Shown in pieces: positions 1-64,000 of a DNA stretch of 64,000 nt. A program made the position numbers and the translations under genes. Origin of the DNA: Amoebophrya sp. A120. Lineage: Eukaryota; Protista; Dinoflagellata. The stretch covers positions 3,911,838 through 3,975,837 of the forward strand of contig CAJINV010000002.1 in the NCBI GenBank assembly GCA_905178155.1. The letters run 5' to 3'. How positions within the stretch are numbered: the first letter of the stretch is position 1; each line of letters opens with the position of its first letter. The notes under the pieces were generated by a model, which was given only the letters and a program-made list of their open reading frames with translations, was not told the origin of the DNA and made no database searches.

Positions 1-3000
1 CTGGAAGATTGCCACGTTTGTCATGCATATTTTGAATGACCCATGATCTCTGTGATGCATGCCCTAGCATCACAGATTTTACGAGGCAGGCACGATGCCT
101 CTACCGCATGAGAAATGCCCTCCCCGCGTAGCACAAACTGGGGTCCTCTTGCTGGTCGTGCAATACAAATTTTTTTAGAATCCAGAGACAGCATCACCAG
201 TTTAGACTTTTCCAGACCCAGACATAGTTGCATTTGATAAACGAGTTGTGCCGGCAGTTTCGGGACTTGTTTTTCGAGAAAATAGACGACGGCAAAAACA
301 TGGGGGGGATAAACGACGGGATGAAGAAGAACCACAAGAACCAAAATGACGGCACGCGGCAGGCTGATGAACCAGAAGAAGAAGCAGGCGTAGAAGAAGT
401 AGAAACGACCCCGGACTGCCGGGATTTTGTGGACAGTTTCGTGTTCGGGGAAAGAATTGTGGACGACAAGAAGGACGTCGACCTGCGGATGTTGAACAAT
501 GGCGCTGCTGCAAGAACAGCAGAAAGTCCACTTCCTCGTGGACCACGAGATAGAAGTGGTAAAACGAGAACTTCATCTCCAGCAGCTGCCCGCGCGGCCC
601 CCACCAGTCGTGGATACCCATCATCTACTTCGCACCGGTTCTTGTACTACCCCCGGCTGAGTGCGTTTGGAAAGCGCACGTTCGAACAAACAGTCCTCAA
701 CCAGGAAGGCCATTCGTGGTGGGACGCCCCGAATCCGCGAGCCCCCTCCTTGGATCTGATTTCGAACCCTTTCCACGGCCGCCGCATCCGCCTGCCCGGA
801 GACGGAATCTTTATCCTGTGTGAAAACGTCCCCACCCCAGAGTTGTCATGATGCACATTTGCAATGATAGGAACGCTTGTAATGCGCTTCCCCATGAGCA
901 TGACAGGCATAGATATCCAGTCGTGTTTTGGCATTTATAATGCTGCAAACAGGATAATCAGATGGATTTTTGATGCGGTTGTCCTTGCTAACATGCACGA
1001 CACTACGGACTGCAACTTGTCATGCGTGACTCCCAAAACTTCTGGATTTGTGTTGCTAACTTGTCAACTTGGCTATGGGATGGGGACCTTTTTACTCAGG
1101 ATAAGCTTTTCGCAGTTCTCCTTGCGCAACCAGGACTTGTTTCAGGGTGACACGGTGCCGACCGGGAACAGCATCTTCCAGCCCTTTTGGGACTACCATA
1201 CGGCTCGTCTCACCACCACAGCGGGGGCGAAGAACAAAAATGAGCCGCCTGCGGATAAACAATCTTCGAAAACACCAGCGCGGCACTCTCATCTGTCTGT
1301 CTACCAGCGGATTCAACTGGCCTCGAATCCCGTGCGTCATGAGAAGGATCTACTGATTAAACTCGCGCGGAAAGATCCAATTGGGAGTGTGAAGTTAGCC
1401 TCGTTTCAGCTGCGAAACTTTGACCCGGAGTTTCAAAAGGCGGTACTGGAAAAGGACGGGCTGGCGTTGCAGTATATGGAAATCGCCCCGCTTTGCGCGG
1501 CGCGGCCATGTTCAAACGTTTTGTTTCTTCCGGACTATGTTGCTCCCGGTAGCTCTCGTGAGCAAATGGAAATGAAGAACAGCGCAGGTGGAACAAAAAG
1601 TAAAGCATTCTCCTTTATTCCGCGCGGCGCAGCTTCCGGTTCCGACCCCCTCCCAGGGCCGTCGTCGCCGTATCAGGTCGTCGCGCAGCAGCTTCCTCGG
1701 GATTTAGCTCTACTCGCGGTGAAAAGTAACGGCCTGGCGCTTCGTTACTTGTCCCCGGAACTGCGGGCCGACGCAGAAGTCGTGAAGATGGCCGTGATTC
1801 AAGACGCTGAGGCTTTGCAGTTTGCGCACCCCAGCCTGCGGGTCTACGCGCCCTGGGAAGGTGCGTTTTCCGACGCGGGGATTTGGCCGACGGAGCTGGC
1901 AGCTATTCCGGAGCGGGGATCATCTCAAGAACACCCGGGTGGAACATCACCCGTCGTCGCGGGCCGGTGGAAATTAAGCGGGAAACATCCACCCAATGCG
2001 AAGCAGATTGCGTTAAAAAATTCGGGGTTCGCAGTGCGCTACATGGGCCTGGACTTGGGCCACGATTACGACAGGTTTGCGAATCCGAATTGGCCGTCGC
2101 AGTTCTTGCAGGATGATAAAAAAGGCAAAGTTCCGCTTCCGCAACAATTGCTGTCCAACATTACTCACGTGTCCCGAGTTCGGGAACTACTAGAAAATGC
2201 GGTTGAAACGGATGGGGAAGCCTTGCGGTTTGTGACCGCCGAAATGGTGAAAAATCGCTTACTTTTCCCTACTCTGCAGGACTACTTTAACCTCTGCAAG
2301 GTGGCGGTGGAAGCGTCTGGCTTGGCGCTGAAACACGTGCATGTGCACATCCGGTTCCCCACGGTTGGCCGTCAGCTGACCAAAGCGGGAAATTCGAATA
2401 TTAACCAGGCCAAGAAAAAACGACAAGCTATCAACGCAGAACAAAGCAGAAGAAAGAACGCCGGGGGGCAGGAGGAGCAACCGGGAGATGCTGTTGGTTT
2501 TGATGTAGTTGACACGACAACTGGAACGATGTTGAAAAATGCTACTCAGAATACATCAGCGGAAGTCGAAGTTGTAGGCCACAACGACCAAAATGCGAAT
2601 GTCGATAAAAAGGAACAAGCCCCTTCGGAAGGGGCTTCCTTTTTAGGAACATCATCGACGGAAGGAGATTCCGCCAAGAACCAGATCGGTCGGAAGAACA
2701 AGTCGCTGTGTGACAAACTGGAGGCCGCCGGCGCACAGCACCAGAACTACTGGGACTTAGCCCTGCGCGCGGTCAAGCAGAACGGCTTTGCTGTCGAATT
2801 CGTGCGCCGCGAATGCCTATGCATTGCAAATTATATCTCCTCTGGGGCCTCTGAAAACTTGTGATGCTGAATGGTCATAATTGAACACAGCCATCCTAGT
2901 GCAGCCAAACATGACAAATATTTTGATCCGGCGCTCTTTAATGCGTAGCGCGCATTACAACAAACTGAGTTTTTATTGCATGACGCAAAGGGTCGTCGCA

Positions 3001-6000
3001 CTTTTGTTGGTCAAGCAACACAGATTTTACAGGAATGCCAGACAAGCAATACAAGTTCCTCTTTTCCAGACCCAGATCTGTATTTGCACTGCATAATGCC
3101 TCCACAAGGGGACGTCGTCCAGCGTGAGGACCAACAATGAGACGGACTATCTTATCAAACGCAAAAATGTCTGGGTCTGGAACAAAGCAACTTGTCATGC
3201 TAAATCTGAATCATGTAAAAATCTGTGTTGCATGATTTACCAAAAGTAGCTGTCCACTTTTGACCTAATCGAGAGGCAGTTTCTCATGCAGGATAGGCAT
3301 GATAGAACTCTCACAGAATCTGTCATGCTATGTCCTACATACCAGACCTCATGGGTCATGAAAAACCTGCATGACAAGTCTGGCATTCTTCCAGACCCAG
3401 ACACTTTTGCAGTTGATATATGTGTTTGCCCATCTTTTTCAAAGAGTCGCTTTAGTCCAAGCCCAGAACGCGGAGGTGGTGAAAAAATTCTACTCAACGA
3501 ACCTGAAAGACCAGTCGGGGTTTACCAAGGAAGTGACAGAATATTTACGGACCAAAATGTGGCTGGGGTCCAACGAGCTCGACCACTTATACAGGGGGGA
3601 GAAGAACAAGAAGAACGGGATATTAGAGAGCCTGGGCGGCGAGGACGTCCGCGAGTTGCCGAAGCAGTATCCGATTTGGTTCCCGCTTTTGGAGACCGAG
3701 AGAACCTATCGTAAGGAAAAATCTCCCCTCCCCATATCGAAAAGGCACGCCTCAGAGAATTTGCGATGCTGACTTGTGACCACAAGCCGCGTCTGTCTTG
3801 CAAGAAAGCAACGGCGTAGACTCCGCCCCATTATGCAGGCGGTTTGTAATGGTGTTGGTCCTGCTACAGCATAGACGTCCCTCATGCTAAGCGCCTAGGC
3901 CAAAACCTCTCTGCATTCATTGGCATGTTCTGGGCCTGCAGTCCTCTACTGCAAGACAAATCTGATTTGTGTACGCAAATCCAGCATCAGAAATTTCGTT
4001 TCGATGTGGGGAGGGGGAATTTTTCATTTTGATAGAACCTTGAGCGATATGCTCACCCTGGACCGCGTCGCGCGGCGCGTCCGGAAAGCGATAGTTCCCA
4101 AGGAAGAAACCAAAGTGATCAAGTTTTGGTACATGGACGATAAGGAGCAGGCGCTCGCGGAAAAGTTATCAGATGCAAATAGGTCTGGGTCTGGAATAAA
4201 CTTGTGATGCTGGGTGGCAATAATTGAGCATACTCCTGTGCGCGGCCAAGCATGACAAATTGTGAGGACGCTTCCTGATGCGTAGCGCGCATTAGAAATT
4301 GTGCTTTCGCATGACAAAACAGGGTTCGTTTTATTTGCTGGTCATGCAATAAAGATTTCTCAGGAATCTACACACGCAATACAAGTTCCACTTTTATTTC
4401 GGACTCAGACATATTTGCAATGCATAAAAGCTAGAGAACTACAGTGTGGAGCTGGCCTTTGAGCGCCGGTTTCAAAAGCCGGGCGGGGGCAGCAACGGGG
4501 TGAGAACAGTAACTACTACTGACCAACATGGAAGGACAACTCAGACGACTTACCCGGAAACGCTGCCACCCGCGCCGGTGCACGCCTCGGAGATGCGCGG
4601 GGACCAGATTATCGCCGGGGCCGGAAGCACGCGCTGGACCAGCGATGGCACCCGCGTCGCGGACCCACTTTGGACTCACAACATTCAATTTCTAGATTAC
4701 AGTGAGAAAAGGCGACGTTCCGGGAAGAAAATTCCCTGGTTTGCTAAGGCACAAGAAGGGGTGGACGAGGAGGTGGACCATGTTGACGATGAAATAGATT
4801 CAGATTCACGAGGTGGAGCTGCACCAGGTCCGGCCCAGGGGCATACGCATCGCAAGTATAGTCGAAGCTCTCGATCTGAAAGATGGCAGCTTTGCAAGAT
4901 TTTACGTATTTGATGATGCATGTCTGATAGTGTGCTGTGTTCAGCTCTATCATGGATTGGCACGAGATCATGTATCACTTAAGTAGATCCTCTTGTCGTT
5001 GTCTGCCATAAACGGAATTTATTCGAATTGGAATGTTGTTATGCCAACATGATGCGGAAATAAAATGTGCAACGCATAGCAGCCCAAGAAAACTACGCGT
5101 GCTGATGAGTGACTGTGTATTTTTTGCAGTCCTCCTATCAACAACAGAATTTGCAGTTCAGCATCACATCTTTCCAGACCCAGACGTATTTTTTGCAGTT
5201 GATAGACCCCGCCGGCGGAGCTCCTGTAGCTGGCTCCGGGGTCGCTGGACCACCAGGAGGCGCTGCACCAGGGGGAGCCAATGCTGGTTTGTTGGGTCCA
5301 AGCGAGGACCCAAATAACAAAAACAGTAAGATTAAGCCCTTTCTGGCCGGCGGCGGCGGGAACTACAATGAGTCTGGTAGAGAGCTCTTAACGCGGCCCT
5401 CCGCAGGACAGCAGCAGCAACAACAGCAGGAACTCGAACTCCAGCAAGAAACCTGGACACTGGTCGTGTTTGCTTCCACCTTGGGGGTACTGGGTGTCAT
5501 CGTCCTCACGGTCTGGCTGACGGGCGCGTGTGGGCGACTGGAGCGCGAACAGCAAGAATGGAAGCGTGCGAAGTTGCGAAAACAGCTCTTACGCAAAATG
5601 AAGAAGCTGAAGGCCAAAAAATTCGCGTTTGGCAGCGAAGCACAGGCGCCGGGCTTCGCGCAGTATCAGGAAGGGAAACGGAGGAGAAAAGGCCAGCAGG
5701 CGAAGATAAGAGCCCTGTCGGAACCCGTTGATAATAATTTTTTGCAGCCCAGGAGCACCGTTCGGGGAGCAGGATCCGGCGCTGGAGAATATAGTAAGGG
5801 CATATGGATTGCAAATATGTCTGGGTCTGCAAGATTGCAACTTGTCATCGTAAATCTAAATCATGCAAAAATCTGTGTTGCATGAGTGCCAAAAGCTGTC
5901 CACTTTCGACCAAGTTGGGAGGGAGTTTCTCATGCAGGACAGGCATGACAGAGACCTCACAGAGTCTGTCATGCTAGGTCCCGCATTCCACGCCTCATTG

Positions 6001-9000
6001 ATTATGTAAAACCTGCATGACAAGGCTATACTCTTTCAGACTGAGACATATTTGCACTTGATAGGGGAGTAAGAAAGCCAGCGCTTTCACCTCCACGTCC
6101 TCCGGCGTTTCACCGATCAAATATCACCACTTTGACGCCTTAGGAGCTGCTTCATCGGGGGGCGAAGATGGTTTTAGTAGTACTTCGGGAGGACCTGGTT
6201 CAGCATCATCATCTTCCCAAATGACGGTGGCATCACAACGTCCATCCCAAGTGCGCCGCACGGTCACGCGGACGTCGTCCGCTCCCGGGTTTTTAGAACA
6301 ACAGCAGAAGTTATCAACTGCAAAAATGTCTGGGTCTGGAAACTTGTGATGCAACGAAGGGAATAGGGAGCTCACTGTAATGCGCTGCCAAGCATGACAA
6401 GTTTTTTTCATGGTTCTGAGTTGCGTATTCCGCATGAGAAACTGCGTCTTTGCATGACAGGGAGTAGGAGCTCTTCGCGGCCACGCAATAAAGAGTTCAG
6501 AGCCATGCGAGGATAGCATGACAAATCTCGGAATCTTCCAGACCCAGACACTTTTGCATTTGATAGAAGTCATCTGCCACGGATACAACTCCGGTATCCT
6601 GTGCAAAAGTATCGTACTCGTACTAATTGCAGACATGCATTACAAATTTTTTTCTGAAGCTAAATCCGCATTACAAATTTTATTTCTCATGCTGAGGAAA
6701 TTTGTAATGCAATTTATACTAGTACGATACTTTTGCACAGGATATCCGGAAAGCGGCTACGAGTCCCCGCGGGAGCTGCGGCCGAGCCCGCAACAAATTG
6801 AGCAAGACCAGCGGCTGCTGCGGCGGGGGAGTTCGGGGCGGCTAGGTGGGAGTGGGAATACAGGGGGAGCTTCTAGTGCCGTGCCGAAGAAGAAGAAGTA
6901 CCTGCACAATGTGCAATTAAATCAGCAAATGGTGTTGACCCCCGGACAGCACAATTTGGATGAGCGGGAACACAGGAGTTTGTCACCCCCGCTGGAGCTT
7001 CCGGACGACGTCGTTATTCGGCCAATCGGTGGGGGGCGGAAGCCGAAGGGAATGGTAACCAATAACAACGTATTAGTACAACGACCGCAGGGCATTGGTG
7101 GACTGGCGTTGGCGGACCGTGGTGGCATCTTCGACATAGAAGAAGACGCAGATAATCTGGTGATCAAGCCTATCGGATCGCAGAAGGAGAAAACCAGCGC
7201 GCTTTTGTCCTCCTCGGGTTCTTCCGCTATTGGTACTGCTGTTCTTCCCACTAAAATCACGGTCGGCTTAAAGAAAGGCGACGTGGAAGGTACCACTACG
7301 GGCGAAAATAACGCTATCAATGTTTCAACATCGGATGAAAAAAAGCGACTTACAAGTAGTCCTGTAACGACTATGCCCCAAATTCCGCCGATGCCCTCGT
7401 TGAGTACGCTCGGGCCGGGATCTATCAAATGCAAAAATGTCTGGGTCTGGAAGAATACAAACTTGTGATGCGCATCTCAGAACACAGAAAAATCTCTCAT
7501 GCATAGGAAGCAAAAGTTGCCCACTTTCTCTCACCAAAATGGGGGAGTTGTCATGCGGATTCGGCATTGCGGAAGCCTCTCGAAACCTGTGATGCTAAAG
7601 CTTCCATGCCAGACCTTTTGTGTCATGCAAAAACAGCATGAGTCTTCCAGACCCAGACATTTTTACAATCCATAGGATCCTCGTCCGGCCTACAGGAGTC
7701 GCCTTCTACCAAGAATAGTGCTGGGTCGTCGGCAGCATCTTCGGCGCAGGATATTAATTCGCAGGAAAAAAAGAGGGAGGTAATTTTGATACCTGAACTA
7801 TCCGGAGACGGCTCTACTTCCTACCCGAGCACCGCAGATTCCGCCGCGCAGAAACAACAGAAGGCGAGCAAGAGTCCTCCGGGAACGACGAATAACGCGG
7901 CCTCTCCGCCCGCGACGTCCTCTCCGCCCGCGACGGCCTCTCTGGACAAACCGAATACGGACGACCCGGGACGAGCTTCTTCAGTTGTCCTGCCGTCCTC
8001 CCAGCAAGACAAGGACAACGCAGTTTTGATGCCCAACGATGACAATAAATCCGGCAAAGCAGCCGAACAAGTAGAGCCAGCGGAGGCCCAGAATCTGAAC
8101 ATCTTTAAAAAGTTGAATGCACCCCGCGGTCGCACCTCTGCAGCGGGGCCTACCGCCTTACTAAACTGAAAAATGTCTGCAGCTAAAAAAATCAAAATTT
8201 TTGTATCCTACATTTTCGGGCGCCTGCTTGTGTGTTTATTTTTTTTCACAATGAACAAAAATCAAGGAAATGGCTAGGCCAGGTATTCCGGCAAGGCCTC
8301 GGCGGACGAAGCAGAGGAGACAACTCAGCCACCGGGGGACTCGGTACGTCGGTATCGGTGGACGTCGTCCACCCGGGTCCGCAGTTGTAGTTCTTCAAGT
8401 TCTCACACTCCCTCCTGCTTCCTGACGATTTACCGAGTGCGTGCCTTGTTTGAGAATGGGTTGAATTTGCTGAAGAAGAGGCTCGCCTTTGGTTTAAACC
8501 TCGCGGCCTCCGAGGAGGTCGAAGAGGGGATGAGCTCAAGTTGCAGGCTTTTGCCTGCAAATTGAGCCCGATACAGGTCGGGGCCCTGCGAAAAGGGCGG
8601 CCGCAAATTGTCGCCCCGGAGGTCCGCGGCTCGGGACGACTCCGAAGAGGTGTCCAAGGACACCTCATCTGGAGGCCAATTTCGGAGGTGCAGACATTTT
8701 TGGCGGCGCAGACAAACACGAGCTATCAGCCTCACTTTCCCCCCCCCTCGCCAAAAACGTCTGCACCTCCACTTGGGGACCTCAGTGGAGAGGTGCAGAC
8801 GTTTTTGGCGGAGCCACGTTTTGCGTCACAAATCTGAACCCTCACAGCACGGCATTCTGCCGATTCAGGAGCTCAGATTTGTGATGCGGTCCAGAAAGCT
8901 GACCCAGAACGGGTCACAAGAAAAGGCCATTTGTAATGCGAGACCTGCATTACAAATTGCCACTTTTGGCGGGAGGGGCTTCACGCCCAAGTACCTGGCT

Positions 9001-11915
9001 GAGGTTCGCGGCATGCTGGACAGGAGCATGACCAAAGGAACTACTTCCAGAACAAGAAGCCTGAGGACTAGGGCTTGGGCTGACTACTAGGGGGCCTTCA
9101 AGCTCGCGCGGGAGCTTCGACCAAACGACGCAGCGGGAATGGAGCACAGCACCTCGGTCAAGTTCCCCAGCATGGAGGCCACGGCGCTCACCAGCGCGCT
9201 GCAGTCCGGGCGAGAAGAGAAGGGCGCAAACTGCACTACCAAAAATTTTGATTTTTTTTGCTGCAGACATTTTTCAGTTTAGTAACCTCGTGGTCGCACC
9301 TCTGCAGCGGGACCTACCGCCTTGAGTCCCTTCGCGAGGCTGCGAGAAAATAACAAGAACTCGAGTGTATCCTGAGCAAAAACGTCCCCACCCCAGAGTG
9401 ATAATGGGGATCTCGCAACACAAATCCAGAAGTTTTGGCTGTAGCGCATGACAAGTTGCCGTCCGTAGTGTAGGGCAGGTTAGCAAGGTCATCCGCATTA
9501 CAAACCCGACTGCTCATCCTGTTTACAGCATCACAAATTTCAAAACACAATTGCAAATGCCTTTCATGGGGATGCGCATCACGTGTTTGCTTGTCCTTGC
9601 GAATCTGCATGACAACTATGGTGTGGGGACGTTTTTACTACGGATAGAGTGCTGCAGTTGGTGGCACAGGAGCAACATCTGCCGGAAAAAATACTTCCGA
9701 CCCGTCAGCGTCTGTCACAAGTGATATTAAAGGACCCCAACGACCGCAGCCGCAGCAGTATAATGTTGTGCAACAACACAACTTCAACATGGCAGGAGCG
9801 CCTGTTGCACCCCCCGGCGGGATGTTGATGGGCGGTCCGAATGCGATGCCGGTCGGAGGTCCAGCTAGTACAACAACGATGGGGAACTACAGTACGAGCG
9901 GGGCAGCTACAGGTGCACTAAACAGTACTTCTAGTAGTAGCGGCTCCACGACCATGGGGAGCAGTTCTCATGCCGCACGGCCACCACTGCCTACTCCCAT
10001 CATGGCAAATCCTCAGTTGTACCACCACCACCACCAACCTGGGAAAGGGGGGCAACCTCCCGCAGGCAAGCCGATGATGCAGCAAGTTGGGTTTTCGAAG
10101 GATGGCAGGCCGTTGTTCGCTCCTGTGCCGGTTCCGGTGTACAATGGGACAACTCCCGCGGACAAGATGATTGGAAAAGGGAACATATCCTGAGTAAAAA
10201 CGTCCCCGCCCCAGAGTTGTCATGCAATTCTGCATGCCAAATTCCAAAAAAGTTTCTCATGCGGAGCCCCATGAGAAGCATTTTGTATTCGTAGTTTGGA
10301 ACTTCAACCTGTGATGCTAGAATCAGCATGCCATGCTAGATCTGTGATGCTTCTGAACTAGCTAAACAGGATTACACCACGAGGGCAAACTTGTCATGCC
10401 AGACAACCAAGGCTGACTGATTTGGCTAGCAGCTTCCCCATCTTGCCACTGGTTAGGGGACGTTTTTAATCAGGATAGAAAAAGAAACCCGCGCTGGTGC
10501 CGCAGCTTCCCCCGATCGTCCCCTTTCTCGGGCCGGACCGAACTGGGCAGCCGATGACGGCAATCATCGAAGAGAGCGAGTCCAGTAGGAGTAGAAATAC
10601 AGCAACGGCGACAAGCACGATGGTGCCTACTAATAGCAGAAGCCGCGGTATCACCAGAAAAAAGTGTTACAGTTACACACTTGTTGGAGTTTCTGCATCA
10701 CAAATTTTCTCTGTGCGGCACAGAAAACTTGTAATGCGAAGATCATAAGGGAAAACAGGAAGGAAACGAGGCTCCCAAGCATTTCCTGCATGAGAAAGGT
10801 TGTCTGTGTTGCCGGTCTTGCAACACAGTGTGTAACTGTAACACTTTTTTCTTCCGATACGCGGTGGGGACGAGAATGATCCAAATAGTGGACCTATCCT
10901 GAGGAAAAACGTCCCACCCCAGAGTTGTCATGCAAATCTGCATGCCAAAAAAGTCTCTCACGCGGAGCCCCATGAGAGCCACTTTCTAGTCGTGTTTTGG
11001 AATTTGTGATGCTAGAATCAGCATGACGTGCTAGATCTGTGATGCTTCGGAACTAGATAAACAGGACTACACTTCTACAAGGACAAACTTGTCATGCGAA
11101 ACAACCTAAGCTGGTTGATTTGTCTAGCAGATTTCCCATGTTGAGTCTGGTGTGGGGACATTTTTACTCGGGATAGGACTCTCATCGGCAAACTCTTCTA
11201 TGGACTTCGCCAAAGTTGGGGCGAGCCCGTATGGAAGAGATGGTGACGACGAAGACGATAGCAAGTGTAAAAATGTCTGGGTCTGGAAGAATGCAACTTG
11301 TGATGCTGTATTTAGATTCCAAAAAAATCTGTATTGCATGAGTAGCAAATGGAATGCAACTTTTGCTACGCTGAGAAGGCATTTGTCATGCGGAATAGGC
11401 ATCAAGAAGCCCTCAAAAAATCTGTATTGCTAGGGTATGCATCACAGACATCATGCCTCATGCAAAACGTGCATGACAAGTGTCAGAATCTTCCAGACCC
11501 GGACATTTTTGCATTTGATAGACGATCAGTCCCTCAGCCTCAACGGGCATCAGGACCCCATGGACGCGTATGAGGAACAGATGGAGGTATCCTGTGCAAA
11601 AGTATCGTACTCGTACTAATTGCAGTTATGCATTACAAATCTTTTTCGCAAGGCAAATCTGCATTACAAATTCAATTTGTAAAAACGCTGAGTAAATTTG
11701 TATTGCAATTTCTACTAGTACGATGCTTTTGCAATGCATAGGAGGCGTTCAATGCGTATTACCAAGCATTGGAAGATTTCGGTCGCGAGGAAAATCTCGA
11801 GAACCCAAGTGGATTTTTATCCTCCGAAACTGAAGAAGAATACGAGGAGGCGGATGAAGATTTTTCAAGGGAAGCAGAGCAAGGACGGCCCGGCGCCCCA
11901 CCGGGTTCCTCGTGA
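1..11915 (+). CDS. Large multi-exon protein with DUF4116-type repeats, one TM helix and a long low-complexity C-terminus (5' end outside window)
   Basis: Repeats such as LAVKSNGLALRYLSPELRADAEVVKMAVIQDAEALQFA and AVKQNGFAVEFV; TM segment WTLVVFASTLGVLGVIVLTVWL. One frame runs to TGA 11913-11915 after removing 18 TIR elements plus one TSD each: <1-239, 812-1103, 2818-3095, 3153-3418, 3707-4034, 4167-4426, 4844-5204, 5803-6063, 6312-6565, 6595-6744, 7423-7674, 8159-9284, 9368-9646, 10186-10477, 10649-10859, 10895-11175, 11259-11520, 11588-11740. Confidence 0.75.
812..1103. mobile_element. Introner, family C (TIR TATCCTG(A/T)GTAAAAACGTCCCCACCCCAGAG)
   Basis: TIRs at both ends, flanks atctt/agctt, removal keeps frame (GIFSQFSLRNQ). 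Relatives at 9368, 10186, 10895, 28714, 35431, 40533, 43459, 48123, 62236. Confidence 0.85.
3707..4034. mobile_element. Introner, family D (TIR TATCGTAAGGAAAAATCCCCCCTCCCCATATCGAAA), about 310-340 bp
   Basis: TSD gaacc/gaacc, frame restored (ETERT|LSDML). Relatives at 33256, 34377, 39059, 44272, 45648, 47659, 49593, 58226. Confidence 0.85.
6595..6744. mobile_element. Introner, short family B (TIR TATCCTGTGCAAAAGTATCGTACT), about 145-175 bp
   Basis: TSD tccgg/tccgg. Relatives at 11588, 14743, 20920, 21917, 29046, 35833, 49956, 51888, 53111, 56071. Confidence 0.85.
8159..9284. mobile_element. 1126-bp TIR element (TACTAAACTGAAAAATGTCTGCAGC...) flanked by a 38-bp direct repeat of exon sequence
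   Basis: About 45-bp imperfect TIRs; flanks 8121-8158 and 9285-9322 match at 35/38 positions. Confidence 0.85.
10649..10859. mobile_element. Introner, minor family (TIR TATCACCAGAAAAAAGTGTTACAGTTACACAC)
   Basis: TSD cgcgg/cgcgg, frame restored. Confidence 0.8.
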
Positions 11916-12865
11916 GTTGCTTTTTTACGAATGCCGTTTTTCTTGTACGTGTTCGTGTGCCTATTTCAATTTTCTTATTTTTTAGTACGGAAGATGATGT
12001 TTTTCTGACTACTTCATTCAACAACTTTATTTTTCCTTTTTTGATTTTTTTATTCACACATTTGAGTGCATAGGTGCACGATGGCACAATTTTTTTCATT
12101 TTTACCACGAGGTAGCAACAATATCTACATCTCAGTCTTCAATCGAGTAAGCATTTTTTTTTTCTATGAAACAAGATCAGCGGCGTGATATGAATTTCCG
12201 TGTAATAGCATTTTAGGAGCAATCGAATCAAATGCACAGAATCGTTTCCAAGTCCAACAAGCACTGCCAGTTCTTATCGTCCTGAATCTCGACTGCACGG
12301 TGGGGGGGCTCAGTCATGTCCTAGTTTGCATTCCGCCGCAACGTCTGTTCCAGTGTATTTCACACTAGGCTCTACTGATTCTTTTTCCTACTACCTCGCT
12401 GCCTGTAGCGCGAAGACGTCGCCACAGGTCGGTCGCTTTGCGGCATCAGGTAAAAGTCGTGATAAAGTCTGTGAGCATGAAAACAAAAACACAATCGTGT
12501 CAGAAAAGCTATCGGTTGCTGCGCGAGTAAAAATGTGGGGTCGTAGCACAGGAGGTGTGCATGGGTCGCGTACGTGATCCGTAGCCATATTTTCTCGGCT
12601 CTCTTTATTCGAATTCGGTCGAATGATTCTTGCTAAAGGTAGGCACAAGATCAAGTAGAAACACAAAAGAGGATACTCTAGCTTCCGTCGGAGCGAAGAT
12701 TTTCTGTGTGAGGGATCGAACTTGAGAAGAAACATTTGAGCTTGATTTCCCGCAATCGCAGTGCAGATCCACTTAGACAAAAATCATCACCAAATAGGGA
12801 ACAAAAGGAGAAGTCGTGGTGTAAGATTTTTTTCGATTGAATCAGATTCAGACCAAATTCAACAA

Positions 12866-15800
12866 ATGCCCCGTCAAATTACGCTCCTGGTGGGGCCGCC
12901 GGGGTGCGGCAAAACGACCGTTGCCCCCCTGTTAGCGGTATCAACTGTAAAAGTGTCTGGGTCTGGAAGAATTCATGTTTGCAGAATATATTAACTAGCA
13001 ATATGACACATATTAATCAATATGACATTTGGCAACGACAACGCTCCGAAACCCAAAAAAAGTAGCAATCTCATATTGTTATACTGTCATATTGTCATAT
13101 AGCATATTGCTCATGAGGGCCTCGCGCATGAAAATTGGGGCCGTCCGAGCTGCTTGCGGACTATACGGCCACTAGGACCGTGCGCGCCGTTGTGCAGTTG
13201 TTCGTGCAGATACCGCGCAGATACCCACTAGGCGCCTCCTAGGCTTCTCTCCCGAGCATGGTGGCAACGCCCTACAGCGTTGGGCGCACTCCTCGCGCGG
13301 TATTGCTGGCACAGGCACTGTCTCTGCCGGTAGCGGCCCGACTGCGAAGTCATGCACTAGGCTGTCGCTGGCACAGCATCATCGCACCTTGCTTTTTCGG
13401 GAACTATTCCCGCGCCCGACCACCTGGCTAAGTAGCTTTGTGCTAATGATAGTCTTGCTGTTTATGAGGGTAGCGCATCTCGTAATCACAGCAAAACTAT
13501 GCCAAGCCACACTGATTTTTGAGCAGTTTCCGTGTGTTGGTCTCCTAGGAGGCCCGCGGCGACGAATGGGCAGCCGGGGCGAAGACTTTTCTTCGTAAAG
13601 CAGCAACAGGGTGACCGACGGTGAGGCTATCGACCGCCCGGGGCGTTTTCGCCAACGAATTAGGCGGGGAGCGAAGATGTCCTGCCACGGCATGCGACAA
13701 ACGCTGCGCGTCAGGTCATCTCCCGGTCCCCGAAGCCGATGACTCCGGTCATATTGCTCAAAAATCCGCGGTCATATTGACATATTGTAATATTGTCATA
13801 TGTCATATTGTGAAAAGTGCCCGAATTTTGCTAGTTAATATATTCTGTGTTTGTCATGCTTGTCTGGCATGACTCTTAGTCATGCACGTTACCCAAGAGC
13901 TCCGTTTTTCTGTGATGCAGAAGCGCAGTTTGTCATGCAGAATAGGCAACACCTAGGAGCTCAGAAACTTGTCATGCTGAGCCAGCATTTGTAGTCTCAT
14001 CATGAGACGCTACCCAGCATCACAAGTTTCCAGACCCAGACATTTTTGCATTTGATAAGCGGAAATGTTTGACCGACCACTGCTGGAGTTGGAGAAGCTG
14101 ATCCAGAAGGAAATCGCCACGGGGTCAGAATCCGGGCAGTACCTGAAGCTCTGCAAGCTGCAAAACCGAACACCAGACGACGTGACGCTCATGAACCTGT
14201 TCCGAAACGAAATCTTAAACAACTGTCCCCTCGGCTGCTTCCTCTGTGACTACCCAGTCACGCTGTCACAAGCGCAGGCGCTGGATAGGTACAGATGAAA
14301 TAGTGTTTTAGGATTTTGCTTTAGTAAGTTGTCCTCCTGCATAGAACATTGGGGAAAGCGTAAGTATTGCTGCGCAGCGCGATTGATGCGCATCTGATGT
14401 TTATGCCAGTCGCAGTCTTGGACCTCGTCTGTCATGCGCCAATCCCAATCCACATTATGTGAAAACGAAAACGCTTTGTTCCACCACCACCTCCACGCAG
14501 GTTTTTGATCGGTTCCGGCGACAGGCAATCGCTGAAGGTGATCAACCTGACCGCAACGGACGAGGTGTGCGAAGCGAGACTACGGGAAAGATGGGTGCAC
14601 TTGCCAAGTGGGAGGGTTTACAACAAGGTCAGTTTCCCGCCCAGCAGTATGGCGTCCGAAGAACCGGCGATGCTGGACGATGTCAGTGGGGAGCCCTTGA
14701 TCCAGATGGAAAAGGACGACAAACTAGTGATCCCGAAAGAGCTATCCTCTGCAAAAGTATCGTACTCGTACTAATGGCTTTTATGCATGACAAATTTTTT
14801 TCTTAAGTGAAATCCGCATTACGAATTTCATTTGTAATGCTAAGTCAATTTGTATGGCAATTTCTGCTAGTAGTAGTACGATGCTTTTGCAATCCATAAG
14901 AGCTCTTCAAGTACCATTTGGGCTGCGAGCCACAGTTGAACCACTTCGGCAGATACGAAAAAGTCGACTGCCCAGCGGAAAAATCCGTCAAGGACATCGT
15001 ATACATAGAGAAATTGGGATTATTTTTGTGTGATTTGCGTTGCATGTTGCAGCGTCAGGAACAAATAGGAGGATGTTTTGTGCACATGATGCAAAATCTT
15101 CAACGAAGTTTTTGAACTTTATCTTCTTTACCCCTACTCAGGTAACCGAGTGCGCCTTCATCCTGGTAAACTCCACCTTCATATCGATTGCACCTATGGC
15201 TGCTGCGTCTGGAAAGTTGTAATGCTAGAAGTGAACGAGAACGATAGAAGCACTGCAATACGCAGCCAAGCGTGACAAATTTTTGGTCAGCTTTGTGTTG
15301 CGTATTAATTTCGTTTGGCAAGCTGCATTGTTGCATGACAGGCAAGCGGGCCTTTTCGTGCGCATGCATCACAGTGGCTCGAGCTCGAGGCATGTCCGAC
15401 ATGCATGACAAATCTAGCAAGCTTCCAGACCCAGACTACATATTTGCATTTGATACTTCGCAAGACAGCTGACCTTCGCCGAGCGAAACGCCGAAGCCAT
15501 GGGCAACGCGCCGCTGCCGATAGTATCGGACGCACCGGTATCAAATGTAAAAATGTCTGGGTCTGGAAGAATGCGCGATTTGTCATGCAGCTTTTCCATG
15601 ACCCATGAGTTCTGGAATGCAGGACCTAGCATGACAGATTCTGTGCGATCTCTCTCATGCCTATCCTGCATGAGAAACTCCCTCCCGACTTGGTCAAAAC
15701 TGGACGACTTTTGGTAATCATGCAACACAGATTTTTGCATGCTTCAGATTTAGCATGACAAGTTGCATTCTTCCAGACCCAGACATTTTTACATTTGATA

Positions 15801-15930
15801 ACCGGACGCAGCGACCCGCGTGTACGATCGGGGCGACAGGCTGGAGAGGAAAGCGCCGGTGCTCGACGCTTTCACCAAGAACGGGGGGAAGTTTACCCTG
15901 ACGAAGTGGCACGAAACCGTGTCGAATTAA
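12866..15930 (+). CDS. Adenylate kinase-like protein (divergent)
   Basis: P-loop LLVGPPGCGKTT; LID-like RWVHLPSGRVYN...DDVSGEPLIQ. Introners 12939-14057 (TSD agcgg), 14743-14898, 15182-15455, 15539-15800; GT-AG introns 14289-14500 and 14999-15141; stop TAA 15928-15930. Confidence 0.8.
12982..13847. mobile_element. Non-autonomous TIR element nested inside a family A introner
   Basis: 20-bp TIR CAGAATATATTAACTAGCAA / TTGCTAGTTAATATATTCTG, 6-bp TSD tgtttg, subterminal TGTCATAT repeats, GC-rich core. Confidence 0.85.
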
Positions 15931-16383
15931 GTGACGTAGTGGGGTGTGAGGAGGTGGTGTCAGAGGTAGGGTAGAAAGAGGAGGTAGAGGAGAAATAAAC
16001 GGGTACTATAGCAAGTCCAAGTTCCTATTTTCGTGAATACAGTTACAGTTTAAGATTACGAATACGATTCTTTTCGACGATTACAGTTTAAGATTACAGC
16101 ACGATATCTTCTTACGCGGACTTTCAGTTACAGTTGAAACCTAGAATAGCAGGAGAGCAGAGGTACTACTGGTGACCTCGTCAGAGAATATAGAGCAATA
16201 GCTTGTGTCGAAACGCGGAGCAATGATTTTTGGTTCAAAACACCGATGTGCGAGATAGTATCGAAACCCAACTTGACGCTACTTGAGTACTGGGAAAGAA
16301 CAAATGTGACAATGGTACTATGGATCAATGTAAATAAGTAGATCAATGGCCGAAGATCATCCAATAGACCCTATTAACAACTA

Positions 16384-18092
16384 CAGCGCCGGGTGCGTCG
16401 GCAAGCTGCTGGTTTGTTTTTTGCCGAGCTGTTGATATTTTCTTTCGCCGGCCCGAGGAACAAGTGTGTTCGAAAAGAAAGTTTTGGAGCCGTCTTTTGG
16501 TTAGCGCGGCTAGCTGTATGAGGATAGCTTCATTCACATAGACCGCGGCCCCTGAAAAACGAGACGCAGAAGTGCCCACGTGCGGCGACAGTTGCAGCAC
16601 TGGCGCCGATCGTGGGCCTTTCGAATCCCAGCCGCGAGCGGAGCCCGCGCCGAAGCAATGCCACCCCCGACGCCCAACCCGGGCGGCTGCTTGCTCTCCC
16701 ATGTGTTTCGCTAAGGACACGGGAGCAAGACCCGGCCAACGCACGGGGCCCGGCCGCGGGCTGGTGTGCTCCTCCTGTGGCGCCTTTCGCCGATGAGGCC
16801 GAGGGACGCGCCGTACAGCGCCGGGCTTTGGAATTTGGACTTGGCCGAGGAAGCGGACGCGAAGGGCTTGAGCGCCCCGCCGGCCTTCGGTTCCATCGCT
16901 TCCGAAAATCGCTGGCGTGATATCTCGGACAGGCGCCCGGGGTGCTGTACGCATTGCAACAAACCGGCGCCGGCTAGTCCCTGCGGGGATTGCCGGAGGG
17001 GGGTGGCTTCTTGGTGCGTGGCGCACAAGATGGGCAAGGGCGGGAACTTGGTCCGGCTTTCGGCGGCGTCGCAGCCGGGCCGGCGCGGCTTTTGCCTTCG
17101 CCCGGCTTTGCAGCCTCGCCCCCCGCTGCAAAAGGGGAGCGGCGAGCGCCTTTCCGTGTGGCCCCTGCCTGGCTATTGGTGGCGACGGGCGCCGCCCTAT
17201 GCCCAAGGGACGGAGTTGGCCGCCGGCCCGGCCTAGGGCGGGCGCGCATTGGCTGCGCTCCTCCGACGACGTCCCAAAGTGGGCGAGCCCGCAACGACGG
17301 AAAGCAAAGCCGTACGCAGGTGCGCGGCCTGCTAGGCTTACCGCGAAGAGAGGGGGGCGGCGGGGGAAAGGCTGCGCCCTGCCCCTTGCCCCAGCGGCGC
17401 CGGGGGGTCTCTCCCAGCCAAACAGTGGCCCAGTGGAGTGCAGAAGTCGCCCCACCCCCCGCCCGGGGGGGCGCGTGGTCCTTTGCTTGCGGAGTGCGTC
17501 CGCCGGGCGTTGTTGCCCTGCCTCCCCTGGGCCGCCAAGCGGGCCCCCGCCGCCCCCGCCGATTTTGCAGCTATGGGTGGCCAGGGCGGCCCGGTGGATG
17601 CGTATCTTCTGTTGGGGCGCCTTGCTTGGAAAAAGGACGGACCTTGGAAGCAGAGGCAGCCCGGGCCATTCGCCGTCTCTTTTCTGACTCTCGCGCTGTC
17701 GGCGTACGTAGGTGCGTGCGTGTGTGAGCGCGCGGGCTTGCAGCATGATGTCCAGTGCGGCGCAGGAGCTGCCACGGTTACATTTCGTGTGTATTTATTT
17801 TCATTGAGGCGGCCCTCTCGCTCTCTTGGCTGTGGTTGTGGTGTGTTTTGTGTGTGATTGTTTTTGATGGGTGCCTGTATCTAAGAGTGGAGAGCCTGCT
17901 TGAGAGGCAAAGTGGCACATCAGCGCATCAAACGGGAGGCAGTAGAAAGAAAATGTGAGCGGGTCGGCGCAAATGCTAATGCGAGCGAATTGCAATTCCC
18001 CGTTTTGTTCATGACAGCGATCTTGTACTTGCATGTTGGATATGCAGCAGCTACATTTCTATCCATGGTCTATTGATGCCATAGACCAACTG
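16384..18092. mobile_element. Intergenic GC-rich decayed element (possible TA-flanked CAG...CTG element)
   Basis: Abrupt GC-rich island with broken frames and CxxC remnants (CTHC...CGDC); ends ta|CAG ... CTG|ta; hairpin tggtctat-N7-atagacca near the right end. Confidence 0.4.
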
Positions 18093-18151
18093 TAGAGCTT
18101 CGCAAGCTCAATTTTCCCACGACCCCGGGGATCTTCCCCACCAGCAAGATC

Positions 18152-21100
18152 ATGGACCCTCCCCTGCCCTGGCGCGGCCGGCTCCGCACGGCGAACACGC
18201 TCTACGAGCTGGAAGAAGCGTCAACGACCATCGGTCGCGACCCGCAGAACGACCTGGTCCTGGATTCCCGGGGGATTTCCCGCTTTCACGCCATCCTCAC
18301 CTTTACCAACACCAGCGGACCCTGTTTGACCGACAAGGGGTCGGCCAACGGGACGTTTGTGAACTCGCACCGGTTGGCGAAGGACACGCCGTTTCGGTTG
18401 AACCACGGCGACTTTATCTTTTTCTCCGCGTACGAACGGACGCACTACAGGTTCGAACTCCCGGATGGCGATCTGAACAGCAGCAACATCCTCGGCAACA
18501 TGCCGGAGTACGTCACCCCGCCCGCGAAGGAACCGCTGATCACAGGCGGGTTTGAAGACGCGCAGGAGATCCGGAAGCGACAGCAGTACCTGGGGGTCGA
18601 AAACTTGACCAACGTCGACCACCGCATGGTCACGCCACGGCAACCCTTCGTGGGGGAAAACTCGAACTCAAGGAACAAGATTTACTACGGGAAAAACGAC
18701 GAGCAGAGGAGAGGACCACAGAGTGGCACAGCTGCCAGAACTAGCGTTAATGCTGGTCGTCGGAACAGCAGCAGTAGCGGAATGCTGGGCGGTGGTGGGG
18801 GAAACAACTACATTGAGGAGGAGGAGGAAGACGAAGGTATCAAATGCAAAAATGTCTGGGTCTGGAAGGTTGCAACTTGTAATGCTAGCTCTCCAGCATA
18901 CCGAGGAAATCTGTACTGCATAGCAAACAAAAGACGCAGCCTTTTTTGTACATGCAAAAACTCATTTTGTCGTGCGGATTTCCTATCAGAAAGCGTTCTG
19001 AAAAGTTGACATGCTGTGTTGCATTCGGAACTGTTTCCATCATCCACATTTTAGCAACACAAGTTTCCAGACCCAGACATTTTTGCAATGCATAGAAGGA
19101 AACACTTATCAAGACGACCTCTCCGATATTCGTGCTGAGCAGGCGCAGAACCGGATGAGTCAGCGACGCGCAAGTGCAGGAGGAAATAATAGAGCTAGCG
19201 GCGTGCAGCAGACCAGGTTAGACGCAGTGGAGAAGCGGTCGACGTCCACGTCACGGGCGATGCTAGGGGGCCGACGAAATAATGATGATGAAAACAACAA
19301 CGACCTCGAGTTCGAAGACGGGGGTTTTAAGCCACGGAGCAGTAGCTCCACGAGTCTGCGAAATTACAACGCGATGATGAGAAATGACGATGGAGCTGCT
19401 GATCCTGCAGCCAACAGCGACGACTGGTCGAGTAATCTGGTGAAAAAGAAGTCTATCGCAACCCCCCCGGCAGTGAAGGAGAGGCTGGATTTCTTGGAAA
19501 AGAAACTTTTAGAGACGGAACGGGAGAAGGAGGTGAGTGATGTCATGAATCAAAGCGGGTCCGCCCGCGAAGGAGTTGTTGTACCAGGGGCGAGAGAACA
19601 TCAAAGCGGCGCTGTTTCCCTGTCTGGGTCGGGGTTAAACAGGAGCAACAGCGCCGGCGGCACGAACAACTTCCCCGAATCCGGATCGGCCGCAGGATCT
19701 GCCGCGGCTTCGGGCGGCGGCGGAGGTTTTAATATTCTCGGCGGGTCTGGATCTGGGTCCGGCGGAGTTCTCGTGCCGAATACTGCAAGCAACCCTGCAG
19801 ACCTCCTAGAATCCTCAACGCTGTTGCAGAGCCCGGATTTCGTGACGGACGTCCACACCCTGCAGCGCGCCTTGGAAATTCTTTCCCGGATTGGGCGGGC
19901 AGTGACAAAAGGCTACTCTTCCGCGGCGTCGCAACAAGTAACACCGAGGTTGTTCAACACGACTGTTGGAGCCGCGAACAATAATCTTCAAAACGACGTG
20001 ACCATGACAAACGCGGGAGATGAACAATCAGGCAAGTATGCCGCGGAAGATCATGCCGTTGCGAAAACGTTAAACCGGACGGATTTTTTCACGGCCTCAA
20101 TGCTGGATACAAACATGTTTCAGCAACAACAGCAGAATGGAGGTGGTACAGGTAATATTTTCAACACGACGCCGAGAAAAAAGCTCAACATCGACAAGGC
20201 GCGAAAGGAAGAGGAGCAGGATCTGCTGGCGGTTCTGGCGAACTTTTTCCGGGGCAAGAACGAGGATTCGAATAATCAAGCAGCAGTGCAGCCGATTGTC
20301 CCGACAATTTTGAACACGACAAAAAAACTAGAAAAGCTGTTCCGCGAGACGAAAACCGGCCAGGCGTTTCTGCAAGCCATGTTGCAGGACGAAAGTAGAA
20401 CTGCAACTGGCTCCAAAATGATAACGACCGGCGATAATTTTGATACAGCAGGAAATAATCTTCAAATGAACGCGGCTCAAAGCGAAGAGGAGTCGGATTT
20501 GTCGTTTGGGGACGAGGATGGAAACAATTCGGACAACGACGACCTGGAGAATTTATCCGATAATTCCGATTTCGACGAGGACCGACAAAAGAAACTGCAA
20601 AGGATCCGCCGGAGCCGCGGGTATTTGACCCAACTCGTGAAACAGCAGGACATTGAGTTGTCCGAACTCCGCAGTAGGGCGAATTTTTATCAGCAGCTGT
20701 TTCCGGATGGCGGACCCGCGACGGGAATGAAGGCCAAAAACTCACTCTTAAAAGCCGACAATCTGACCGCGTGGCGTGACCGGATCAACAACGGCGGTGT
20801 AGCAGCTACTACAGGAGCTAGTACTGCAACCGGCGGCCCGGCTCTGCAGAGCTTGAATAACGGGATGCTGCAGCAACTGGAAACCGACCAGTTGATCAAG
20901 CTGTCCTACCTCTTAGAAATATGCATTGCAAAAGTATGGTGCTCGTACTAGTTGCAGTGCAGCATAACAGATCTCGTGTCATAGCTAATTCAGCATGACA
21001 AATTCCATGCTTCCTACTTCTGGAGAAATTGCGAATTATGCTACTTGTTCTACTAGCACGATACTTTTGCAATGCATAAGCAAACCAGCTGACCAATTCC

Positions 21101-23678
21101 ATCGCGAAAGAGCAAACCAACGAGAACAGCCGGCACTGGAAGCAACTTTTGCTAGAATCCGAGTTTTTCAAGTCCCGCATTTTCCGCGCGCAGCAGAATC
21201 TGAAAAATCTCCGGGCGAAAAACCAGGTGAACGCGAAGGAGGTGTTGGCTCTTACGCATGAGAAAAAAGCATCTTCGCACTAAGGAGCACCAATTGCATA
21301 TACAAACTTTTTCAGGCTGTTGAAAGACATCACAATGTGCCATACTAGATCAGCATCACCAGGTAGCGCAAGACATTTGTCATGCTGTACTACTGCAGTT
21401 AGCACGATATTGCGATGATTTTCCATAGGATAACGCTTCGGAGTAAACAGTACTCGGAGGAAATGGAAGTCGAGGGGATCTACGCAAACGCGGAGGTGGT
21501 CGGCGAGAGCGACCGACAAAGGGCGCGGAACAACTTTAACTTGGAAGAGGAGCAGCAGGCCTTTTCGTTGAAACTGTCAGACGAAAACGAGAAGTTGGGG
21601 AAAATGAAGGAGTTCGTCTTGCAGGAAAAATTGCGGCTCCAGGAAGCAGAGGACTTGGTGTTCAACGGATCTTACGCAAGTGTAGAAAGTTTTTCAAGTG
21701 TAATATCGCTGTCGCTGTAATTTTAATTTGCCATGCAGATTCAGGTTCAGATACGCAGGGCCCGCATCTGTAGTCCTGCATGCGATGCCGCTATAGTACG
21801 ATCTCGATATTACGAGTCCAACTTTTGCACTGGATAGATCTACTGGAGTGTCATCAAGCGCCACAACTACGAGTACTACAGCGAACAATGCAGAAAATAA
21901 CCTCCTCCAGCAAACTTATGCATTGCAAAAGTATCGTAATCGTACAAATGCATTACAAATTTCCTCAGCGTAAGAAATAAAGTTTGTAATGCTGATTTGC
22001 CTCAAGAAAAAAATTTCTAATGCGTGATTGCAATACCAATACGAGCGCGATACTTTTGCACAGGATAGAACTTCTCTCCTAGCGATTTCGAACCTTCTCG
22101 AGGAGATCAAAAACGCGGGGACGTTGTATGATCTGCTCAAACGTTACAATCTCAAACGTTCCAATAGAATCTGGGATGTGTCTTGCATATATGAGCATGA
22201 CAGACTCGCAGACCATTCCACTTTCTGCAGCACAGATTTCGGCACATTTTTGTAGTGCGGTTTGGGGCTCCGGAACTTGTCATGCGCAGTCCTATGAGAA
22301 TTGGCTAGATCATGCACCTCTTGCATCACAGATTTCCAAATTCTATTGCAACGTTTGAGATTGTATCGTTTGAGCAGGTCATACGTTGGAACGGGTGGTC
22401 GAGCTGGAGAACTGCGCGCGGTTTCTGTACTGGAAACTGCTCCACTTGGAGAAAGCGACGCGGAACGCAAATCGGTTGACGGAATTTCAACTCCGGGAGC
22501 AACAGCAGCAACAGCAAAATGACATCCTGAAAACGAAAGACAAGGACCCGCTGTCCGCACGGGCGAGGCGAAAGCAGACAGGATGGAATTTGCAGGAGCG
22601 GCTTTTTGGAGGCGATCCCGTTGGGGGAAGTAGTACAACTGGGAAGAAGTTTTTGAAGCTGAAGCCCTCCGCAGTTCCTCCGGTACCGAAAACGGTGCAG
22701 GACGTAATTGGAGTGAACGTCCAGGAAATTGTCGCGAACCATCGGAGTGCAGCTCCTTCGTCAAGGCTGCGCGCACCAGGACCAGGTTCGGATCAAAGCG
22801 GCACGAGAAGCGCACCGACTGGTGGTGCAGCGAACAATGCAAGCAAAAGTAGTATCGCAAACAACAGTAACTCCAAACGCATGGAGGATTGCATTGCGGA
22901 GGCGCTGAGACAGCACAACGTCGAGCAAGCCCGGATGTTGAAGCAATTGTGGCGGGAGAAGGAGACGAAGGAAAAGCAGCTGAAGGCGGAAAAGGAGAGA
23001 CAGGTAAGTACGTATTGTGGTGCGTTTGCCAGCATGAGATAAGTGAGGTCTTGTACAAGTTTTGCATGAGAAAAAGCTGTAAACATCCCTTTAAATAAAA
23101 CCTGTCAGGAGCAAGAAGCCGCGACCGCGCGTGCGAAGAAGGAGGAGGAGGCCCGACTGGAGCAGGAGCGGATTAACGCGGGCAAATCGGAGTTGGACGC
23201 CGCCTTTTTGGAAAACGTGAACGGGAAGTCCATGTTTGGCGTGAAATTCCACTCGCAAAACGTGAACCCAAACACCATGGTGTCGTCCTCTGCGAGTGGG
23301 AATGTTGTGATGGAGGAACAGCAAGAACAGCAGCAAGTTTCATTCCCCTCAGGAGGTGGTGGACCCGTACTACCCGACTTCAGTAACAACGTCAAAAATC
23401 TCACCGTTGGCAGCGCGGCGAGCTTCCTGCCGGGCGACCAGAAACTCCAGCTTACCCCTCGAGGGGCGGGCTCCTCGTCGGTACAAAACACGATCCGGGG
23501 GCCCCAGGACTTGAACAGTTACAGTCGGAATCTGCATGCGAGGATGAACAACTACAACGACCCAGTTTTCGCGGACGGGACGAGTGCGAATTATGAACAA
23601 CCGGAGGATTTGGAAGATAAGATACGGCACCCGCAGAAATACGTGCCGCAAATTCTGGTGGAGCTGCCAGATGATTGA
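18152..23678 (+). CDS. FHA-domain protein with coiled-coil and low-complexity regions
   Basis: FHA motifs TIGRDPQNDLVL..ISRFHA..DKGSANGTFVN. Introners 18838-19094, 20920-21078, 21253-21432, 21673-21836, 21917-22067, 22127-22383; GT-AG intron 23004-23108; stop 23676-23678. Confidence 0.85.
22127..22383. mobile_element. Introner, family G (TIR TATGATCTGCTCAAACGTTACAATCTCAAACGTT)
   Basis: TSD cgttg/cgttg, frame restored (GTL|ERVVELE). Confidence 0.85.
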
Positions 23679-23944
23679 AGGAAGTAGAAAGAGATTGTCT
23701 GCAGTACTTTCTTTATCAGAAGATAAGATGCAAGGAGGTACATAAGCTGCAAGATTCGTTTGTCCACAACTCGCGAACGCGACTCGAATGAGAATTTACC
23801 TACGATCATAAAGACAAAAAGCTTTTTTGTTGAACATGAAATTGGAAGTGTAACTGCGCCAAGACTATATGCGCTGAAGACCTGCAGCGAGCTGCGCTAA
23901 TTTTTTGATGCAGCGACCACACACTCGTCTGGCTCTCAATTTTA

Positions 23945-25286
23945 CAGAGGCCCCTCTAGTTGTTCTGCGTCGAAGATCCGAGTCAGAGTGCGCACGTTTT
24001 CTGATCCAATGAAGGGCCTTGGAGCTTTTCCCGAATTAACCAACCAAGAAGCGCAGCAGTGCCGGAGAAACGGGGCGCGCCGATGAGCGCGGGGGCGCGC
24101 CTTGGTGGTGCGCGGCTGCGTGCGCACGCCCGGCAAATGGCGAACGCTTGCAAGCGTTGGCCCAAGATGCCGGGCGCTTTGCCTCGGGTGCCGCCGTGAA
24201 GCCCTGCAGGGAATCGGTGGGGGCGCCGCCGCGAAGGCGGCAACTGAAGGCAAGGCGGCAAGGCCTTCCCAGGGTATTTGAATGCGCGGCGGCGACAGCG
24301 ACAGAGCGACGATTCGCGGCAGCATCACATAGAGAAGCAACGCGAGCGGGAGCGTCAGAGACTGACTCCCTTCCGATTTTCCCCAGGGGCCTAGGTCTTG
24401 CCGATGGATGCCCGCGCGGGGCCGCGCCAAACAGGCGGCGGGGATTCATTGGGGCAGCGGCAGCAGCAGGCGCGGAGAGGAGGCGGCCGCGCCGGGGCCC
24501 CTGCCCTGTCTGCAGCCGACCGCGGCCCCCGGGCGGGCGGCCGTTGCTATGCGCGCAGGCACGAGAATTTCCCGAGCAAGTGGCCCCCCCGCGCTGAGGG
24601 AAATTTCGAAAGGCATAGAAATCGAGGGCATCATGGACCACGGCGCCTATCTCCTCGCGAAAGAGATCCTGCTGTGGGCCCACAGCCCGCCCCGTCTTTT
24701 GGGCGTGTGGAAGGTGACCCAGCGCGCGTTCGCGCGGAATTCGAGAGCACGTCAGACGCCCAGACCAAAAAGGCGGCGTGGTCGCTGCCCACCGCCTTGA
24801 CTTTTTCACGCAGGCCCAGCGGCCGCGCCTACAGACGCGGGCGGGCGGGCGGGCGGGCGCCCGCCCGAAGGCGCGCGGCTGGCGGCCCGGGGCGGTGGCG
24901 ACACAGGTGCCGCCCGTGGCCCCCGTGTGTCTCCCTATGCCGTCCTTGGGGTGGCGCCACCCATCCGTCCGCGGGGGCGGGCCTGGTTGGCGCCAGAAGC
25001 TTTGCGCGCCGGCCTCGCTCTCTCACCCTCGCTCTGCCACGGGGCTGGTTTGTGGAGTCGTAATCCTTTATCTATGCTCGCGGCCGCTCTTGCGTCCCGC
25101 ATCCGCGAGCGAAGACACGGATGGCGCCCGCGAGCCCGGTTTCGCGTGCGGCCGCGGAAATGCGTGTGGGCGTCGCGCTTTATAATTTTTGCGTCTTGCA
25201 TTGGAAAACTCAATGACTGACTAGCACCGCTTTGCCCGGACTATCGGGTGTGGGGTTCGTGATGGCGTATAATTTTGGCGGGGCTG
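23945..25286. mobile_element. Second intergenic GC-rich decayed element
   Basis: GC-rich island, CPVC remnant, ends ta|CAG ... CTG|ta, short patches resembling the 16384 island. Confidence 0.35.
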
Positions 25287-25803
25287 TAGTTGTTCTCCTT
25301 TTCTGAGCAGGAGGTTGTAGGATCAGCTCTTTTTGATGTGATCGCAGTTGTACTTACTACAAGGAGCTGTAGGATCATGTCTTTTGATGCTACTAGGTCA
25401 GTGACTCTTGTTGTTTCTTTCTTACGAGCAAGCCGACCAGTTCCTCATATTACATTTTACCAAGGATCATCATTATGCTCAGGACGGCCAGGATTGCTGA
25501 GACACTGCCCGGCACAGGAGAAAATTTGTAGTCGAGCTTTCCAACAAATCCCTCAGCAACGTTGACATAATTTGGATGTAGTGCCATGTTGTTCGAAGGC
25601 CCGCCGAACTAGGACACGCGAAAATGTAGTTAAAGGAACAAGTTCAAGTTGCAATTACAAAGCAAACTAGAATAGCGAACTAGTGCGTGGACCACAGTAC
25701 AGTCTTCTTTTAATCCTCCGACGTTAGAACATCAGACCAGATACAGTAGAAACAAGGAACATCGCCTCAGAGAATCAATTGTTGAAGCCAAAAACAAAGA
25801 AAA

Positions 25804-26181
25804 ATGTCATCCCTGGCCACCTCCTTCGGGATCCAATTGTACTGCGGGTACAAGTGGTTCGTTAACTACCTCTGGGACGGCAACTCCAGCTCTCCGGTGG
25901 ATCAATCGGCCCCTGCTATCAAAGCGCGGAAGAAACAGGAGTATAAACTGGATCAAGACTTGTACGACAGTGAGGAGGATACGGATTTCGATTCGGACGA
26001 CGTCTACGACAATCTCGGGGAAAGAGCGGATCGTGGCCGCGACGGTTTTTTCTTCGACCAAAGCGGATCCTCGTCCTCTTCGGGGAGCGAAGTGGAGGTT
26101 GAGAATCATGCTGGTGCAATTACCTCCTCTGACGGGCACGGGCTGTATCCCTCGGGGCGCGCGCGGGATGAAATTGTGTGA
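25804..26181 (+). CDS. Small acidic hypothetical protein (single exon)
   Basis: 125-aa ORF, ATG in A-rich context, coding-like composition; no recognisable domain. Confidence 0.45.
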   Translation: MSSLATSFGIQLYCGYKWFVNYLWDGNSSSPVDQSAPAIKARKKQEYKLDQDLYDSEEDTDFDSDDVYDNLGERADRGRDGFFFDQSGSSSSSGSEVEVENHAGAITSSDGHGLYPSGRARDEIV

Positions 26182-27379
26182 ACGTCGGGTGTAGTAATGC
26201 ACGAGTGGTTTTCCATCTCCCGCGCCAGGACCAGGAGGTTGCAGTGGATCATAGCGAATCAAGTCCTGGCCCGTCTTTGACCTGGTTCTTTTTTTTGTTG
26301 ATGAGAATATAGCCGAGTGATTTGATGTTATAACAGTGTAATCGGAATAAAATCCGAATCGGATCTGGCCACGAGCAGGAATTCAGTCCCATTGAGCTTC
26401 ATATTTTGAATCAGAACGTTCTAGTCATGATGATAGATAAATCCAGCAAGAGATCATGCCCAGTATTTCTGAGCAGGTAGGCCCAAACTAGATAAAGCTC
26501 GATTTGGACGAACCGTCAAATAATTTAACTTTAAGACAGGACGACCAAGCTGGCGACCGTCTTTGATCTTTCTGGATTCCGAGAAATCTTCAGAAGTTAT
26601 CCGGTGTTCAGCGCTTGTTTCTTAAGTACCCTTTTTTCAGTTCATATTTTGCAAGTACTAGGCACGGCTGCTGGAATTACAGTTACACAGACCAGATCTC
26701 GAGGATCTTCCCGTTTTGCATGCAATTCAGAACTACCTCGCGCCAGCACAAGGTCATCCCTTTTTTCGCAGATGAGGATCTTCTACGCCAGCGAGTTATA
26801 ACGAAAGTAGATCATCACGTTTGGTCCGACGATTCTGGTACTGAATTAGAGTCGAATCGGCAAGAAAAAGCACCGCAAGTTCCTCTTCCCTCCTGCCGTA
26901 GGACGAAGGTTCAGCAAAGGAAAAGGAGATCAGTCGAGATCGCTTATTTCAACATGTACTAGAGTTTACACATGCTTTCTTCAGAGCGCCTGTAGTCGGG
27001 ATCATTTTATTTCCACCGGCAGCTCCTTGCCGCCATTTTTTGCATATTGCTCTAGTAGTACCTAGCTTTTTCATTTTCTTGAACTCACTGGCGTGCGGCA
27101 CTAAACCCATTGTGGGGCGTCAGAAGTTTTCTTGTTATTTGAATTTTCGTCGACGACTTTTTCGATTTCGTTTTCAGCAGCGACAGGCACTAGCAAAACG
27201 CTAACGCGGAGAGTAGGTTGTAGCACCCATTTTTTTACACATGGAAGCAAGAGTCGTCAGGTAGGTAGTGACCACACTCCTCCGTGCCGTGCTGGTAAGT
27301 AAGTACCCTTTCATCTCACCATTGTTCCCCCTAATTATCGTTCCCTAGCGACAGACTTCACGACCCCTCTACAAAAAAA

Positions 27380-30300
27380 ATGGGCATCCTTGAGAAAATT
27401 GCCGAGATTGAGGCCGAAATGGCCCGCACCCAGAAAAACAAGGCGACAGAATACCATTTGGGGCTTCTCCGGGGGATATCAAATGCAAAAGTGTCTGGGT
27501 CTGGAAGAATGCGCGATTTGTCATGCAGCTTTTCCATGACCCATGAGGTCTGGAATGCAGGACCTAGCATGACAGATTCTGCGCGACCTCTCTCATGCCT
27601 ATCCTGCATGAGAAACTCCCTGGCGACTTGGTCAAAACTGGACGACTTTGGGTAATCATGCAACACAGATTTTTGCATGCTCCAGATTTAGCACGACAAG
27701 TTGCAGTCTTCCAGACCCAGACATTTTGACATTTGATAGGGGAAGCTCGCAAAGCTGAAGACCCAGCTCCTCGAACCCTCTAAATCCGGCGGCACGCACG
27801 CGGGCTTCGAAGTGGGGAGGTACGGAGACGCGCGGGTGGCGATCATGGGTTTTCCCTCGGTCGGAAAATCCTCCCTGCTCGCGGAGCTTACCGGGGTAAA
27901 GTCCGAGGTTGCCGCGTATCAACTGTAAAAATGTCTGGGTCTGGAAGAATTCACGTTTGTCATGCTTGTCTGGCATGACTCTTAAATCTGTCATGCATGT
28001 TACCCAAGAGCTCCGTTTTTCTGTGATGCAGAAGCGCAGTTTGTCATGCAGAATAGGCAACACCTAGGAGCTCAGAAACTTGCCATGCTGAGCCAGCATT
28101 TGTAGCGTCATCATGAGACGCCACCCAGCATCACAAGTTTCCAGACCCAGACATTTTTACAGTTGATACCGCGTACGAATTTACCACGTTGACCTGCATC
28201 CCCGGGGTGATTTACCACAACGACGCAAAGATCCAGCTGCTCGATCTTCCCGGAATCATCGACGGGGCGGCGCAGGGGCGGGGCCGCGGCAGGCAGGTGA
28301 TTTCCACGGCGAAGTCCGCGGATTTGATTCTAGTAGTGCTCTATCAAATGCAAAAAAGTCTGGGTCTGGGAAGTTGCGAGATTTGTCATGCTACTCCGGC
28401 ACGACTTTGAACTCTATGTTGCGTCACCGCAAGGAGCTCCTCTTGCCTGTCATGCAAAAACGCAGTTTCATCTCATGCGGAGTACGCAACTCAGAACCAA
28501 GGAAAAACTTGTCATGCTTGGCAGCGCATTACAGTGTCGTGTGCTCACTATTCCCTTCCTTGCATCACAAGCTTCCATACCCAGACATTTTTGCAGTTGA
28601 TATGCTCGATGCGACCAAGGACGACAGTCAGAAAAAGCGGTTAGAGGCGGAGATGGAATCCGTTGGCATTCGGTTGAACAAAACGCCGCCGAACATAAAG
28701 GTGACGAAGAAGCTATCTTTTGCAAGAACGTCCCCGTCCCCAGCCCGGAGTCAAGATGGCGACTGTGCTACAGAAAGCAGCAAGTTTTGGCTGTTGCGCA
28801 TGACAAGTTTGGGTCTCTGGTGTAGTCGTGGCTGGCTAGTGAAGCCACAACAGAAATGCAGCGCCTCATCCTGATTCGAGCATGACAAAGTCCCAGGCAG
28901 CATAAGAAAATCAAAATGCTCCTCATGGGGTTGCGCATGAGAAACATTTTAGGGATGCCATTTTGCATGACAACTCCGGGCTGGGGGCGTTTTTGCACAG
29001 GATAGAAGCCGGCCGGGGGGGTCCGGATCAACGCCAGTTGCAAGCTATCCTGTGCAAAAGTATCGTACTCGTATCGCAATCATGCATTACAAATTTTTTT
29101 CTAAAGGTAAATCCACATTACAAATTTTATTTCTCATGCTGAGGAAATTTGTAATGCATTTATACGAGTACGATACTTTTGCAATCCATACAAGCGGAGT
29201 CAGCTTATGCATGGCAAATATTGGTCTGGGTCTGGACGACCTGCAGGGAAGCAGACATTTGGCATGCAGTTTTTGCATCTGCAAGAAAGATTGGAATGTG
29301 CACAGAGCATGACAAACTCTGGGACACCAGCTCTTCTAAGCCGGGTCTGCATGAGAAATCGACCCACTCCGGGACAGGCAGAAATCGGATAAGTATCTTT
29401 TGCTGACTCTCCAACACAGATTTTCGCCCGTTCCAGAATCCGCATTACAAGTTTGCGCCCTTCCAGAGGACCCAGACATAATATTGCATTGCATAAAGCT
29501 CGACGATAAGTTGATCGAGGGACTGTTGCGGGAATACAGAATATTCAATGCGGATGTGATCATAAGGGAGGACGCTAGTGCAGAGGATTTTATCGACGTT
29601 TTGGAGGGAAATCGGAAATACGTATTTTACATTTTTGTTGAAGCTCACCTGATTTTTACCCCACGATTTTTTTGTCATGCGCGGCTAGATCGATGAGGAT
29701 TCGACTTTCACTTTCTCATGCCCATATGCTGCGTACTGATACATAGTACAACACTTCTACGAAACAAAAACTTCTATCAAAGGTCCGGTGTGTCTATTGT
29801 TACAACAAAATCGACATGCTCTCCGTCGAGCAGATAGAGGCCTTGGCCCGGCTCCCGCACTCGCACGTAATGAGCTGTAATTTGAAGCTCAACCTCGACC
29901 GACTGAAGGATAGAATATGGGAGGAATTGAGTATGGTCCGGGTGTACACGAAAAAGAAGGGGCAATTTCCGGAATTCAGCAACCCGCTTGTGATAACACC
30001 ACAAAGAGGAACGAAAGAATGCAATGTGGAAAACGCGGTATGATACATAGTTTTTGACAAGATGAGGAGTTCTTTATCTCCTGTACTATTTTCATGAACT
30101 CGTTTTTCTATATAGAACTGTCGGACAGTGAAGATGCAAGTATTTATCAGGACTACATCACTGCGTCAGCATGACGAAGAAGTTGCAGAGCCTCTAAAAA
30201 CAGCACACCTCTTATGCATGATCAAAAGCACGCTCACGCATGAAAATGACATTGAAATTGATAATCAACGGACCAAACATCAACTAACGGTACGTACATT

Positions 30301-31129
30301 ATCTATCACAGGTGACTCTCCTGCACAAAGACCTCCTTAACGATTTCAAGTGCGCGTTAGTATGGGGAACGTCAGTGAAGTCCAGTCCGGCCACCGCAGT
30401 ATCACATGCAAATATGTCATCTGGGAGCTGGAAACTTGTGAAGTAAGTAGATGCGGAGTTGATGTAAATGACTGGAACATGTTTAGTTGTGTAGTGGCAG
30501 CCAACAAGCATCAGAAGTTTTTTGCGCGCTCTCTTAAGCCTACGCTGTATCTATGATGTGTCAACTGACACGTCGAGAAGGGGCACTTGTGTCGGTCCTG
30601 TTCCAGGAGTGCTAGATGAAAAGCTGGCATGACCACGAGCTTCCACTTATTTTCCAGATCGCCAGACCTATTTGCAACTTGCATATCCCGGGCTGAAGCA
30701 CTATTTGCAGGACGAGGACGTGATCCAAATCCAGAAGCTCACCGCGGCGGAAAAGCAGAAGAAAATGCACGGGAAAAAAACCGGGACCACAGAGGCCGGC
30801 ACGGGGAATTTGATAGACCCGAAAAAATATCAAGTGCAAAAGTGTCTGGGTCTGGAAGAGTGCATGTTTGTCATGCTCGTCTGGCATGACTCTTAAATCT
30901 GTCATGCACGTGACCCAAGAGCTCCATTTTTCTGTGATGATGCAGAAACGCGGTCTCTCATGCAGAATAGGCAACACCTAGAAGCTCAGCAACTTGTCAT
31001 GCTGAGCCAGCATTTGTGGCCTCATCATGAGACGCCACCCAGCATCACAAGTTTCCAGACCCAGACATTTTTACACTTGATAAAAAACAGCTAGAGAAGA
31101 AGCAGAATAAAACAGGGCCGAGAAGTTGA
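27380..31129 (+). CDS. DRG2: Developmentally regulated GTP-binding protein (DRG2/Rbg2-like, OBG family, C-terminal TGS)
   Basis: Rebuilt sequence [86 protein letters not shown]. Introners 27477-27738 (gggga), 27917-28168 (ccgcg), 28342-28602 (tgctc), 28714-29004 (gaagc), 29046-29190 (caagc), 29206-29495, 30400-30685, 30828-31082 (aaaaa); GT-AG introns 29622-29782 and 30038-30311; stop TGA 31127-31129. Confidence 0.93.
27477..27738. mobile_element. Introner, dominant family A (TIR TATCAAATGCAAAAATGTCTGGGTCTGGAA), about 250-290 bp
   Basis: TSD gggga/gggga. About 40 relatives in the window; near-identical copies at 15539 and 36430; variant start TATGCATTGCAAATATGTCTGGG. Confidence 0.92.
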
Positions 31130-32799
31130 TGAGCCGTACTGCTGGTGTGAGAAGTTGTTGTAAGTAAGTACTACTGGGAGGTCGGCGTGGTCGAGGTCGT
31201 CGGCCTGAGGTGACGAAATTGGAAAACGATGAAATTGTGAACCATTTTCATTTTTTCCTGTGTGATCTTCATGGACATTAACCGAGACGACGCAGAGCCG
31301 AGCTTCATCCTTCTGCTGTGAACTATGTGTAAAAAGTCGTACTATCATTGTGTACATCGTCAACTCACGACGCACCATGGTCCAGCATCGCATGATTAGG
31401 GGCGCGCAACCTCGTCATGAAGCTTCTGGGTAAAAACAGTAGAGATGTTGATACAACTTGAGTAGTTTGAATCTGTTCTACTTGTGCAGTTCCCTGACGG
31501 TCGTGTAAGGAGGTGTCCTCGTGCCAGGAGGTGGTAGCACGTACTACTGGTACAACAGGTTTTAGTGACAGGCACGACTTTGATGATGCCATTTCTAGTT
31601 GAAAACTTATCTGTCGATATTAGGCGGTCCGTCGATCAGTACGGGCCCCCGTCCGATAGATTCAATTGTCCAATTCTATATCTAATGAAGAATTAGAATG
31701 TCCATGTCGGTCGTTGTTGCTGTACCAATCGGACTTGCATCTTCTCGGTTTGTTAACTGAAAATGATTCATGCTGTTGCTGATTTATCAGGTCAATTTCG
31801 GTGCCTGAATAATTAAAGAAGATGAATACTCGTGGTGCGGCAGCGGCGTGGTCTGGTTCTAGATTTCTGAATCATGATGTCGGTTGCGGTTTTCCTCAAC
31901 AAGAATCCAATCGGTTCTTGATGTTCGACTCCAATCGGTAATAGCGGGCCGATAGAAGTTGTACTCCGACTTATAGTCAACATATTGGCGTCATGTTTTG
32001 TCGGATCCCACGACGCTAGCATTGCTCTAGTACTCTGATCGGTGGAAGATGAAACTGCTTATAATTATGTGAGTCCCAAAAGTGCCAGCATGTTGATTTT
32101 TGGCATCTTCATCGACTTCGAGTATCACAATCATTAATCGCAATAATTATGGGGCACCAGCAGGCGTCTTCAGATGTTCCCGAAAACTTTTCTCGCGAAA
32201 TCAAGGTATAATTATTCCCCACAACTGTACTAAAAAAAAATACTACTAATTATCCTGCAATAAGATAGATCTTCTTCTCACAGTACATACAACCAACAGA
32301 CATAAAAAAATTGAAAATAATATGGGTCCTCAGGGTCGTGGTTACACTTACAATCGCGCAAGCCGGGTGGTCGTTTGCGTGGTCTTCTACGCGACATTGG
32401 GACCGCGCCCTCACTGGGCAACAAGTCTTTTGTCGTCTCGTGAACACCACAAGCACGGGGCGTGCGAGGGTACAACTTGCAACGCCGCGTGTACACATAC
32501 TAGAATATGTCAGAAGCAGGTCGCGCTCACGCAGTTGGTTTTGGACCCGATCTTTGGAGGAACTACCGTATGATTCACAAAAAAAGAGGACCCATCTTCC
32601 CTATCTTCCAAGTTGTTGTGCAAAACATGCATATACGAAAGTCCTGTGTCGCTGTTGTGTGTGATGCAAAAAATGATGGATGGGGAGTCTGTTTTTTTTT
32701 TTCTGTGGATACTTATTACGCCGCGGATGTGTTCGCACGCGAAGATGAGCTACAGGGTCAAGAAAAAAACGGAACAAATGCTGTTGGTGCTTCGAACAA

Positions 32800-35700
32800 G
32801 AGGATGAACAGCACGACTTCTCCCAGTATTGCAGCGACGCTAGACGCAATGAGCTGGAGCGGCGTGTTGATGCCGGAGAAGCTTTCGCTCGCCTCCGGTC
32901 ACTATCAACTGCAAATATGTCTTGGTCGGGAAAGAATGAGATTTGTGTTGCTTTCTGTCGATCACACAAAAATGTGTATTCTTGCAAGAGAGGCAAAAGT
33001 AGACACTCAGATTCTTGCCACCCGGAGAGGGCACTTCTCATGCTGGATAGGTATGAGAAAAGCTTTGCGAAAGCTGTGATGCTACAGCATGCATCACAGG
33101 CATCGGGAGCCATGTACAATTTGCATGACAAACTCCCCAAACTTTGTTCCAAGCCCAGACACTTTTTGCCATGCATAGTCACCTTGCGCCAGGCGGTCAT
33201 TGCTTGTTCACAAGGGCGGCCGGCGGAACGAAGATCCTGGCAGGCGGGCGCACCGTATCGTAAGGAAAAATCCCCCCTCTCCATATCGAAAAGGCACGCC
33301 TCAGAGAATTTGTCATGCTGATTTGTGACGACCTCGACCACAAATCGCGTCTGTCTTGCAAGAAAGCAACGGCATTGGCTTCGCTCCATTATGCAGGCGG
33401 TTGGTAGAAATGTTGTTGGGCCTACAGCATAGACGTTCCGCATGCTAAGCGCCTAGGCCAAAGCCTCATCCCTACATTGACATGATATGGGCCTGCGGTC
33501 CTCTACTGCAAGACAAATCCGATCTGTGCACGCAAATCCAGCATGAGAAGTTTTGTTTTGATGTGCTGGGGAGGAGGGATTTTTCATTTTGATACACCGA
33601 ACGCGTTGTCGGGACTTGGGAAACTGGGTTTTCTGTGCCGAGACTTTGCAATGGTGATCAGAGTATGCATTGCAAATTATATGTCTGGGTCTGGAAACTT
33701 GTGATGCTAATTTATGAATTGTGGGGACACTACAATAAGCAGCCACGCATGACAAGTTTCTGGGCTCCTATGTGTTTCGCTTTCCGCATGACAAACTACA
33801 TTTTTCTTGCAAGACAGGCAAGAGGGTCTTTTCCTGCTCACGCATTACAGGTTCAAGAGTCAACATGTGAGACAAACATGACAAACCTGCATTCTTCCAG
33901 ACCCAGACATATTTGCATCTGCTTACTCGCGCTACGCGAGGGAGTTTGATGTGATTGAACGTGCGGTATTCCAATGAAAAATGCCCACACCCCTGAACTT
34001 GGGAGCATTTGTATTGCAAACCTTTCCAAGTGAAACACTCGCCTTCTTGCATATCTTAGCATCACATGCTGAATAGGTCAAATTTGTGTTGCAAAGAAGC
34101 TCAACAGTAGCCGGGTCTGTTATGCAAAAGATGCCTTGCGCACCTAGATTCTGCATCAGAAAGGCTCATAGTCCTGTCATGCAAGACAAAGATCTTGCTC
34201 TTGCATTTGGAAACTTTGCATGAGAAACTTTTGCGAATCCGAATTCCGGGGTGGGGGCATTTTTCATTGGAATACGCGGTCCTCATGAAGAAGCAGACTA
34301 TTCCACCTGCGGCTCCTCACGAACTGCGCGTTGCCGGAACAACAAGCACGGAAACGAATGAAAGGAACGAACCCAATATTGAAAGGAAAAATCTCCCCTC
34401 CCCATATCGAAAAGGTTTGTTTCCGAAAATTTGTGTTGCTGATTTGAGACCACAAATCATGTCTGTCTTGCAAGAAGACCAGTGCAGCCGGTTCCGCGCC
34501 ATTATGGAAGTGATTTGGCATGCTGTTGGGCCTAGGGGACAGCCGTTTGCAATGCTGAACAACAAGACCCAAACGCCCCCGCCTAGGCTGCGGATCTGGC
34601 TGCGAAGCCTTACTGCAAGACTGCGCGCATTTGTGTGCAGAAATCCAGCATCAGAAACTTCGTCTCGATATGGGGAGGGGGGATTTTTCCGTACGATACC
34701 CAACAAAAAACGTCTACCCGGTGTGGCCTACTTGCTGCTGACGGGCGACGGGGAAGCCTTTGACCAAGCGGCCCTGTGGCGGCAGTACTTCCGAACGTGT
34801 GACCCCACCCGTGCCACGGCCAATCTGTACGTGCACACCTACAAAAAAACGTTTGACCCCGAAACCCTGACGGTGAGCGGCGCTGTGGATGAGAAGGCAA
34901 AAGCCTGGAAAAACCTGTTCGACACCGAACCGGGGCTCGGGTCGGTCCACTTTGTTCCCCGCATCCACACCGCGTGGGGCGAGCTGGTGCCGGTCATGTG
35001 GTGGCTGGTTGTGAATGCATTGCAAGAGGACCACGGCGGCGGTAAAAACGAACAGTTTGTCTTTCTCAGCGAGGGACACGTACCACTGAAAAACTGCACA
35101 TTCGTGCACGAGGTATCGCAAGAAAAAACTGTTTCACTGTGAACTTGTGATGCAGAGATGAACGAAGCACCAAGGTGTTTGTCTTGCTACACCTGCATAG
35201 AGCATTGGAGTTCCAGCCGTGTTTTCCCCTATGGGAAATGCGCGCATGGCAAGTTTTCCGCGCCATGTGTAGCAAACTTGTGATGCAGATATTGCACAAT
35301 CATCACAGTGAAACAGTTTTTCGTGGGATACGAGGAATTGCTGGAACAACGAGAAAAAAAAGCGGCATTCGGCCTGAAAAAACAAAAGCAAGAGCAGGAA
35401 CTGCAAGCGCAATCAGGATCAGCTTTGCAGTATCCTGAGTAAAAATGTCCCCACACCAGAGTCAAGATTGGAAATCCGCTAGACAAATCAGCCACCTCTG
35501 GTTGTTTCGCATGACAAGCTCCTTATCCTCGTAGTGTAATCCTGTTTAGCTAGTTGCGAAGCGTCACAGATGTAGAATATCATGCTGAGTCTAGCATCAC
35601 AAATTCCAAAACAGGATTAGAAAATGGCTCTCATGGTTCTCCGCATGAGAAACTTTTTTGGCATGCACATTTGCAGGACAACTCTGGGGTGGGGACATTT

Positions 35701-38700
35701 TTACTCAGGATATGCAGCAAGCGTCGAAAAGCGGGTTCCTGGAAGCGGACCAGCACGGCCCGGGCCGCGGGGGGGAGACGTTGGCCAAAAATTCATCTTC
35801 CGCGTCCGCAACCGGAACCGGAACTGGACCCGTATGCATTGCAAAAGTATCGTACTCGTAGTAATTGCAGTCCTGCATGGCAAATCTGATTGTGATTCCA
35901 TAGCTCATTCACCATTACAAATACCATTTTTCCTTCTGGAAAAATTTGTAATGCTATTTAAACTATAACTAGTACGATACTTCTTGTGCAATGCATAACC
36001 CGCCCGTAATGACGATGTTGATCTGAAGGAAGTTGACGAGGAACCGCAGGTATCAAATGCAAAAACGTCTGGGTCTGGAAGATTCTGAGACTTGTCATGC
36101 ATGTTTTGCATGACCCAGGATTGTGTGTGATGCATGCCCTACCATCACAGACTTTTGGAGCCCTTCCTGATGCCTACTGCGCATGACAAACGCGCTCCCC
36201 GCGTAGCACGAACTAGACTCCTCTTGCTGGTCATGCAATACAGAATTTTTTAGAGTCCAGAGTTAGCATCACAAGTTCCAACCTTCCAGACCCAGACACT
36301 TTTGCATTTGATAACAGGTCGAAGAAGTTTCAAGGACCAGCAGCAAAGTGTGCATGGTGCCCGAGCAAGCGGTTGAGACGATGGATCCCGGCACGGAGAG
36401 TGGCTGCATATTTGTGCAGTCGCTCGAGTTATCAAATGTAAAAATGTCTGGGTCTGGAAGAATGCGCGATTTGTCATGCAGCTTTTCCATGACCCATGAG
36501 GTCTGGAATGCAGGACCTAGGATGACAGATTCTTTGCGATCTCTCTCATGCCTATCCTGCATGACAAACTCCCTCCCGACTTGGTCAAAACTGGACGACT
36601 TTTGAGAATCATGCAACACAGCTTTTTGCATGCTTGAGATTTAGCATGACAAGTTGCAATCTTCCAGACCCAGACATTTTTACATTTGATACGAGTCCCA
36701 AGTGCCGCGCCATCACCAGTGGGGCACGTTGTCGCGCCCGGACGCGGAACTTTTCAAGAAGTACATCTTGCTGGGCTTAAACCTGTACTTCGCAAACTTG
36801 GTGCATCAAAAGGTATTACAAATCATGCATACTTGCATTGCCTTGGCATAGGAAGTATTTTGTTTGCTGTGCTAGTATATTGCAAGCAATTCGTGTTCAG
36901 CGCCAGGTCGTTGAAAGCAATGCGCCTCCAAGAGAAGGGGTCGCCCAGCAGCTGCCACACTCTAGCCTTTCGGAATTGCGTTCCCAAGGTTTGCCGGAAA
37001 TCCTGGGAGCACATTTCGGCAAGGCCCCCACGTCGGCTTTGTGCTCTGGCCGGCAGTAGGTCTGAAGTCCTCGCGAAAAATCATCCGACGTCGGGGAGAT
37101 AAAGAAATGCGCCCCTGGGATTTTCGCCGCGTCGAGACCTGGGATCATAGTTCTGCAAAGCCCCCTCGTAAGATGATGTTGCGCGGGTTTTTCTGTGTTT
37201 CAAGGTCAGAACACAAACTCGAGTAGCACTCTCGTGCTCTGGCTTGCAGAACTGTGCTCCTAAGATTTGCTGACATCGAACTCAAGTCCGATTTGTGGTT
37301 TGATCGGCAATGCCTACGCAGGTGAGTTACAGATATTGGCTCGCAGGATTTCCGCCGCATCGCGAAATTCTTGACGCAGCGAAGATCCTCGGAAATAATT
37401 TCTGTAAGTTACTTACCTGCGTAAGATTTGTCTTCTCACTGGTAATACCGATCTGGGCACAAATCTTATGCAGGAAACTTACAGAGATTAGTTCCCGGGA
37501 TTTGCGTGCTGCGTCTCCAATCGCCTCACTTGGACACGAGGATCATCAGTGTGTCCAAGTGTGGCGAGATCCGAGATCAGGGTGTCCAAGTGTGTCCAAG
37601 TGTGTCCAAGCTCACATCCGAGAACTTCGCGGATGTGAGCTGTCAGAGAACTTTCACACGCAAAGTGCCAAAGTTTGCCCCCCTGCTCGTGAAAGTTCGA
37701 TCCACGTGTCCGAACGAGGCGATTGTAGAAAAAAAGCGGAAATCCTGGGAACCAATTTCTGTAAGTCGCGTGCGTAGGATTTGCACTCAGGTCGCGATTA
37801 CCGGTCGAAACGCAGATCCTACGCAACCTACTTACTTACAGAAATTAGTTCCCAGGATCCCACATCCGAGAATTCCTCGGATGTCAGCTCCCATCCGGGA
37901 AGTTCGCGGAAGTGAGCTGCCAGAGACCTTTCACACGCAAAGGGCCGAACTTTGGCGCCCTGCTCGTGAAAGTTCGATCCGCGTGTCCAAATGAGGTGAC
38001 TGCAGAAAAAACACGGAAATCCTGGGAACTAATTGCTGTAAGTCGCGTGCGTAGGGCGTGTAGTCAGACCGGGACTACCGGTCGAAACGTAGAGCCTGCG
38101 CACCTGCTTCAAAATTTTTGAAAACCGAAGCTTTTAGGAACTGCTCTGGGAACTAATTTCTGAAAGCTCTAACTTAAACCTGTACTTCGCAAACTTGGTG
38201 CATCAAAAGGTGGGCACCACCACGTACGACGCGGCCAACATTGGCGCGAGCGATGAATTCATTTTCGGTTCCACCCTGCTGATCGCGAACATGATTCAGC
38301 AGAGAAAAACCTTCGAGTCCTTCTACAACGTGTCCGAGACGTATGGATGTTGTGTGAGGATTGAAATCGACAAAGTTGAAATTATAACTTGTAATTCATA
38401 AAGTGAATGAAAGTTGTAACCCAGATTTTTCCAAGTGGCGCATGACAAATTTGGTTAGATCCGAAATCCAGTTTGTCATGCTGTTTGGGTCGTAAGGAAG
38501 ACGCCTTTTGTCATGCTACTTTCGCGGCTCAGTTTCTACCCCTCAACAGGCTTACAATCTGCCTCACTTGCCTACTCTGCAAGACAGGCGCTTTGTGGGC
38601 TGCATTTCATGCATGACAAACTATTTCAACTTTAACGATTTCAATCCTGACACTTCCATAATACGAACGCGAAAGCCGGAGTCGTGCAGGTCTCTTCGCG

Positions 38701-40877
38701 GAAGCGTTTCCTGCTGGAGAACGTATCGAAGAAAAAAACATTGTTAGTGTAACTTTGTGAAGATGCGCAACATGCAAGATGGGCGACGTCTGTCATGCTG
38801 GTCATGCATTGCAAGGTCCACCATTCAAGCGCGTTTTGCCGTGCTATCTGCGCATGACAGGTTTTTGCTCTCATGCCAAACGGATTTGTAATGCTGTTCT
38901 TCCAAAAAAGTTACACCTACAAGTTTTTTTCCTTGGATAGAACGGTGTGAAGTCGGACTGTACTACATTTTTGCACTGGCGCCGATGCCTTGCCGGAACG
39001 GGTTTGGAGCAGCCCTATGTGTCCGAGGTGGTGCTCGTTGGTGGAGGAGCGGCTCGCATATTGTGAGGAAAAATCTCCCGCCCTCCCCATATCGAAAAAG
39101 AAATTTCTGATGCTGATTTGTGGCCACAAATCAGTTTTGTCTTGCGTACAAGGCTGCAAACGGCACCCATGGGGCGCATTGTCCAACGAGTCTGTCATGC
39201 GTTTTCGCCTATGTCAGACTTTTTTCTCATGCTCAGCAGCTGCTCGGTCGCCGGATGCGCTCCAAAATGGGCTCAGAATATTATGCCGACAAGCTCTTGC
39301 TGCAATGCAAAGCGCATTTGTGTAAGTACGCAAATCCAGCAACACAAGTTGTCTTTTGAATGTGGGGCCGCGGGGGCTTCTTTCACTTTGATATCGCACC
39401 GCGTGGCAGCACGCGCGTGGCAGCACAAGCGAAGAACCGCGGTCGATCTGGGACAGAATGAATCCTTTTTCCCGGGCGCACCAAAAAGTCAAGGGCGTGG
39501 CGACCCTAGCCTTTGATGCCGCCACCGCCCCAGGGAAGGAGGTTTCCAACGACTACCCGCGGGACTTGCACCTTGCTGATGAGTGGCGTTTCAACGAGCC
39601 ACAGATGCTATGCATTGCAAAAATGTCTGGCTCTGGAAGGTTGCAACTTGTAATGCTGTGTTTGGATTCTATAAAAGATTTGTATTGCATGACCAGGAAG
39701 AGGAATCCATTTTGTGCTAGGCGGGACGTTCGCATTTGTCATGCGGAAAAGGCATCAGGATGCCCTCTAAAAGTATGTGATGCTAGGCCATTCTTTACAA
39801 GCATCATGGGTCATGCAAAATATGCATGACAAGCCTGGAAATCTTCCAGACCCAGACATATTTGCACTTGATAGATGCGGGCCCTGGTGCAGCACACCGG
39901 CCTTCTTTTTGCCCGGAAAATGGGAAAAACCAAAAGCAACAAGAAGGCGGAGCTGAAATTCGACCTCGCCAAAGAGGCGTACCCCCGCACGTTTCCCTTC
40001 GAACAAGTTGACTCCCTTCCCGCCCTGTGGGGTCAGGTAACGGTGAGGGCCAGTAGAAATACTGCCGACGGAGGTCAAGAACATCGTGATGCTGATGCAG
40101 CTATGCATTGAAAATATGTCTGGGTCTGGAAGGTTGGAACTTGTTACGCTAACTTTGGACTCTAAGTAAAAAAACTGTATTTTTGCATGACCAGCAAGAG
40201 GAGTCCAGTTTGTGCTACGCGAGGAGGACATTTGTCATGCGGAAAAGGCATTAGGAAGGCCTCTAAAAATATGTGATGCTAGATCATGCATTACAGAGAT
40301 CCTGACTCCTGCAAAATATTATGCATGACAAACCTGGCAAGAACCTTCGAGACCCAGACATATTTGCATTTGATAGCAGCTCTTGAGTCAACCTCCTACA
40401 ACGCGACGGAGCACTTCCGCCCAGAGGTGCTCGATGTCGGCCGCGACGAGAATGGAAATGTCTTGTTTACGTCCGCGGTGCGCGACGCGTGCGCGTTTGT
40501 TGCGGCCAAGCAGAAGAACAATAAAGGGCCCGTATCCTGATTAAAAACGTCCCCACACCAGAGTCAAGATCATGGGAACTCTGCTAGACAAATCAGCCAG
40601 CTTTGGTTGTTTCGCATGACAATTCTGTCCTCGTAGTGTAGTCCTGTTTTGCTAGTTCAGCAGCATCACAGATTCTAGCAGCGTCACAGATCTAGCGAAA
40701 ATGCTTCTCGTAGGGCTCCGCATGGGAAACTTTTTTGGCATGCAAAATTGCATGACACTTCTGGGGTGGGGACGCTTTTACAAACAATAGGCCGGCCAAT
40801 TATTACGCAAAGTCTTCCAAAAGACAGCTTCGTACGTGGGTGGGCGCACTCCGGTGTGCCCCGAGCTGGAGATGTGA
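32800..40877 (+). CDS. Core-2/I-branching enzyme (Branch, GT14-like) glycosyltransferase; start codon uncertain
   Basis: Motifs VAYLLLT..LWRQYF..LYVH, TAWGELV, NEQFVFLSEGHVPL, HHQWGTLSR, ASDEFIFGSTL, CTTFLHW, LLFARKM. Interrupted by 16 introners (32903, 33256, 33664, 33967, 34377, 35114, 35431, 35833, 36051, 36430, 38342, 38724, 39059, 39609, 40102, 40533) plus the 36814-38172 insertion; stop TGA 40875-40877. Confidence 0.8.
35114..35330. mobile_element. Introner, family E (TIR TATCGCAAGAAAAAACTGTTTCACTGTGA)
   Basis: TSD cgagg/cgagg; relatives 46312-46520 and 48508-48716. Confidence 0.87.
36814..38172. mobile_element. 1359-bp internally repetitive insertion flanked by a perfect 38-bp direct repeat
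   Basis: 36776-36813 equals 38173-38210 (cttaaacctgtacttcgcaaacttggtgcatcaaaagg); internal GGGAACTAATTTCTGTAAG repeats in both orientations. Confidence 0.85.
38342..38660. mobile_element. Introner, family H (TIR TATGGATGT..GGATTGAAATCG.CAAAGTTGAAAT)
   Basis: Flanks agacg/atacg; relative 44944-45252 (tccgg/tccgg). Confidence 0.8.
38724..38939. mobile_element. Introner, family F (TIR TATCCAAG.AAAAA..TTGTAGGTGTAACTTT)
   Basis: TSD gaacg/gaacg; relatives 43983-44191 and 51621-51845. Confidence 0.8.
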
Positions 40878-41528
40878 CGGGAGGAACTGCTACGCGGGGC
40901 CTGAGAGATTCTTTTTTTCGGAACAAAAAATATCAAAATGATTTTCGGAGCCACATTATTTATACTTAGTCATGATGCCAGCTCGTAGATTAAGATGAAA
41001 ATTATGATTACTTATCCTCACGACCCAGATTCCGTGTAATATGAACAGACAAACAAACAGAATTACTTATATCGCTGGTGATTGTGGTACTACTACTACT
41101 TCTACAACAAGTATTTTTGACAACAAAAACGACCTGGGATGCACCATAAGCACTTGGTGGCCCTCCAAATTTAAATTTTAGGAGATCTGAACCCCACCTG
41201 GCTTTGGAATTGTGATACTCGAGTCGCAAGCGACAATCTCTGGGTCCTCTTCAACGTGCCTAATGGACAACAATTTTGCAGACCACATGTTCATCTCGAG
41301 GACGTGATCAGGAGATGAACAAGGTCTATGTTTATGCTCTATAAATCTGAGCAGCCGCAAAAAAAAAAATGTTGACATAGCAGCTCAATAATAAAGTTGA
41401 CGATCAGTCTACTTCTGTGGGATTTTTCTCAACATCTTTGTTCTCAAGCAATCATATTTATAATTTCCAAGAGCGTCTGGCACGCCCTGGTCGTCGTGTT
41501 CGTAAATGCAATTGCTCTGCGGGGCTTA

Positions 41529-41950
41529 TCATCTTAACGTTTGTCTGTTTCTCAGCGGAATGGAGAGGAGAAGGGAGGGTTTTCTTTTTCTGATCCCCAT
41601 CGGGTGCTCGTTGATTGCGCACAGGGTGTGAAGGATGATTTCTTCAGAAGTGGCCCCGCGGAAGGCCCCCGACATCCTGCACCGGTCCGCAATGAATTTT
41701 ATAAATTCAATGCGGCGCTCGTTCTTGCCGCACTGCCAGTGGGCTTGACTGCTCGTGACGAGATACTCGACCAGGAAACCGGTCACAAACCGCCATACCC
41801 GGTGGTTAAAAAATTCCGGTCCTTCGTCGGTGAGCATACGCCGCGTCGGGTTCCCGTGCAGCCGCAAGAGCGTGAGAAAGCGGATGGTGGTTGTTGCGCA
41901 AGGCGGACCCGTTTACATGCATCTGCTGAACGCCGAAAAATGGTTCACGT
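41529..41950 (-). pseudogene. Retroviral-type integrase (rve) core fragment, probably an LTR-retrotransposon remnant
   Basis: RRMLTDEGPEFFN...SSQAHWQCGKNERRIEFIK matches the second Asp and the Glu region of a DDE integrase; truncated, upstream stop, no LTR seen. Confidence 0.7.
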
Positions 41951-42573
41951 GAGATGAAATTTGTTCATTTGCGATTTCGTTTCGCGGAAGAGAAATTCTT
42001 CTTTCTCTTTCTCTTTTCCCATCGTGGAAAAAACATTTTCTTCGTCACAAAAAACAAAACAAGAATTTGTTTTCTCTTCACGATTCAGTGTGGCAACACA
42101 GAGAGGAGACGAGAGGGTTTTTTTTTTCTGATGGACCAGAAGCAGCAGAATAAACCGTTTTTCATCTTTTTTGTTTTTTCGAGCGATAGAGGCCAGAGCA
42201 GCTTGTTACACTTTTTTTTCCGAGAGACAGGGGGAATGATTATTATGCTGTGTACTTACAATTAGTAGCTGTAGCGCATGTGTAAGAACTACGCAGCTCG
42301 ATTCCAACATTCGGGTGTGGAAGTGGATCATCTAAGGAGTGGATTAGCTGTACACTGCTACTGCAATTTATGAAACTAGTACGTCTATATGTTTTTTATC
42401 GTGCTGTCGTGTAGTTTGAATTTTCGTTTATTTTATTTAAAAGGGCGACTGATTTGGTCCATGATTGTCCCGTTCTTGTTTCAGGTTCTTTTCGTGGCGT
42501 CTTCAAGTAGTAGAATCGAGTAAGAACAAAAGCACGACCATGTTGTATCTTTCTTTTTCGCCGTCCACTTATC

Positions 42574-45500
42574 ATGCAACACCTGTGGGCCCGTTGCAGC
42601 GAGCATTTGACGAGGACAACTTCAACTACATTGCCGAGTAACTACATCAACGATTGCAGCTGCAGCTCTTTCGACAACTCACACGGAGCTGCAGTCGTGG
42701 AAGTAGAAACAAGAACTTCCTCTCCTTCACTATCATCTTTCTTTACCTGCGGAGCAACGGGTGGTCGTACTACAGCGACAACCAGAGACGAAGAACAGCC
42801 CCCCCGGCGACGTCCAGCTGGAAGTAGAGATCCTCGGATAAAAATTCGGGATGAAGCTGCTCGTGCTGAGAATCATTCCCTTTCTTTTTCCGACTGTGGT
42901 TCTTCATCAGCCTCCGAAGACGAAGAAAATCAGCACGAGTTTTTGGTGGTAGAGAAAACAAATAGAACTTCCACTTTCACGTCGGGAAAGGAACTACAAG
43001 CCACGGGAGGTCGTGGTCATTCATCATCATCCCGCCGCGACGAGAGCAGGAGGAACCGGTGGTTTTTCAATTTCGACAACAACACTACAGGTACAACTGC
43101 TACAGGACCACCTCATCATCATCATCAAGAAGATTCTCACCTTTCCTTTGATGTAGGTCAAGGACACAGCACTTGTTCTCGTCGTGCTCAAAATTATCCT
43201 AAAACCTTTTCCCCGCCAAGCCGTCGGTTACTACGCCCGGCGAATTATTTGCAGCGGATTTTAAGAATAGCTTCTTCCAATAAAAAGACCACGGCGAGGA
43301 GGACCATGCTGCAAGGTGGAGCATCAAACCAAAATACTGCCGCGCCGCCTGGCGGCGCAGGACCAGGCGCGACGCAGCAGTACAACACGCGAAGACGGCG
43401 GCATTCGGTGGACGGGCGGGGAACCAGTGAAAAGTTGATGACGAAGATCAAGAACGAGTATCCTGTGTAAAAGCGTCCCCACGACCCCAGAGTTGTCATA
43501 CAACTCTGCATGCCAAATCCAAAAAGAAAAAAGTTTTTCATGCGGAGCCCCATGAGAAGCATCTTCTAGTTGTCGTGTTTTGGGAATTTGTGATGCTATA
43601 ATCAGCATTATATGCTAGATCTGTGATGCTTCTGAACTACCTCAACAGGATTTTTACACTACGAGGACAAACCTGTCATGCGAAACAACCAAAGCTGGCT
43701 AATTTGTCTAGCAGATTCCCCATCTTGACTCTGACTCTGGTGACGTTTTTACACAGGATAACGAGACGAATTTATTGATCAAGAAATTCAAGGAGTTAAA
43801 ACCACTAGCAGACCGGCACTGGCGGGGTAGTAGTAGTGGAGTACCATCATCTGGTCAACAACATCAAAGCGAGACTGCGAACAATACTGCTTCTTCTTCC
43901 ACAGCTAGTGAAAACAATAAGACCGCCAACAAACAAAATCTGGACAGTCTCGAGCTCGGCACACTGAAACTAGAGTTGAAGCTATCCAAGAGAAAAACGT
44001 TGTAGGTGTAACTTTTTTGGAGGAACAGCATCACAAATTTGTCTGGCATGACAGCAAAGACCTGTCCTGCGCAGATAGTAAGTGAAAACGCTCTTCAATG
44101 GACCCCACGACGCATGCCAAGCATGACAGACGCAATCATCTTGCATGTTGCGCATCACAAATTTACACGAACAACGTCTTTTTCTTGAATAGGAGCGGCT
44201 GCAGCAAGACTGTTCCACCGTGGTGGATTTGATTCAGGTGCTGGACGCGGGTCAGAATTTACGCCGGTGGGTATTGAGAGGAAAAATCCCCCCTCTCCAT
44301 ATCGAAATGGAAATCTGTGATGCGGGATTTGTGTACACAAATCGACTTGTAATGCTAGAACGCCGAGAGACGCAGCTGTGGCCTCGTTTGCAGGCAATTT
44401 GTCGTGCTGTTTCCCACTTCCAGCTGCCCCCTGTCATGCTGAAGATGCAAGGCTTTCCCACGCCAACCAGCACTACAGTCCGCATCTTTTCCCTTCTAGC
44501 ATGACAAACGTGGCCACAAATCTGCATCACAAGTTTCTAGTTTGAGTATGGGGCGGTGGGGGGATTTTCCCTTTTGATAGTGGGCTGAAGCGCACATGTT
44601 GATGATCTCCGTTTTGGCCAAAAGATTTCACGCGCAATTGGAACAACAACAGCAACAGTATCAAAGAAAAAAAGTTCGTCACGATCACTCATGCGCATTT
44701 TTGCAATACAAAAGTGTTTGTCATGCGTAAAAATGCATCACAGCCCAACTTCATTAGGGATTTCCCTAGTGTTTCTGCAGTACAAGGAAAATGTGTGATG
44801 CTAAGAAAATTTGTAATGCAAAACCTGCAAGTTAGTGACTGTGACAAACTTTTTTCTCTCCATATGCAGCAGGCGTTGTCTAGTACCAGCGCAACAACTA
44901 CGGGAGCAGGTGGACAGACATCTACTAATGCCGGCACTTCCGGTATGGATGTGTCAGGTTTGAAATCGTCAAAGTTGAAATAGTTTGTCATGCATAAAAC
45001 GGATACCAGTATAGGCCTGCAGTTTGTAGTCGGTGCGTGACGAATTTTCCCGGTCCTGGAAGCGAGTCTGTCATTCGGTTTAGGGCAAAAGAGCTGCCTT
45101 CTGTCATGCTAGTCAGCAGTCCAACTTTTGACCCTTCCCAGGACTATGATCTGCCTTCCGTGCGTCCTCTGCAATAGAGTCACTTTTTGTATCGCAAACT
45201 ATGCATGACAAATCATTTTAACTCTGACGATTTCAATCCTGGCACCCCCATATCCGGAGAGCCGAAGAAACCCTTTGTCGCGACCAAGTACTGCGAAGCC
45301 AGTAGTGAGCTGCTCCTCGTTATCAACTGCAAATATGTAGTCTGGGTCTGGAAACTTGTAATGCTAAAAAAGTGGATGATAGCCGGACTGCAATACGCAG
45401 CCAAACATGACAAATTTTTGAGCTGTGATGTGTTGCGTATTCCGCATGAGAAACAACGTTTTTGCTCAACGACGACGACGATGACAGATAGGAGAACCGT

Positions 45501-48500
45501 TTCGTGCCCGTGCATCACAGATTCTCGAGTCATGTCAGACATGCATGACAAATGTAAGGATCTTCCAGACCCAGGCATGTTTGCAATGCATACTCGGGAC
45601 CGGGCCCTACGACGGCTTGGCGTTTGATGTGAAGTTGAAAGACCGCCTATCAAAAGGTAAAATCCCCCCTCCCCAAGTCGAAAACGAAATTTGTGTTGCT
45701 ATATTTGAGTACACAAATCACGTTTGTCTTGCAGTAGAGGACTGCAGGCCTATGCTAAGCCTGAGTAGGGAGGTTTTGGGCTAGGCGCTGAGCATGGCAA
45801 ACGTCTAGGCTGTATGGCCAACAGCATCACAAACGGCCTGCAGAGTGCGGCGGAGCCTGTGGAGTTGCGTTCTTGCAAGACAGAGACGATTTGTGGTCAC
45901 AAATCAGCACTACAAATCTTCTGAGACGTACCTCTTCGATATGGGGAGGGGGGATCTTTCCTTACGATGCCGCCAGTTGTTGGAAAAATTGCTGAACAGC
46001 GGTGCGTATGCATTGCAAATATTTCCGGGTCTGGAAAAGTGGAACTTGTATTGCGTGGTCAGGATTCCAGAAAAATCTGTATCGCATAAAAGTACCAAGA
46101 GCGCCGCATTTTCGATTTCGTCATGAGATGAAAGCGCAGTTTGTAATGCGCGATAAGCATGAGAAAGTGTCTGAAAAACTTGTCATGCTCCACTGCTGTT
46201 ACAGGCGCAGTCACTCATGGCCATTCAGCATTACAGGTGTCCAGACCCAGACACATTTGCACTTGATAGCGCGGATCCGATGGTGAAGGATATTGAATTC
46301 GGGAAAACTTGTATCGCAGGAAAAAACTGTTTCACTGTGAACTTGTGATGCAGAGAATGGAGCGCAGAACGAATTGTCTCGTCACACCTGCAAGACCTTG
46401 ACTCTTTAACGGTGTTTTCCCTTTCGAAGCGCGCATGGCAAATTTTCTGTGTCATGTGTAGCAAACTTGTGATGCAAATCTTGCAAAGTCATCACAGCGA
46501 AACAGTTTTTTCGTAGGATAACTTGTGCGCACGATTTGGCGCTAAGCGGAATTCTGCCCTTCCACACCGATGCCTGGTATAAAGTATGCAGCGTATGGAT
46601 CAAATCATAAAGGAAAGAGCAAGAGGATTTTCGCATTGTATTACTTCGTGGGATTTCGATTTTGCGGAGCACGTGGCCGTCGCCCGAGCTTTCCGTGCTG
46701 CTGTAAAGCATTTGCTATTTTAGCGTTGTACGAGCAGCAGAAATGAAATCAGGGTGATATTTTTAAATCGGTTCGGAAAATGAAATAGAAATACACCTAC
46801 TTTTTTAGGCACGCTGTCCGCCTCCAGTCGCTGAAGAAACGGGGTGCAGATTTGCGCACCTGCCGCGATTTGTACGGACGGACGCCTTATCAATTGCAAA
46901 AATGTCTGGGTCTGCAAGATTGCAACTTGTCATGCTAAATCGAAATCGTGCAAAAATCTGTGTTGCATGATTACCAAAAGAGGGCCACTTTTGAACAAGT
47001 TCAGAGGCAGTTTGTCATGCAGAATAGGCATGAAAGAGTTCTCACAGACTCTGTCATGCTAGGTCCCGCATTCCAGACCTCGAGGGTTATGGAAAACCTG
47101 CATGACAAGTTCACACTCTTCCAGACCCAGACATTTTTGCATTTGATACGCCTATTCTGATTGCCTTGGAAGAGTTCAACGTGGCGTTTCTCCGGGCCAT
47201 TCTGAAGGTGGAGCTAGGCGAGGAGTGGGGCATGCGGATTTTCCGGAAGATGCCGCCTTACAAGGATATCGCATAGAAAAATATAAACGGCGTCAGTGTA
47301 CTTGTACGTAGTAGCTTTGTGATGCAGACGAGGATCTGAGACAGTTTCAAGTGCATTTTTTGTGAGCTGCACGGTGCTGCTCCTGCTGGATCGATATGCA
47401 TCACTTCAAGCGGGTTCTTTCCACTTGCTACCTACGCATCGCAGGTGTTAGGTTTTTGTCATGCAAAGGAATAGCAGCCAAAATCAAAAAGGTTACACTA
47501 ACGCGGTTTCATTTTTCCGCTTGATAAAGAAGAATGGCCGGCTGATGAAAACTACGTTACAGATCCAACAGCTGGTGAAACAAACGATGCCGGTGAAGCT
47601 CGCAGAGTTTAAGCAGAAGCGGGAGGAATTGGAATTTTTGATGAAGAAGTCCCCTCTGTATCAAAAGGAAAAATCCCCCCTCGCCATATCAAAACGAAGC
47701 CTCTAATGCTGGATTTGCTTACACAAATCAGATTTGTCTTGCTGGAGAGGACTGCAGGCCTATAGTAAGCCTGAGTAGGGAGATTTGGGACTAGGCGTTA
47801 AGCATGGCAAACGTCTAGTCTGTAGGGCCAACAGCATCACAAGCCGCCTGGTGAATGCGGCGGACGACCGGCGGCGTTGCGTTCTTGCAAGACAGAGACG
47901 ACTTGTGGCAACAAATCAGCATTGCAAATTTTTTGAGACGTACCTTTTCGATATGGGGGGAGGGATTTTTGTTTTTCCTTGCGATACTCTGTTCGCCGAA
48001 AACGCCGGGCTCGGAAGTGGGGAACTGAACAACGACACGGGAGACGGCGCGGGAAACAACGCGGCTACAACTGGTGCCTCGCCGCTCGACAGCAACAAAG
48101 ATCGCAAGAAAACGCGCCGCGGTATTCCGTATAGACACGTCCCCACCTCCACAGACTTGTCATGCAGATTTGCGATCACAGGAACATTTGTAATGCGCAT
48201 CCCCAAGATAAAGAGGCATTTCCAATAGTGTTTTGGCATTTGTAATGCTGCAAACAGGATAAGCAGACCAGATGGATTTGTGCTGCGGTTATCCTTGCTA
48301 AAAACCTGGACCACACTACGGACTGCAACTTGTTATGCGTGGCTCCCAAAAGTAGAACTTCTGGATTTGTTTTGCTAGTAAGTTCCCAACTTGAAGACAA
48401 CTACGAGGTGGGGACGGTTTTACTTGTCATGCGCGGGACGGTGGCCCTACCCTCGGCGGGGGGCCTGTTGGGGGGTACTAGTCCGGTGGTGGAAAAGAGG

Positions 48501-51500
48501 ACGGATGTATCGCAAGAAAAAACTGTTTCACTGTGAACTTGTGATGCATAGAATGGAACACAGAACTATTTGTCTTGCTACACCTGCAAGGCATTGGATT
48601 TTTAAGCGTGTTTTCCCTTGGAAAGCGCGCATGGCAAATTTTCTGTGGCATGTGTAGCAAACTTGTAATGCGGATCTTGCAAAACCATCACAGTGAAACA
48701 GTTTTTTCGTGGGATAGGACGCACAGCAACTGTATTTGGACGAGTTGCGGGTGTACATGCTGGAGTTGATGCCGAAACTTTTTCCAAGGAGCATCACACT
48801 AGGTATCAAATGTAAAAATGTCTGGGTCTGGAAACTTGTGATGCTGGGTGGCGTGTCATGATGAGGCTAGAAATGCTGGCTCAGCATGACGAGTTTCTGA
48901 GCTCCTAGGTGAAGCCTATTCTGCATGACAAACTGCGCTTCTGCATCACAGAAAAACGGAGCTCTATGGGTAACGTGCACGACAGATTTAAGAGTCATGC
49001 CAGACAAGCATGACAAACATGAATTCTTCCAGACCCAGACATTTTTACAATTGATACTAGGTAAGAAGTGATTATCCACGCCGCTTTTCTTCCATTTTTT
49101 GTGTTTGTCATGCAGATCCACGAGTAGAATATGGGTTTGGGTACTACCATGACTATGCGCTCGGTCTTTTATTACCACGCAGTAAAACCACCAGATTCAG
49201 ATTCACTTTCACAACCAAGCATAATGAATTACCAGGCGGCTCGTCGTCCCTGCTCACCTTCGGTCCGTATCACATGCAAATATGTCTGGGTCTGGAAATT
49301 CAAATTTGTGATGCTCAACTATTTGGATAAGACTGACGCTCTCAAGTGCAGCCAAGCATGACAAATGTACTTGACGCCGTCTGATGCGTAGCACGCATTA
49401 CAAACTGCGTTTTTGCAGGACGAAAAAGTACTAGTGCCTCTCTTGCTGGCTTTGCAACGCAGATTTTTCAGGAATGCAAGACATGCAACACAAGTTCCAC
49501 TTTTCCAGACCCAGACATACATTTTTGCAATGCATAGCCCGTTGCACCGTGCGATTTTGGAATCCGACACGGAATCTATCCTCTGCCAGATCTATCAAAA
49601 GGAAAAATCCCCCCTCCCCATATCGAAATGGAAATCTGTGATGCGGGATTTGTGTACACAAATCGGCTTTCTCTTGCAGTAGAGGATTGCAGGCAGATAC
49701 AAAGCGGGAGGAGGGGCGTCTTTGTGTAGGCGCCTAGCAAGGCAGGCATGTCCTCCGTAGGCCATAAAGCATCACAAATTGCCTGCAGAACGCGGCCAGG
49801 TTTTTGGAGTTGTCTCCTTGCAATACAGAGGCGATTTGTGGTCTCAGATTAGCATCGCAAATTTTCAGAAGTATCCCGCTTTGGTATGGGGAGGGGGGAT
49901 TTTTCCTCACGATAAGATCGCCATGATAGCCTCCGACGTGACCGGCCTGCAGGGGTATCCTGTGCACAAGTGTCATACTCGTAATAATTGCAAACAGGCA
50001 TTACAAATCTTGCTCTTAAGGTAAATCCGCATTACAAATTTTCTTTCTCATGCTGAGGAAATTTGTAATGCATTTATGCGAGTGCGATACTTCTGCAATG
50101 CATGAGGGCCAGCAGCCGACGACAAACTCGCTGAATTTGAACATTTCGAATTGTCCGAACCTGCTGGCATCTAGCGGGACCACGAGCAGTGGTTCAACAT
50201 CGGAGCTTATCAAATGTAAAAGTGTCTGGGTCTGGAAGAACGCAAGTTTGTCATGCTAATTTTGGATTCTAGAAAAATCTGTATTGCATGACCAGCAAGA
50301 GGAGCCCAGTTTCTGCTACGCGGGGAGGCCATTTGTCATGCGGAATAGGCATCAAGAAGCACTCAGAAAATCTGTGATGCCAGGGAATACATCACAGACG
50401 TCACGGGCCATGTAAAATCGGCATGACAAGTTCGCATTCTTCCAGACCCAGACATTTTTACATTTGATAGAGCTGGTTCTCCTTGCGCCGAGTAGCCAGG
50501 TGGATCACAACATCGAAAAGTGGAATATGGCGTTCTCAAATGTTTCATTCTCAACTGTTACATGATTTGTCATGCAAAATGACCACGATTCGCACGACGA
50601 TCAAGCTGCTTCGCATGACAAATCATCGAATGGCTAAACAGCATCTAAATCCGTCCCAAATTTGTGATGCAAGACTTGCAAGCTTTCCCCTTTCCCTATT
50701 GCTGGTTTTGCATGACAAATCCATGTAACAGTTGAGAATGTAACAGTTGAGAACGCCATACGGAAGTTGATTCTCCAGGAGTTTCTGGATGTCTTCGAAT
50801 TTCACGGAGTCAAGCTCCAGCCGGACTACCCGGAGTGCTACCACAGTACTAGCGGCGGGAAGGGTAGTACTAGTTTGAAGAAGAAGTCGATTTTCTGGGA
50901 ATTTCCAAAGCTCTACGAGTGCTACAAGAAGCTGGTGCACGAAATTTCCACGGGCGAAAAAGCGGAAAAAATCGGCGGCGGAGTGGTGGTATTGATTTAT
51001 TTCGTATACTACGTGTAAATCGTGAACGAGCTCCCGTTCCGCATGTAAGGTAGGTGTGAGTTTGGCTTTCGTGCTGAGTTGTGTAGCATGATGACCAGGT
51101 CCAGGTCGAGAAATTGGCTGTATGAAATGGAAACACCACCAAGCACCATCATGACAAATCAAATCTACGTATATTGAAAAATCCCCAGTCCACCGTGGCT
51201 TTGGTGGTGAAAGAGCTCGCGTTCGTCCACTCAGAAACCCCGTTGCATATTGCGGTCCGCTATCAAATGTAAAAATGTCTGGGTCTGGAAGAGTCGGGGC
51301 TTGTCATGCACATTTAGCATCACCCGTGAAGGTCTGTGATGCTGGTGCTAGCATCACAGATGTTTTGAGAGCTTCTTGATGCTAATTACGCATGAGAAAT
51401 GCCCTCTCCGCGTACCAAGGACTGACTCCTCTTGCTGCTCATGCAACACAGATATTTGTAGAATCCGCTGACAGCATTACAAGTTCGGATTCTTCCAGAC

Positions 51501-54500
51501 CCAGACATTTTTGCATTTGGTATCCGCGAGCAAAATTTCGACATGCTCAAACTCTTGCTCCGCCTGCACTGCTCCCCAGACTTCACAAACAACCCGCTTG
51601 CCCACCTGTTTCTGGTCAGTTATCCAAGAAAAAAAGATTGTAGGTCGTGTACTTACTTTTCTTGGAGGATTAGCATGACAATAGATATCTCATGCGTGAC
51701 AGCATAAACCTGTCATGCGCAGATTGTACGCGAAAACGCCCTTGGATGGGCCCTACAATGCAGGCACAACATGACAGACGCTATCGATTTACATGTTGCG
51801 CATCACAGATTTACACTAACTCTAACAACGTTTGTTTCTTGGATATCAGTCAGGCGAAGTTTAACGAGTTGGTTGAAGAAGAAGAGCTATGCACTGCAAA
51901 AGTACTTATTGCAGTCATGCATTTTTAGTATCACAAATCTAGTTGCTAAGGCAAATCCGCATTACAATTGCCTTTGTAATGCTGAGTCAATTTGTAATGC
52001 AATTTACGCTAGGACTAGTTGTGCGATAGTACAACTTTTGCAATGCATGAGAGCGCGACGACGAGGTGGTGTACTACGGATTGGGCGTCACCGCCCACGG
52101 CGCATCCCATTCCGCGTCCAGGATAAGCAAGAGGGTGAGTACGAACTCGCGCATGGGGATATGCATTGGAACATTGTCCGGGTCTGGAAAATCGAAACTT
52201 GTGATGCTGGTCTTACATTCGTGTGAAATCTGTGATGTTGCATGACCAACAAAAGTCGCGGCCTCTTTTGTTACTTATACAAAAACGCAGGTCTTTGTCA
52301 TGCGGGCTGCGTATGAGCAAGCGTTCCGCAGACTTGTCATGCTTGGCTGCATTCGGAAGCGTTCTCATCATCCACATTTCAGCATCACAAATTTACAGAC
52401 CCAGACATAGTTGCAGTTGATACGGGAGCTCCCGCGACGATTCGAACTCCTCAAGCAGGAAAGTCTCGGGGACCGGGCAGGGAGGTACTTGTACGTAAAA
52501 GGCTTTCTGTTTCTTCTACAGAGGCATTGTACTAAAAGGTTCTTTGACTTTGTCATGCGTAGCAACAGTAAGTGAGATACTATGGCTACGCAAAGAGAAA
52601 GACCTAGTGCTGCAGCTTCTCAGGCTATAAAAGTCTCGTCCCACATGAACATGATGAACATGTTAATGTTTGTGACAGAGAAACCGAACCCGATCTTTTA
52701 TTTTATCAGAAACAAGTGCCGCGACGACCCGGAACTCAACGTCAAACGCACTTTATGCAATGCAAATATGATGTCTGGGTCGGGAAGGTTCTAAACTTGT
52801 GGTGCAGTAGTTTCTGGATTCTGAAAAAATTTGTATGGCAACATGATTAATAGCAAGAGGCAGGACTCCAGTTTGTGCTAGGCGGAGAGGGCATTTCTCA
52901 TGCTTTAGAGGCATGGCGTTGGCGAAAGCCTCTAAAAATCTGATGTGATGCTAGGGCATGCATCACAGACATCAGGGGCCATGCAAAATGTGCTGGTAAT
53001 CTTCCGGACCCAGACATATTTGCATTGCATACATTTTCCCCAAACAAGCCGGAGCGGTCCCCGGTTCCGAGCAAAAGCTCGCCGGCGATGGTGCTGACGC
53101 CCAGAACGCATATGCATGGCAAAAGTATCGCACTCGTATTCATGATCGCGGTCATGCATCACAAAAACAAATCTCAATCCCAAGGTAGATCAGCAGGACA
53201 AATTCCATCTTTTATGCTGAGCTAATTTCCAATGCGACTAGTACTACTAGTCCTAGTAGTGGGATATTACTTTTGCAATGCATAACGCAGCTGCTGCAGC
53301 AACAGGCACTTAATACGGGTGACCAGAATGCGTATCAAAATATGGCATTCTCAAACGTTACATTCTCAACTGTTACATGCGTTTGTGATGCAAGAACAGC
53401 AACAGTGAAATCGTCAAGCTTGCAACTCTCGCATCACAAATTTCGAACAGATTTTAATGCTGTTTAGCCCTTCCAGAATTTGCCATGCGAAGTAACCTTG
53501 GTCGTCTGGCGGCTTATGGCACTTTTGCATGACAAATCATGTAACATTTGAGAATGTAACAGTTGAGAACGCCATACAAAACCTACCGAACACCGTGAAC
53601 CAGCAGCCCAGCACCTCGGCGTCGCTAGCTGCGGGAGAATATGCATTGCAAAAGGATTTCTTCGTATGAAGTAGGAACTGCATGACAAATGAATTTGATA
53701 AGAAATCAAGTTTGTAGTGCTGATTTCGCTACACGAAAGGAATTTCTATTGCAGTAAAGCAAAGGCAATCTCTACGATAGTACCTTTGCGCTGCATACGG
53801 AACTAGTGCATTCAACTTTGCTGCCGACCTCCTCCCAGCAAATTGTCGCACCGGGAGGTACTAGTGCATCAGCCGCATCAGGAATGGGCAATAGCAAGAC
53901 AAATCCCGCTCACGCCTCCCAGTCTTCCAGTAAGGAAAGCGCGAGCGGACAGTCGAAGCTATCCAGCAGCATTGGCGGGAACATCAACTCCCGACAGCAA
54001 TACAACCTGTTCGCGCCGAGCGGCGTTCTTGCAGGTGAAAGTGGCGGAGGTGCAGGATCATTATTTAGCACTTCGTACACAATGACTCCAACAGCAGCAG
54101 GGCTAAACCACGCAGGGGCATCAACAGCTTCGGATCTGAATCTGGAACTGCTGCGCTTTTCTCCGGCGAAGTGTCACGAAATCTGGTTGAAGGAAAACCA
54201 AGTAGCTCTCGCCACCGGTTGTACTAGTAGTTCCAGTGCCACGACATTGGTGACTTCGGCTGGTGCAATGTTGAATAAAGCAACTGCAGTTGTCGCAGCA
54301 GGCGGAAATGCAAGTGCAACAGCCGCTGCTGCGTCTTCAACTTCATCCCAAACTACAGCACAAGAAGTGCGGCAGCTGCTGCAGCTACACAGCAGTAGTT
54401 CAAGTTGTAGCCATTTGGCAAGTACTGGCACTGGTACTACTGGCGGCTCGAAGATGAACACCACCATTCTCACGCAACAGAAAAAGTCGTCGAGTAAACA

Positions 54501-56561
54501 GCAGCCGAAGCTGCTAAGCCAGGTGTTGCAAGAAGTGAATATCTCCTTTTCCGAGTGTCAACTGGTGCAGTGGGACGCCGTGTATGCGGTGGCCGATTTG
54601 CTGGAGAGTGAGAATTATCAAATGTAAAAATGTCGGTCTGGAAGAATTCGAACTTGTGATGCTGCATTTGGATTCTAAAAAAATCTGTATTGCATGACCA
54701 GCAAAGGGAGTGCAATTTTGGCTACGCGGCGAGGGCATTTGTCATGCGGAATAGGGATCACGAAGCCCTCAAAAAGTCTGTGATGCTAGGGCATGCATCA
54801 CAGACATCGTGGCCTATGCAAAACGTGCATGACAACTTTCAGAATCTTCCAGACCCAGACATTTTTACATTTGATAAGAATTTGAACTTTCTCGCAACCG
54901 ACAATCTGCGAACGTTTCTTTCCGGACAACAGCAAGCTGCGAGTCTCGCGCAGCACGATACAGCAGCTTCAGCGAACCCAGGAGCACCGACCTACACCTT
55001 GGAAGACTTCTGTTCCTGGTACCACTCTCTTGCCGCGAAGCCGTACCAGCGCGTCGCGAAATTTTGGCGGTTTTACCAGGAGAAACAGCAGGCAGGCGGG
55101 AACAACGTCGGCCTGATCAATAACATCGGAGGAGGTGCGGGGACGATCTTGCCGGGCGGGGCAGGTGGAGCGACGAACAGCAATCTTCCTCTCGGCGGCG
55201 GGGGCATGTTGAGCGGAGCTGGGGGCGTCGGCGGTTTTTTTTCCAGCGCTTTTGGCGGCGGCGGGGGAGGAGGGAAGGGAGGTGCAACTATTACTACTAC
55301 TACATCGGGGCCAGCTGCAGCAGCAGCGGCAAGTACAAATATAACCACGACTACAACAACAGCTCCTCCAGCTCCAGGCGGGACCACCACCACCGCTGCT
55401 GCACCAAAGCCGCCAGCAACTCCCGCTGCTGCGCCAGTACCTGCGGCTGCTACTCCGAAGGCGGCCCCGCCGGCCCCTAGCAGTGCTGCGTCCTCCGCGA
55501 ATACAGTTGTTGCGCGGGAAGAAAACAAAATCACATCGGCAACAGCTCCTGTGGCACTTATTTCTGCGGAAGAAGGGGACGAGCTACATGATGACAAGCA
55601 GCCGCCGTCCCTGGGCTTGCTGGCTGTGACGTCGACTAGTAGCGTCCGGGACACGGTGATGGTAGAGGATGACGAAGTTGGAACGATGCAGTCGCCGGAA
55701 GCGATGAACTTACGCAGTTCAATATCCCACAAAAACATGTATAAAGTGTTGCAGTTCTTTAGTACACATTTTCTGTTTAAATAAAAACTTCAGCAACGCA
55801 GACAGTCTCTGCATGACCGAAAGAAAAGGGATTTTTACAGGGATGGCCACATCTATCAATCCTGGGAATAAAAGACGTATGAAACTGGGTCACTGAAGAG
55901 CATGATGCCCGGTACTAGCATGACAGAACTTGATGTGTGTCTTGCTCCACTACTTGTGCAGTGCAAGACAGTGTGTACTACTCAAAAAATGCAAGAACAC
56001 TTGAAGCTTTTTGATATGATACTGCGTCCTCGAGAATTCAGACTCTTTCGGCGAGTCCGAAGCCGACGAGTATGCATTGCAAAAGCATCGTACTAGTATA
56101 AATTGCAATACAAATTTGCGCAGCATTACAAATTGAATTTGTGATGCGGATTTGCCTTTAGGAAAAGATTTGTAATGCATAAAAGCAATTAGTACGAGTG
56201 CGATACTTTTGCACAGGATAACGAGCACCTGCCAGTGATCAACAAAGTGCCGTCCAGCTATCAAATGGAAATATGTCTGGGTCCGGAAGGATGCAAGGTT
56301 TGCCATGCACATTTTGCATGACCCCTGATGTCTGTGATGCATGCCCTAGCATCACAGATTTTGTGAGGGCTTTCTGATGCCTATACCGCTTGAGAAATGC
56401 CCTCTTGCCGTCGCAAAAACTGGAGCTTTTTTGCTGTTCATGCAATACAGATTTTTGTAAAATCCAAACGCAGCATCACAAGTTGCATCCTTCCAGACCC
56501 AGACACTTTTGCATTTGATACCAGCCGGGATACCACGATTCGGGATTCCATCGAGGGATAG
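42574..56561 (+). CDS. Very large ankyrin-repeat protein with low-complexity regions
   Basis: Joined exons give LLNSGADPMVKDIEFGKTCAHDLALSG, RGADLRTCRDLYGRTPILIAL, PLHRAIL, SETPLHIAVR. About 31 introners (43459, 43983, 44272, 44659, 44944, 45321, 45648, 46007, 46312, 46888, 47267, 47659, 48123, 48508, 48804, 49268, 49593, 49956, 50208, 50526, 51261, 51621, 51888, 52160, 52754, 53111, 53341, 53640, 54616, 56071, 56259) plus several probable GT-AG introns; likely stop TAG 56559-56561. Could be two genes. Confidence 0.65.
50526..50760. mobile_element. Introner, family I (TIR TATGGCGTTCTCAA.TGTTACATTCTCAACTGTTACATG)
   Basis: Flanks tggaa/cggaa; relative 53341-53576 (caaaa/caaaa). Confidence 0.85.
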
Positions 56562-58143
56562 AAGATTTAACGAGAAAGATAAGTGATGCGGAAAACGGTA
56601 GCCATCGCCTGTTGGTAATAGTACGCTACGTACAAATTCGAAAATGCATAATATATCTCGCAGAACGACAACACGATTACATCAGTAGACCACAAAAAAA
56701 ATCATAGTCCACAGTATCGCTCAAAGAAAAGGAAAAGGAAAAGTTGAGAGACCGTTTACTTTCGTCGATAATGTGCTCCATTTTTTCAGTAAAGAACCTA
56801 TGAAGTGTTTATGCTAGGATAAGTGATTCACGAAAACAAGCTCTCGAGCGGTGGAAAACTGCTCAAAAGAGAAACGTACTGGAAGCTCGTTGTGAAGAAA
56901 TAAACGTCCTTGCTTCATTACAGGAAAAAAAAAAGTTTTTCAAGACGTTGCAGCTTTTACCCACGAAGACGAATAAAAGCGGAAGCAAATTCCTCACGAT
57001 TGGTGTCGATTTAGTACTAGGTTTCGAAGCGTTTCACCGATAGAACATTATGGCATGATAGCAAGATGATTATTCCACTTTGGTGCACCGACCTGTACAA
57101 TGTGATGAAAGAGAAACCAGTTTACTTTATATATTTCCATGATTGCACCACACGAAAAGGAAAAAGTAAACCGAAAGCGAAGTGAGGAAACACACATGGA
57201 AAAGGGGAGCCGATACAATACCTTTGTTTGAATGAAGACAGAAAAAAATAATCGATGAACCCCAAGGACCACCACGGGGCGAAAGATTGACGTGCTTCTC
57301 TCTTTTTCTTCTTCTCTTCGTACTGATGGTCACTCATCTGCTCGTCCAGCTCCAGTGTCCGTAAACTGTTCGTTCATCGTACACCGTACTGTAGGCGTCC
57401 ATCGTACTTCGTATAACTTACTTACTACTTAGCATGCTCCTTCTGTAGATGAAAAATTGTTCTCGTTGCGGTTGTAGACCCTAGTAGACCACATAGGAGG
57501 ACTTGTCGTGTCTGTCACAGGACTACTTGACACTAGCAAGTAGAATGTGCTTCTCGCGTTTTTCTTTGATATATCGTCGACGACGCTGAGAAAAAAAAAA
57601 AAATAAACCTGAGAAGATTGAGATTCTGAAGGAAAGATATACTTGCAAAAGCACATGCGAGAGACGAAAACGATGAGCAGACCGACTAAGAAAGAACTCT
57701 CCGACAAGGATAATACATAGCGTGCGCAAATGGATGAATGTGGTGCAACATCGCTGTTAATATGAAACCAAAAGCACCTTCTCGATTGTCGTTTCCCCAT
57801 CTTCAAACTAGCACGGATAGTACGTACTAGTGCCTGTTTTGCACCATGGCAGTATTGCTCCGTTTTTCGTTGTCGTTTAGTGTTTTCGTGGCTGTTGCAT
57901 CTTCGTCAGCTTTTGTCTCTTAATGTTCCACAACTCGGCAGGTCCTCCCAAGAAGTCGCTTGGAGAAATAGAGTACTTAGAATTTCTTGCAATAATTGTT
58001 GGTGTTTTGAACTTCATAAGGTCGTGGCTCTGGTTTTTATTCTTTGAATTATTTATTACTTTTCCCCTTCTGACCAAGATAAAGATTTGAATTTGATCGA
58101 CGATGATGCACAACGAATCTCCCGCCCCTTCTGATCGCCGAAG

Positions 58144-59572
58144 ATGAGCCACAACGAAGATCTTTGGACCTCAAGAAAAATCGAGGACAGCAAGGACTCA
58201 GACCACATGCTGGGCACCACGATGATATCAAACGGAAAAATCCCCCCTCCCCACATCGAAATGGAAATCTGTGATGCAGGATTTGAGGTACCAAATCGAC
58301 TTGTCATGCTAGAAGGCCAAGAGCCGCAGTCGTGGTCTCGTCTGCAGGCAATTTGTCATGCTGTTTCCCACTCTCAGCTGCCTCCTATCATGCTGAAGAT
58401 GCAAGGCTCCCCCACGCCACCCAGCACTACAGTCCGCATCTTTTCCCGTGTAGCATGACATAGCTGATTTGTGACCACAAATCTGCATCACAGATTTCCG
58501 CTTTGATATGGGGAGGGGGGATTTTTCTTCTTGATAGATGAACTTCAGCTACACGCGAGACCAGATGCTGCACCTTCGTCTATCAAATGTCAAAATGTCT
58601 GGGTCTCGGTCTGGGAGGATGCAACTTGTCATGCTTGTCTGGCATGACTCGAGAATCTGTGTTGCATAGGCACGAAAAGGCCCTCTTACCTGTCACGCAA
58701 AAACGCAGTTTGCCATGCGGAATGCGTAAGACACGGGGGCCAAAAAATTTGTCATGCATAGCTGCGTATTGCAGTCCGTCTACCATTCACTTTTAGCATC
58801 ACAAGTTTCCAGACCCAGACATTTTTGCATTCGATATCGTCCTTCGTCTGACAACATGATCTTGGGCGAACGAACGCTCACGACCGTGGAGAGACCGCCG
58901 ACCCCGGAAGGCTTCGGATCTCGGAAGAAGGCGAAGCAAGAAAGGAAAAGATTGCTAGCGCAGCAGCAAGAGGAGCTGGCAGCCAGTACTACCGCAGCAG
59001 CTGAGACCGCTGTCGAGAAGATGTATTTTTACACGAGAGACCAGATGCTGCACCTTCGTTCCTCGTACGAAGACTTGGGCGAACGAACGCTGACGACCTG
59101 GGAGAGACCGCCGCCCCCAGTAGGCTTCGGAAGTCGGAAGAAGGCGAACCAAGAAAGACAAAGATTGCTAGCGCTGCAGGAGCAGGAGATCCTGGCAGCA
59201 GCTCTGACGGCAGCTAGTAGAAGTACGACCGCTGTAGTCGAGAAGACGGATTACACGAACGTATTGTCAAGCCCGCCCCCTCCTTCTGCTGGACACAAGC
59301 ATCATCTACTTCCACCGCCGCCGCTGCCTTCCGTCCTTCCGCCGCCTGCAAGAAGTTCTCTCCAGCCGCCTTATCACGATAGCCACCAGCGGTACACGTA
59401 CAACTCCGGTAGTAGATCCAGGTCGGCGTTTTTGGAGGATCAACCGCCGACGTTGCCGCAGTACAACTGGGAGCATCAACAACATCAGCTGCACCAGCCA
59501 CCGACGTTGCCGCAGTGGTTCTTGCAGCAGCAACAACCGCTGCACCAAAGTTACTTCGCAAGAAGAACATGA
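58144..59572 (+). CDS. Small protein with a duplicated (F/Y)xYTRDQMLHLR module and Pro/Gln-rich tail
   Basis: Introners 58226-58536 (gatga) and 58581-58836 (tcgtc) removed in frame; internal duplication of about 60 codons; stop at 59572. Confidence 0.7.
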
Positions 59573-60748
59573 TTGATTCCACCCTGTCTTAGAACGGCGC
59601 TCTGAGCAGTGTATAACTTCTTAGCTTTCCCGCCTCTACTCCGCGGTGTAGTTTATTGTTTTTGCCTATGAAGTAGATTTGTTTCTGCATCTGCTCTCCA
59701 CCAGGAAGTACACCGGATAGTTTGATGCGCTTACTTTTTGGAAGAAAAAAGCCCGGAGCTGAAAGCAGAATTGGCCCCATTTGCTTTCTAGCTTGTTGAA
59801 GGTGAAGATCTACTTTGACTTTCCGCATAACACTCGATCTCGACCAGGAAAGCATTGTTTATTCGGTGAAATAAGCAACAAACCGTACTACAGGTACAAC
59901 AGCGTTCTCTATAGAGTTGTTGTGCTGGTTTTGATTCTTCAAATGCAGTTTGTGCAAATCCAAGTACTCAAGGAAGATTTTGATTTTGTTGGCAACTACT
60001 AGCGCAGACGAGGAAAGAATTACTCAAGGGCGAAGACGAGAGTTTGAAGCTGTGTCGGTGTTCATAATTGTCCTGTGGGGGTGTCGGTAGTTCGCGTCGG
60101 CTTTAAATATTCGTCCTTCTCAGGCACTACAAGATTTACGTACACATCATGACATTTTAACAGCTTGTACTATTCGTGCGCCATCTAGTACCAAGCCAAC
60201 CGTCGTTCGTTCATCTCGTCGTTCTCTGGTGCCTAGAAGAACAACAAGTGCCGTCGTTTTTACAACATGATCTTTGTCGTGTTAATATTGTCGTGGTCTA
60301 TGTCTATCTCTATCTCATCTATGTTGAATGCAAGGTAAGACAAAAGTAGCTCATCGTCGTCCATCCATACCAGCACGTCTTGTCGTGCCTGTGTTGTGTT
60401 CTTGCTCTCGTGTACTATTTCGTCGTCGGTTTGTGTAGTTTTTGTGGCTCTTATTGCATCTCGTGATCTACCACCCGTAAGATGACATGAGCTTTAGTTG
60501 TCCCTCGTCCCACAACTCAGGAGCACGTCGTGGCCCCGACTAGTACTCACTTCCAGAAGTATCAAATCTTCTCGTACCTGTTTCGCTTCTCTTTCAATCA
60601 TTTACTATCGTATTCGCCCGAGCAAAGTTTACATTTAGAACTAGAACTGGAACAAGTTCAACGATTTTGTAGAAGAACAAAAAGCAACTAGGTGTAGGTT
60701 TTCATTTTCCAGCTTCTTCTTTTCCAAAAAAAAAAGCAAAACATCAAA

Positions 60749-61769
60749 ATGACTGTTTCTCCTCGCCGAAACAAGAAGAACCACTTCGGCGCTGCGAGCA
60801 CGCTTGTCGCCTCGTGCAGCTTCTTGCAGCAGAGTCTACTACCTTTCGTGGAACAGCAGCACCGCTTTTTTTCCTACGGATTGCAGCTGACCGCACACAA
60901 TAGTAAACAAAAAAGCCTCCACCTGCTGCACCAGAAGCGGCCCACTGCCAAGCAGCGCCCCTCTCACCCGCAGGGCAGCACGACAAGCGGTCCCCCTGTC
61001 AAGCCTCTGCCCTACAACCCTTCGGGCGGCGCAAGCGGTTCTCAAGGTCCCACGGAAGGAGATGATCAACACCATGGAGCAGTTAGTTACTCCTTCCCCG
61101 ACCCTGTCGACGTGCTCCGTCAGGTGCAGAATTTGCCGGCCGGCAGTACTCCTGAGGAACAGGCCACAGTCTGTGCGAATGTGATGACCGTCCTTATGAG
61201 TGTTTGAGGCGTCGTGCCAAAAAGCGTCGGACTTGCACGCCGCTATGCGGAGACAAATCGCAGATCTGCCAATCGATGTGGGGACCGTTTTCAATTGCAG
61301 TCCGGAACTCGGAGGATTTGGGCCGGACATCGCTACTGCCTTCTGTAAGAACGTTGATGATACGTTGTCGCCGACGGACTGAGCTCTAGCTACAGTTGTG
61401 GCCGACGCGGTGAACGCCGCTGGCGAACTGAGCAGCTACCAGGAGCCACCCCTTCAATTGGTGCACGACGCCTGCGAGAAGGTCGGGACTGCTATTCTTT
61501 TTGCCGTGGGTGTGTGCTGCAACCTGGTTGACGACACATGGTACACTTCTTCTATGCCGGACCCTGGTGACCACCAAGATCACCCGGCTGGCCACGCGGA
61601 CGACTGCGCGTCTCTGACCAACGCCGTGATCACGGTGAGCGGAAAAATTCCCTTGTTCTCCCCCTCGAATGGAGAAGTCACACATGATCCCTGTGCCGGG
61701 CTGTCCTTCATCGGCGCCGGAGACCTCAACCCGCTGAACGCTTATTGCGCCTCTGTATCCTCCGGTTGA
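60749..61769 (+). pseudogene. Disrupted Cys-containing hypothetical gene
   Basis: ORF 60749-61207, then a frame change to 61200-61382, then an in-frame TGA and the same frame continuing 61398-61769. Confidence 0.45.
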
Positions 61770-62235
61770 AAAAAAACGTGTTTCCACGACCCCATGGGAC
61801 GTGGAACATTGCATTAAGTGTACACGACGACCCAGAAGTTGTGTTGGGATAGATAGTCACTGACATGGCAAGAAGTAAGTAGGTTTTGGGTTGTATATAA
61901 AAGTCTGCCAGATGCGTAGCTAAGTGAAAATGTAACCGCATCTTCACAAATGCAAATCGACGCCCCTATGCTAATAAACAAGATTTTTAGAAAATGTCTC
62001 TCATGTAGTTGCTGCTGGTCAGCTGCGTGTAAAAAGAGATTTTGCCCGCACGCAGATTTGCATTGGGGTCGTTGGGACCACGTACAACTTTTTACGCCGG
62101 ATATTAGGGAGGCGGGGGTGAAGATCCGAATTTCGATCATTACATGGACCAGATTGCGCTTGCCGGCAATTTTTCCGCAGAAGTTTTTGGCGAGCCAGGA
62201 GGTTTTGACGCGGTTGCAGAAAAAATCACGGTCGA

Positions 62236-63987
62236 TATCATATGCAAAAACGTCCCCACCCCATAGTCAAGATTGATGGGAACGTAGCAACACAAATCCA
62301 GAAGTTTTTGGAGCCACGCATGACAAGTTGCAGTCCGTAGCGTGGTGCATGTTAGCAAGGACAGCCGCATCACAAATACATCTGTTTATACTGTTTGCAG
62401 CATTACAAACAAGGTCATGGCGCGGGGACAGAGTCCCCGCGCTGCGACCTTGCGGCGAAGAAGGGCCACCCGCGGTGGCTTTTCTTGCCCATGATGCGGC
62501 AGGTTTTTTTTTTTGCGACAGAACGGGGTGGCTTGGCGCCCGTGGTGCCGGCGCCCCCCCTGGAAAAATGCGGCTTTTTCTGCGCCCCTGGGCGGGGCGC
62601 CCCCCCCAAAGGACTACCCACGACCAACCGAGGGCGCGGCCGTCCGGGAGGTTGTTCTCCCGAACCAGGGCGCGCGGGCCTGTTTCTGCGCCCCTCCGCG
62701 GGGCGCCTCCCCCAATGGACTACCCAAGACCAACCGAGGGCGCGGCCTTACCTCCAGGGCGCGTGGACCTGTTTCTGCGCCCCTTGGCGGGGCGCCCCCC
62801 CCAAAGGACTACCCACGACCAACCGAGGGCGCGGCCGTCCTGGAGGTTGTTCTCCCGAACCAGGGCGCGCGGGCCTGTTTCTGCGCCCCTCGGCGGGGCG
62901 CCCCCCCAAAGGACTACCCAAGACCAACCGAGGGCGCGGCCTTACCAGGGCGCGTGGACCTGTTTCTGCGCCGCTGGGCGGGGCGCCCCCCCCGAAGGAC
63001 TACCCGCTACCAACCGAGGGCGCGGCCTTCGTGGAGCCTGTTCTCCCGAACCAGGGTGGGCGCGCGGACCTGTTTCTCTCTGCGCCCCGGGGCGGGGCGC
63101 CCCCCCCAAAGGACTACCCAAGACCAACCGAGGGCGCGGCCTTCCCAGGGCGCGTGGACCTGTTTCTGTGCCCCTGGGCGGAGCGCCCCCCCCAAAGGAC
63201 TACCCACGACCAACCGAGGGCGCGGCCTACCTGGAGCCTGTTCATTCTCCCGAACCAGGGTGGGCGCGCGGACCTGTTTCTGCGCCCCTGGGCGGGGCGC
63301 CCCCCCAAAGGACTACCCACGATCATGTGAGGGGGGGCGCGGCCACCTTCCTGGGGCCTGTTCTCCCGAACCAGGGCGCACAGACCTGTTTCTGCGCCCC
63401 TGGGCGGGGCGCCCCCCCCAATGAATAGGCAGCCAACCTTTGGCCCCCGGGGTCGGGCCTGACTCTTGAAAAGCGGCCCCCGGGGTCGGATGTTCCTTTT
63501 CCGAAGTCGGGTGGGGGGCATGTTTTGAGTTGTGCAGGAGGTTTTTGCCGATTCAGGTCGTGTTTGTTTGATACCCCGGAACAGGGGTCGGAACATACCC
63601 CGGAACACACCCCAGAACACACCCCGAAACACACCCCAGACCATGCCCCGAAAGCCACTTTCCGACAGTCAGGTCCGGGGTCGGGCCCGACTCTCGAAAA
63701 GTGACCTCCGGGGCCGGGTGTCACTTTTCCGGAGTCAGGTGTGGGGTATGTTTTGGGGGGTGCATGAGGAAATGGCCGAGTTAGGTCGTGATTGATACCC
63801 CGGAACATGGGTCGGAACATACCCCGGAACACCCCCCAAGTGATCACTTTTGGGCAGTTGCTGCAGTTTAAATAGTAATGCCAAAAGACGATAGGAAATG
63901 CCTCCCTTGGGGACGCGCATTACAAATGTTCCTGTAATTGCATATCTGCAGGACAGCTCTGGGGTGGGGACGTTTTTACACAGGATA
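62236..63987. mobile_element. Family C introner expanded by an internal insertion of about 1.47 kb
   Basis: TSD gtcga/gtcga; the two halves match the reverse complement of 812-1103 on either side of about 62410-63878. Confidence 0.85.
62575..63420. repeat. GC-rich tandem repeat (about 8 units of roughly 85-125 bp)
   Basis: Core cctgtttctgcgcccctgggcggggcgcccccccaaaggactacccacgaccaaccgagggcgcggcc reiterated; followed by ataccccggaaca-type repeats at 63570-63840. Confidence 0.9.
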
Positions 63988-64000
63988 GTCGATCAGGCTG

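What the first reader, a model, noticed from the sequence alone, without database searches (positions are those of the whole stretch)
8121..9322. TIR element with a 38-bp target duplication whose three mismatches are all synonymous
Seen: the 1126-bp element (TAC...GTA ends, TIR core AAAAATGTCTG shared with family A) is flanked by 38-bp repeats instead of 5 bp. The differences ccc/cct, cgc/cgt and ggg/gga are all silent third positions. 38 = 5 + 33, so removing either element+38 or element+5 keeps frame; the latter leaves a tandem 11-codon duplication (GRTSAAGPTA twice). Inference: both copies may be translated, so a long-stagger insertion would create both an intron and a peptide duplication. 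Three sites is a small sample.
Basis: partly seen in the sequence, partly recalled or inferred. Interest (0 to 1): 0.85.

Follow-up and report, generated by a model that had tools for sequence, protein, structure and literature searches.

The report
Transposon intron that duplicates eleven codons
In a parasitic dinoflagellate, a jumping element flanked by an unusually long 38-base repeat is missing from a likely RNA-derived contig except that the repeat stays doubled, adding eleven amino acids to the predicted protein, and this accident likely shows that the organism's odd introns are cut at a fixed distance from their hairpin rather than at their repeats.

Summary
Observation confirmed: a 1126-bp TIR element (8159-9284) sits between 38-bp repeats (35/38 identical); it is the only such case among 77 elements in the window, where 5-bp duplications are the rule. 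The window is Amoebophrya sp. A120, whose TIR 'introner' introns are known. A spliced contig from a probable RNA run lacks 8158-9288 (element + 5) at a junction with no ambiguity, and the deposited gene model carries the 11-residue unit twice. So intron plus peptide duplication is supported. One of the three 'silent' differences is the last intron base and is not translated, and the synonymy alone is weak (p 0.04-0.11). The larger result: because no 5-bp repeat blurs this junction, it fixes the cut at 1 nt before and 4 nt after the hairpin. That single register, applied to all 17 elements of the gene, reproduces 2092 residues of the gene model without a difference; the five other registers fail. 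The cut ignores a 38-bp repeat, which argues against repeat-guided excision and RT slippage. How the 38-bp duplication arose (one-off aberrant transposition or family-specific long stagger) is unresolved.

The parts
8121..8158 (+). Left copy of the 38-bp direct repeat; 8121-8157 exonic, 8158 is the first intron base
   Evidence: junction
8159..9284 (.). 1126-bp non-autonomous TIR element, TAC...GTA ends, multi-copy family, no Pfam match in 7 internal ORFs
8159..8203 (+). Left terminal inverted repeat, 45 nt; unchanged in two family copies that are 90% identical inside
9240..9284 (-). Right terminal inverted repeat, 45 nt, one mismatch to the left arm
8684..8814 (.). Three internal TIR-like motifs forming short inverted repeats (possible extra transposase sites; inferred)
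8158..9288 (+). Non-canonical intron, 1131 nt, TT..CT ends, cut 1 nt before the left TIR and 4 nt after the right TIR; junction cannot slide
   Evidence: run X3 contig, depth 96, 'both' = 0
9285..9322 (+). Right copy of the 38-bp repeat; 9285-9288 intronic, 9289-9322 exonic
8125..8157 (+). First translated copy of the 11-codon unit
9289..9321 (+). Second translated copy of the 11-codon unit
246..11915 (+). 3' part of the host gene (last 2092 residues of the 4712-aa gene model P0001, CAD7933174.1), interrupted by 17 TIR elements; DUF4116 match upstream, one predicted hydrophobic stretch, low-complexity tail holding the duplication
7423..7674 (.). Neighbouring ordinary introner, 5-bp TSD, removed as element + 5 (control)
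9368..9646 (.). Neighbouring ordinary introner, 5-bp TSD, removed as element + 5 (control)

Best explanation
This is a TIR transposon-derived intron whose removal (element + 5 nt, seen in a likely RNA contig and in the gene model) leaves both copies of a 33-nt unit in frame, and the cut sites are likely measured from the ends of the TIR hairpin (1 nt upstream, 4 nt downstream) rather than from the flanking repeat, while the 38-bp duplication likely arose from a one-off aberrant transposition. Shown: the anatomy, the junction, the doubled 11-residue unit in the gene model, and the fit of one register to all 17 elements of the gene. Inferred: that the hairpin is the ruler; that a modified spliceosome does the cutting (the register puts the TIR's invariant T at intron +2 and enriches AG at the 3' end); that the element first made an ordinary 5-bp duplication and one end then re-inserted 33 bp away on a sister chromatid, or two copies 33 bp apart recombined; and that the allele survived because 33 is a multiple of three and the region is low-complexity.
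For:: contig of run X3 (3381 nt, depth 96, 0 other letters) skips 7418-7674, 8158-9288 and 9363-9646, each element + 5; the focal joint has 0 letters that fit both sides, the two controls have 5. P0001 has the unit twice; keeping 4 bases of the left flank copy at all 17 elements gives 0 differences in 2092 residues; keeping 0, 1, 2, 3 or 5 gives 5, 5, 2, 2 and 3. Informative sites: 812 (at least 2), 3153 and 10186 (at least 4), 10895 (at most 4), 4844 and 8159 (2-4). In one search the contig also runs through 10185 unchanged, so TSD position 4 there comes from the left copy; at this register 15 of 76 ordinary elements end in AG (background 7%, p = 2e-4), 29 of 76 start GT (p = 0.04), and it is the only register giving GT-AG introns (5 of 76). 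TIR unchanged over 45 nt in 2 of 2 relatives at about 10% internal divergence; 4 of the 5 intronic flank bases match the 38-bp model, 1 of 5 the model of a 5-bp TSD in an older tandem repeat. Origin: 76 of 77 elements lack a long repeat; duplications ending at transposon termini with unmatched TSDs are described for Ac/Ds and P (PMC3744419, passages).
Against: RNA support is one assembled contig from a run whose kind is a guess; the three raw RNA runs laid 94, 3 and 0 reads, none on the exons, so read-level replication and minor isoforms are untested. The gene model was built from transcript alignments (PMC7789003 section 25), so it is not independent of RNA assembly. The register rests on one gene, six informative junctions, and the left end of the degenerate 4844 element was chosen by fit to the protein. 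Farhat et al. describe splice sites as variable relative to the hairpin. At register 1, 26 of 76 ends read AG, but the A is fixed by the TIR and the G is not enriched (p = 0.15). For origin: the long-repeat element is also the only member of its family in the window (7 of 78 elements are singletons), which leans a little towards a family property. Zero non-synonymous differences is not significant.
Confidence: 0.6

Rival explanations
1. Same splicing, different origin: this TAC-ended 1.1-kb family normally makes long, perhaps variable, target duplications, as IS1549 and IS1634 do in bacteria; only insertions with (repeat length - 5) divisible by three persist in exons.
For: The repeat abuts both TIRs exactly. 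The only long-repeat element is also a family singleton in the window (7 of 78 are) and has atypical TAC ends. IS1549/IS1634 make 8-514-bp repeats (PMC2266710, passage). L002 has a 59-bp repeat ending at its TIR.
Against: It shares the TIR core and internal motifs with families that make 5-bp duplications. The L002 repeat's partner lies 1 kb away on the same side, which insertion into an older duplication explains trivially. No copy with both flanks was available.
Confidence: 0.28
2. The 33-bp tandem repeat existed first; the element inserted at its junction with an ordinary 5-bp TSD whose intronic bases then decayed.
For: The host tail is low-complexity and has another short tandem repeat at 7898-7942; one degenerate element (4844) has only 2 of 5 TSD bases left.
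Against: It needs 4 of 5 intronic bases to change (p about 1e-4 at the window's 7% TSD mismatch rate) and, by chance, to match the 38-bp register at 4 of 5, while the TIRs stayed 98% matched.
Confidence: 0.05
3. The junction is a reverse-transcription slip across the strong hairpin (a falsitron), not splicing.
For: Hairpin plus direct repeats is the falsitron signature (PMC8240250, passages); no direct RNA data were seen.
Against: The joint has no microhomology and ignores a 38-bp repeat; unspliced RNA would stop translation three codons into the element; one register fits 17 elements.
Confidence: 0.04
4. The repeat or the element's position is an assembly error.
For: No DNA reads were laid on the locus.
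Against: The spliced contig carries both copies with their distinguishing bases and 0 other letters, and a 158-nt contig matches the element interior exactly.
Confidence: 0.02

Closest known systems
Amoebophrya A120 introner elements (Farhat et al. 2021, PMC7789003; abstract, sections 10-12, 16, 25, 32 and supplementary figure legends read; figures not seen)
   Same: Same organism by the source name of P0001; inverted repeats at both ends, three bases + seven + A-run motif, non-canonical ends, repeated, no transposase found.
   Different: 38-bp instead of 3-5-nt repeat; TAC instead of TAT; 45-nt arms; 1131 nt, above the paper's 40-1000 bp window; changes the protein. The paper calls the borders variable or unknown; here one register fits.
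Aureococcus sp. introners that add four residues (Gozashti et al. 2022, PMC9860276; passages read)
   Same: Intron gain that leaves duplicated target sequence in the mRNA.
   Different: There a family trait with element-borne splice sites adding 12 nt; here 33 nt, purely host sequence, non-canonical ends.
Alternative transposition / hybrid element insertion of Ac/Ds and P (PMC3744419; passages read)
   Same: Direct duplication ending exactly at transposon termini, with unmatched short TSDs on the two sides.
   Different: Those examples are kb-scale, experimentally traced and not introns; no progenitor or reciprocal deletion is available here.
IS1549 and IS1634, long variable direct repeats (as summarised in PMC2266710; passage read)
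   Same: TIR element flanked by a long direct repeat.
   Different: Bacterial, autonomous, shown over many copies; here one copy and no transposase.
Euglenid nonconventional introns (as summarised in PMC11282704; passages read)
   Same: Cut sites set off from a terminal stem, with the 3' arm further from the cut than the 5' arm.
   Different: Offset 2 nt there (pairing +4..6 with -8..-6), 3 nt here (+2 with -5); unrelated lineage and no shared motif tested.

Membership tests
Amoebophrya A120 introner element | Inverted repeats at both intron ends | tested here: met
   45-nt arms, 98%; longer than the 8-20 nt described
Amoebophrya A120 introner element | IR starts TAT, seven bases, then at least three A | tested here: not met
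   Starts TAC, then seven bases and five A; 75 of 77 window elements start TAT
Amoebophrya A120 introner element | 3-5-nt direct repeat at the borders | tested here: not met
   Flanking 5-mers match at 1 of 5; repeat is 38 bp
Amoebophrya A120 introner element | Removed from RNA at non-canonical ends | tested here: met
   TT..CT joint in X3 contig (run kind guessed) and gene model
Amoebophrya A120 introner element | Repeated family | tested here: met
   Second copy of the right end in X3 (16 other letters, 3 gaps over about 405 nt); L001 and L002 at 90%
Amoebophrya A120 introner element | No internal transposase | tested here: inconclusive
   0 of 7 internal ORFs hit Pfam at E 0.1; remote homology not tested
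Long variable-DR elements (IS1549/IS1634 type) | Long repeats of varying length at several copies | not testable with these tools
   No genome held; both other copies are cut by contig ends
Long variable-DR elements (IS1549/IS1634 type) | DDE transposase gene | tested here: not met
   No Pfam hit
Alternative-transposition duplication | Duplication endpoints at element termini, short TSDs unmatched | tested here: met
Alternative-transposition duplication | Progenitor allele or reciprocal deletion | not testable with these tools
   No orthologous locus found (cluster of one)
Falsitron (RT artefact) | Junction inside a direct repeat at the hairpin base | tested here: not met
   0 shared letters at the joint
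Falsitron (RT artefact) | Absent from direct RNA sequencing | not testable with these tools
   No such run listed

The most novel reading that the evidence does not exclude
All Amoebophrya A120 introners are cut by a hairpin-measuring machine at a fixed -1/+4 register, blind to sequence and to the direct repeat, and a TAC-ended family that makes long target duplications exploits this: each surviving exonic insertion becomes an intron and writes a tandem peptide repeat into the protein, a direct route from intron invasion to the fast, low-complexity protein evolution of this parasite.
Probability: 0.22. Interest if true: 0.85.

Novelty: new variant of a known kind. Interest (0 to 1): 0.62.

Why it matters
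How Amoebophrya removes tens of thousands of non-GT-AG introns without a detected U1 snRNA is an open question, and the 5-bp duplications hide the true cut sites. This locus is a natural mutant without that blur. It gives a precise rule (-1/+4 from the TIR stem) that anyone can test genome-wide with existing RNA reads at mismatched TSDs, it argues that these introns are real rather than RT slips, and it says the repeat is not what guides excision. It also shows one way an intron-making transposon can lengthen a protein.

Tried and rejected
No whole genome is held, so the family's flanks could not be tabulated. Raw RNA runs X9-X11 did not cover the exons: no test. No listed holder is on record as RNA. 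Read-level replication, DNA confirmation of the locus and junctions in other genes by reads were not obtained. TIR search: 2 loci in metagenome contigs, each with one end only; 0 in viral contigs; those loci are not searchable as genomes. Protein searches for an empty orthologue or for gene models of other window genes found nothing (P0001 at 4712 aa was outside the length range); the representative search returned only the organism's own model, a cluster of one. Element versus plasmids: no match. Rfam: 9 hairpin-type matches, all far below gathering. The repeat copies fold no better than shuffles (z 0.02 and -0.24). The 59-bp repeat at the L002 TIR was considered as support for long TSDs and set aside. 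A PDB comparison at the GTPase junction failed on frame and was not repeated. Earlier-findings look-ups by place, sequence and Amoebophrya words were empty. Literature: searches showed no paper stating a fixed register or a long duplication for these introns; figures S19-S23 and Fig. 3 of PMC7789003 could not be seen and may bear on the register, and subscription papers are not searched.

Full report
Observation. The sequence is as described. An element of 1126 bp (8159-9284) has 45-nt terminal inverted repeats with one mismatch and is flanked by 38-bp direct repeats, 35 of 38 identical, that touch both ends exactly. The three differences are third-position transitions in the host frame. The window is full of related TIR elements: 72 others were picked, 48 with a perfect 5-bp duplication, 23 with 4 of 5 and 1 with 3 of 5. 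That scan required a 5-bp match, so I repeated it without the requirement: among 410 TIR-like end pairs only this one has a long abutting repeat, apart from one 7-of-8 chance match.

Context. A search with the upstream exon returned one protein, P0001, 4712 residues, 100% identical over the query, named by its source as an Amoebophrya sp. A120 gene model. Introner elements with inverted repeats and 3-5-nt direct repeats are described for this organism; the paper reports no detected U1 snRNA, calls the splice sites variable relative to the hairpin, marks the border position as unknown, and analysed only introns of 40-1000 bp (PMC7789003).

What RNA shows. In run X3, whose kind is guessed as RNA, one contig of 3381 nt at depth 96 matches the exons with no other letters and skips three elements, each as element + 5: 257, 1131 and 284 nt. 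The two ordinary joints can slide by five bases. The focal joint, 8157 to 9289, cannot slide at all. The intron therefore begins 1 nt before the left TIR and ends 4 nt after the right TIR, with TT..CT ends. No joint for element + 38 was listed, but contigs drop rare forms. Depth over much of the element interior is zero, as expected for spliced RNA. The three raw-read RNA runs laid 94, 3 and 0 reads, all partial and on repeats, so they are no test. P0001 carries RGRTSAAGPTA twice.

The synonymy argument. Base 9288, the right-copy partner of the first mismatch, is the last intron base. Only two mismatches lie in doubly translated sequence. Chance of all synonymous: 0.043 for three, 0.11 for two. 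As a control, mismatches in ordinary TSDs, where one copy is intronic, fall at codon positions 1, 2, 3 in 8, 8 and 11 of 27 cases and 17 of 27 change the residue (frames inferred from the longest open run). The contrast goes the right way but the RNA, not the synonymy, carries the conclusion.

The cut register. If the -1/+4 cut is general, TSD positions 1-4 come from the left copy and position 5 from the right. Splicing all 17 elements in the window's part of the gene at that register reproduces the last 2092 residues of P0001 with no difference; the other five registers give 5, 5, 2, 2 and 3 differences. Six junctions are informative; one of them, 4844, is degenerate and its left end was chosen by fit. 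The gene model was built from transcript alignments, so this is RNA evidence at second hand. Independently of any annotation, this register makes 15 of 76 ordinary elements end in AG against a 7% background (p = 2e-4), 29 of 76 start with GT (p = 0.04), and is the only one that yields GT-AG introns, 5 of 76. Register 1 shows AG in 26 of 76, but its A is the fixed last base of the TIR and the G is not enriched (p = 0.15).

Mechanism, inferred. The TIRs fold into a long terminal stem and are unchanged over 45 nt in two relatives that differ by about 10% inside. A cut that ignores a 38-bp repeat and uses a site with no shared letters is not repeat-guided, which also argues against RT slippage, where junctions lie in direct repeats at the hairpin base (PMC8240250). 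The simplest reading is a ruler from the stem. Because the register places the TIR's invariant T at intron position +2 and favours GT and AG, I think a modified spliceosome is the most likely agent; that the +2 U is the most conserved 5' splice-site base is recalled knowledge, and an endonuclease-ligase route is not excluded.

Origin of the duplication. An older tandem repeat plus an ordinary TSD would need 4 of 5 intronic bases to change (p about 1e-4) and to match the 38-bp register by chance, so the duplication is tied to the element. Two routes give the same sequence: a one-off aberrant transposition or recombination between two insertions 33 bp apart, as known for Ac/Ds and P, or a family that makes long duplications, as IS1549 and IS1634 do. 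76 of 77 elements lack a long repeat, but this element is also one of 7 family singletons among 78. Two family copies were found in a public contig set, both cut by contig ends. I put the one-off route at about 0.6 and the family trait at about 0.28.

Comparison and verdict. It works like an A120 introner but fails two listed features (TAT start, 3-5-nt repeat), so I file it as a variant. Introners that add residues are known, four in Aureococcus. My searches found no statement of a fixed register or of a long duplication for these introns, though figures of the main paper were not visible. The finding is real; its value lies more in exposing the hidden cut site than in the three silent changes. 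Interest 0.62.

Noticed in passing
L002:49-420 and 1442-1500: A 59-bp coding-like repeat ends exactly at the TIR of the family copy; its partner lies about 1 kb away on the same side and is interrupted by an ordinary introner with a 5-bp TSD. A satellite-like stretch lies between. Insertion into an older duplication would explain it.
   Followed up: partly
window 12939-14057: Ordinary introner with a nested element of about 870 bp that has CAG...CTG ends and an apparent 6-bp target duplication; a different transposon type inside an intron of an adenylate-kinase-like gene (name from recalled motif).
   Followed up: no
window 62236-63987: 1752-bp introner carrying GC-rich tandem arrays of 86-200-bp period; far above the usual 262-bp median.
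   Followed up: no
window 4844-5204: Degenerate element with a TAC left end and only 2 of 5 TSD bases left, still removed at a register of 2-4 in the gene model.
   Followed up: yes
window 29191-29205 and 6566-6594: Micro-exons of 15 and 29 bp between adjacent introners; the first is in a gene that looks like a DRG-type GTPase (name recalled, not tested).
   Followed up: no
whole window: The long spliced ORFs that read like genes are on the + strand, in line with the unidirectional gene clusters reported for this organism.
   Followed up: no
window 18077-21280: FHA-domain protein (PF00498, E 2e-20) with several introners.
   Followed up: no

What the first reader, a model, noticed from the sequence alone, without database searches (positions are those of the whole stretch)
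27380..31129. Non-GT-AG TIR introner introns: a conserved gene is readable only under an 'element plus one 5-bp TSD' excision rule
Seen: DRG carries 8 TIR elements from 3 families, and removing each with one TSD copy gives an intact DRG. Junctions such as ccgcg|TATC..GATA|ccgcg and tgctc|TATC..GATA|tgctc offer no GT-AG or GC-AG pair in any register, while two ordinary GT-AG introns exist in the same gene. The rule holds for nearly all of about 85 elements in the window. Established: IR/DR-flanked non-canonical introner elements have been reported in Amoebophrya genomes and their removal mechanism is, to my knowledge, unresolved. Inference: a second excision system that reads the TAT..ATA hairpin ends operates beside the spliceosome.
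Basis: partly seen in the sequence, partly recalled or inferred. Interest (0 to 1): 0.9.

Follow-up and report, generated by a model that had tools for sequence, protein, structure and literature searches.

The report
Transposon introns, likely loosened spliceosome
Eight small transposons interrupt a GTPase gene of the marine parasite Amoebophrya and are missing from its transcript-derived contigs although they lack normal splice signals, a phenomenon already published; a bias in where they landed suggests they are likely removed by a loosened ordinary spliceosome rather than by a second machine.

Summary
Eight TAT…ATA elements interrupt DRG. Removing each plus 5 nt, and two GT-AG introns, gives a 410-aa protein identical to public P0001. 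Contigs of a probable RNA run fit that splicing on six lengths or break points; DNA contigs keep the elements.

Not found in my five paper searches: (1) the duplicated 5-mer need not match (2/5 at one DRG element) and upstream bases 1-4 are kept; (2) elements lie in both orientations; (3) sense-strand AG sits at duplication positions 3-4 in 16 of 80 elements, against about 5-6 expected and 1 mirror case. This points to an intron N-TAT…ATA-NNNN, whose start lines up with this genome's GTAT donors.

Against: 37 of 80 have neither GT nor AG; the register was not read directly; no chemistry was tested. Unchecked scan notes report similar introns in Prorocentrum.

The parts
27380..31129 (+). DRG-family GTPase gene, 410 aa in 11 coding exons
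   Evidence: Reconstruction identical to P0001; Pfam MMR_HSR1, MMR_HSR1_Xtn and TGS on P0001
27477..27738 (.). Element 1, main family, perfect 5-bp duplication; predicted intron 27476-27742
   Evidence: skipped in X3 record 9, judged by length
27917..28168 (.). Element 2, main family, opposite orientation to element 1, perfect duplication; predicted intron 27916-28172 with GT start and non-AG end
28342..28602 (.). Element 3, main family, perfect duplication; predicted intron 28341-28606
28714..29004 (.). Element 4, second family, perfect duplication with AG at positions 3-4; predicted intron 28713-29008
29046..29190 (.). Element 5, short third family, perfect duplication with AG at positions 3-4; predicted intron 29045-29194; followed by a 10-nt micro-exon
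29206..29495 (.). Element 6, diverged main-family ends, duplication 4/5; upstream base 1 kept in the transcript
   Evidence: P0001 residue 196; contig break points
29622..29782 (+). GT-AG intron 1, starts GTAT
   Evidence: skipped by X3 record 11, and bin depth leaves no coverage for it
30038..30311 (+). GT-AG intron 2, starts GTAT
   Evidence: skipped by X3 record 11, judged by length
30400..30685 (.). Element 7, old, duplication only 2/5, terminal pairing not predicted; upstream bases 1-4 kept; predicted intron 30399-30689
   Evidence: break points fit only a cut after base 4 or 5
30828..31082 (.). Element 8, main family, duplication within an A run; predicted intron 30827-31086
   Evidence: X3 record 13 length
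812..63987 (.). Span of all 81 curated TAT-ended elements in the window; host reading frames are on the + strand

Best explanation
The elements are non-autonomous terminal-inverted-repeat transposons that duplicated 5 bp on landing in exons and are missing, together with 5 extra bases, from transcript-derived contigs; they are likely removed by the cell's ordinary spliceosome with loosened end rules, predicted to cut one base before the TAT and four bases after the ATA. Steps: (1) insertion in either orientation with a 5-bp duplication (shown in sequence). (2) Removal at RNA level of element plus 5 nt, keeping upstream bases 1-4 whether or not the two copies match (shown for DRG by contig geometry, on an assumed word length of 31). 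(3) Cut after base 4 rather than base 5 (inferred from the AG bias). (4) The TAT serves as positions +2 to +4 of a GTAT-like donor with a free first base; the long hairpin, the shared internal motif or both bring the ends together and set the 3' cut by distance, and AG helps but is not required (inferred). (5) Insertions that landed with AG at positions 3-4 splice better and were kept more often (inferred).
For: AG at duplication positions 3-4 in 16 of 80 elements vs 5.1 expected from phase-matched flanks (p 4e-5, Bonferroni over 64 tests 0.003) or 5.8 from long reading frames (p 2e-4). Other positions give 8, 4 and 4. The mirror CT occurs in 1 of 80, rejecting a symmetric target preference (p 4e-4). 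The bias holds in 14 of 72 non-DRG elements, 13 of 53 perfect duplications and 7 of 9 genes. All 5 GT-AG-capable elements use this register. Orientation splits are 19:14, 5:5, 6:3 and 6:3 with host frames on +. Contig geometry fits only a cut after base 4 or 5. The internal motif occurs at 9.5/kb in elements and 6 times in 7 putative GT-AG introns (shuffle mean 0.17, 0 of 2000 reach 6), and 0 times in 7.2 kb of exon and 5.9 kb of intergenic DNA. All nine top A120 site classes in Farhat Table S4 have T second. Farhat finds 83 of 89 spliceosomal proteins plus U2, U4, U5 and U6 in A120, with U1 snRNA undetected. Precedent: Fritillaria.
Against: 37 of 80 have neither GT nor AG and only 5 have both. 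G at +1 is not significantly enriched (32 vs 25.2, p 0.12). The AG pattern was first seen by eye in these same elements; there is no independent set. TAT conservation is partly my search criterion and is also expected of transposon ends. The GT-AG-in-one-register result partly follows from the fixed T. Table S4 may reflect aligner bias. The TAT is predicted paired in 79% of 78 elements and would need unwinding. A fixed branch-point spacing suggested by the two DRG GT-AG introns did not hold in five other putative ones. Retained forms of elements 5-6 and 7 occur at depth 4-5 vs 46-73, with none for GT-AG intron 1; later removal is also described for euglenid nonconventional introns. Two decayed candidates (33664, 55723) do not fit +5. 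No direct junction read-out at a position-5 mismatch was obtained.
Confidence: 0.6

Rival explanations
1. A separate, non-spliceosomal RNA system reads the hairpin ends and cuts at fixed distances, as proposed for euglenid nonconventional introns.
For: Strong predicted foldback (z -2.5 to -10.9 for the 8 DRG elements). Orientation independence. Nearly half the junctions have neither GT nor AG. More retention than a GT-AG intron. U1 snRNA undetected. The Euglena rule also has a motif 5-6 nt from the 3' cut.
Against: Sense-strand AG bias at the spliceosomal positions. Motif shared with GT-AG introns. No G-U excess in stems. Element 7 is removed although its terminal pairing is not predicted. Hybrid borders are common here (GT start in 32, AG end in 16 of 80), whereas the Euglena paper calls hybrids rare.
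Confidence: 0.22
2. Spliceosomal removal, but with the cut directly before TAT and five bases after ATA, the whole upstream copy being kept.
For: Contig geometry and P0001 fit this register as well as the preferred one.
Against: AG would sit at -3/-2 of both exon and intron, and the donor would be TA; I know no rationale for either (recalled). The bias is specific to positions 3-4.
Confidence: 0.1
3. The elements are cut out of DNA, IES-like, before the gene is transcribed.
For: TA-type ends and restoration of the target superficially resemble ciliate IES (recalled). The life stage of the DNA run is not known.
Against: X1 contigs carry elements in place at depth 24-31, e.g. 29449-30856 with no differences. 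The probable RNA run has element-retaining contigs while intergenic depth is zero, as expected for pre-mRNA. The AG bias follows the transcribed strand. The tool's count of joined forms in other runs was not given.
Confidence: 0.04
4. Cryptic GT/GC-AG sites are used, or this locus is silent and another DRG copy is expressed.
For: In-frame cryptic pairs exist near every element. Two score close to the base model (-1.4 bits at element 5, -0.4 at element 8).
Against: The +5 model scores best at all 8 junctions against a profile of 26 homologs that excludes P0001. X3 pieces include this locus's flanks with no differences, and exon depth in DNA is about single-copy (35 vs 28-29).
Confidence: 0.02

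Closest known systems
Introner elements / non-canonical introns of Amoebophrya sp. A120 (Farhat et al. 2021, PMC7789003; abstract, sections 10, 11, 12, 16, 25 and supplement text parts 1-3 of 5 read; figures not seen)
   Same: TAT start followed by an A run, direct repeats of 3-5 nt (5 bp in its Fig. S19 legend), about 240 nt, RNA-seq supported, coexisting with GT-AG introns. The gene's product equals the A120-labelled protein P0001.
   Different: Not a different system. The paper leaves the border position unknown. In the text I read it reports no AG bias at duplication positions 3-4, no kept-copy asymmetry, no orientation test and no motif shared with GT-AG introns. Its Figs 3 and S19-S25, which I could not see, may show some of this.
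Fritillaria borealis non-canonical introner introns (bioRxiv 10.1101/2025.08.15.670264, abstract and sections 3 and 10 read; PMC11282704 passages)
   Same: TIR/TSD transposon introns without GT-AG, stated to need the U2 spliceosome.
   Different: There the ends are a few preferred dinucleotides (AG-AC, AG-AT) and U1 is conserved. Here the first base and the last four come from the host target and vary, and U1 snRNA was not detected.
Euglenid nonconventional introns (PMC12501133 and PMC11282704, passages)
   Same: Paired end motifs at fixed offsets from the cuts, proposed MITE origin, slidable borders, later removal.
   Different: CDG/CHG code with a 3-nt 5' offset, purine preferred at exon start, hybrid borders rare, circles reported. 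Here TAT/ATA with a predicted 1-nt 5' offset, an AG bias and frequent half-canonical borders.
Micromonas-type introners (PMC11282704 passages; PMC12130899 passages and 21 of 58 A120 rows of one dataset)
   Same: MITE-like elements whose target duplication supplies a splice site and restores the exon.
   Different: Those have a canonical GT/GC donor and an AG from the duplication. Here AG is only favoured (20%) and GT is present in 40%.

Membership tests
Amoebophrya A120 introner elements | Inverted repeats starting TAT with an A run further in | tested here: met
   T, A, T in 81, 81, 79 of 81 left ends (partly by search criterion); A at positions 11-13 in 73-77
Amoebophrya A120 introner elements | 3-5 nt direct repeat at the borders | tested here: met
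   identity 0.91 at length 5 vs 0.26-0.31 at lengths 2-4 and 6-9
Amoebophrya A120 introner elements | Repeated in families | tested here: met
   groups of 33, 10, 9, 9 and smaller; very high X1 depth over elements
Amoebophrya A120 introner elements | Absent from transcripts without GT-AG | tested here: met
   indirect, from contig lengths and break points of a run whose RNA nature is a tool guess, supported by zero intergenic depth and skipped GT-AG introns
U2 spliceosomal introns | GT/GC...AG termini | tested here: not met
   0 of 8 in DRG; 5 of 80 window-wide
U2 spliceosomal introns | Donor-like +2..+4 and AG favoured at exon and intron end | tested here: met
   in the register one base before TAT; statistical, one window
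U2 spliceosomal introns | Branch point and lariat; dependence on U2, U5, U6 | not testable with these tools
   no consistent branch spacing seen; no raw RNA reads over the gene
Euglenid nonconventional introns | N3-CDG...CHG-N5-6 signature | tested here: not met
   ends are TAT/ATA vs the signature
Euglenid nonconventional introns | Excision as circles, without the spliceosome | not testable with these tools
   needs RNA chemistry
Ciliate-type IES | Element-free DNA allele in the expressed genome | tested here: inconclusive
   elements in place in X1 pieces; X1 joints table swamped by repeats; one DNA run laid
MITE / TIR DNA transposon | TIRs, fixed-length duplication, no coding capacity, either orientation | tested here: met
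   element 1 read through in frame hits a stop
MITE / TIR DNA transposon | Cognate autonomous transposase with the same ends | tested here: inconclusive
   Copia-type integrase fragment at 41595-41948 near one TAT-type end at 42188; partner end weak (8 of 300 shuffles reach its score)

The most novel reading that the evidence does not exclude
Amoebophrya A120 runs a second, non-spliceosomal mRNA splicing machine that measures from the TAT...ATA ends of transposon hairpins, ignores whether the target copies match, and so neutralises almost any exonic insertion in either orientation; the elements would be spread by a Copia-derived integrase acting as a transposase.
Probability: 0.2. Interest if true: 0.85.

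Novelty: already known. Interest (0 to 1): 0.5.

Why it matters
The introns are published and this gene is already annotated with them, so the finding itself is not new. How they are removed is still open in the papers I read. The window turns that question into cheap tests: one base at five named junctions decides the register, and lariat versus circle decides the machine. If the preferred reading holds, a spliceosome apparently lacking U1 snRNA accepts any first base and almost any last four bases when a transposon end supplies TAT. That would explain how tens of thousands of insertions became harmless introns, and would show which parts of the GT-AG rule are dispensable.

Tried and rejected
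No whole genome is held, so all statistics rest on one window. No listed holder was on record as RNA. The raw RNA runs X10 and X11 laid only 13 and 1 reads and do not cover the gene; X12, X2 and X4-X9 were never laid. Including the DNA run swamped the joints table, so no junction row for DRG was seen. No read or contig read-out at a position-5 mismatch was obtained. Two protein searches for the gene at 42514-51015 found nothing, so its informative junctions could not be read from annotation. The metagenome scan gave 80 DRG loci whose best segments were 54-68% identical, with no close relative to supply empty sites (the loci were not screened for elements). The end pattern gave 0 hits in viral contigs and 1 lone hit without a partner end in prokaryotic genomes, treated as chance. 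G-U excess in stems: none. A 3' ATG end in 4 elements vs 0 mirror cases: not significant (p 0.125). Fixed branch-point spacing: dropped. AG bias no stronger in older elements (8 of 41 vs 8 of 39). Phase-0 excess (39:20:22, p 0.018) rests on crude frame calls and overlaps with the AG cases, so it is not used. Rows dropped: 12 of 83 first candidates (weak or mis-paired ends, before the AG idea); 33664 (decayed end); 8159 from the AG test only. P0028 is a repeat-driven false hit. Scan look-ups by place and by sequence were empty.

Full report
OBSERVATION. The region holds eight elements bounded by TAT and ATA with about 30-nt inverted repeats. Removing each plus five bases, and two GT-AG introns, gives a 410-aa DRG GTPase. 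None of the eight has GT/GC/GA-AG or AT-AC in any of the six registers. Window-wide, 45 TAT..ATA pairs have an exact flanking 5-mer and at least 13/20 end complementarity, against 0-1 in ten shuffles. Curation went from 83 candidates to 81: 12 dropped, 2 re-paired, 9 added by end similarity, 1 of those dropped again. The duplication length is 5 (identity 0.91 vs 0.26-0.31 for other lengths); 53 are perfect, 24 have one mismatch and 4 have more. A crude frame test prefers +5 uniquely in 61 of 81, with one tie and 19 misses, including one known false miss.

IDENTITY AND PRIOR WORK. A search with one unbroken exon returned P0001, 410 aa, labelled Amoebophrya sp. A120. It equals my reconstruction when at least two upstream duplication bases are kept. 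Farhat et al. 2021 (PMC7789003; sections 10-12, 16, 25 and supplement text parts 1-3 read, figures not seen) describe these elements: A120 inverted repeats start with TAT, direct repeats are 3-5 nt, 65% of RNA-supported introns are non-canonical, border positions are called unknown, and U1 snRNA was not detected while 83 of 89 spliceosomal proteins were. Their gene models are built from transcript and protein alignments, so P0001 is partial support, not proof. The phenomenon is therefore known.

RNA OR DNA. Four runs were laid on 27200-41000. The two raw RNA runs did not cover the gene. X3, guessed by the tool to be RNA, behaves like RNA: zero depth in two intergenic bins where the DNA run has 29-56, and GT-AG introns skipped. 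No junction row was shown, so I used contig geometry. Assuming 31-letter words and taking the two outer ends from the data, the spliced model predicts lengths 786, 468 and 640 and break points 29526, 30370 and 30719. All six match only when four or five upstream bases are kept. Removing +2 or +8 at each element would give 804 or 768 instead of 786. Retained forms of elements 5-6 and 7 are present at depth 4-5 against 46-73 for spliced contigs, while bin depth leaves nothing for GT-AG intron 1 (49.64 predicted, 49.6 seen). Contigs drop rare forms, so this is suggestive only. DNA contigs hold the elements in place at single-copy depth. Against a 26-homolog profile the +5 model scores best at all eight junctions, narrowly at elements 5 and 8.

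WHAT THE RULE REALLY IS. Element 7 has only 2 of 5 matching bases and no predicted terminal pairing, yet it is removed cleanly. A decayed candidate at 32569-32711 with no matching bases still needs +5 by frame (not checked in RNA). So the cut is likely placed by distance from the ends, not by homology of the two copies. Two other decayed candidates do not fit +5 (33664; 55723). Host frames are on the + strand and elements lie both ways (19:14, 5:5, 6:3, 6:3), so the signals are strand-symmetric.

REGISTER AND MACHINE. I noted the register one base before TAT as a hypothesis, then saw AG at duplication positions 3-4 by eye and tested it. It occurs in 16 of 80 vs 5.1 expected (p 4e-5, Bonferroni 0.003), with 8, 4 and 4 at the other positions and the mirror CT in 1. 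A second background gives 5.8 expected, p 2e-4. The mirror test gives p 4e-4. It holds in 14 of 72 elements outside DRG and in 7 of 9 genes. A symmetric integrase preference cannot give this. In this register AG ends both the upstream exon and the intron, which are spliceosomal preferences (established knowledge, recalled). The element start then reads N-TAT, like GTAT in 4 of 7 putative GT-AG donors (five of the seven are my frame-based calls). All five GT-AG-capable elements use it. An 8-nt internal motif family, chosen by eye from the elements, is in 75 of 80 elements and occurs 6 times in 7 GT-AG introns, but not in 13 kb of exon and intergenic DNA. Either both intron kinds share a signal or some GT-AG introns are old elements. 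Farhat's top A120 classes all have T second, which fits but may be aligner bias. Reduced U6 methylation favouring U at +4 is described in the tunicate preprint, a possible link not tested here.

AGAINST THIS READING. 37 of 80 junctions have neither GT nor AG. G at +1 is not significantly enriched. There is no branch consensus. The TAT is predicted to be paired in most elements. The AG result comes from one window and one set of elements. The choice between a cut after base 4 and after base 5 was never read directly. Greater retention also fits a separate, slower pathway as in euglenids. Stems show no G-U excess (42 vs 45), which weakens but does not exclude hairpin reading.

MOBILITY. A minus-strand fragment at 41595-41948 is 59% identical to the integrase region of an Amoebophrya AT5.2 protein that carries integrase then RVT_2, the Copia order. 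A TAT-type end lies at 42188 with only a weak partner near 40912-40940 (8 of 300 shuffles). A 5-bp duplication is typical of Copia integrases (recalled). Gozashti et al. 2025 (PMC12130899, passages; supplementary files 13 and 14 not searched) describe an A120 TIR family with Copia homology. The link remains a lead.

PRINT CHECK. Five searches listed no paper resolving the removal mechanism or reporting the AG bias; subscription papers are largely outside the library. A related strain with canonical introns has U1 (PMC12005148, passages). Scan notes on other genomes report similar introns in Prorocentrum and another marine protist; I did not check them.

VERDICT. Real and already known as a class. 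The second-system inference is possible (0.22) but less likely than one relaxed spliceosome (0.6 in the preferred register, 0.1 in the other). Interest 0.5, for making the open question testable at named bases.

Noticed in passing
window 41595-41948 (-), within about 40912-42188: Copia-type integrase fragment, 59% identical to P0029, lying between genes near one TAT-type element end with a weak partner end; possible relic of an autonomous element.
   Followed up: partly
window 36776-36814 and 38173-38211: Perfect 39-nt direct repeat of coding sequence flanking a 1.36-kb insert rich in nested palindromes; a GT-AG pair inside the repeat would remove the insert plus one copy. A different kind of insertion-made intron.
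   Followed up: partly
window 48804-49115: An element sits directly at the donor of a 55-nt GT-AG intron; the fifth duplication base is the donor G, so the two may be removed as one GT-AG intron or in order.
   Followed up: partly
window 12939-14057: Main-family element enlarged to 1119 nt, apparently by a nested insert with its own repeated ends, inside an adenylate-kinase-like frame (label from motif, recalled); the frame stays open after removal.
   Followed up: no
window 62236-63987: Second-family element enlarged to 1752 nt with GC-rich tandem repeats inside; perfect 5-bp duplication.
   Followed up: no
window 8159-9284: 1126-nt element with TAC/GTA ends and long perfect inverted repeats, inserted between two similar stretches of about 38 nt; duplication unclear.
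   Followed up: no
window 33664-33925, 55723-56021, 4890-5204, 21280-21432: Decayed element-like introns with one worn or missing end; the first two do not fit the +5 frame.
   Followed up: partly
window 29196-29205: 10-nt micro-exon between two elements in DRG.
   Followed up: yes
window 16350-17880 and 23950-25200: GC-rich stretches without TAT-ended elements, with overlapping long frames on both strands; possibly other repeats.
   Followed up: no
window 36691, run X10: Six reads match an element end but continue into different flanking sequence, so that run holds related elements at other sites.
   Followed up: no

Follow-up and report, generated by a model that had tools for sequence, protein, structure and literature searches.

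The locus and its host gene

The window, i.e., the whole 64-kb stretch of DNA from Amoebophrya sp. A120 that was analysed, is crowded with 150-340-bp TIR elements that carry TA at both ends and match the Amoebophrya introners as described in PMC7789003. The gene hosting the insertion considered here (Table 1) encodes P0002, an annotated protein of this organism, and its exon in the window is 100% identical to that protein. The preliminary description referred to it as a glycosyltransferase, an assignment that is weakly supported: the host protein matches Pfam Branch (Core-2/I-branching) with E 0.11 and 12.5 bits, below the cut-off of 23.4. Among six ORFs and exons of the window, nothing scored above the Pfam cut-off. 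Further features of the window include a 127-aa frame without a Pfam match (41529-41912, minus strand), which presumably resembles a retroviral-type integrase fragment and has a 32-35-bp imperfect repeat nearby (41560/42098), two GC-rich (66-70%) intergenic blocks with no window copy and no Pfam match (16340-17800 and 24000-25200), and a GC-rich array of tandem repeats whose periods are ~86-200 bp (62570-63430).

The host exon contains a 39-bp maximal exact direct repeat (36776-36814 and 38173-38211, spacing 1397), whose sequence occurs only these two times within the window; such a repeat is expected by chance ~1e-14 times. Contigs derived from other copies of the intervening element leave the window sequence before 36830, and their TATT start lies ~14-16 letters earlier (X1, n=5; X3, n=4). 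As the other copies also begin with TATT at this point, the T at 36814 belongs to the element rather than to the duplication, and the locus therefore splits into a 38-bp duplication and a 1359-bp element. The arrangement given in the preliminary description (two perfect 38-bp exon copies, or 39 bp with the following T, around a 1359-bp element) is thus confirmed by the exact match and by the start of the other copies.

Table 1. Positions, within the window, of the intron-forming insertion and of the second locus with a 38-bp duplication
Feature	Position	Strand	Remark
Comparison case, upstream 38-bp copy	8121..8158	+	
Comparison case, 1126-bp TA...TA TIR element	8159..9284	.	P0003 implies loss of the element plus 5 nt
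Comparison case, downstream 38-bp copy	9285..9322	+	3 differences; stretch coded twice in P0003
Host gene exons	34698..40000	+	protein P0002; interrupted by 5-bp-duplication introners
38-bp exon duplication, upstream copy	36776..36813	+	LNLYFANLVHQK plus G
Intron, 1397 nt	36813..38209	+	1397-nt removal observed; GT-AG register probable
1359-bp non-coding low-copy repeat element	36814..38172	.	TATT start, CTCTAA end; strand unassigned
Internal duplication of the element, 277-bp period	37609..38109	+	37609-37833 / 37886-38109, 84%
Branch-point-like CTAAC	38169..38173	+	element's last 4 bases plus the repeat's first base; putative branch site
Downstream copy of the 38-bp repeat	38173..38210	+	source of the AG acceptor at 38208-38209

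Junctions and splicing of the 1397-nt intron

The insertion at 36814-38172 is real, young, and spliced. With k=31, a true 39-bp repeat predicts contig breaks at 36805 and 38182; an X2 contig ends at 36805, and X1 and X3 contigs start at 38182. Because the observed breaks equal the prediction, both element-exon junctions are present in the reads, which speaks against the assembly artefact that the preliminary description had considered.

The removal of the element from RNA is evident from a cDNA contig of run X6, which joins 36775 to 38173 with 39 shared letters at a depth of 36.5. It lacks the element and one copy of the repeat (1397 nt skipped) and thereby bears out the proposed removal at the cDNA level. 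An X2 contig continues unbranched from 38173 onward at a depth of 696, and X2 depth is zero at 36810-36864. X2 and X6 are two samples of one study, the RNA nature of which is a guess; they behave as spliced cDNA, since all introners of the host gene are missing from their contigs. In the raw RNA run X10, just 122 partial reads aligned, on introner ends.

The exact splice register is unreadable from RNA because it is located inside 39 identical bases. However, among 40 registers compatible with a 1397-nt loss, 36813-38209 is the single one with GT-AG. As proposed earlier, GT at 36813 and AG at 38208-38209 would enclose exactly the element plus one repeat and restore the joined frame LVHQK|VGTTTY; P0002 agrees in having this stretch once, although its annotation may use the same RNA. 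The donor occupies the -1 position shared with the introners of this genome. The AG at 38208 is the first one downstream of CTAAC (38169-38173), a pentamer comparable to the branch-point consensus. CTRAY has 259 occurrences over the two strands of the window, corresponding to a ~6% chance per 30 nt, so that the position of CTAAC is no more than suggestive of a branch site for this intron.

The element family

Several homologous copies with common ends are indicated by diverged contigs and by loose ends at both termini. The diverged contigs show directly that other genomic copies exist; summed X1 depth is also higher over the element (75-762) than over its flanks (28-32), depth not being equal to copy number. 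The right end of the other copies falls at 38170-38172 and is followed by differing flanks (two contigs each in X2 and X6). No relatives of the element were detected elsewhere in the window or in 141 loci (L001-L141, 0.66 Mb) of a related assembly that contains these introners. Like an introner, the element is an exonic insertion that is removed from RNA and has homologous copies with common ends.

The termini combine several characters. A TIR is absent (9/24 matching end positions). The right end conforms to CTRR (CTAA here, CTAA or CTGA elsewhere), with T as the next base in three other copies. The element itself starts with TA and is flanked by host G and C, and a strong hairpin near its end is absent (-4 kcal/mol for the final 50 nt). 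Internally, a 28-bp motif recurs ~ten times, in either orientation, and hairpins are numerous. Its longest stop-free frame (182 aa) gives no sign of a gene. The element has neither a poly(A) or simple-repeat tail nor a complete hammerhead core. Rfam returned three sub-threshold miRNA hairpin matches, nothing at gathering score and no credible match, and a tRNA search found none. Pfam searches of six chosen ORFs and exons of the window identified neither a reverse transcriptase nor any other mobilizing enzyme for the element. In motif scans, nothing was recovered from viral contigs or prokaryote genomes, and the metagenome contigs lacked this element.

A further copy appears to be shorter. Two loose ends in X2, one extending 30 letters behind 38172 and the other 29 letters before 37455, overlap each other by 17, which may be the graph signature of a copy of ~717 bp (~37455-38172) with a 42-43-bp duplication. 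This reading draws on two contig ends of one run, and an internal linker between tandem copies could mimic it. Thus both copies with an assessable duplication look long (38 bp, and probably 42-43 bp). The signature is missing in some copies: one X6 flank appears to run for ~140 letters without such a break, and one X2 flank runs for 37.

TIR introners and the second 38-bp duplication

A 5-bp duplication (at most one mismatch) is present in 424 of 450 full-length TIR copies (64/67 in the window and 360/383 in the related loci). Copy ends were set by homology, using a seed library of 303 short copies with perfect 5-bp duplications, and the 424/450 share is biased upward because this library itself consists of perfect 5-bp copies. 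Greedy pairing of TIRs was dropped, as it produced many false internal pairs. The value is in line with the annotation '5-bp TSD, TA/TA termini' of family 38 in Dataset S2 of PMC12130899. One window introner (12939-14057) has a second TIR element nested inside it (12982-13847). This nested element has CAG...CTG ends and subterminal tandem repeats of 8 bp, and is apparently flanked by a 6-bp duplication.

Comparison of 25 elements with P0002 and P0003 provided six informative junctions, and a single register agrees with every one of them, in which the intron extends from 1 nt ahead of the first TA to 4 nt beyond the last TA (-1/+4). The register is based on the annotated proteins, on mismatched 5-bp duplications, and on the window introners between 812 and 38939; three of the 25 elements were without a match, including one outside the gene model and the element at 36814-38172. 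The latter has no TIR, its flanking 5-mers differ at 5/5 positions, and 1397 nt are lost with it; hence it does not belong with the TA/TA TIR introners.

The second 38-bp duplication surrounds a TIR element of the TA...TA type (8159-9284, TIRs matching at 45/46 positions). The two copies differ by 3 mismatches in 38, every one at a third codon position, and no GT-AG register is available. Removal of the element plus 5 nt is predicted to leave an in-frame 11-codon duplication, and the same duplication is present in the annotated P0003 (4712 aa). Origin of the three synonymous differences from two alleles was considered and found unnecessary, both copies being coding in P0003. The two loci thus follow different splice rules: removal of the element plus 5 nt retains 11 additional residues at 8159-9284, whereas GT-AG splicing would restore the protein at 36814-38172. 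These observations suggest that introner splicing is anchored on the element ends, not on the direct repeat.

Lengths of the duplications

Two insertions of equal duplication length led the preliminary description to propose a ruler-like 38-bp integration stagger. This proposal is unsupported, albeit not disproved. No sequence is shared by the two elements, which also differ in TIRs (45/46 versus none) and splice rules; the TIR class normally makes 5-bp duplications, and the other long duplications measure ~42-43 bp (probable), 8 bp, and ~75 bp. As a stand-in for a genome-wide survey, direct repeats were scanned in the window and in the 141 related loci (0.66 Mb distinct), which are short contigs chosen for a different motif and devoid of either element family, so the power is low. 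Most of the 127 low-copy matches lie in collinear segmental or tandem duplications. Thirteen isolated matches were inspected, of which nine were realigned with gaps, giving 23, 35, 40, at least 49, 59, 60, 65, 75, and 77 bp. The 23-bp match is within a larger duplication, a piece of an ordinary gene lies inside the 40-bp match, and a triple repeat comprises the 35- and 59-bp matches. A clean element-flanking 38-bp repeat was not found in these fragmented loci, which contain neither family. Beside TIR elements of the related loci, one exact 8-bp case and one ~75-bp case were observed. Two points speak for the proposal: exact agreement of the 2/2 long exonic insertions of the window at 38 bp has a chance of only 2-11%, depending on the assumed range, and the lengths 35, 38, 38, 40, and 42-43 form a cluster. 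A looser habit of 38-43-bp duplications is possible.

Two arrangements in the related loci deserve separate mention. In L018 (1190-3746), an exact repeat present three times (50 and 35 bp) frames two unique inserts of 1459 and 964 bp. The contig behind L053-L055 carries both an introner with the exact 8-bp duplication and another flanked by the ~75-bp coding duplication (merged 10319-10598, 11903-12366).

Possible origin of the intron

We tentatively favour a nick-primed, non-LTR-like insertion with a long, likely variable stagger as the event that made the intron at 36814-38172. The element would have been inserted between two nicks 38 bp apart, and fill-in of the stagger would have copied the exon stretch ending in AAG|G. 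The host G and the first T of the element would then form the GT donor, at the -1 position of the introners, and the element end together with one host base would create the branch-like CTAAC. Splicing would restore the protein exactly, since the first AG after CTAAC is the end of the duplicate. The 38-bp duplication around the TIR element at 8159-9284 would represent a rare off-length insertion, which may have survived because 38 = 5 + 33 stays in frame under element-plus-5 splicing. The preference comes from non-LTR elements, in which duplications are typically long and of variable length and truncated copies keep one end in common (described in PMC9977147, PMC3636483, and PMC4640811); the present family appears to combine a common right end with a truncated left end in the putative short copy and with long duplications of differing length. 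Among the lengths given in PMC9977147 are 126 bp for R9 and a median of 900 bp for Dualen, and non-LTR-derived introners are reported for strain A120 in PMC12130899. Since duplications of such length are not exceptional among eukaryotic non-LTR elements, the analogy with Cas1-type repeat duplication drawn in the preliminary description is not needed; its statement that no such gene is seen holds, with no Pfam match in the scanned ORFs (a set excluding the short frames of the element) and no TIR. Against the non-LTR-like route stand the absence of a tail, a complete hammerhead, a credible Rfam match, or (in the six ORFs) a reverse transcriptase, as well as the Helitron-like right end (CTRR and T) and the left TA resembling that of TIR introners. 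The coincidence of both window insertions at exactly 38 bp speaks against a variable stagger.

Off-pathway DNA transposition or host repair is a somewhat unlikely alternative. A long staggered break of arbitrary length would take up an element whose ends are defined, and only spliceable or in-frame products would survive. A transposase might attach one end while repair closes the other, or a hybrid-end insertion might occur beside an older site. Of the explanations considered, this one accounts best for the TIR element at 8159-9284, given that its class otherwise makes 5-bp duplications, and it agrees with the 8-bp and ~75-bp cases in related loci, 8 and 38 both being 5+3n; moreover, the TA start and the -1 donor position recur in the element at 36814-38172. 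Intron gain at staggered breaks is known in Daphnia, but the repeats described there span just 4-12 bp (PMC4202315). Long TIR-flanking duplications are also rare (one 8-bp case in 450 copies, plus two longer ones outside this set), and both assessable copies of the 36814-38172 family look long. Transposition of the HUH type (Helitron- or Replitron-like copy-in with non-canonical, variable duplications) would account for the CTRR end followed by T in three other copies, the many hairpins, and the lack of a TIR, and variable duplications are described for Chlamydomonas Replitron-1 and some Helitrons (PMC10288648). This origin is nevertheless doubtful: the 5' end is TA rather than TC, the host bases are G and C instead of A and T, the end hairpin is weak, and Helitrons normally insert without a duplication (PMC3789558).

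It is likewise unlikely, if slightly less so than an HUH origin, that Amoebophrya integrates DNA by an undescribed route whose stagger of ~38-43 bp is dictated by an enzyme or by chromatin and which accepts both TIR and TIR-less cargo, the cargo at 36814-38172 bringing its own branch site at its tip; if true, exon sites ending in AG|G would become perfect introns. A stricter version, in which one enzyme or chromatin setting cuts exactly 38 bp apart for unrelated elements, seems improbable. It would explain why both long exonic insertions in 64 kb, with ends fixed at TA, measure exactly 38 bp, and the cleanest isolated repeats elsewhere are near in length (35 and 40 bp). However, the two elements belong to unrelated families and follow unrelated splice rules, a third duplication probably measures 42-43 bp, and the related assembly (fragmented, with neither family inside) has no clean 38; in addition, the 40-bp repeat holds an ordinary gene piece, and the 35-bp one belongs to the triple repeat. 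Least probable is that the joined RNA stems from cells without the element, whose allele is empty or has lost the insertion through recombination of the two repeats, or that the duplication is artefactual. The data are at contig level and no record runs through the whole element, which leaves some room for this explanation, but the graph breaks place both junctions in the reads, and most of 36868-37990 is represented in X2 contigs (0-2 differences), beside the exon path of ~700 depth.

Comparison with known systems

The insertion at 36814-38172 extends the creation of introns by mobile DNA to duplications long enough to supply a whole 3' splice region, and the two 38-bp insertions constitute a natural experiment on the unexplained non-canonical splicing of this organism. 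Amoebophrya introners, as described in PMC7789003 and PMC12130899, are similarly exonic insertions removed from RNA with a donor one base before TA; their published direct repeats are 3-5 nt and their inverted repeats 8-20 nt, whereas the present element has no TIR, measures 1.36 kb, and is flanked by 38 bp. In Dataset S2 of PMC12130899, all rows considered (57 of the 58 for A120) give duplications of 2-11 bp or NA, and the automated method may skip long repeats; families 26 and 71 of this dataset (721-730 bp) resemble the putative short copy in nothing but length. Searches of article full text turned up no description of 38-bp duplications beside Amoebophrya introns. The closest parallel in splice-site design is provided by class 12 introners of Polarella (bioRxiv 10.1101/2020.10.14.339549), in which the duplication also gives the AG, and its last G forms the donor together with the first base of the element. 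That duplication is the 5-nt NNAGG (3-8 nt for the introners described in this source), compared with 38 nt and a branch-like site at the element end here.

Non-LTR and Penelope-like elements (e.g., R9, Dualen, and CRE/R4; PMC9977147, PMC3636483, and PMC8557442) have long or variable duplications, a common end together with truncated copies, and internal arrangements in tandem or inverted order, features that the present family appears to share; unlike them, the element at 36814-38172 displays no reverse transcriptase gene, tail, pseudo-LTR, or hammerhead, and it was inserted into an ordinary exon. Helitrons and Replitrons, according to PMC3789558 and PMC10288648, are similar in the CTRR end, the hairpins, the lack of a TIR, and, in Chlamydomonas, variable duplications; they differ in the 5' TC, the A|T target, the short terminal direct repeat, and the Rep gene, none of which was seen here. 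In the staggered-break introns of Daphnia (PMC4202315), a duplicate of the exon end likewise lies at the far end of the new intron; the repeats described for them are 4-12 bp long, whereas the insert in Amoebophrya is a repeated element with common ends.

Follow-up and report, generated by a model that had tools for sequence, protein, structure and literature searches.

Introners of the Amoebophrya A120 type are described, in the available text of the two main accounts, as beginning with TAT followed by seven variable bases and an A-run, as flanked by direct repeats of 3–5 nt and as mostly spliced in a non-canonical manner (PMC7789003; PMC12130899). They occupy about 17 % of the genome and fall into 1,954 families, for which the accessible part of the original description found neither a transposase nor a U1 snRNA (PMC7789003). 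Most such families are placed in the superfamily 'TIR DNA, Unknown' in what is accessible of the later account (PMC12130899). The elements considered here share the ends, the direct repeats and the splicing of this type, and their family lengths of 148–149, 208–209, 252–261, 277–279, 305 and 319–322 bp match the table given there. As far as their available text goes, both papers treat the ends only, whereas an internal motif and a spacing rule were found here in the elements of the window, i.e. the whole stretch of 64,000 nucleotides that was analysed.

Related systems share single traits. The TIR/TSD introners of Aureococcus and Micromonas are, in the available text, likewise MITE-like and use target-duplication bases as splice sites, but they splice canonically, whereas 19 of the 22 joints listed here permit no GT-AG reading (PMC9860276). 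In the hAT superfamily, Hermes carries BED-bound subterminal AAG(T/C) sites in both orientations and at asymmetric ends (available text of PMC10368747), and hAT5 has the same 5-bp duplication (accessible part of PMC12730594). Unlike the hAT sites so described, the site found here is 9–12 bp long, is present throughout an element of 150–320 bp, follows a 10.5-bp lattice and spans families with different TIRs; in this comparison, subterminal repeats are present at the sequence level and a hAT transposase was not found in the window and the loci examined. IS3EU ends begin with TAY as here, but the duplications are 6 bp instead of 5 bp (PMC12730594, in the part available). No description of an internal motif or lattice in these elements was found in the literature as far as it was accessible, and figures, supplements or subscription papers may bear on this. 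The elements are already published, and it is well supported that the motif and its lattice are a new feature of known elements, akin to subterminal repeats.

The introner at 36051..36313 and its relatives

The window consists of eukaryotic coding DNA on the + strand which is broken up by short TAT…ATA elements with 5-bp direct repeats, and removal of each element together with one repeat restores reading frames, the longest of 1,072 codons. One host gene encodes a DRG/Rbg GTPase (E=5e-9); it extends over 27380-31584 and contains at least eight elements in addition to further introns without TIRs. By its TAT…ATA inverted ends, each 31 bp long with 2 mismatches between them, and its 5-bp duplication, the element at 36051..36313 is classed on sequence as an introner of the Amoebophrya A120 type (Table 1).

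Table 1 Features of the introner at 36051..36313 and of elements and introns compared with it
Feature	Coordinates	Strand	Remarks
Subfamily A1 (family A) introner	36051..36313	.	263 bp; interrupts a coding exon, gene on the + strand
Left terminal inverted repeat	36051..36081	+	TAT start, A-run at 11-15
Right terminal inverted repeat	36283..36313	-	
Left 5-bp target duplication copy	36046..36050	+	GCAGG; last G and first T of the element form a GT donor
Right target duplication copy	36314..36318	+	ACAGG, one mismatch; source of the AG acceptor
Segment absent from mRNA-like contigs (runs X3, X4)	36050..36317	+	268 nt (element + 5); with the cut at +3 it reads GT..AG
Motif site, exact TTGTCATGC	36092..36100	+	Element position 42
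Weak motif site	36108..36116	-	Position 58; inverted, 16 bp from site 42
Motif site, one mismatch	36125..36133	+	Position 75; direct, 33 bp from site 42
Decayed motif site	36142..36150	-	Position 92; subfamily consensus strong here
Exact motif site	36181..36189	-	Position 131
Overlapping inverted site pair	36228..36243	.	Positions 178 + and 185 -
Exact motif site	36266..36274	-	Position 216; right end 40 bp away
Family-A (A2) copy	27477..27738	.	Site scaffold as in 36051; in the DRG/Rbg GTPase gene
Family-A (A3, 252-bp type) copy	27917..28168	.	Same DRG/Rbg gene, opposite orientation; scaffold offset 10-11 bp
Family-A copy with foreign 866-bp element	12939..14057	.	Insertion (+6-bp duplication) separates the left end from the first motif
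Family-B example	35431..35712	.	About 279 bp; consensus sites single-orientation; omitted in RNA-like contigs
Family-C example	6595..6744	.	About 149 bp
Family-D example	35114..35330	.	About 209 bp (this copy 217); omitted in RNA-like contigs
Family-E example	50526..50760	.	About 235 bp
Family-F example	44944..45252	.	About 308 bp
Family-H example	34377..34698	.	About 322 bp; omitted in RNA-like contigs
RNA-supported GT-AG intron	14289..14500	+	No inverted ends; single strong site, at 14429
RNA-supported GT-AG intron	14999..15141	+	No clear inverted ends; site at 15035 (score 12.3)
RNA-supported GT-AG intron	23004..23108	+	No inverted ends; two sites on one strand, 23032 (weak) and 23064 (strong), spaced 32 bp
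RNA-skipped intron	32568-32715		Decayed inverted ends; at least one strong site
RNA-skipped intron	21251-21435		Decayed inverted ends; at least one strong site
RNA-skipped intron	21668-21836		Decayed inverted ends; at least one strong site

An exact search with the end of family A led to at least 136 metagenome loci (251 kb) without overlap with the window, a choice which skews them toward family A and intact ends. The 79 curated elements of the window and 265 elements from the metagenome loci listed form a set of 344, in which one insertion occurs twice; two window elements longer than 450 bp and one clipped by the window edge stand outside the family statistics. Thirteen families of 2–173 copies and 22 singles were distinguished. 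The family-weighted ends read T (0.99), A (0.99), T (1.00), with A at 0.62–0.93 in positions 11–15. Among 343 elements, the target duplication agrees at 5/5 positions in 269 and at 4/5 in 60, a match of at least 3/5 having been demanded by the finder used for the loci. The orientation of the elements relative to genes is unbiased (59/71 in family A and 19/20 in family C, from the window and 86 of 136 loci for which a strand was agreed).

At all 22 element joints among those listed (the best 15 per table), contigs of the runs X3, X4 and X6, which are marked 'RNA?' and none of which is on record as RNA, omit the element plus 5 nt. Since the joints lose exactly this length and three GT-AG introns are likewise dropped, these contigs behave as mRNA. 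In the raw-read run X10 only 121 partial reads aligned, and no joints were seen among them. A GT-AG reading is possible at three of the 22 listed joints, including that of 36051. Where the two duplication copies differ, at 33962-33966, 38337-38341 and 40528-40532, the exon retains at least the first one or two bases of the left copy, and the cut therefore falls within the duplication. The first-pass annotation had named an excision factor among the possible ligands of the motif; one acting on DNA is not supported, as the elements leave at the RNA level alongside ordinary GT-AG introns. Membership of IS3EU is excluded, because the skipped segment is the element plus 5 nt at all 22 listed joints and the duplication of IS3EU measures 6 bp.

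Several unusual structures were observed beside the regular copies. Two single family-B-like ends with motif arrays lie at 62236-62410 and 63650-63987, in GC-rich DNA outside predicted genes, and partner ends for them were not found in the window. The repeat-rich, GC-balanced region 36900-38130 contains several inverted repeats of another kind, in which the motif is absent. The foreign TIR element nested in the copy at 12939..14057 (12982-13847) has CAG ends and the 6-bp duplication TGTTTG, carries a subterminal repeat of its own (CAATATGAC-like), in several copies at both ends, and the main motif just once, in weak form, and its empty site is seen in one X4 contig and one X8 contig. A 1126-bp element at 8159-9284 has TAC ends, positions 11–21 identical to the family-A TIR and an apparent 4-bp duplication; internally it has a GC-rich hairpin and, at the centre, five motif sites, and its excision in silico restores the frame of the host. 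Further foreign insertions in family-A copies were noted in the loci (L026:571-1051, L043:1501-2472 and L068), the last of which continues into a frame of 415 amino acids without a Pfam match.

An autonomous element or transposase was not found in the 64-kb window and the at least 136 loci (251 kb). Long or unpaired family-A ends in the loci were considered as an autonomous partner and rejected, since they turned out to be nested foreign insertions, truncations or decayed ends. The TAC-ended element contains four ORFs without a Pfam match; a Pfam search with five ORFs, from L068 and this element, returned no families, and the TIR pattern had no matches in viral_contigs.

A motif common to families with different ends

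In the window, exact TTGTNATGC is found 181 times, compared with a mean of 2.85 and a maximum of 7 in 100 shuffles; 162 matches lie within the 79 curated elements (19,992 bp) and 18 in the remaining 44,008 bp, with densities of 8.4 per kb in elements and 0.9 outside. An exact copy is present in 318 of the 344 elements, and at least two copies at up to one mismatch in 341. GCATGA is the top 6-mer and occurs in at least half of the members of each of the 13 families; weighting by family gives a consensus of about WGCATVACARRT. The motif resembles the animal Sox2-Oct4 composite site and the RBFOX element, which we take to be a coincidence. That the 9-mer occurs in several copies across the TIR families, as had been claimed from the window, is thus borne out. 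Its presence in both orientations does not hold for every family: the consensuses of B1 and B2 (6/6 sites each) and of A4 (5/5) are single-orientation, and strong sites (PWM score of at least 12) are confined to one strand in 34 of 271 oriented copies. The scarcity claimed for exons and intergenic DNA was confirmed: the 9,154 exon bases with RNA support contain neither exact nor strong sites, and 12,628 intergenic or UTR bases no strong one.

After masking of TIRs and motifs, similarity survives in only 4 of 78 family pairs (D-L, H-M, I-G and I-M, z>4), so that the motif is a word which recurs inside otherwise unalignable interiors. A motif-like word also stands at TIR positions 4–12 in 28 of 86 ends of family C and 37 of 346 ends of family A. 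The idea that the motif is a repeated TIR core was rejected, as it applies to a part of the ends only (81 of 688 score at least 5 at positions 4–12).

Between subfamilies of family A, with sites set on the reference consensus and a PWM trained on all families, identity amounts to 94 % at GCA (995/1054) and 84 % at the other motif columns (1472/1750), compared with 55 % at the free position N (196/356) and 59 % in the spacers (4491/7618). The same contrast between motif and spacer is seen in families B, D and H, and the expectation that motif columns are more conserved than their neighbours is confirmed. When 242 copies are compared with their own consensus, substitutions reach 3.4 % at GCA, 6.2 % at the other motif positions, 15 % at the free position, 14 % in spacers and 7 % in TIRs.

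Spacing, helical phase and the time of selection

The site starts of 36051 (92-131-185-216) and of the A2 copy at 27477 (91-130-184-215) give the spacings 39-54-31, and those of the A3 copy at 27917 (41-72-105-125-164) give 31-33-20-39. The spacings reported by the first-pass annotation are therefore exact, although some of the sites behind them carry two mismatches. The three copies are homologues, with 193/263 and 176/263 identical positions; thus their shared spacing, taken alone, shows descent only, and the case for phasing rests on the comparison across families.

Direct pairs, weighted by family, peak at 31–33 bp, and at least 0.5 such pairs per copy occur in 10 of the 13 families, while 300 jitter nulls reach a maximum of 8. 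Inverted pairs peak at 16–17 and 46–50 bp (+ then -) and at 16 and 34 bp (- then +). The best period is 10.5 bp, with a score of 0.356 compared with 0.026 at 10.0, 0.055 at 11.0 and 0.117–0.213 at 10.1–10.2, and none of 500 jitter nulls reaches the observed lattice. This period, which had been proposed as spacing near multiples of a helical turn, persists without family A and without the 30–34 peak (0/300). The half-turn offset of the inverted pairs was picked after the data had been seen, and the result for same-strand pairs is therefore the clean test: with related families merged to nine groups no null out of 500 reaches the observed value, also without the 32-bp peak, and none out of 100 when periods of 8–21 are scanned. 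A first scan of same-strand pairs gave 0.33 for a 16-bp period and 0.37 for 10.5 bp, the latter being the best period once related families are merged. Not all spacings follow the rule. Those of 39 bp (3.7 turns), one of the values quoted originally, and of 18 bp lie off the lattice, phasing is weak in families G (0.02) and B (0.17), and the phase fades past 110 bp (same-strand, 69/500 nulls). In most families the first inward site lies 32–33 or 40–44 bp inside the end, in clusters about one turn apart.

The sizes of indels between sites had been expected to be non-random, which is the case among subfamilies but not among copies. Subfamilies of family A are offset by 0, 1 or 10–11 bp at shared sites, and the 262- and 252-bp types lie 10–11 bp apart at every shared internal site, a shift that may be a single event. 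Among 1,199 motif-to-motif intervals of individual copies, 1,037 are unchanged, 50 are shifted by 1 bp, 99 by 2–8 bp, 10 by 9–12 bp and three by more than that. Copies with phase-shifting indels are spliced exactly, and the copy at 12939-14057 is skipped exactly (1124 nt) even though its motif array lies 872 bp further from the left end. In view of these shifts and this insertion, it is not supported that resident copies require phasing. A 4-bp deletion shared by nine C1 copies disrupts the end distance.

Changes were divided into private and shared ones, labels which vary with sampling: substitutions number 235:100 in motifs and 975:784 in spacers (p=5e-7), and indels 169:16 for lengths of 2–8 nt and 71:19 for 1 nt (p=0.006). 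Private decay per site is 2.05 % in motifs, 2.2 % in TIRs, 2.35 % at the free position and 3.15 % in spacers. Pairwise mismatch between the two halves of the target duplication is 3.2 %, or about 1.6 % for each copy if the two halves evolve neutrally; private motif decay is not below this clock, yet it is below that of the spacers. A split by target-duplication mismatch did not separate the copies by age (spacer divergence 14.1 % vs 13.6 %). The private motif changes and indels, a decay near the duplication clock, exact splicing despite shifts and the unbiased orientation fit selection on the lineages that spread and not on resident introns. Redundancy of the sites could, in turn, hide selection for retaining at least one copy in place.

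Short insertions are mainly +3 and +6 and form a duplication plus one base in 70 of 116 cases of +3, while 13 of 38 insertions of +6 are a 5-bp duplication plus one. Such insertions resemble excision footprints and may have arisen in this way; in exons, those of +3 and +6 would preserve the frame and could hasten protein change.

A proposed shared mobilising complex and competing readings

The motif, present in 4–8 copies in all 13 families on a 10.5-bp lattice, probably serves a single mobilising complex, common to all families, as its binding site on double-stranded DNA; this would be either the DNA-binding domain of a transposase or a cofactor. Several subunits would sit on one helix face of the short element of 150–320 bp and bend or wrap it until the two TAT ends meet, and the element would then be inserted by cut-and-paste, duplicating 5 bp of the target. 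The binding of subterminal repeats by the BED domains of Hermes is a precedent (available text of PMC10368747). Copies without sites or phase would persist as introns and seldom seed new subfamilies, and splicing would rely on the ends (terminal hairpin and duplication) and not on the lattice. With one binding complex, families with divergent TIRs could share a single mobiliser. The unbiased gene orientation and the tolerated phase breaks count in favour of mobilisation; the weak phase of families B and G, the spacings of 39 and 18 bp and the shared C1 deletion count against it, as do the loss of phase past 110 bp and the motif in all three RNA-supported GT-AG introns without TIRs. The accessible text of PMC7789003 reports no autonomous element or transposase in A120 and argues against mobilisation by a transposase. 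Membership of the hAT superfamily would fit the 5-bp duplication, which is compatible with hAT5. Of the phased platform for one shared protein suggested originally, the shared motif, conserved columns and phase point to a protein on double-stranded DNA, with mobilisation favoured among its proposed roles, but the binding protein was not found in the window and the loci.

A mark of introns at the DNA level is an unlikely alternative, in which a host protein would bind the motif either way round and recruit a spliceosome lacking U1 during transcription; a single intact copy would suffice for an intron, and phasing would only aid binding. A U1 is undetected in Amoebophrya in the accessible part of PMC7789003, and all six RNA-supported non-family introns, three GT-AG introns without TIRs and three with decayed TIRs, contain a site scoring at least 12 (per-intron shuffles 1–13/200). 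Moreover, a site is present in 7 of 17 predicted non-family gaps of the window (0.4 expected), strong sites are absent from the exon and intergenic bases surveyed, and the exonic TAC-ended element has five sites where the CAG-ended one nested in an intron has a weak one. However, a strong site is present in just one of the 14 element-unlike gaps predicted in the loci, which are without RNA support and partly intergenic, and donor-like stretches with a site, a noisy proxy also without RNA support, are 3/40 in sense and 1/35 in antisense (p=0.62). Exact splicing survives the 872-bp displacement and further indels, constraint lies chiefly on inherited changes, and relics of old elements would yield an equal pattern. 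Such relics account for the sites in TIR-less introns at least as well as a splicing mark does. It is quite doubtful that a single host DNA-binding protein, in place of a recognisable transposase, reads the lattice both for mobilising hundreds of unrelated families and for marking these, together with some ordinary introns, for splicing independent of U1; if true, a transposon binding code would have been turned into an intron-definition code.

That the lattice positions a general chromatin protein, in a nucleosome-like or DVNP-like wrap apart from mobilisation, is very unlikely. Wrapped DNA would display helical periodicity, but the signal is a high-information 9–12-mer with no strong occurrence in the intergenic bases surveyed, 10.5 bp outscores 10.1–10.2, and the phase is freely lost in resident copies. 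Functionless descent of the motif from internal duplications in a common ancestor is highly improbable: the homology of family-A copies, the four related family pairs and the motif-like word in some TIRs agree with it, but it is already contradicted by the contrast between columns (84–94 % in the motif against 59 % in spacers and 55 % at N), 74 of 78 family pairs have no other similarity, and a neutral history would leave no 10.5-bp period. Equally remote is the folding of the intron for excision by inverted copies as stems of RNA or single-stranded DNA, since, although 36046-36318 folds (z=-7.7) into a TIR stem and local hairpins between sites 16–17 apart, of 181 inverted neighbours only 76 show pairing at the free position (42 %, where 34 % would be expected), family-B consensuses have no inverted partner, families keep sequence and not pairing, and the 11-bp period of A-form scores 0.055.

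Under binding by one mobilising complex, the motif helps to split mobilisation signals, in the interior, from splicing signals, at the ends. It offers a bait for pull-down and a signature for the autonomous partner and for the annotation of decayed introns. A shared phased motif would mean that the families depend on one protein.
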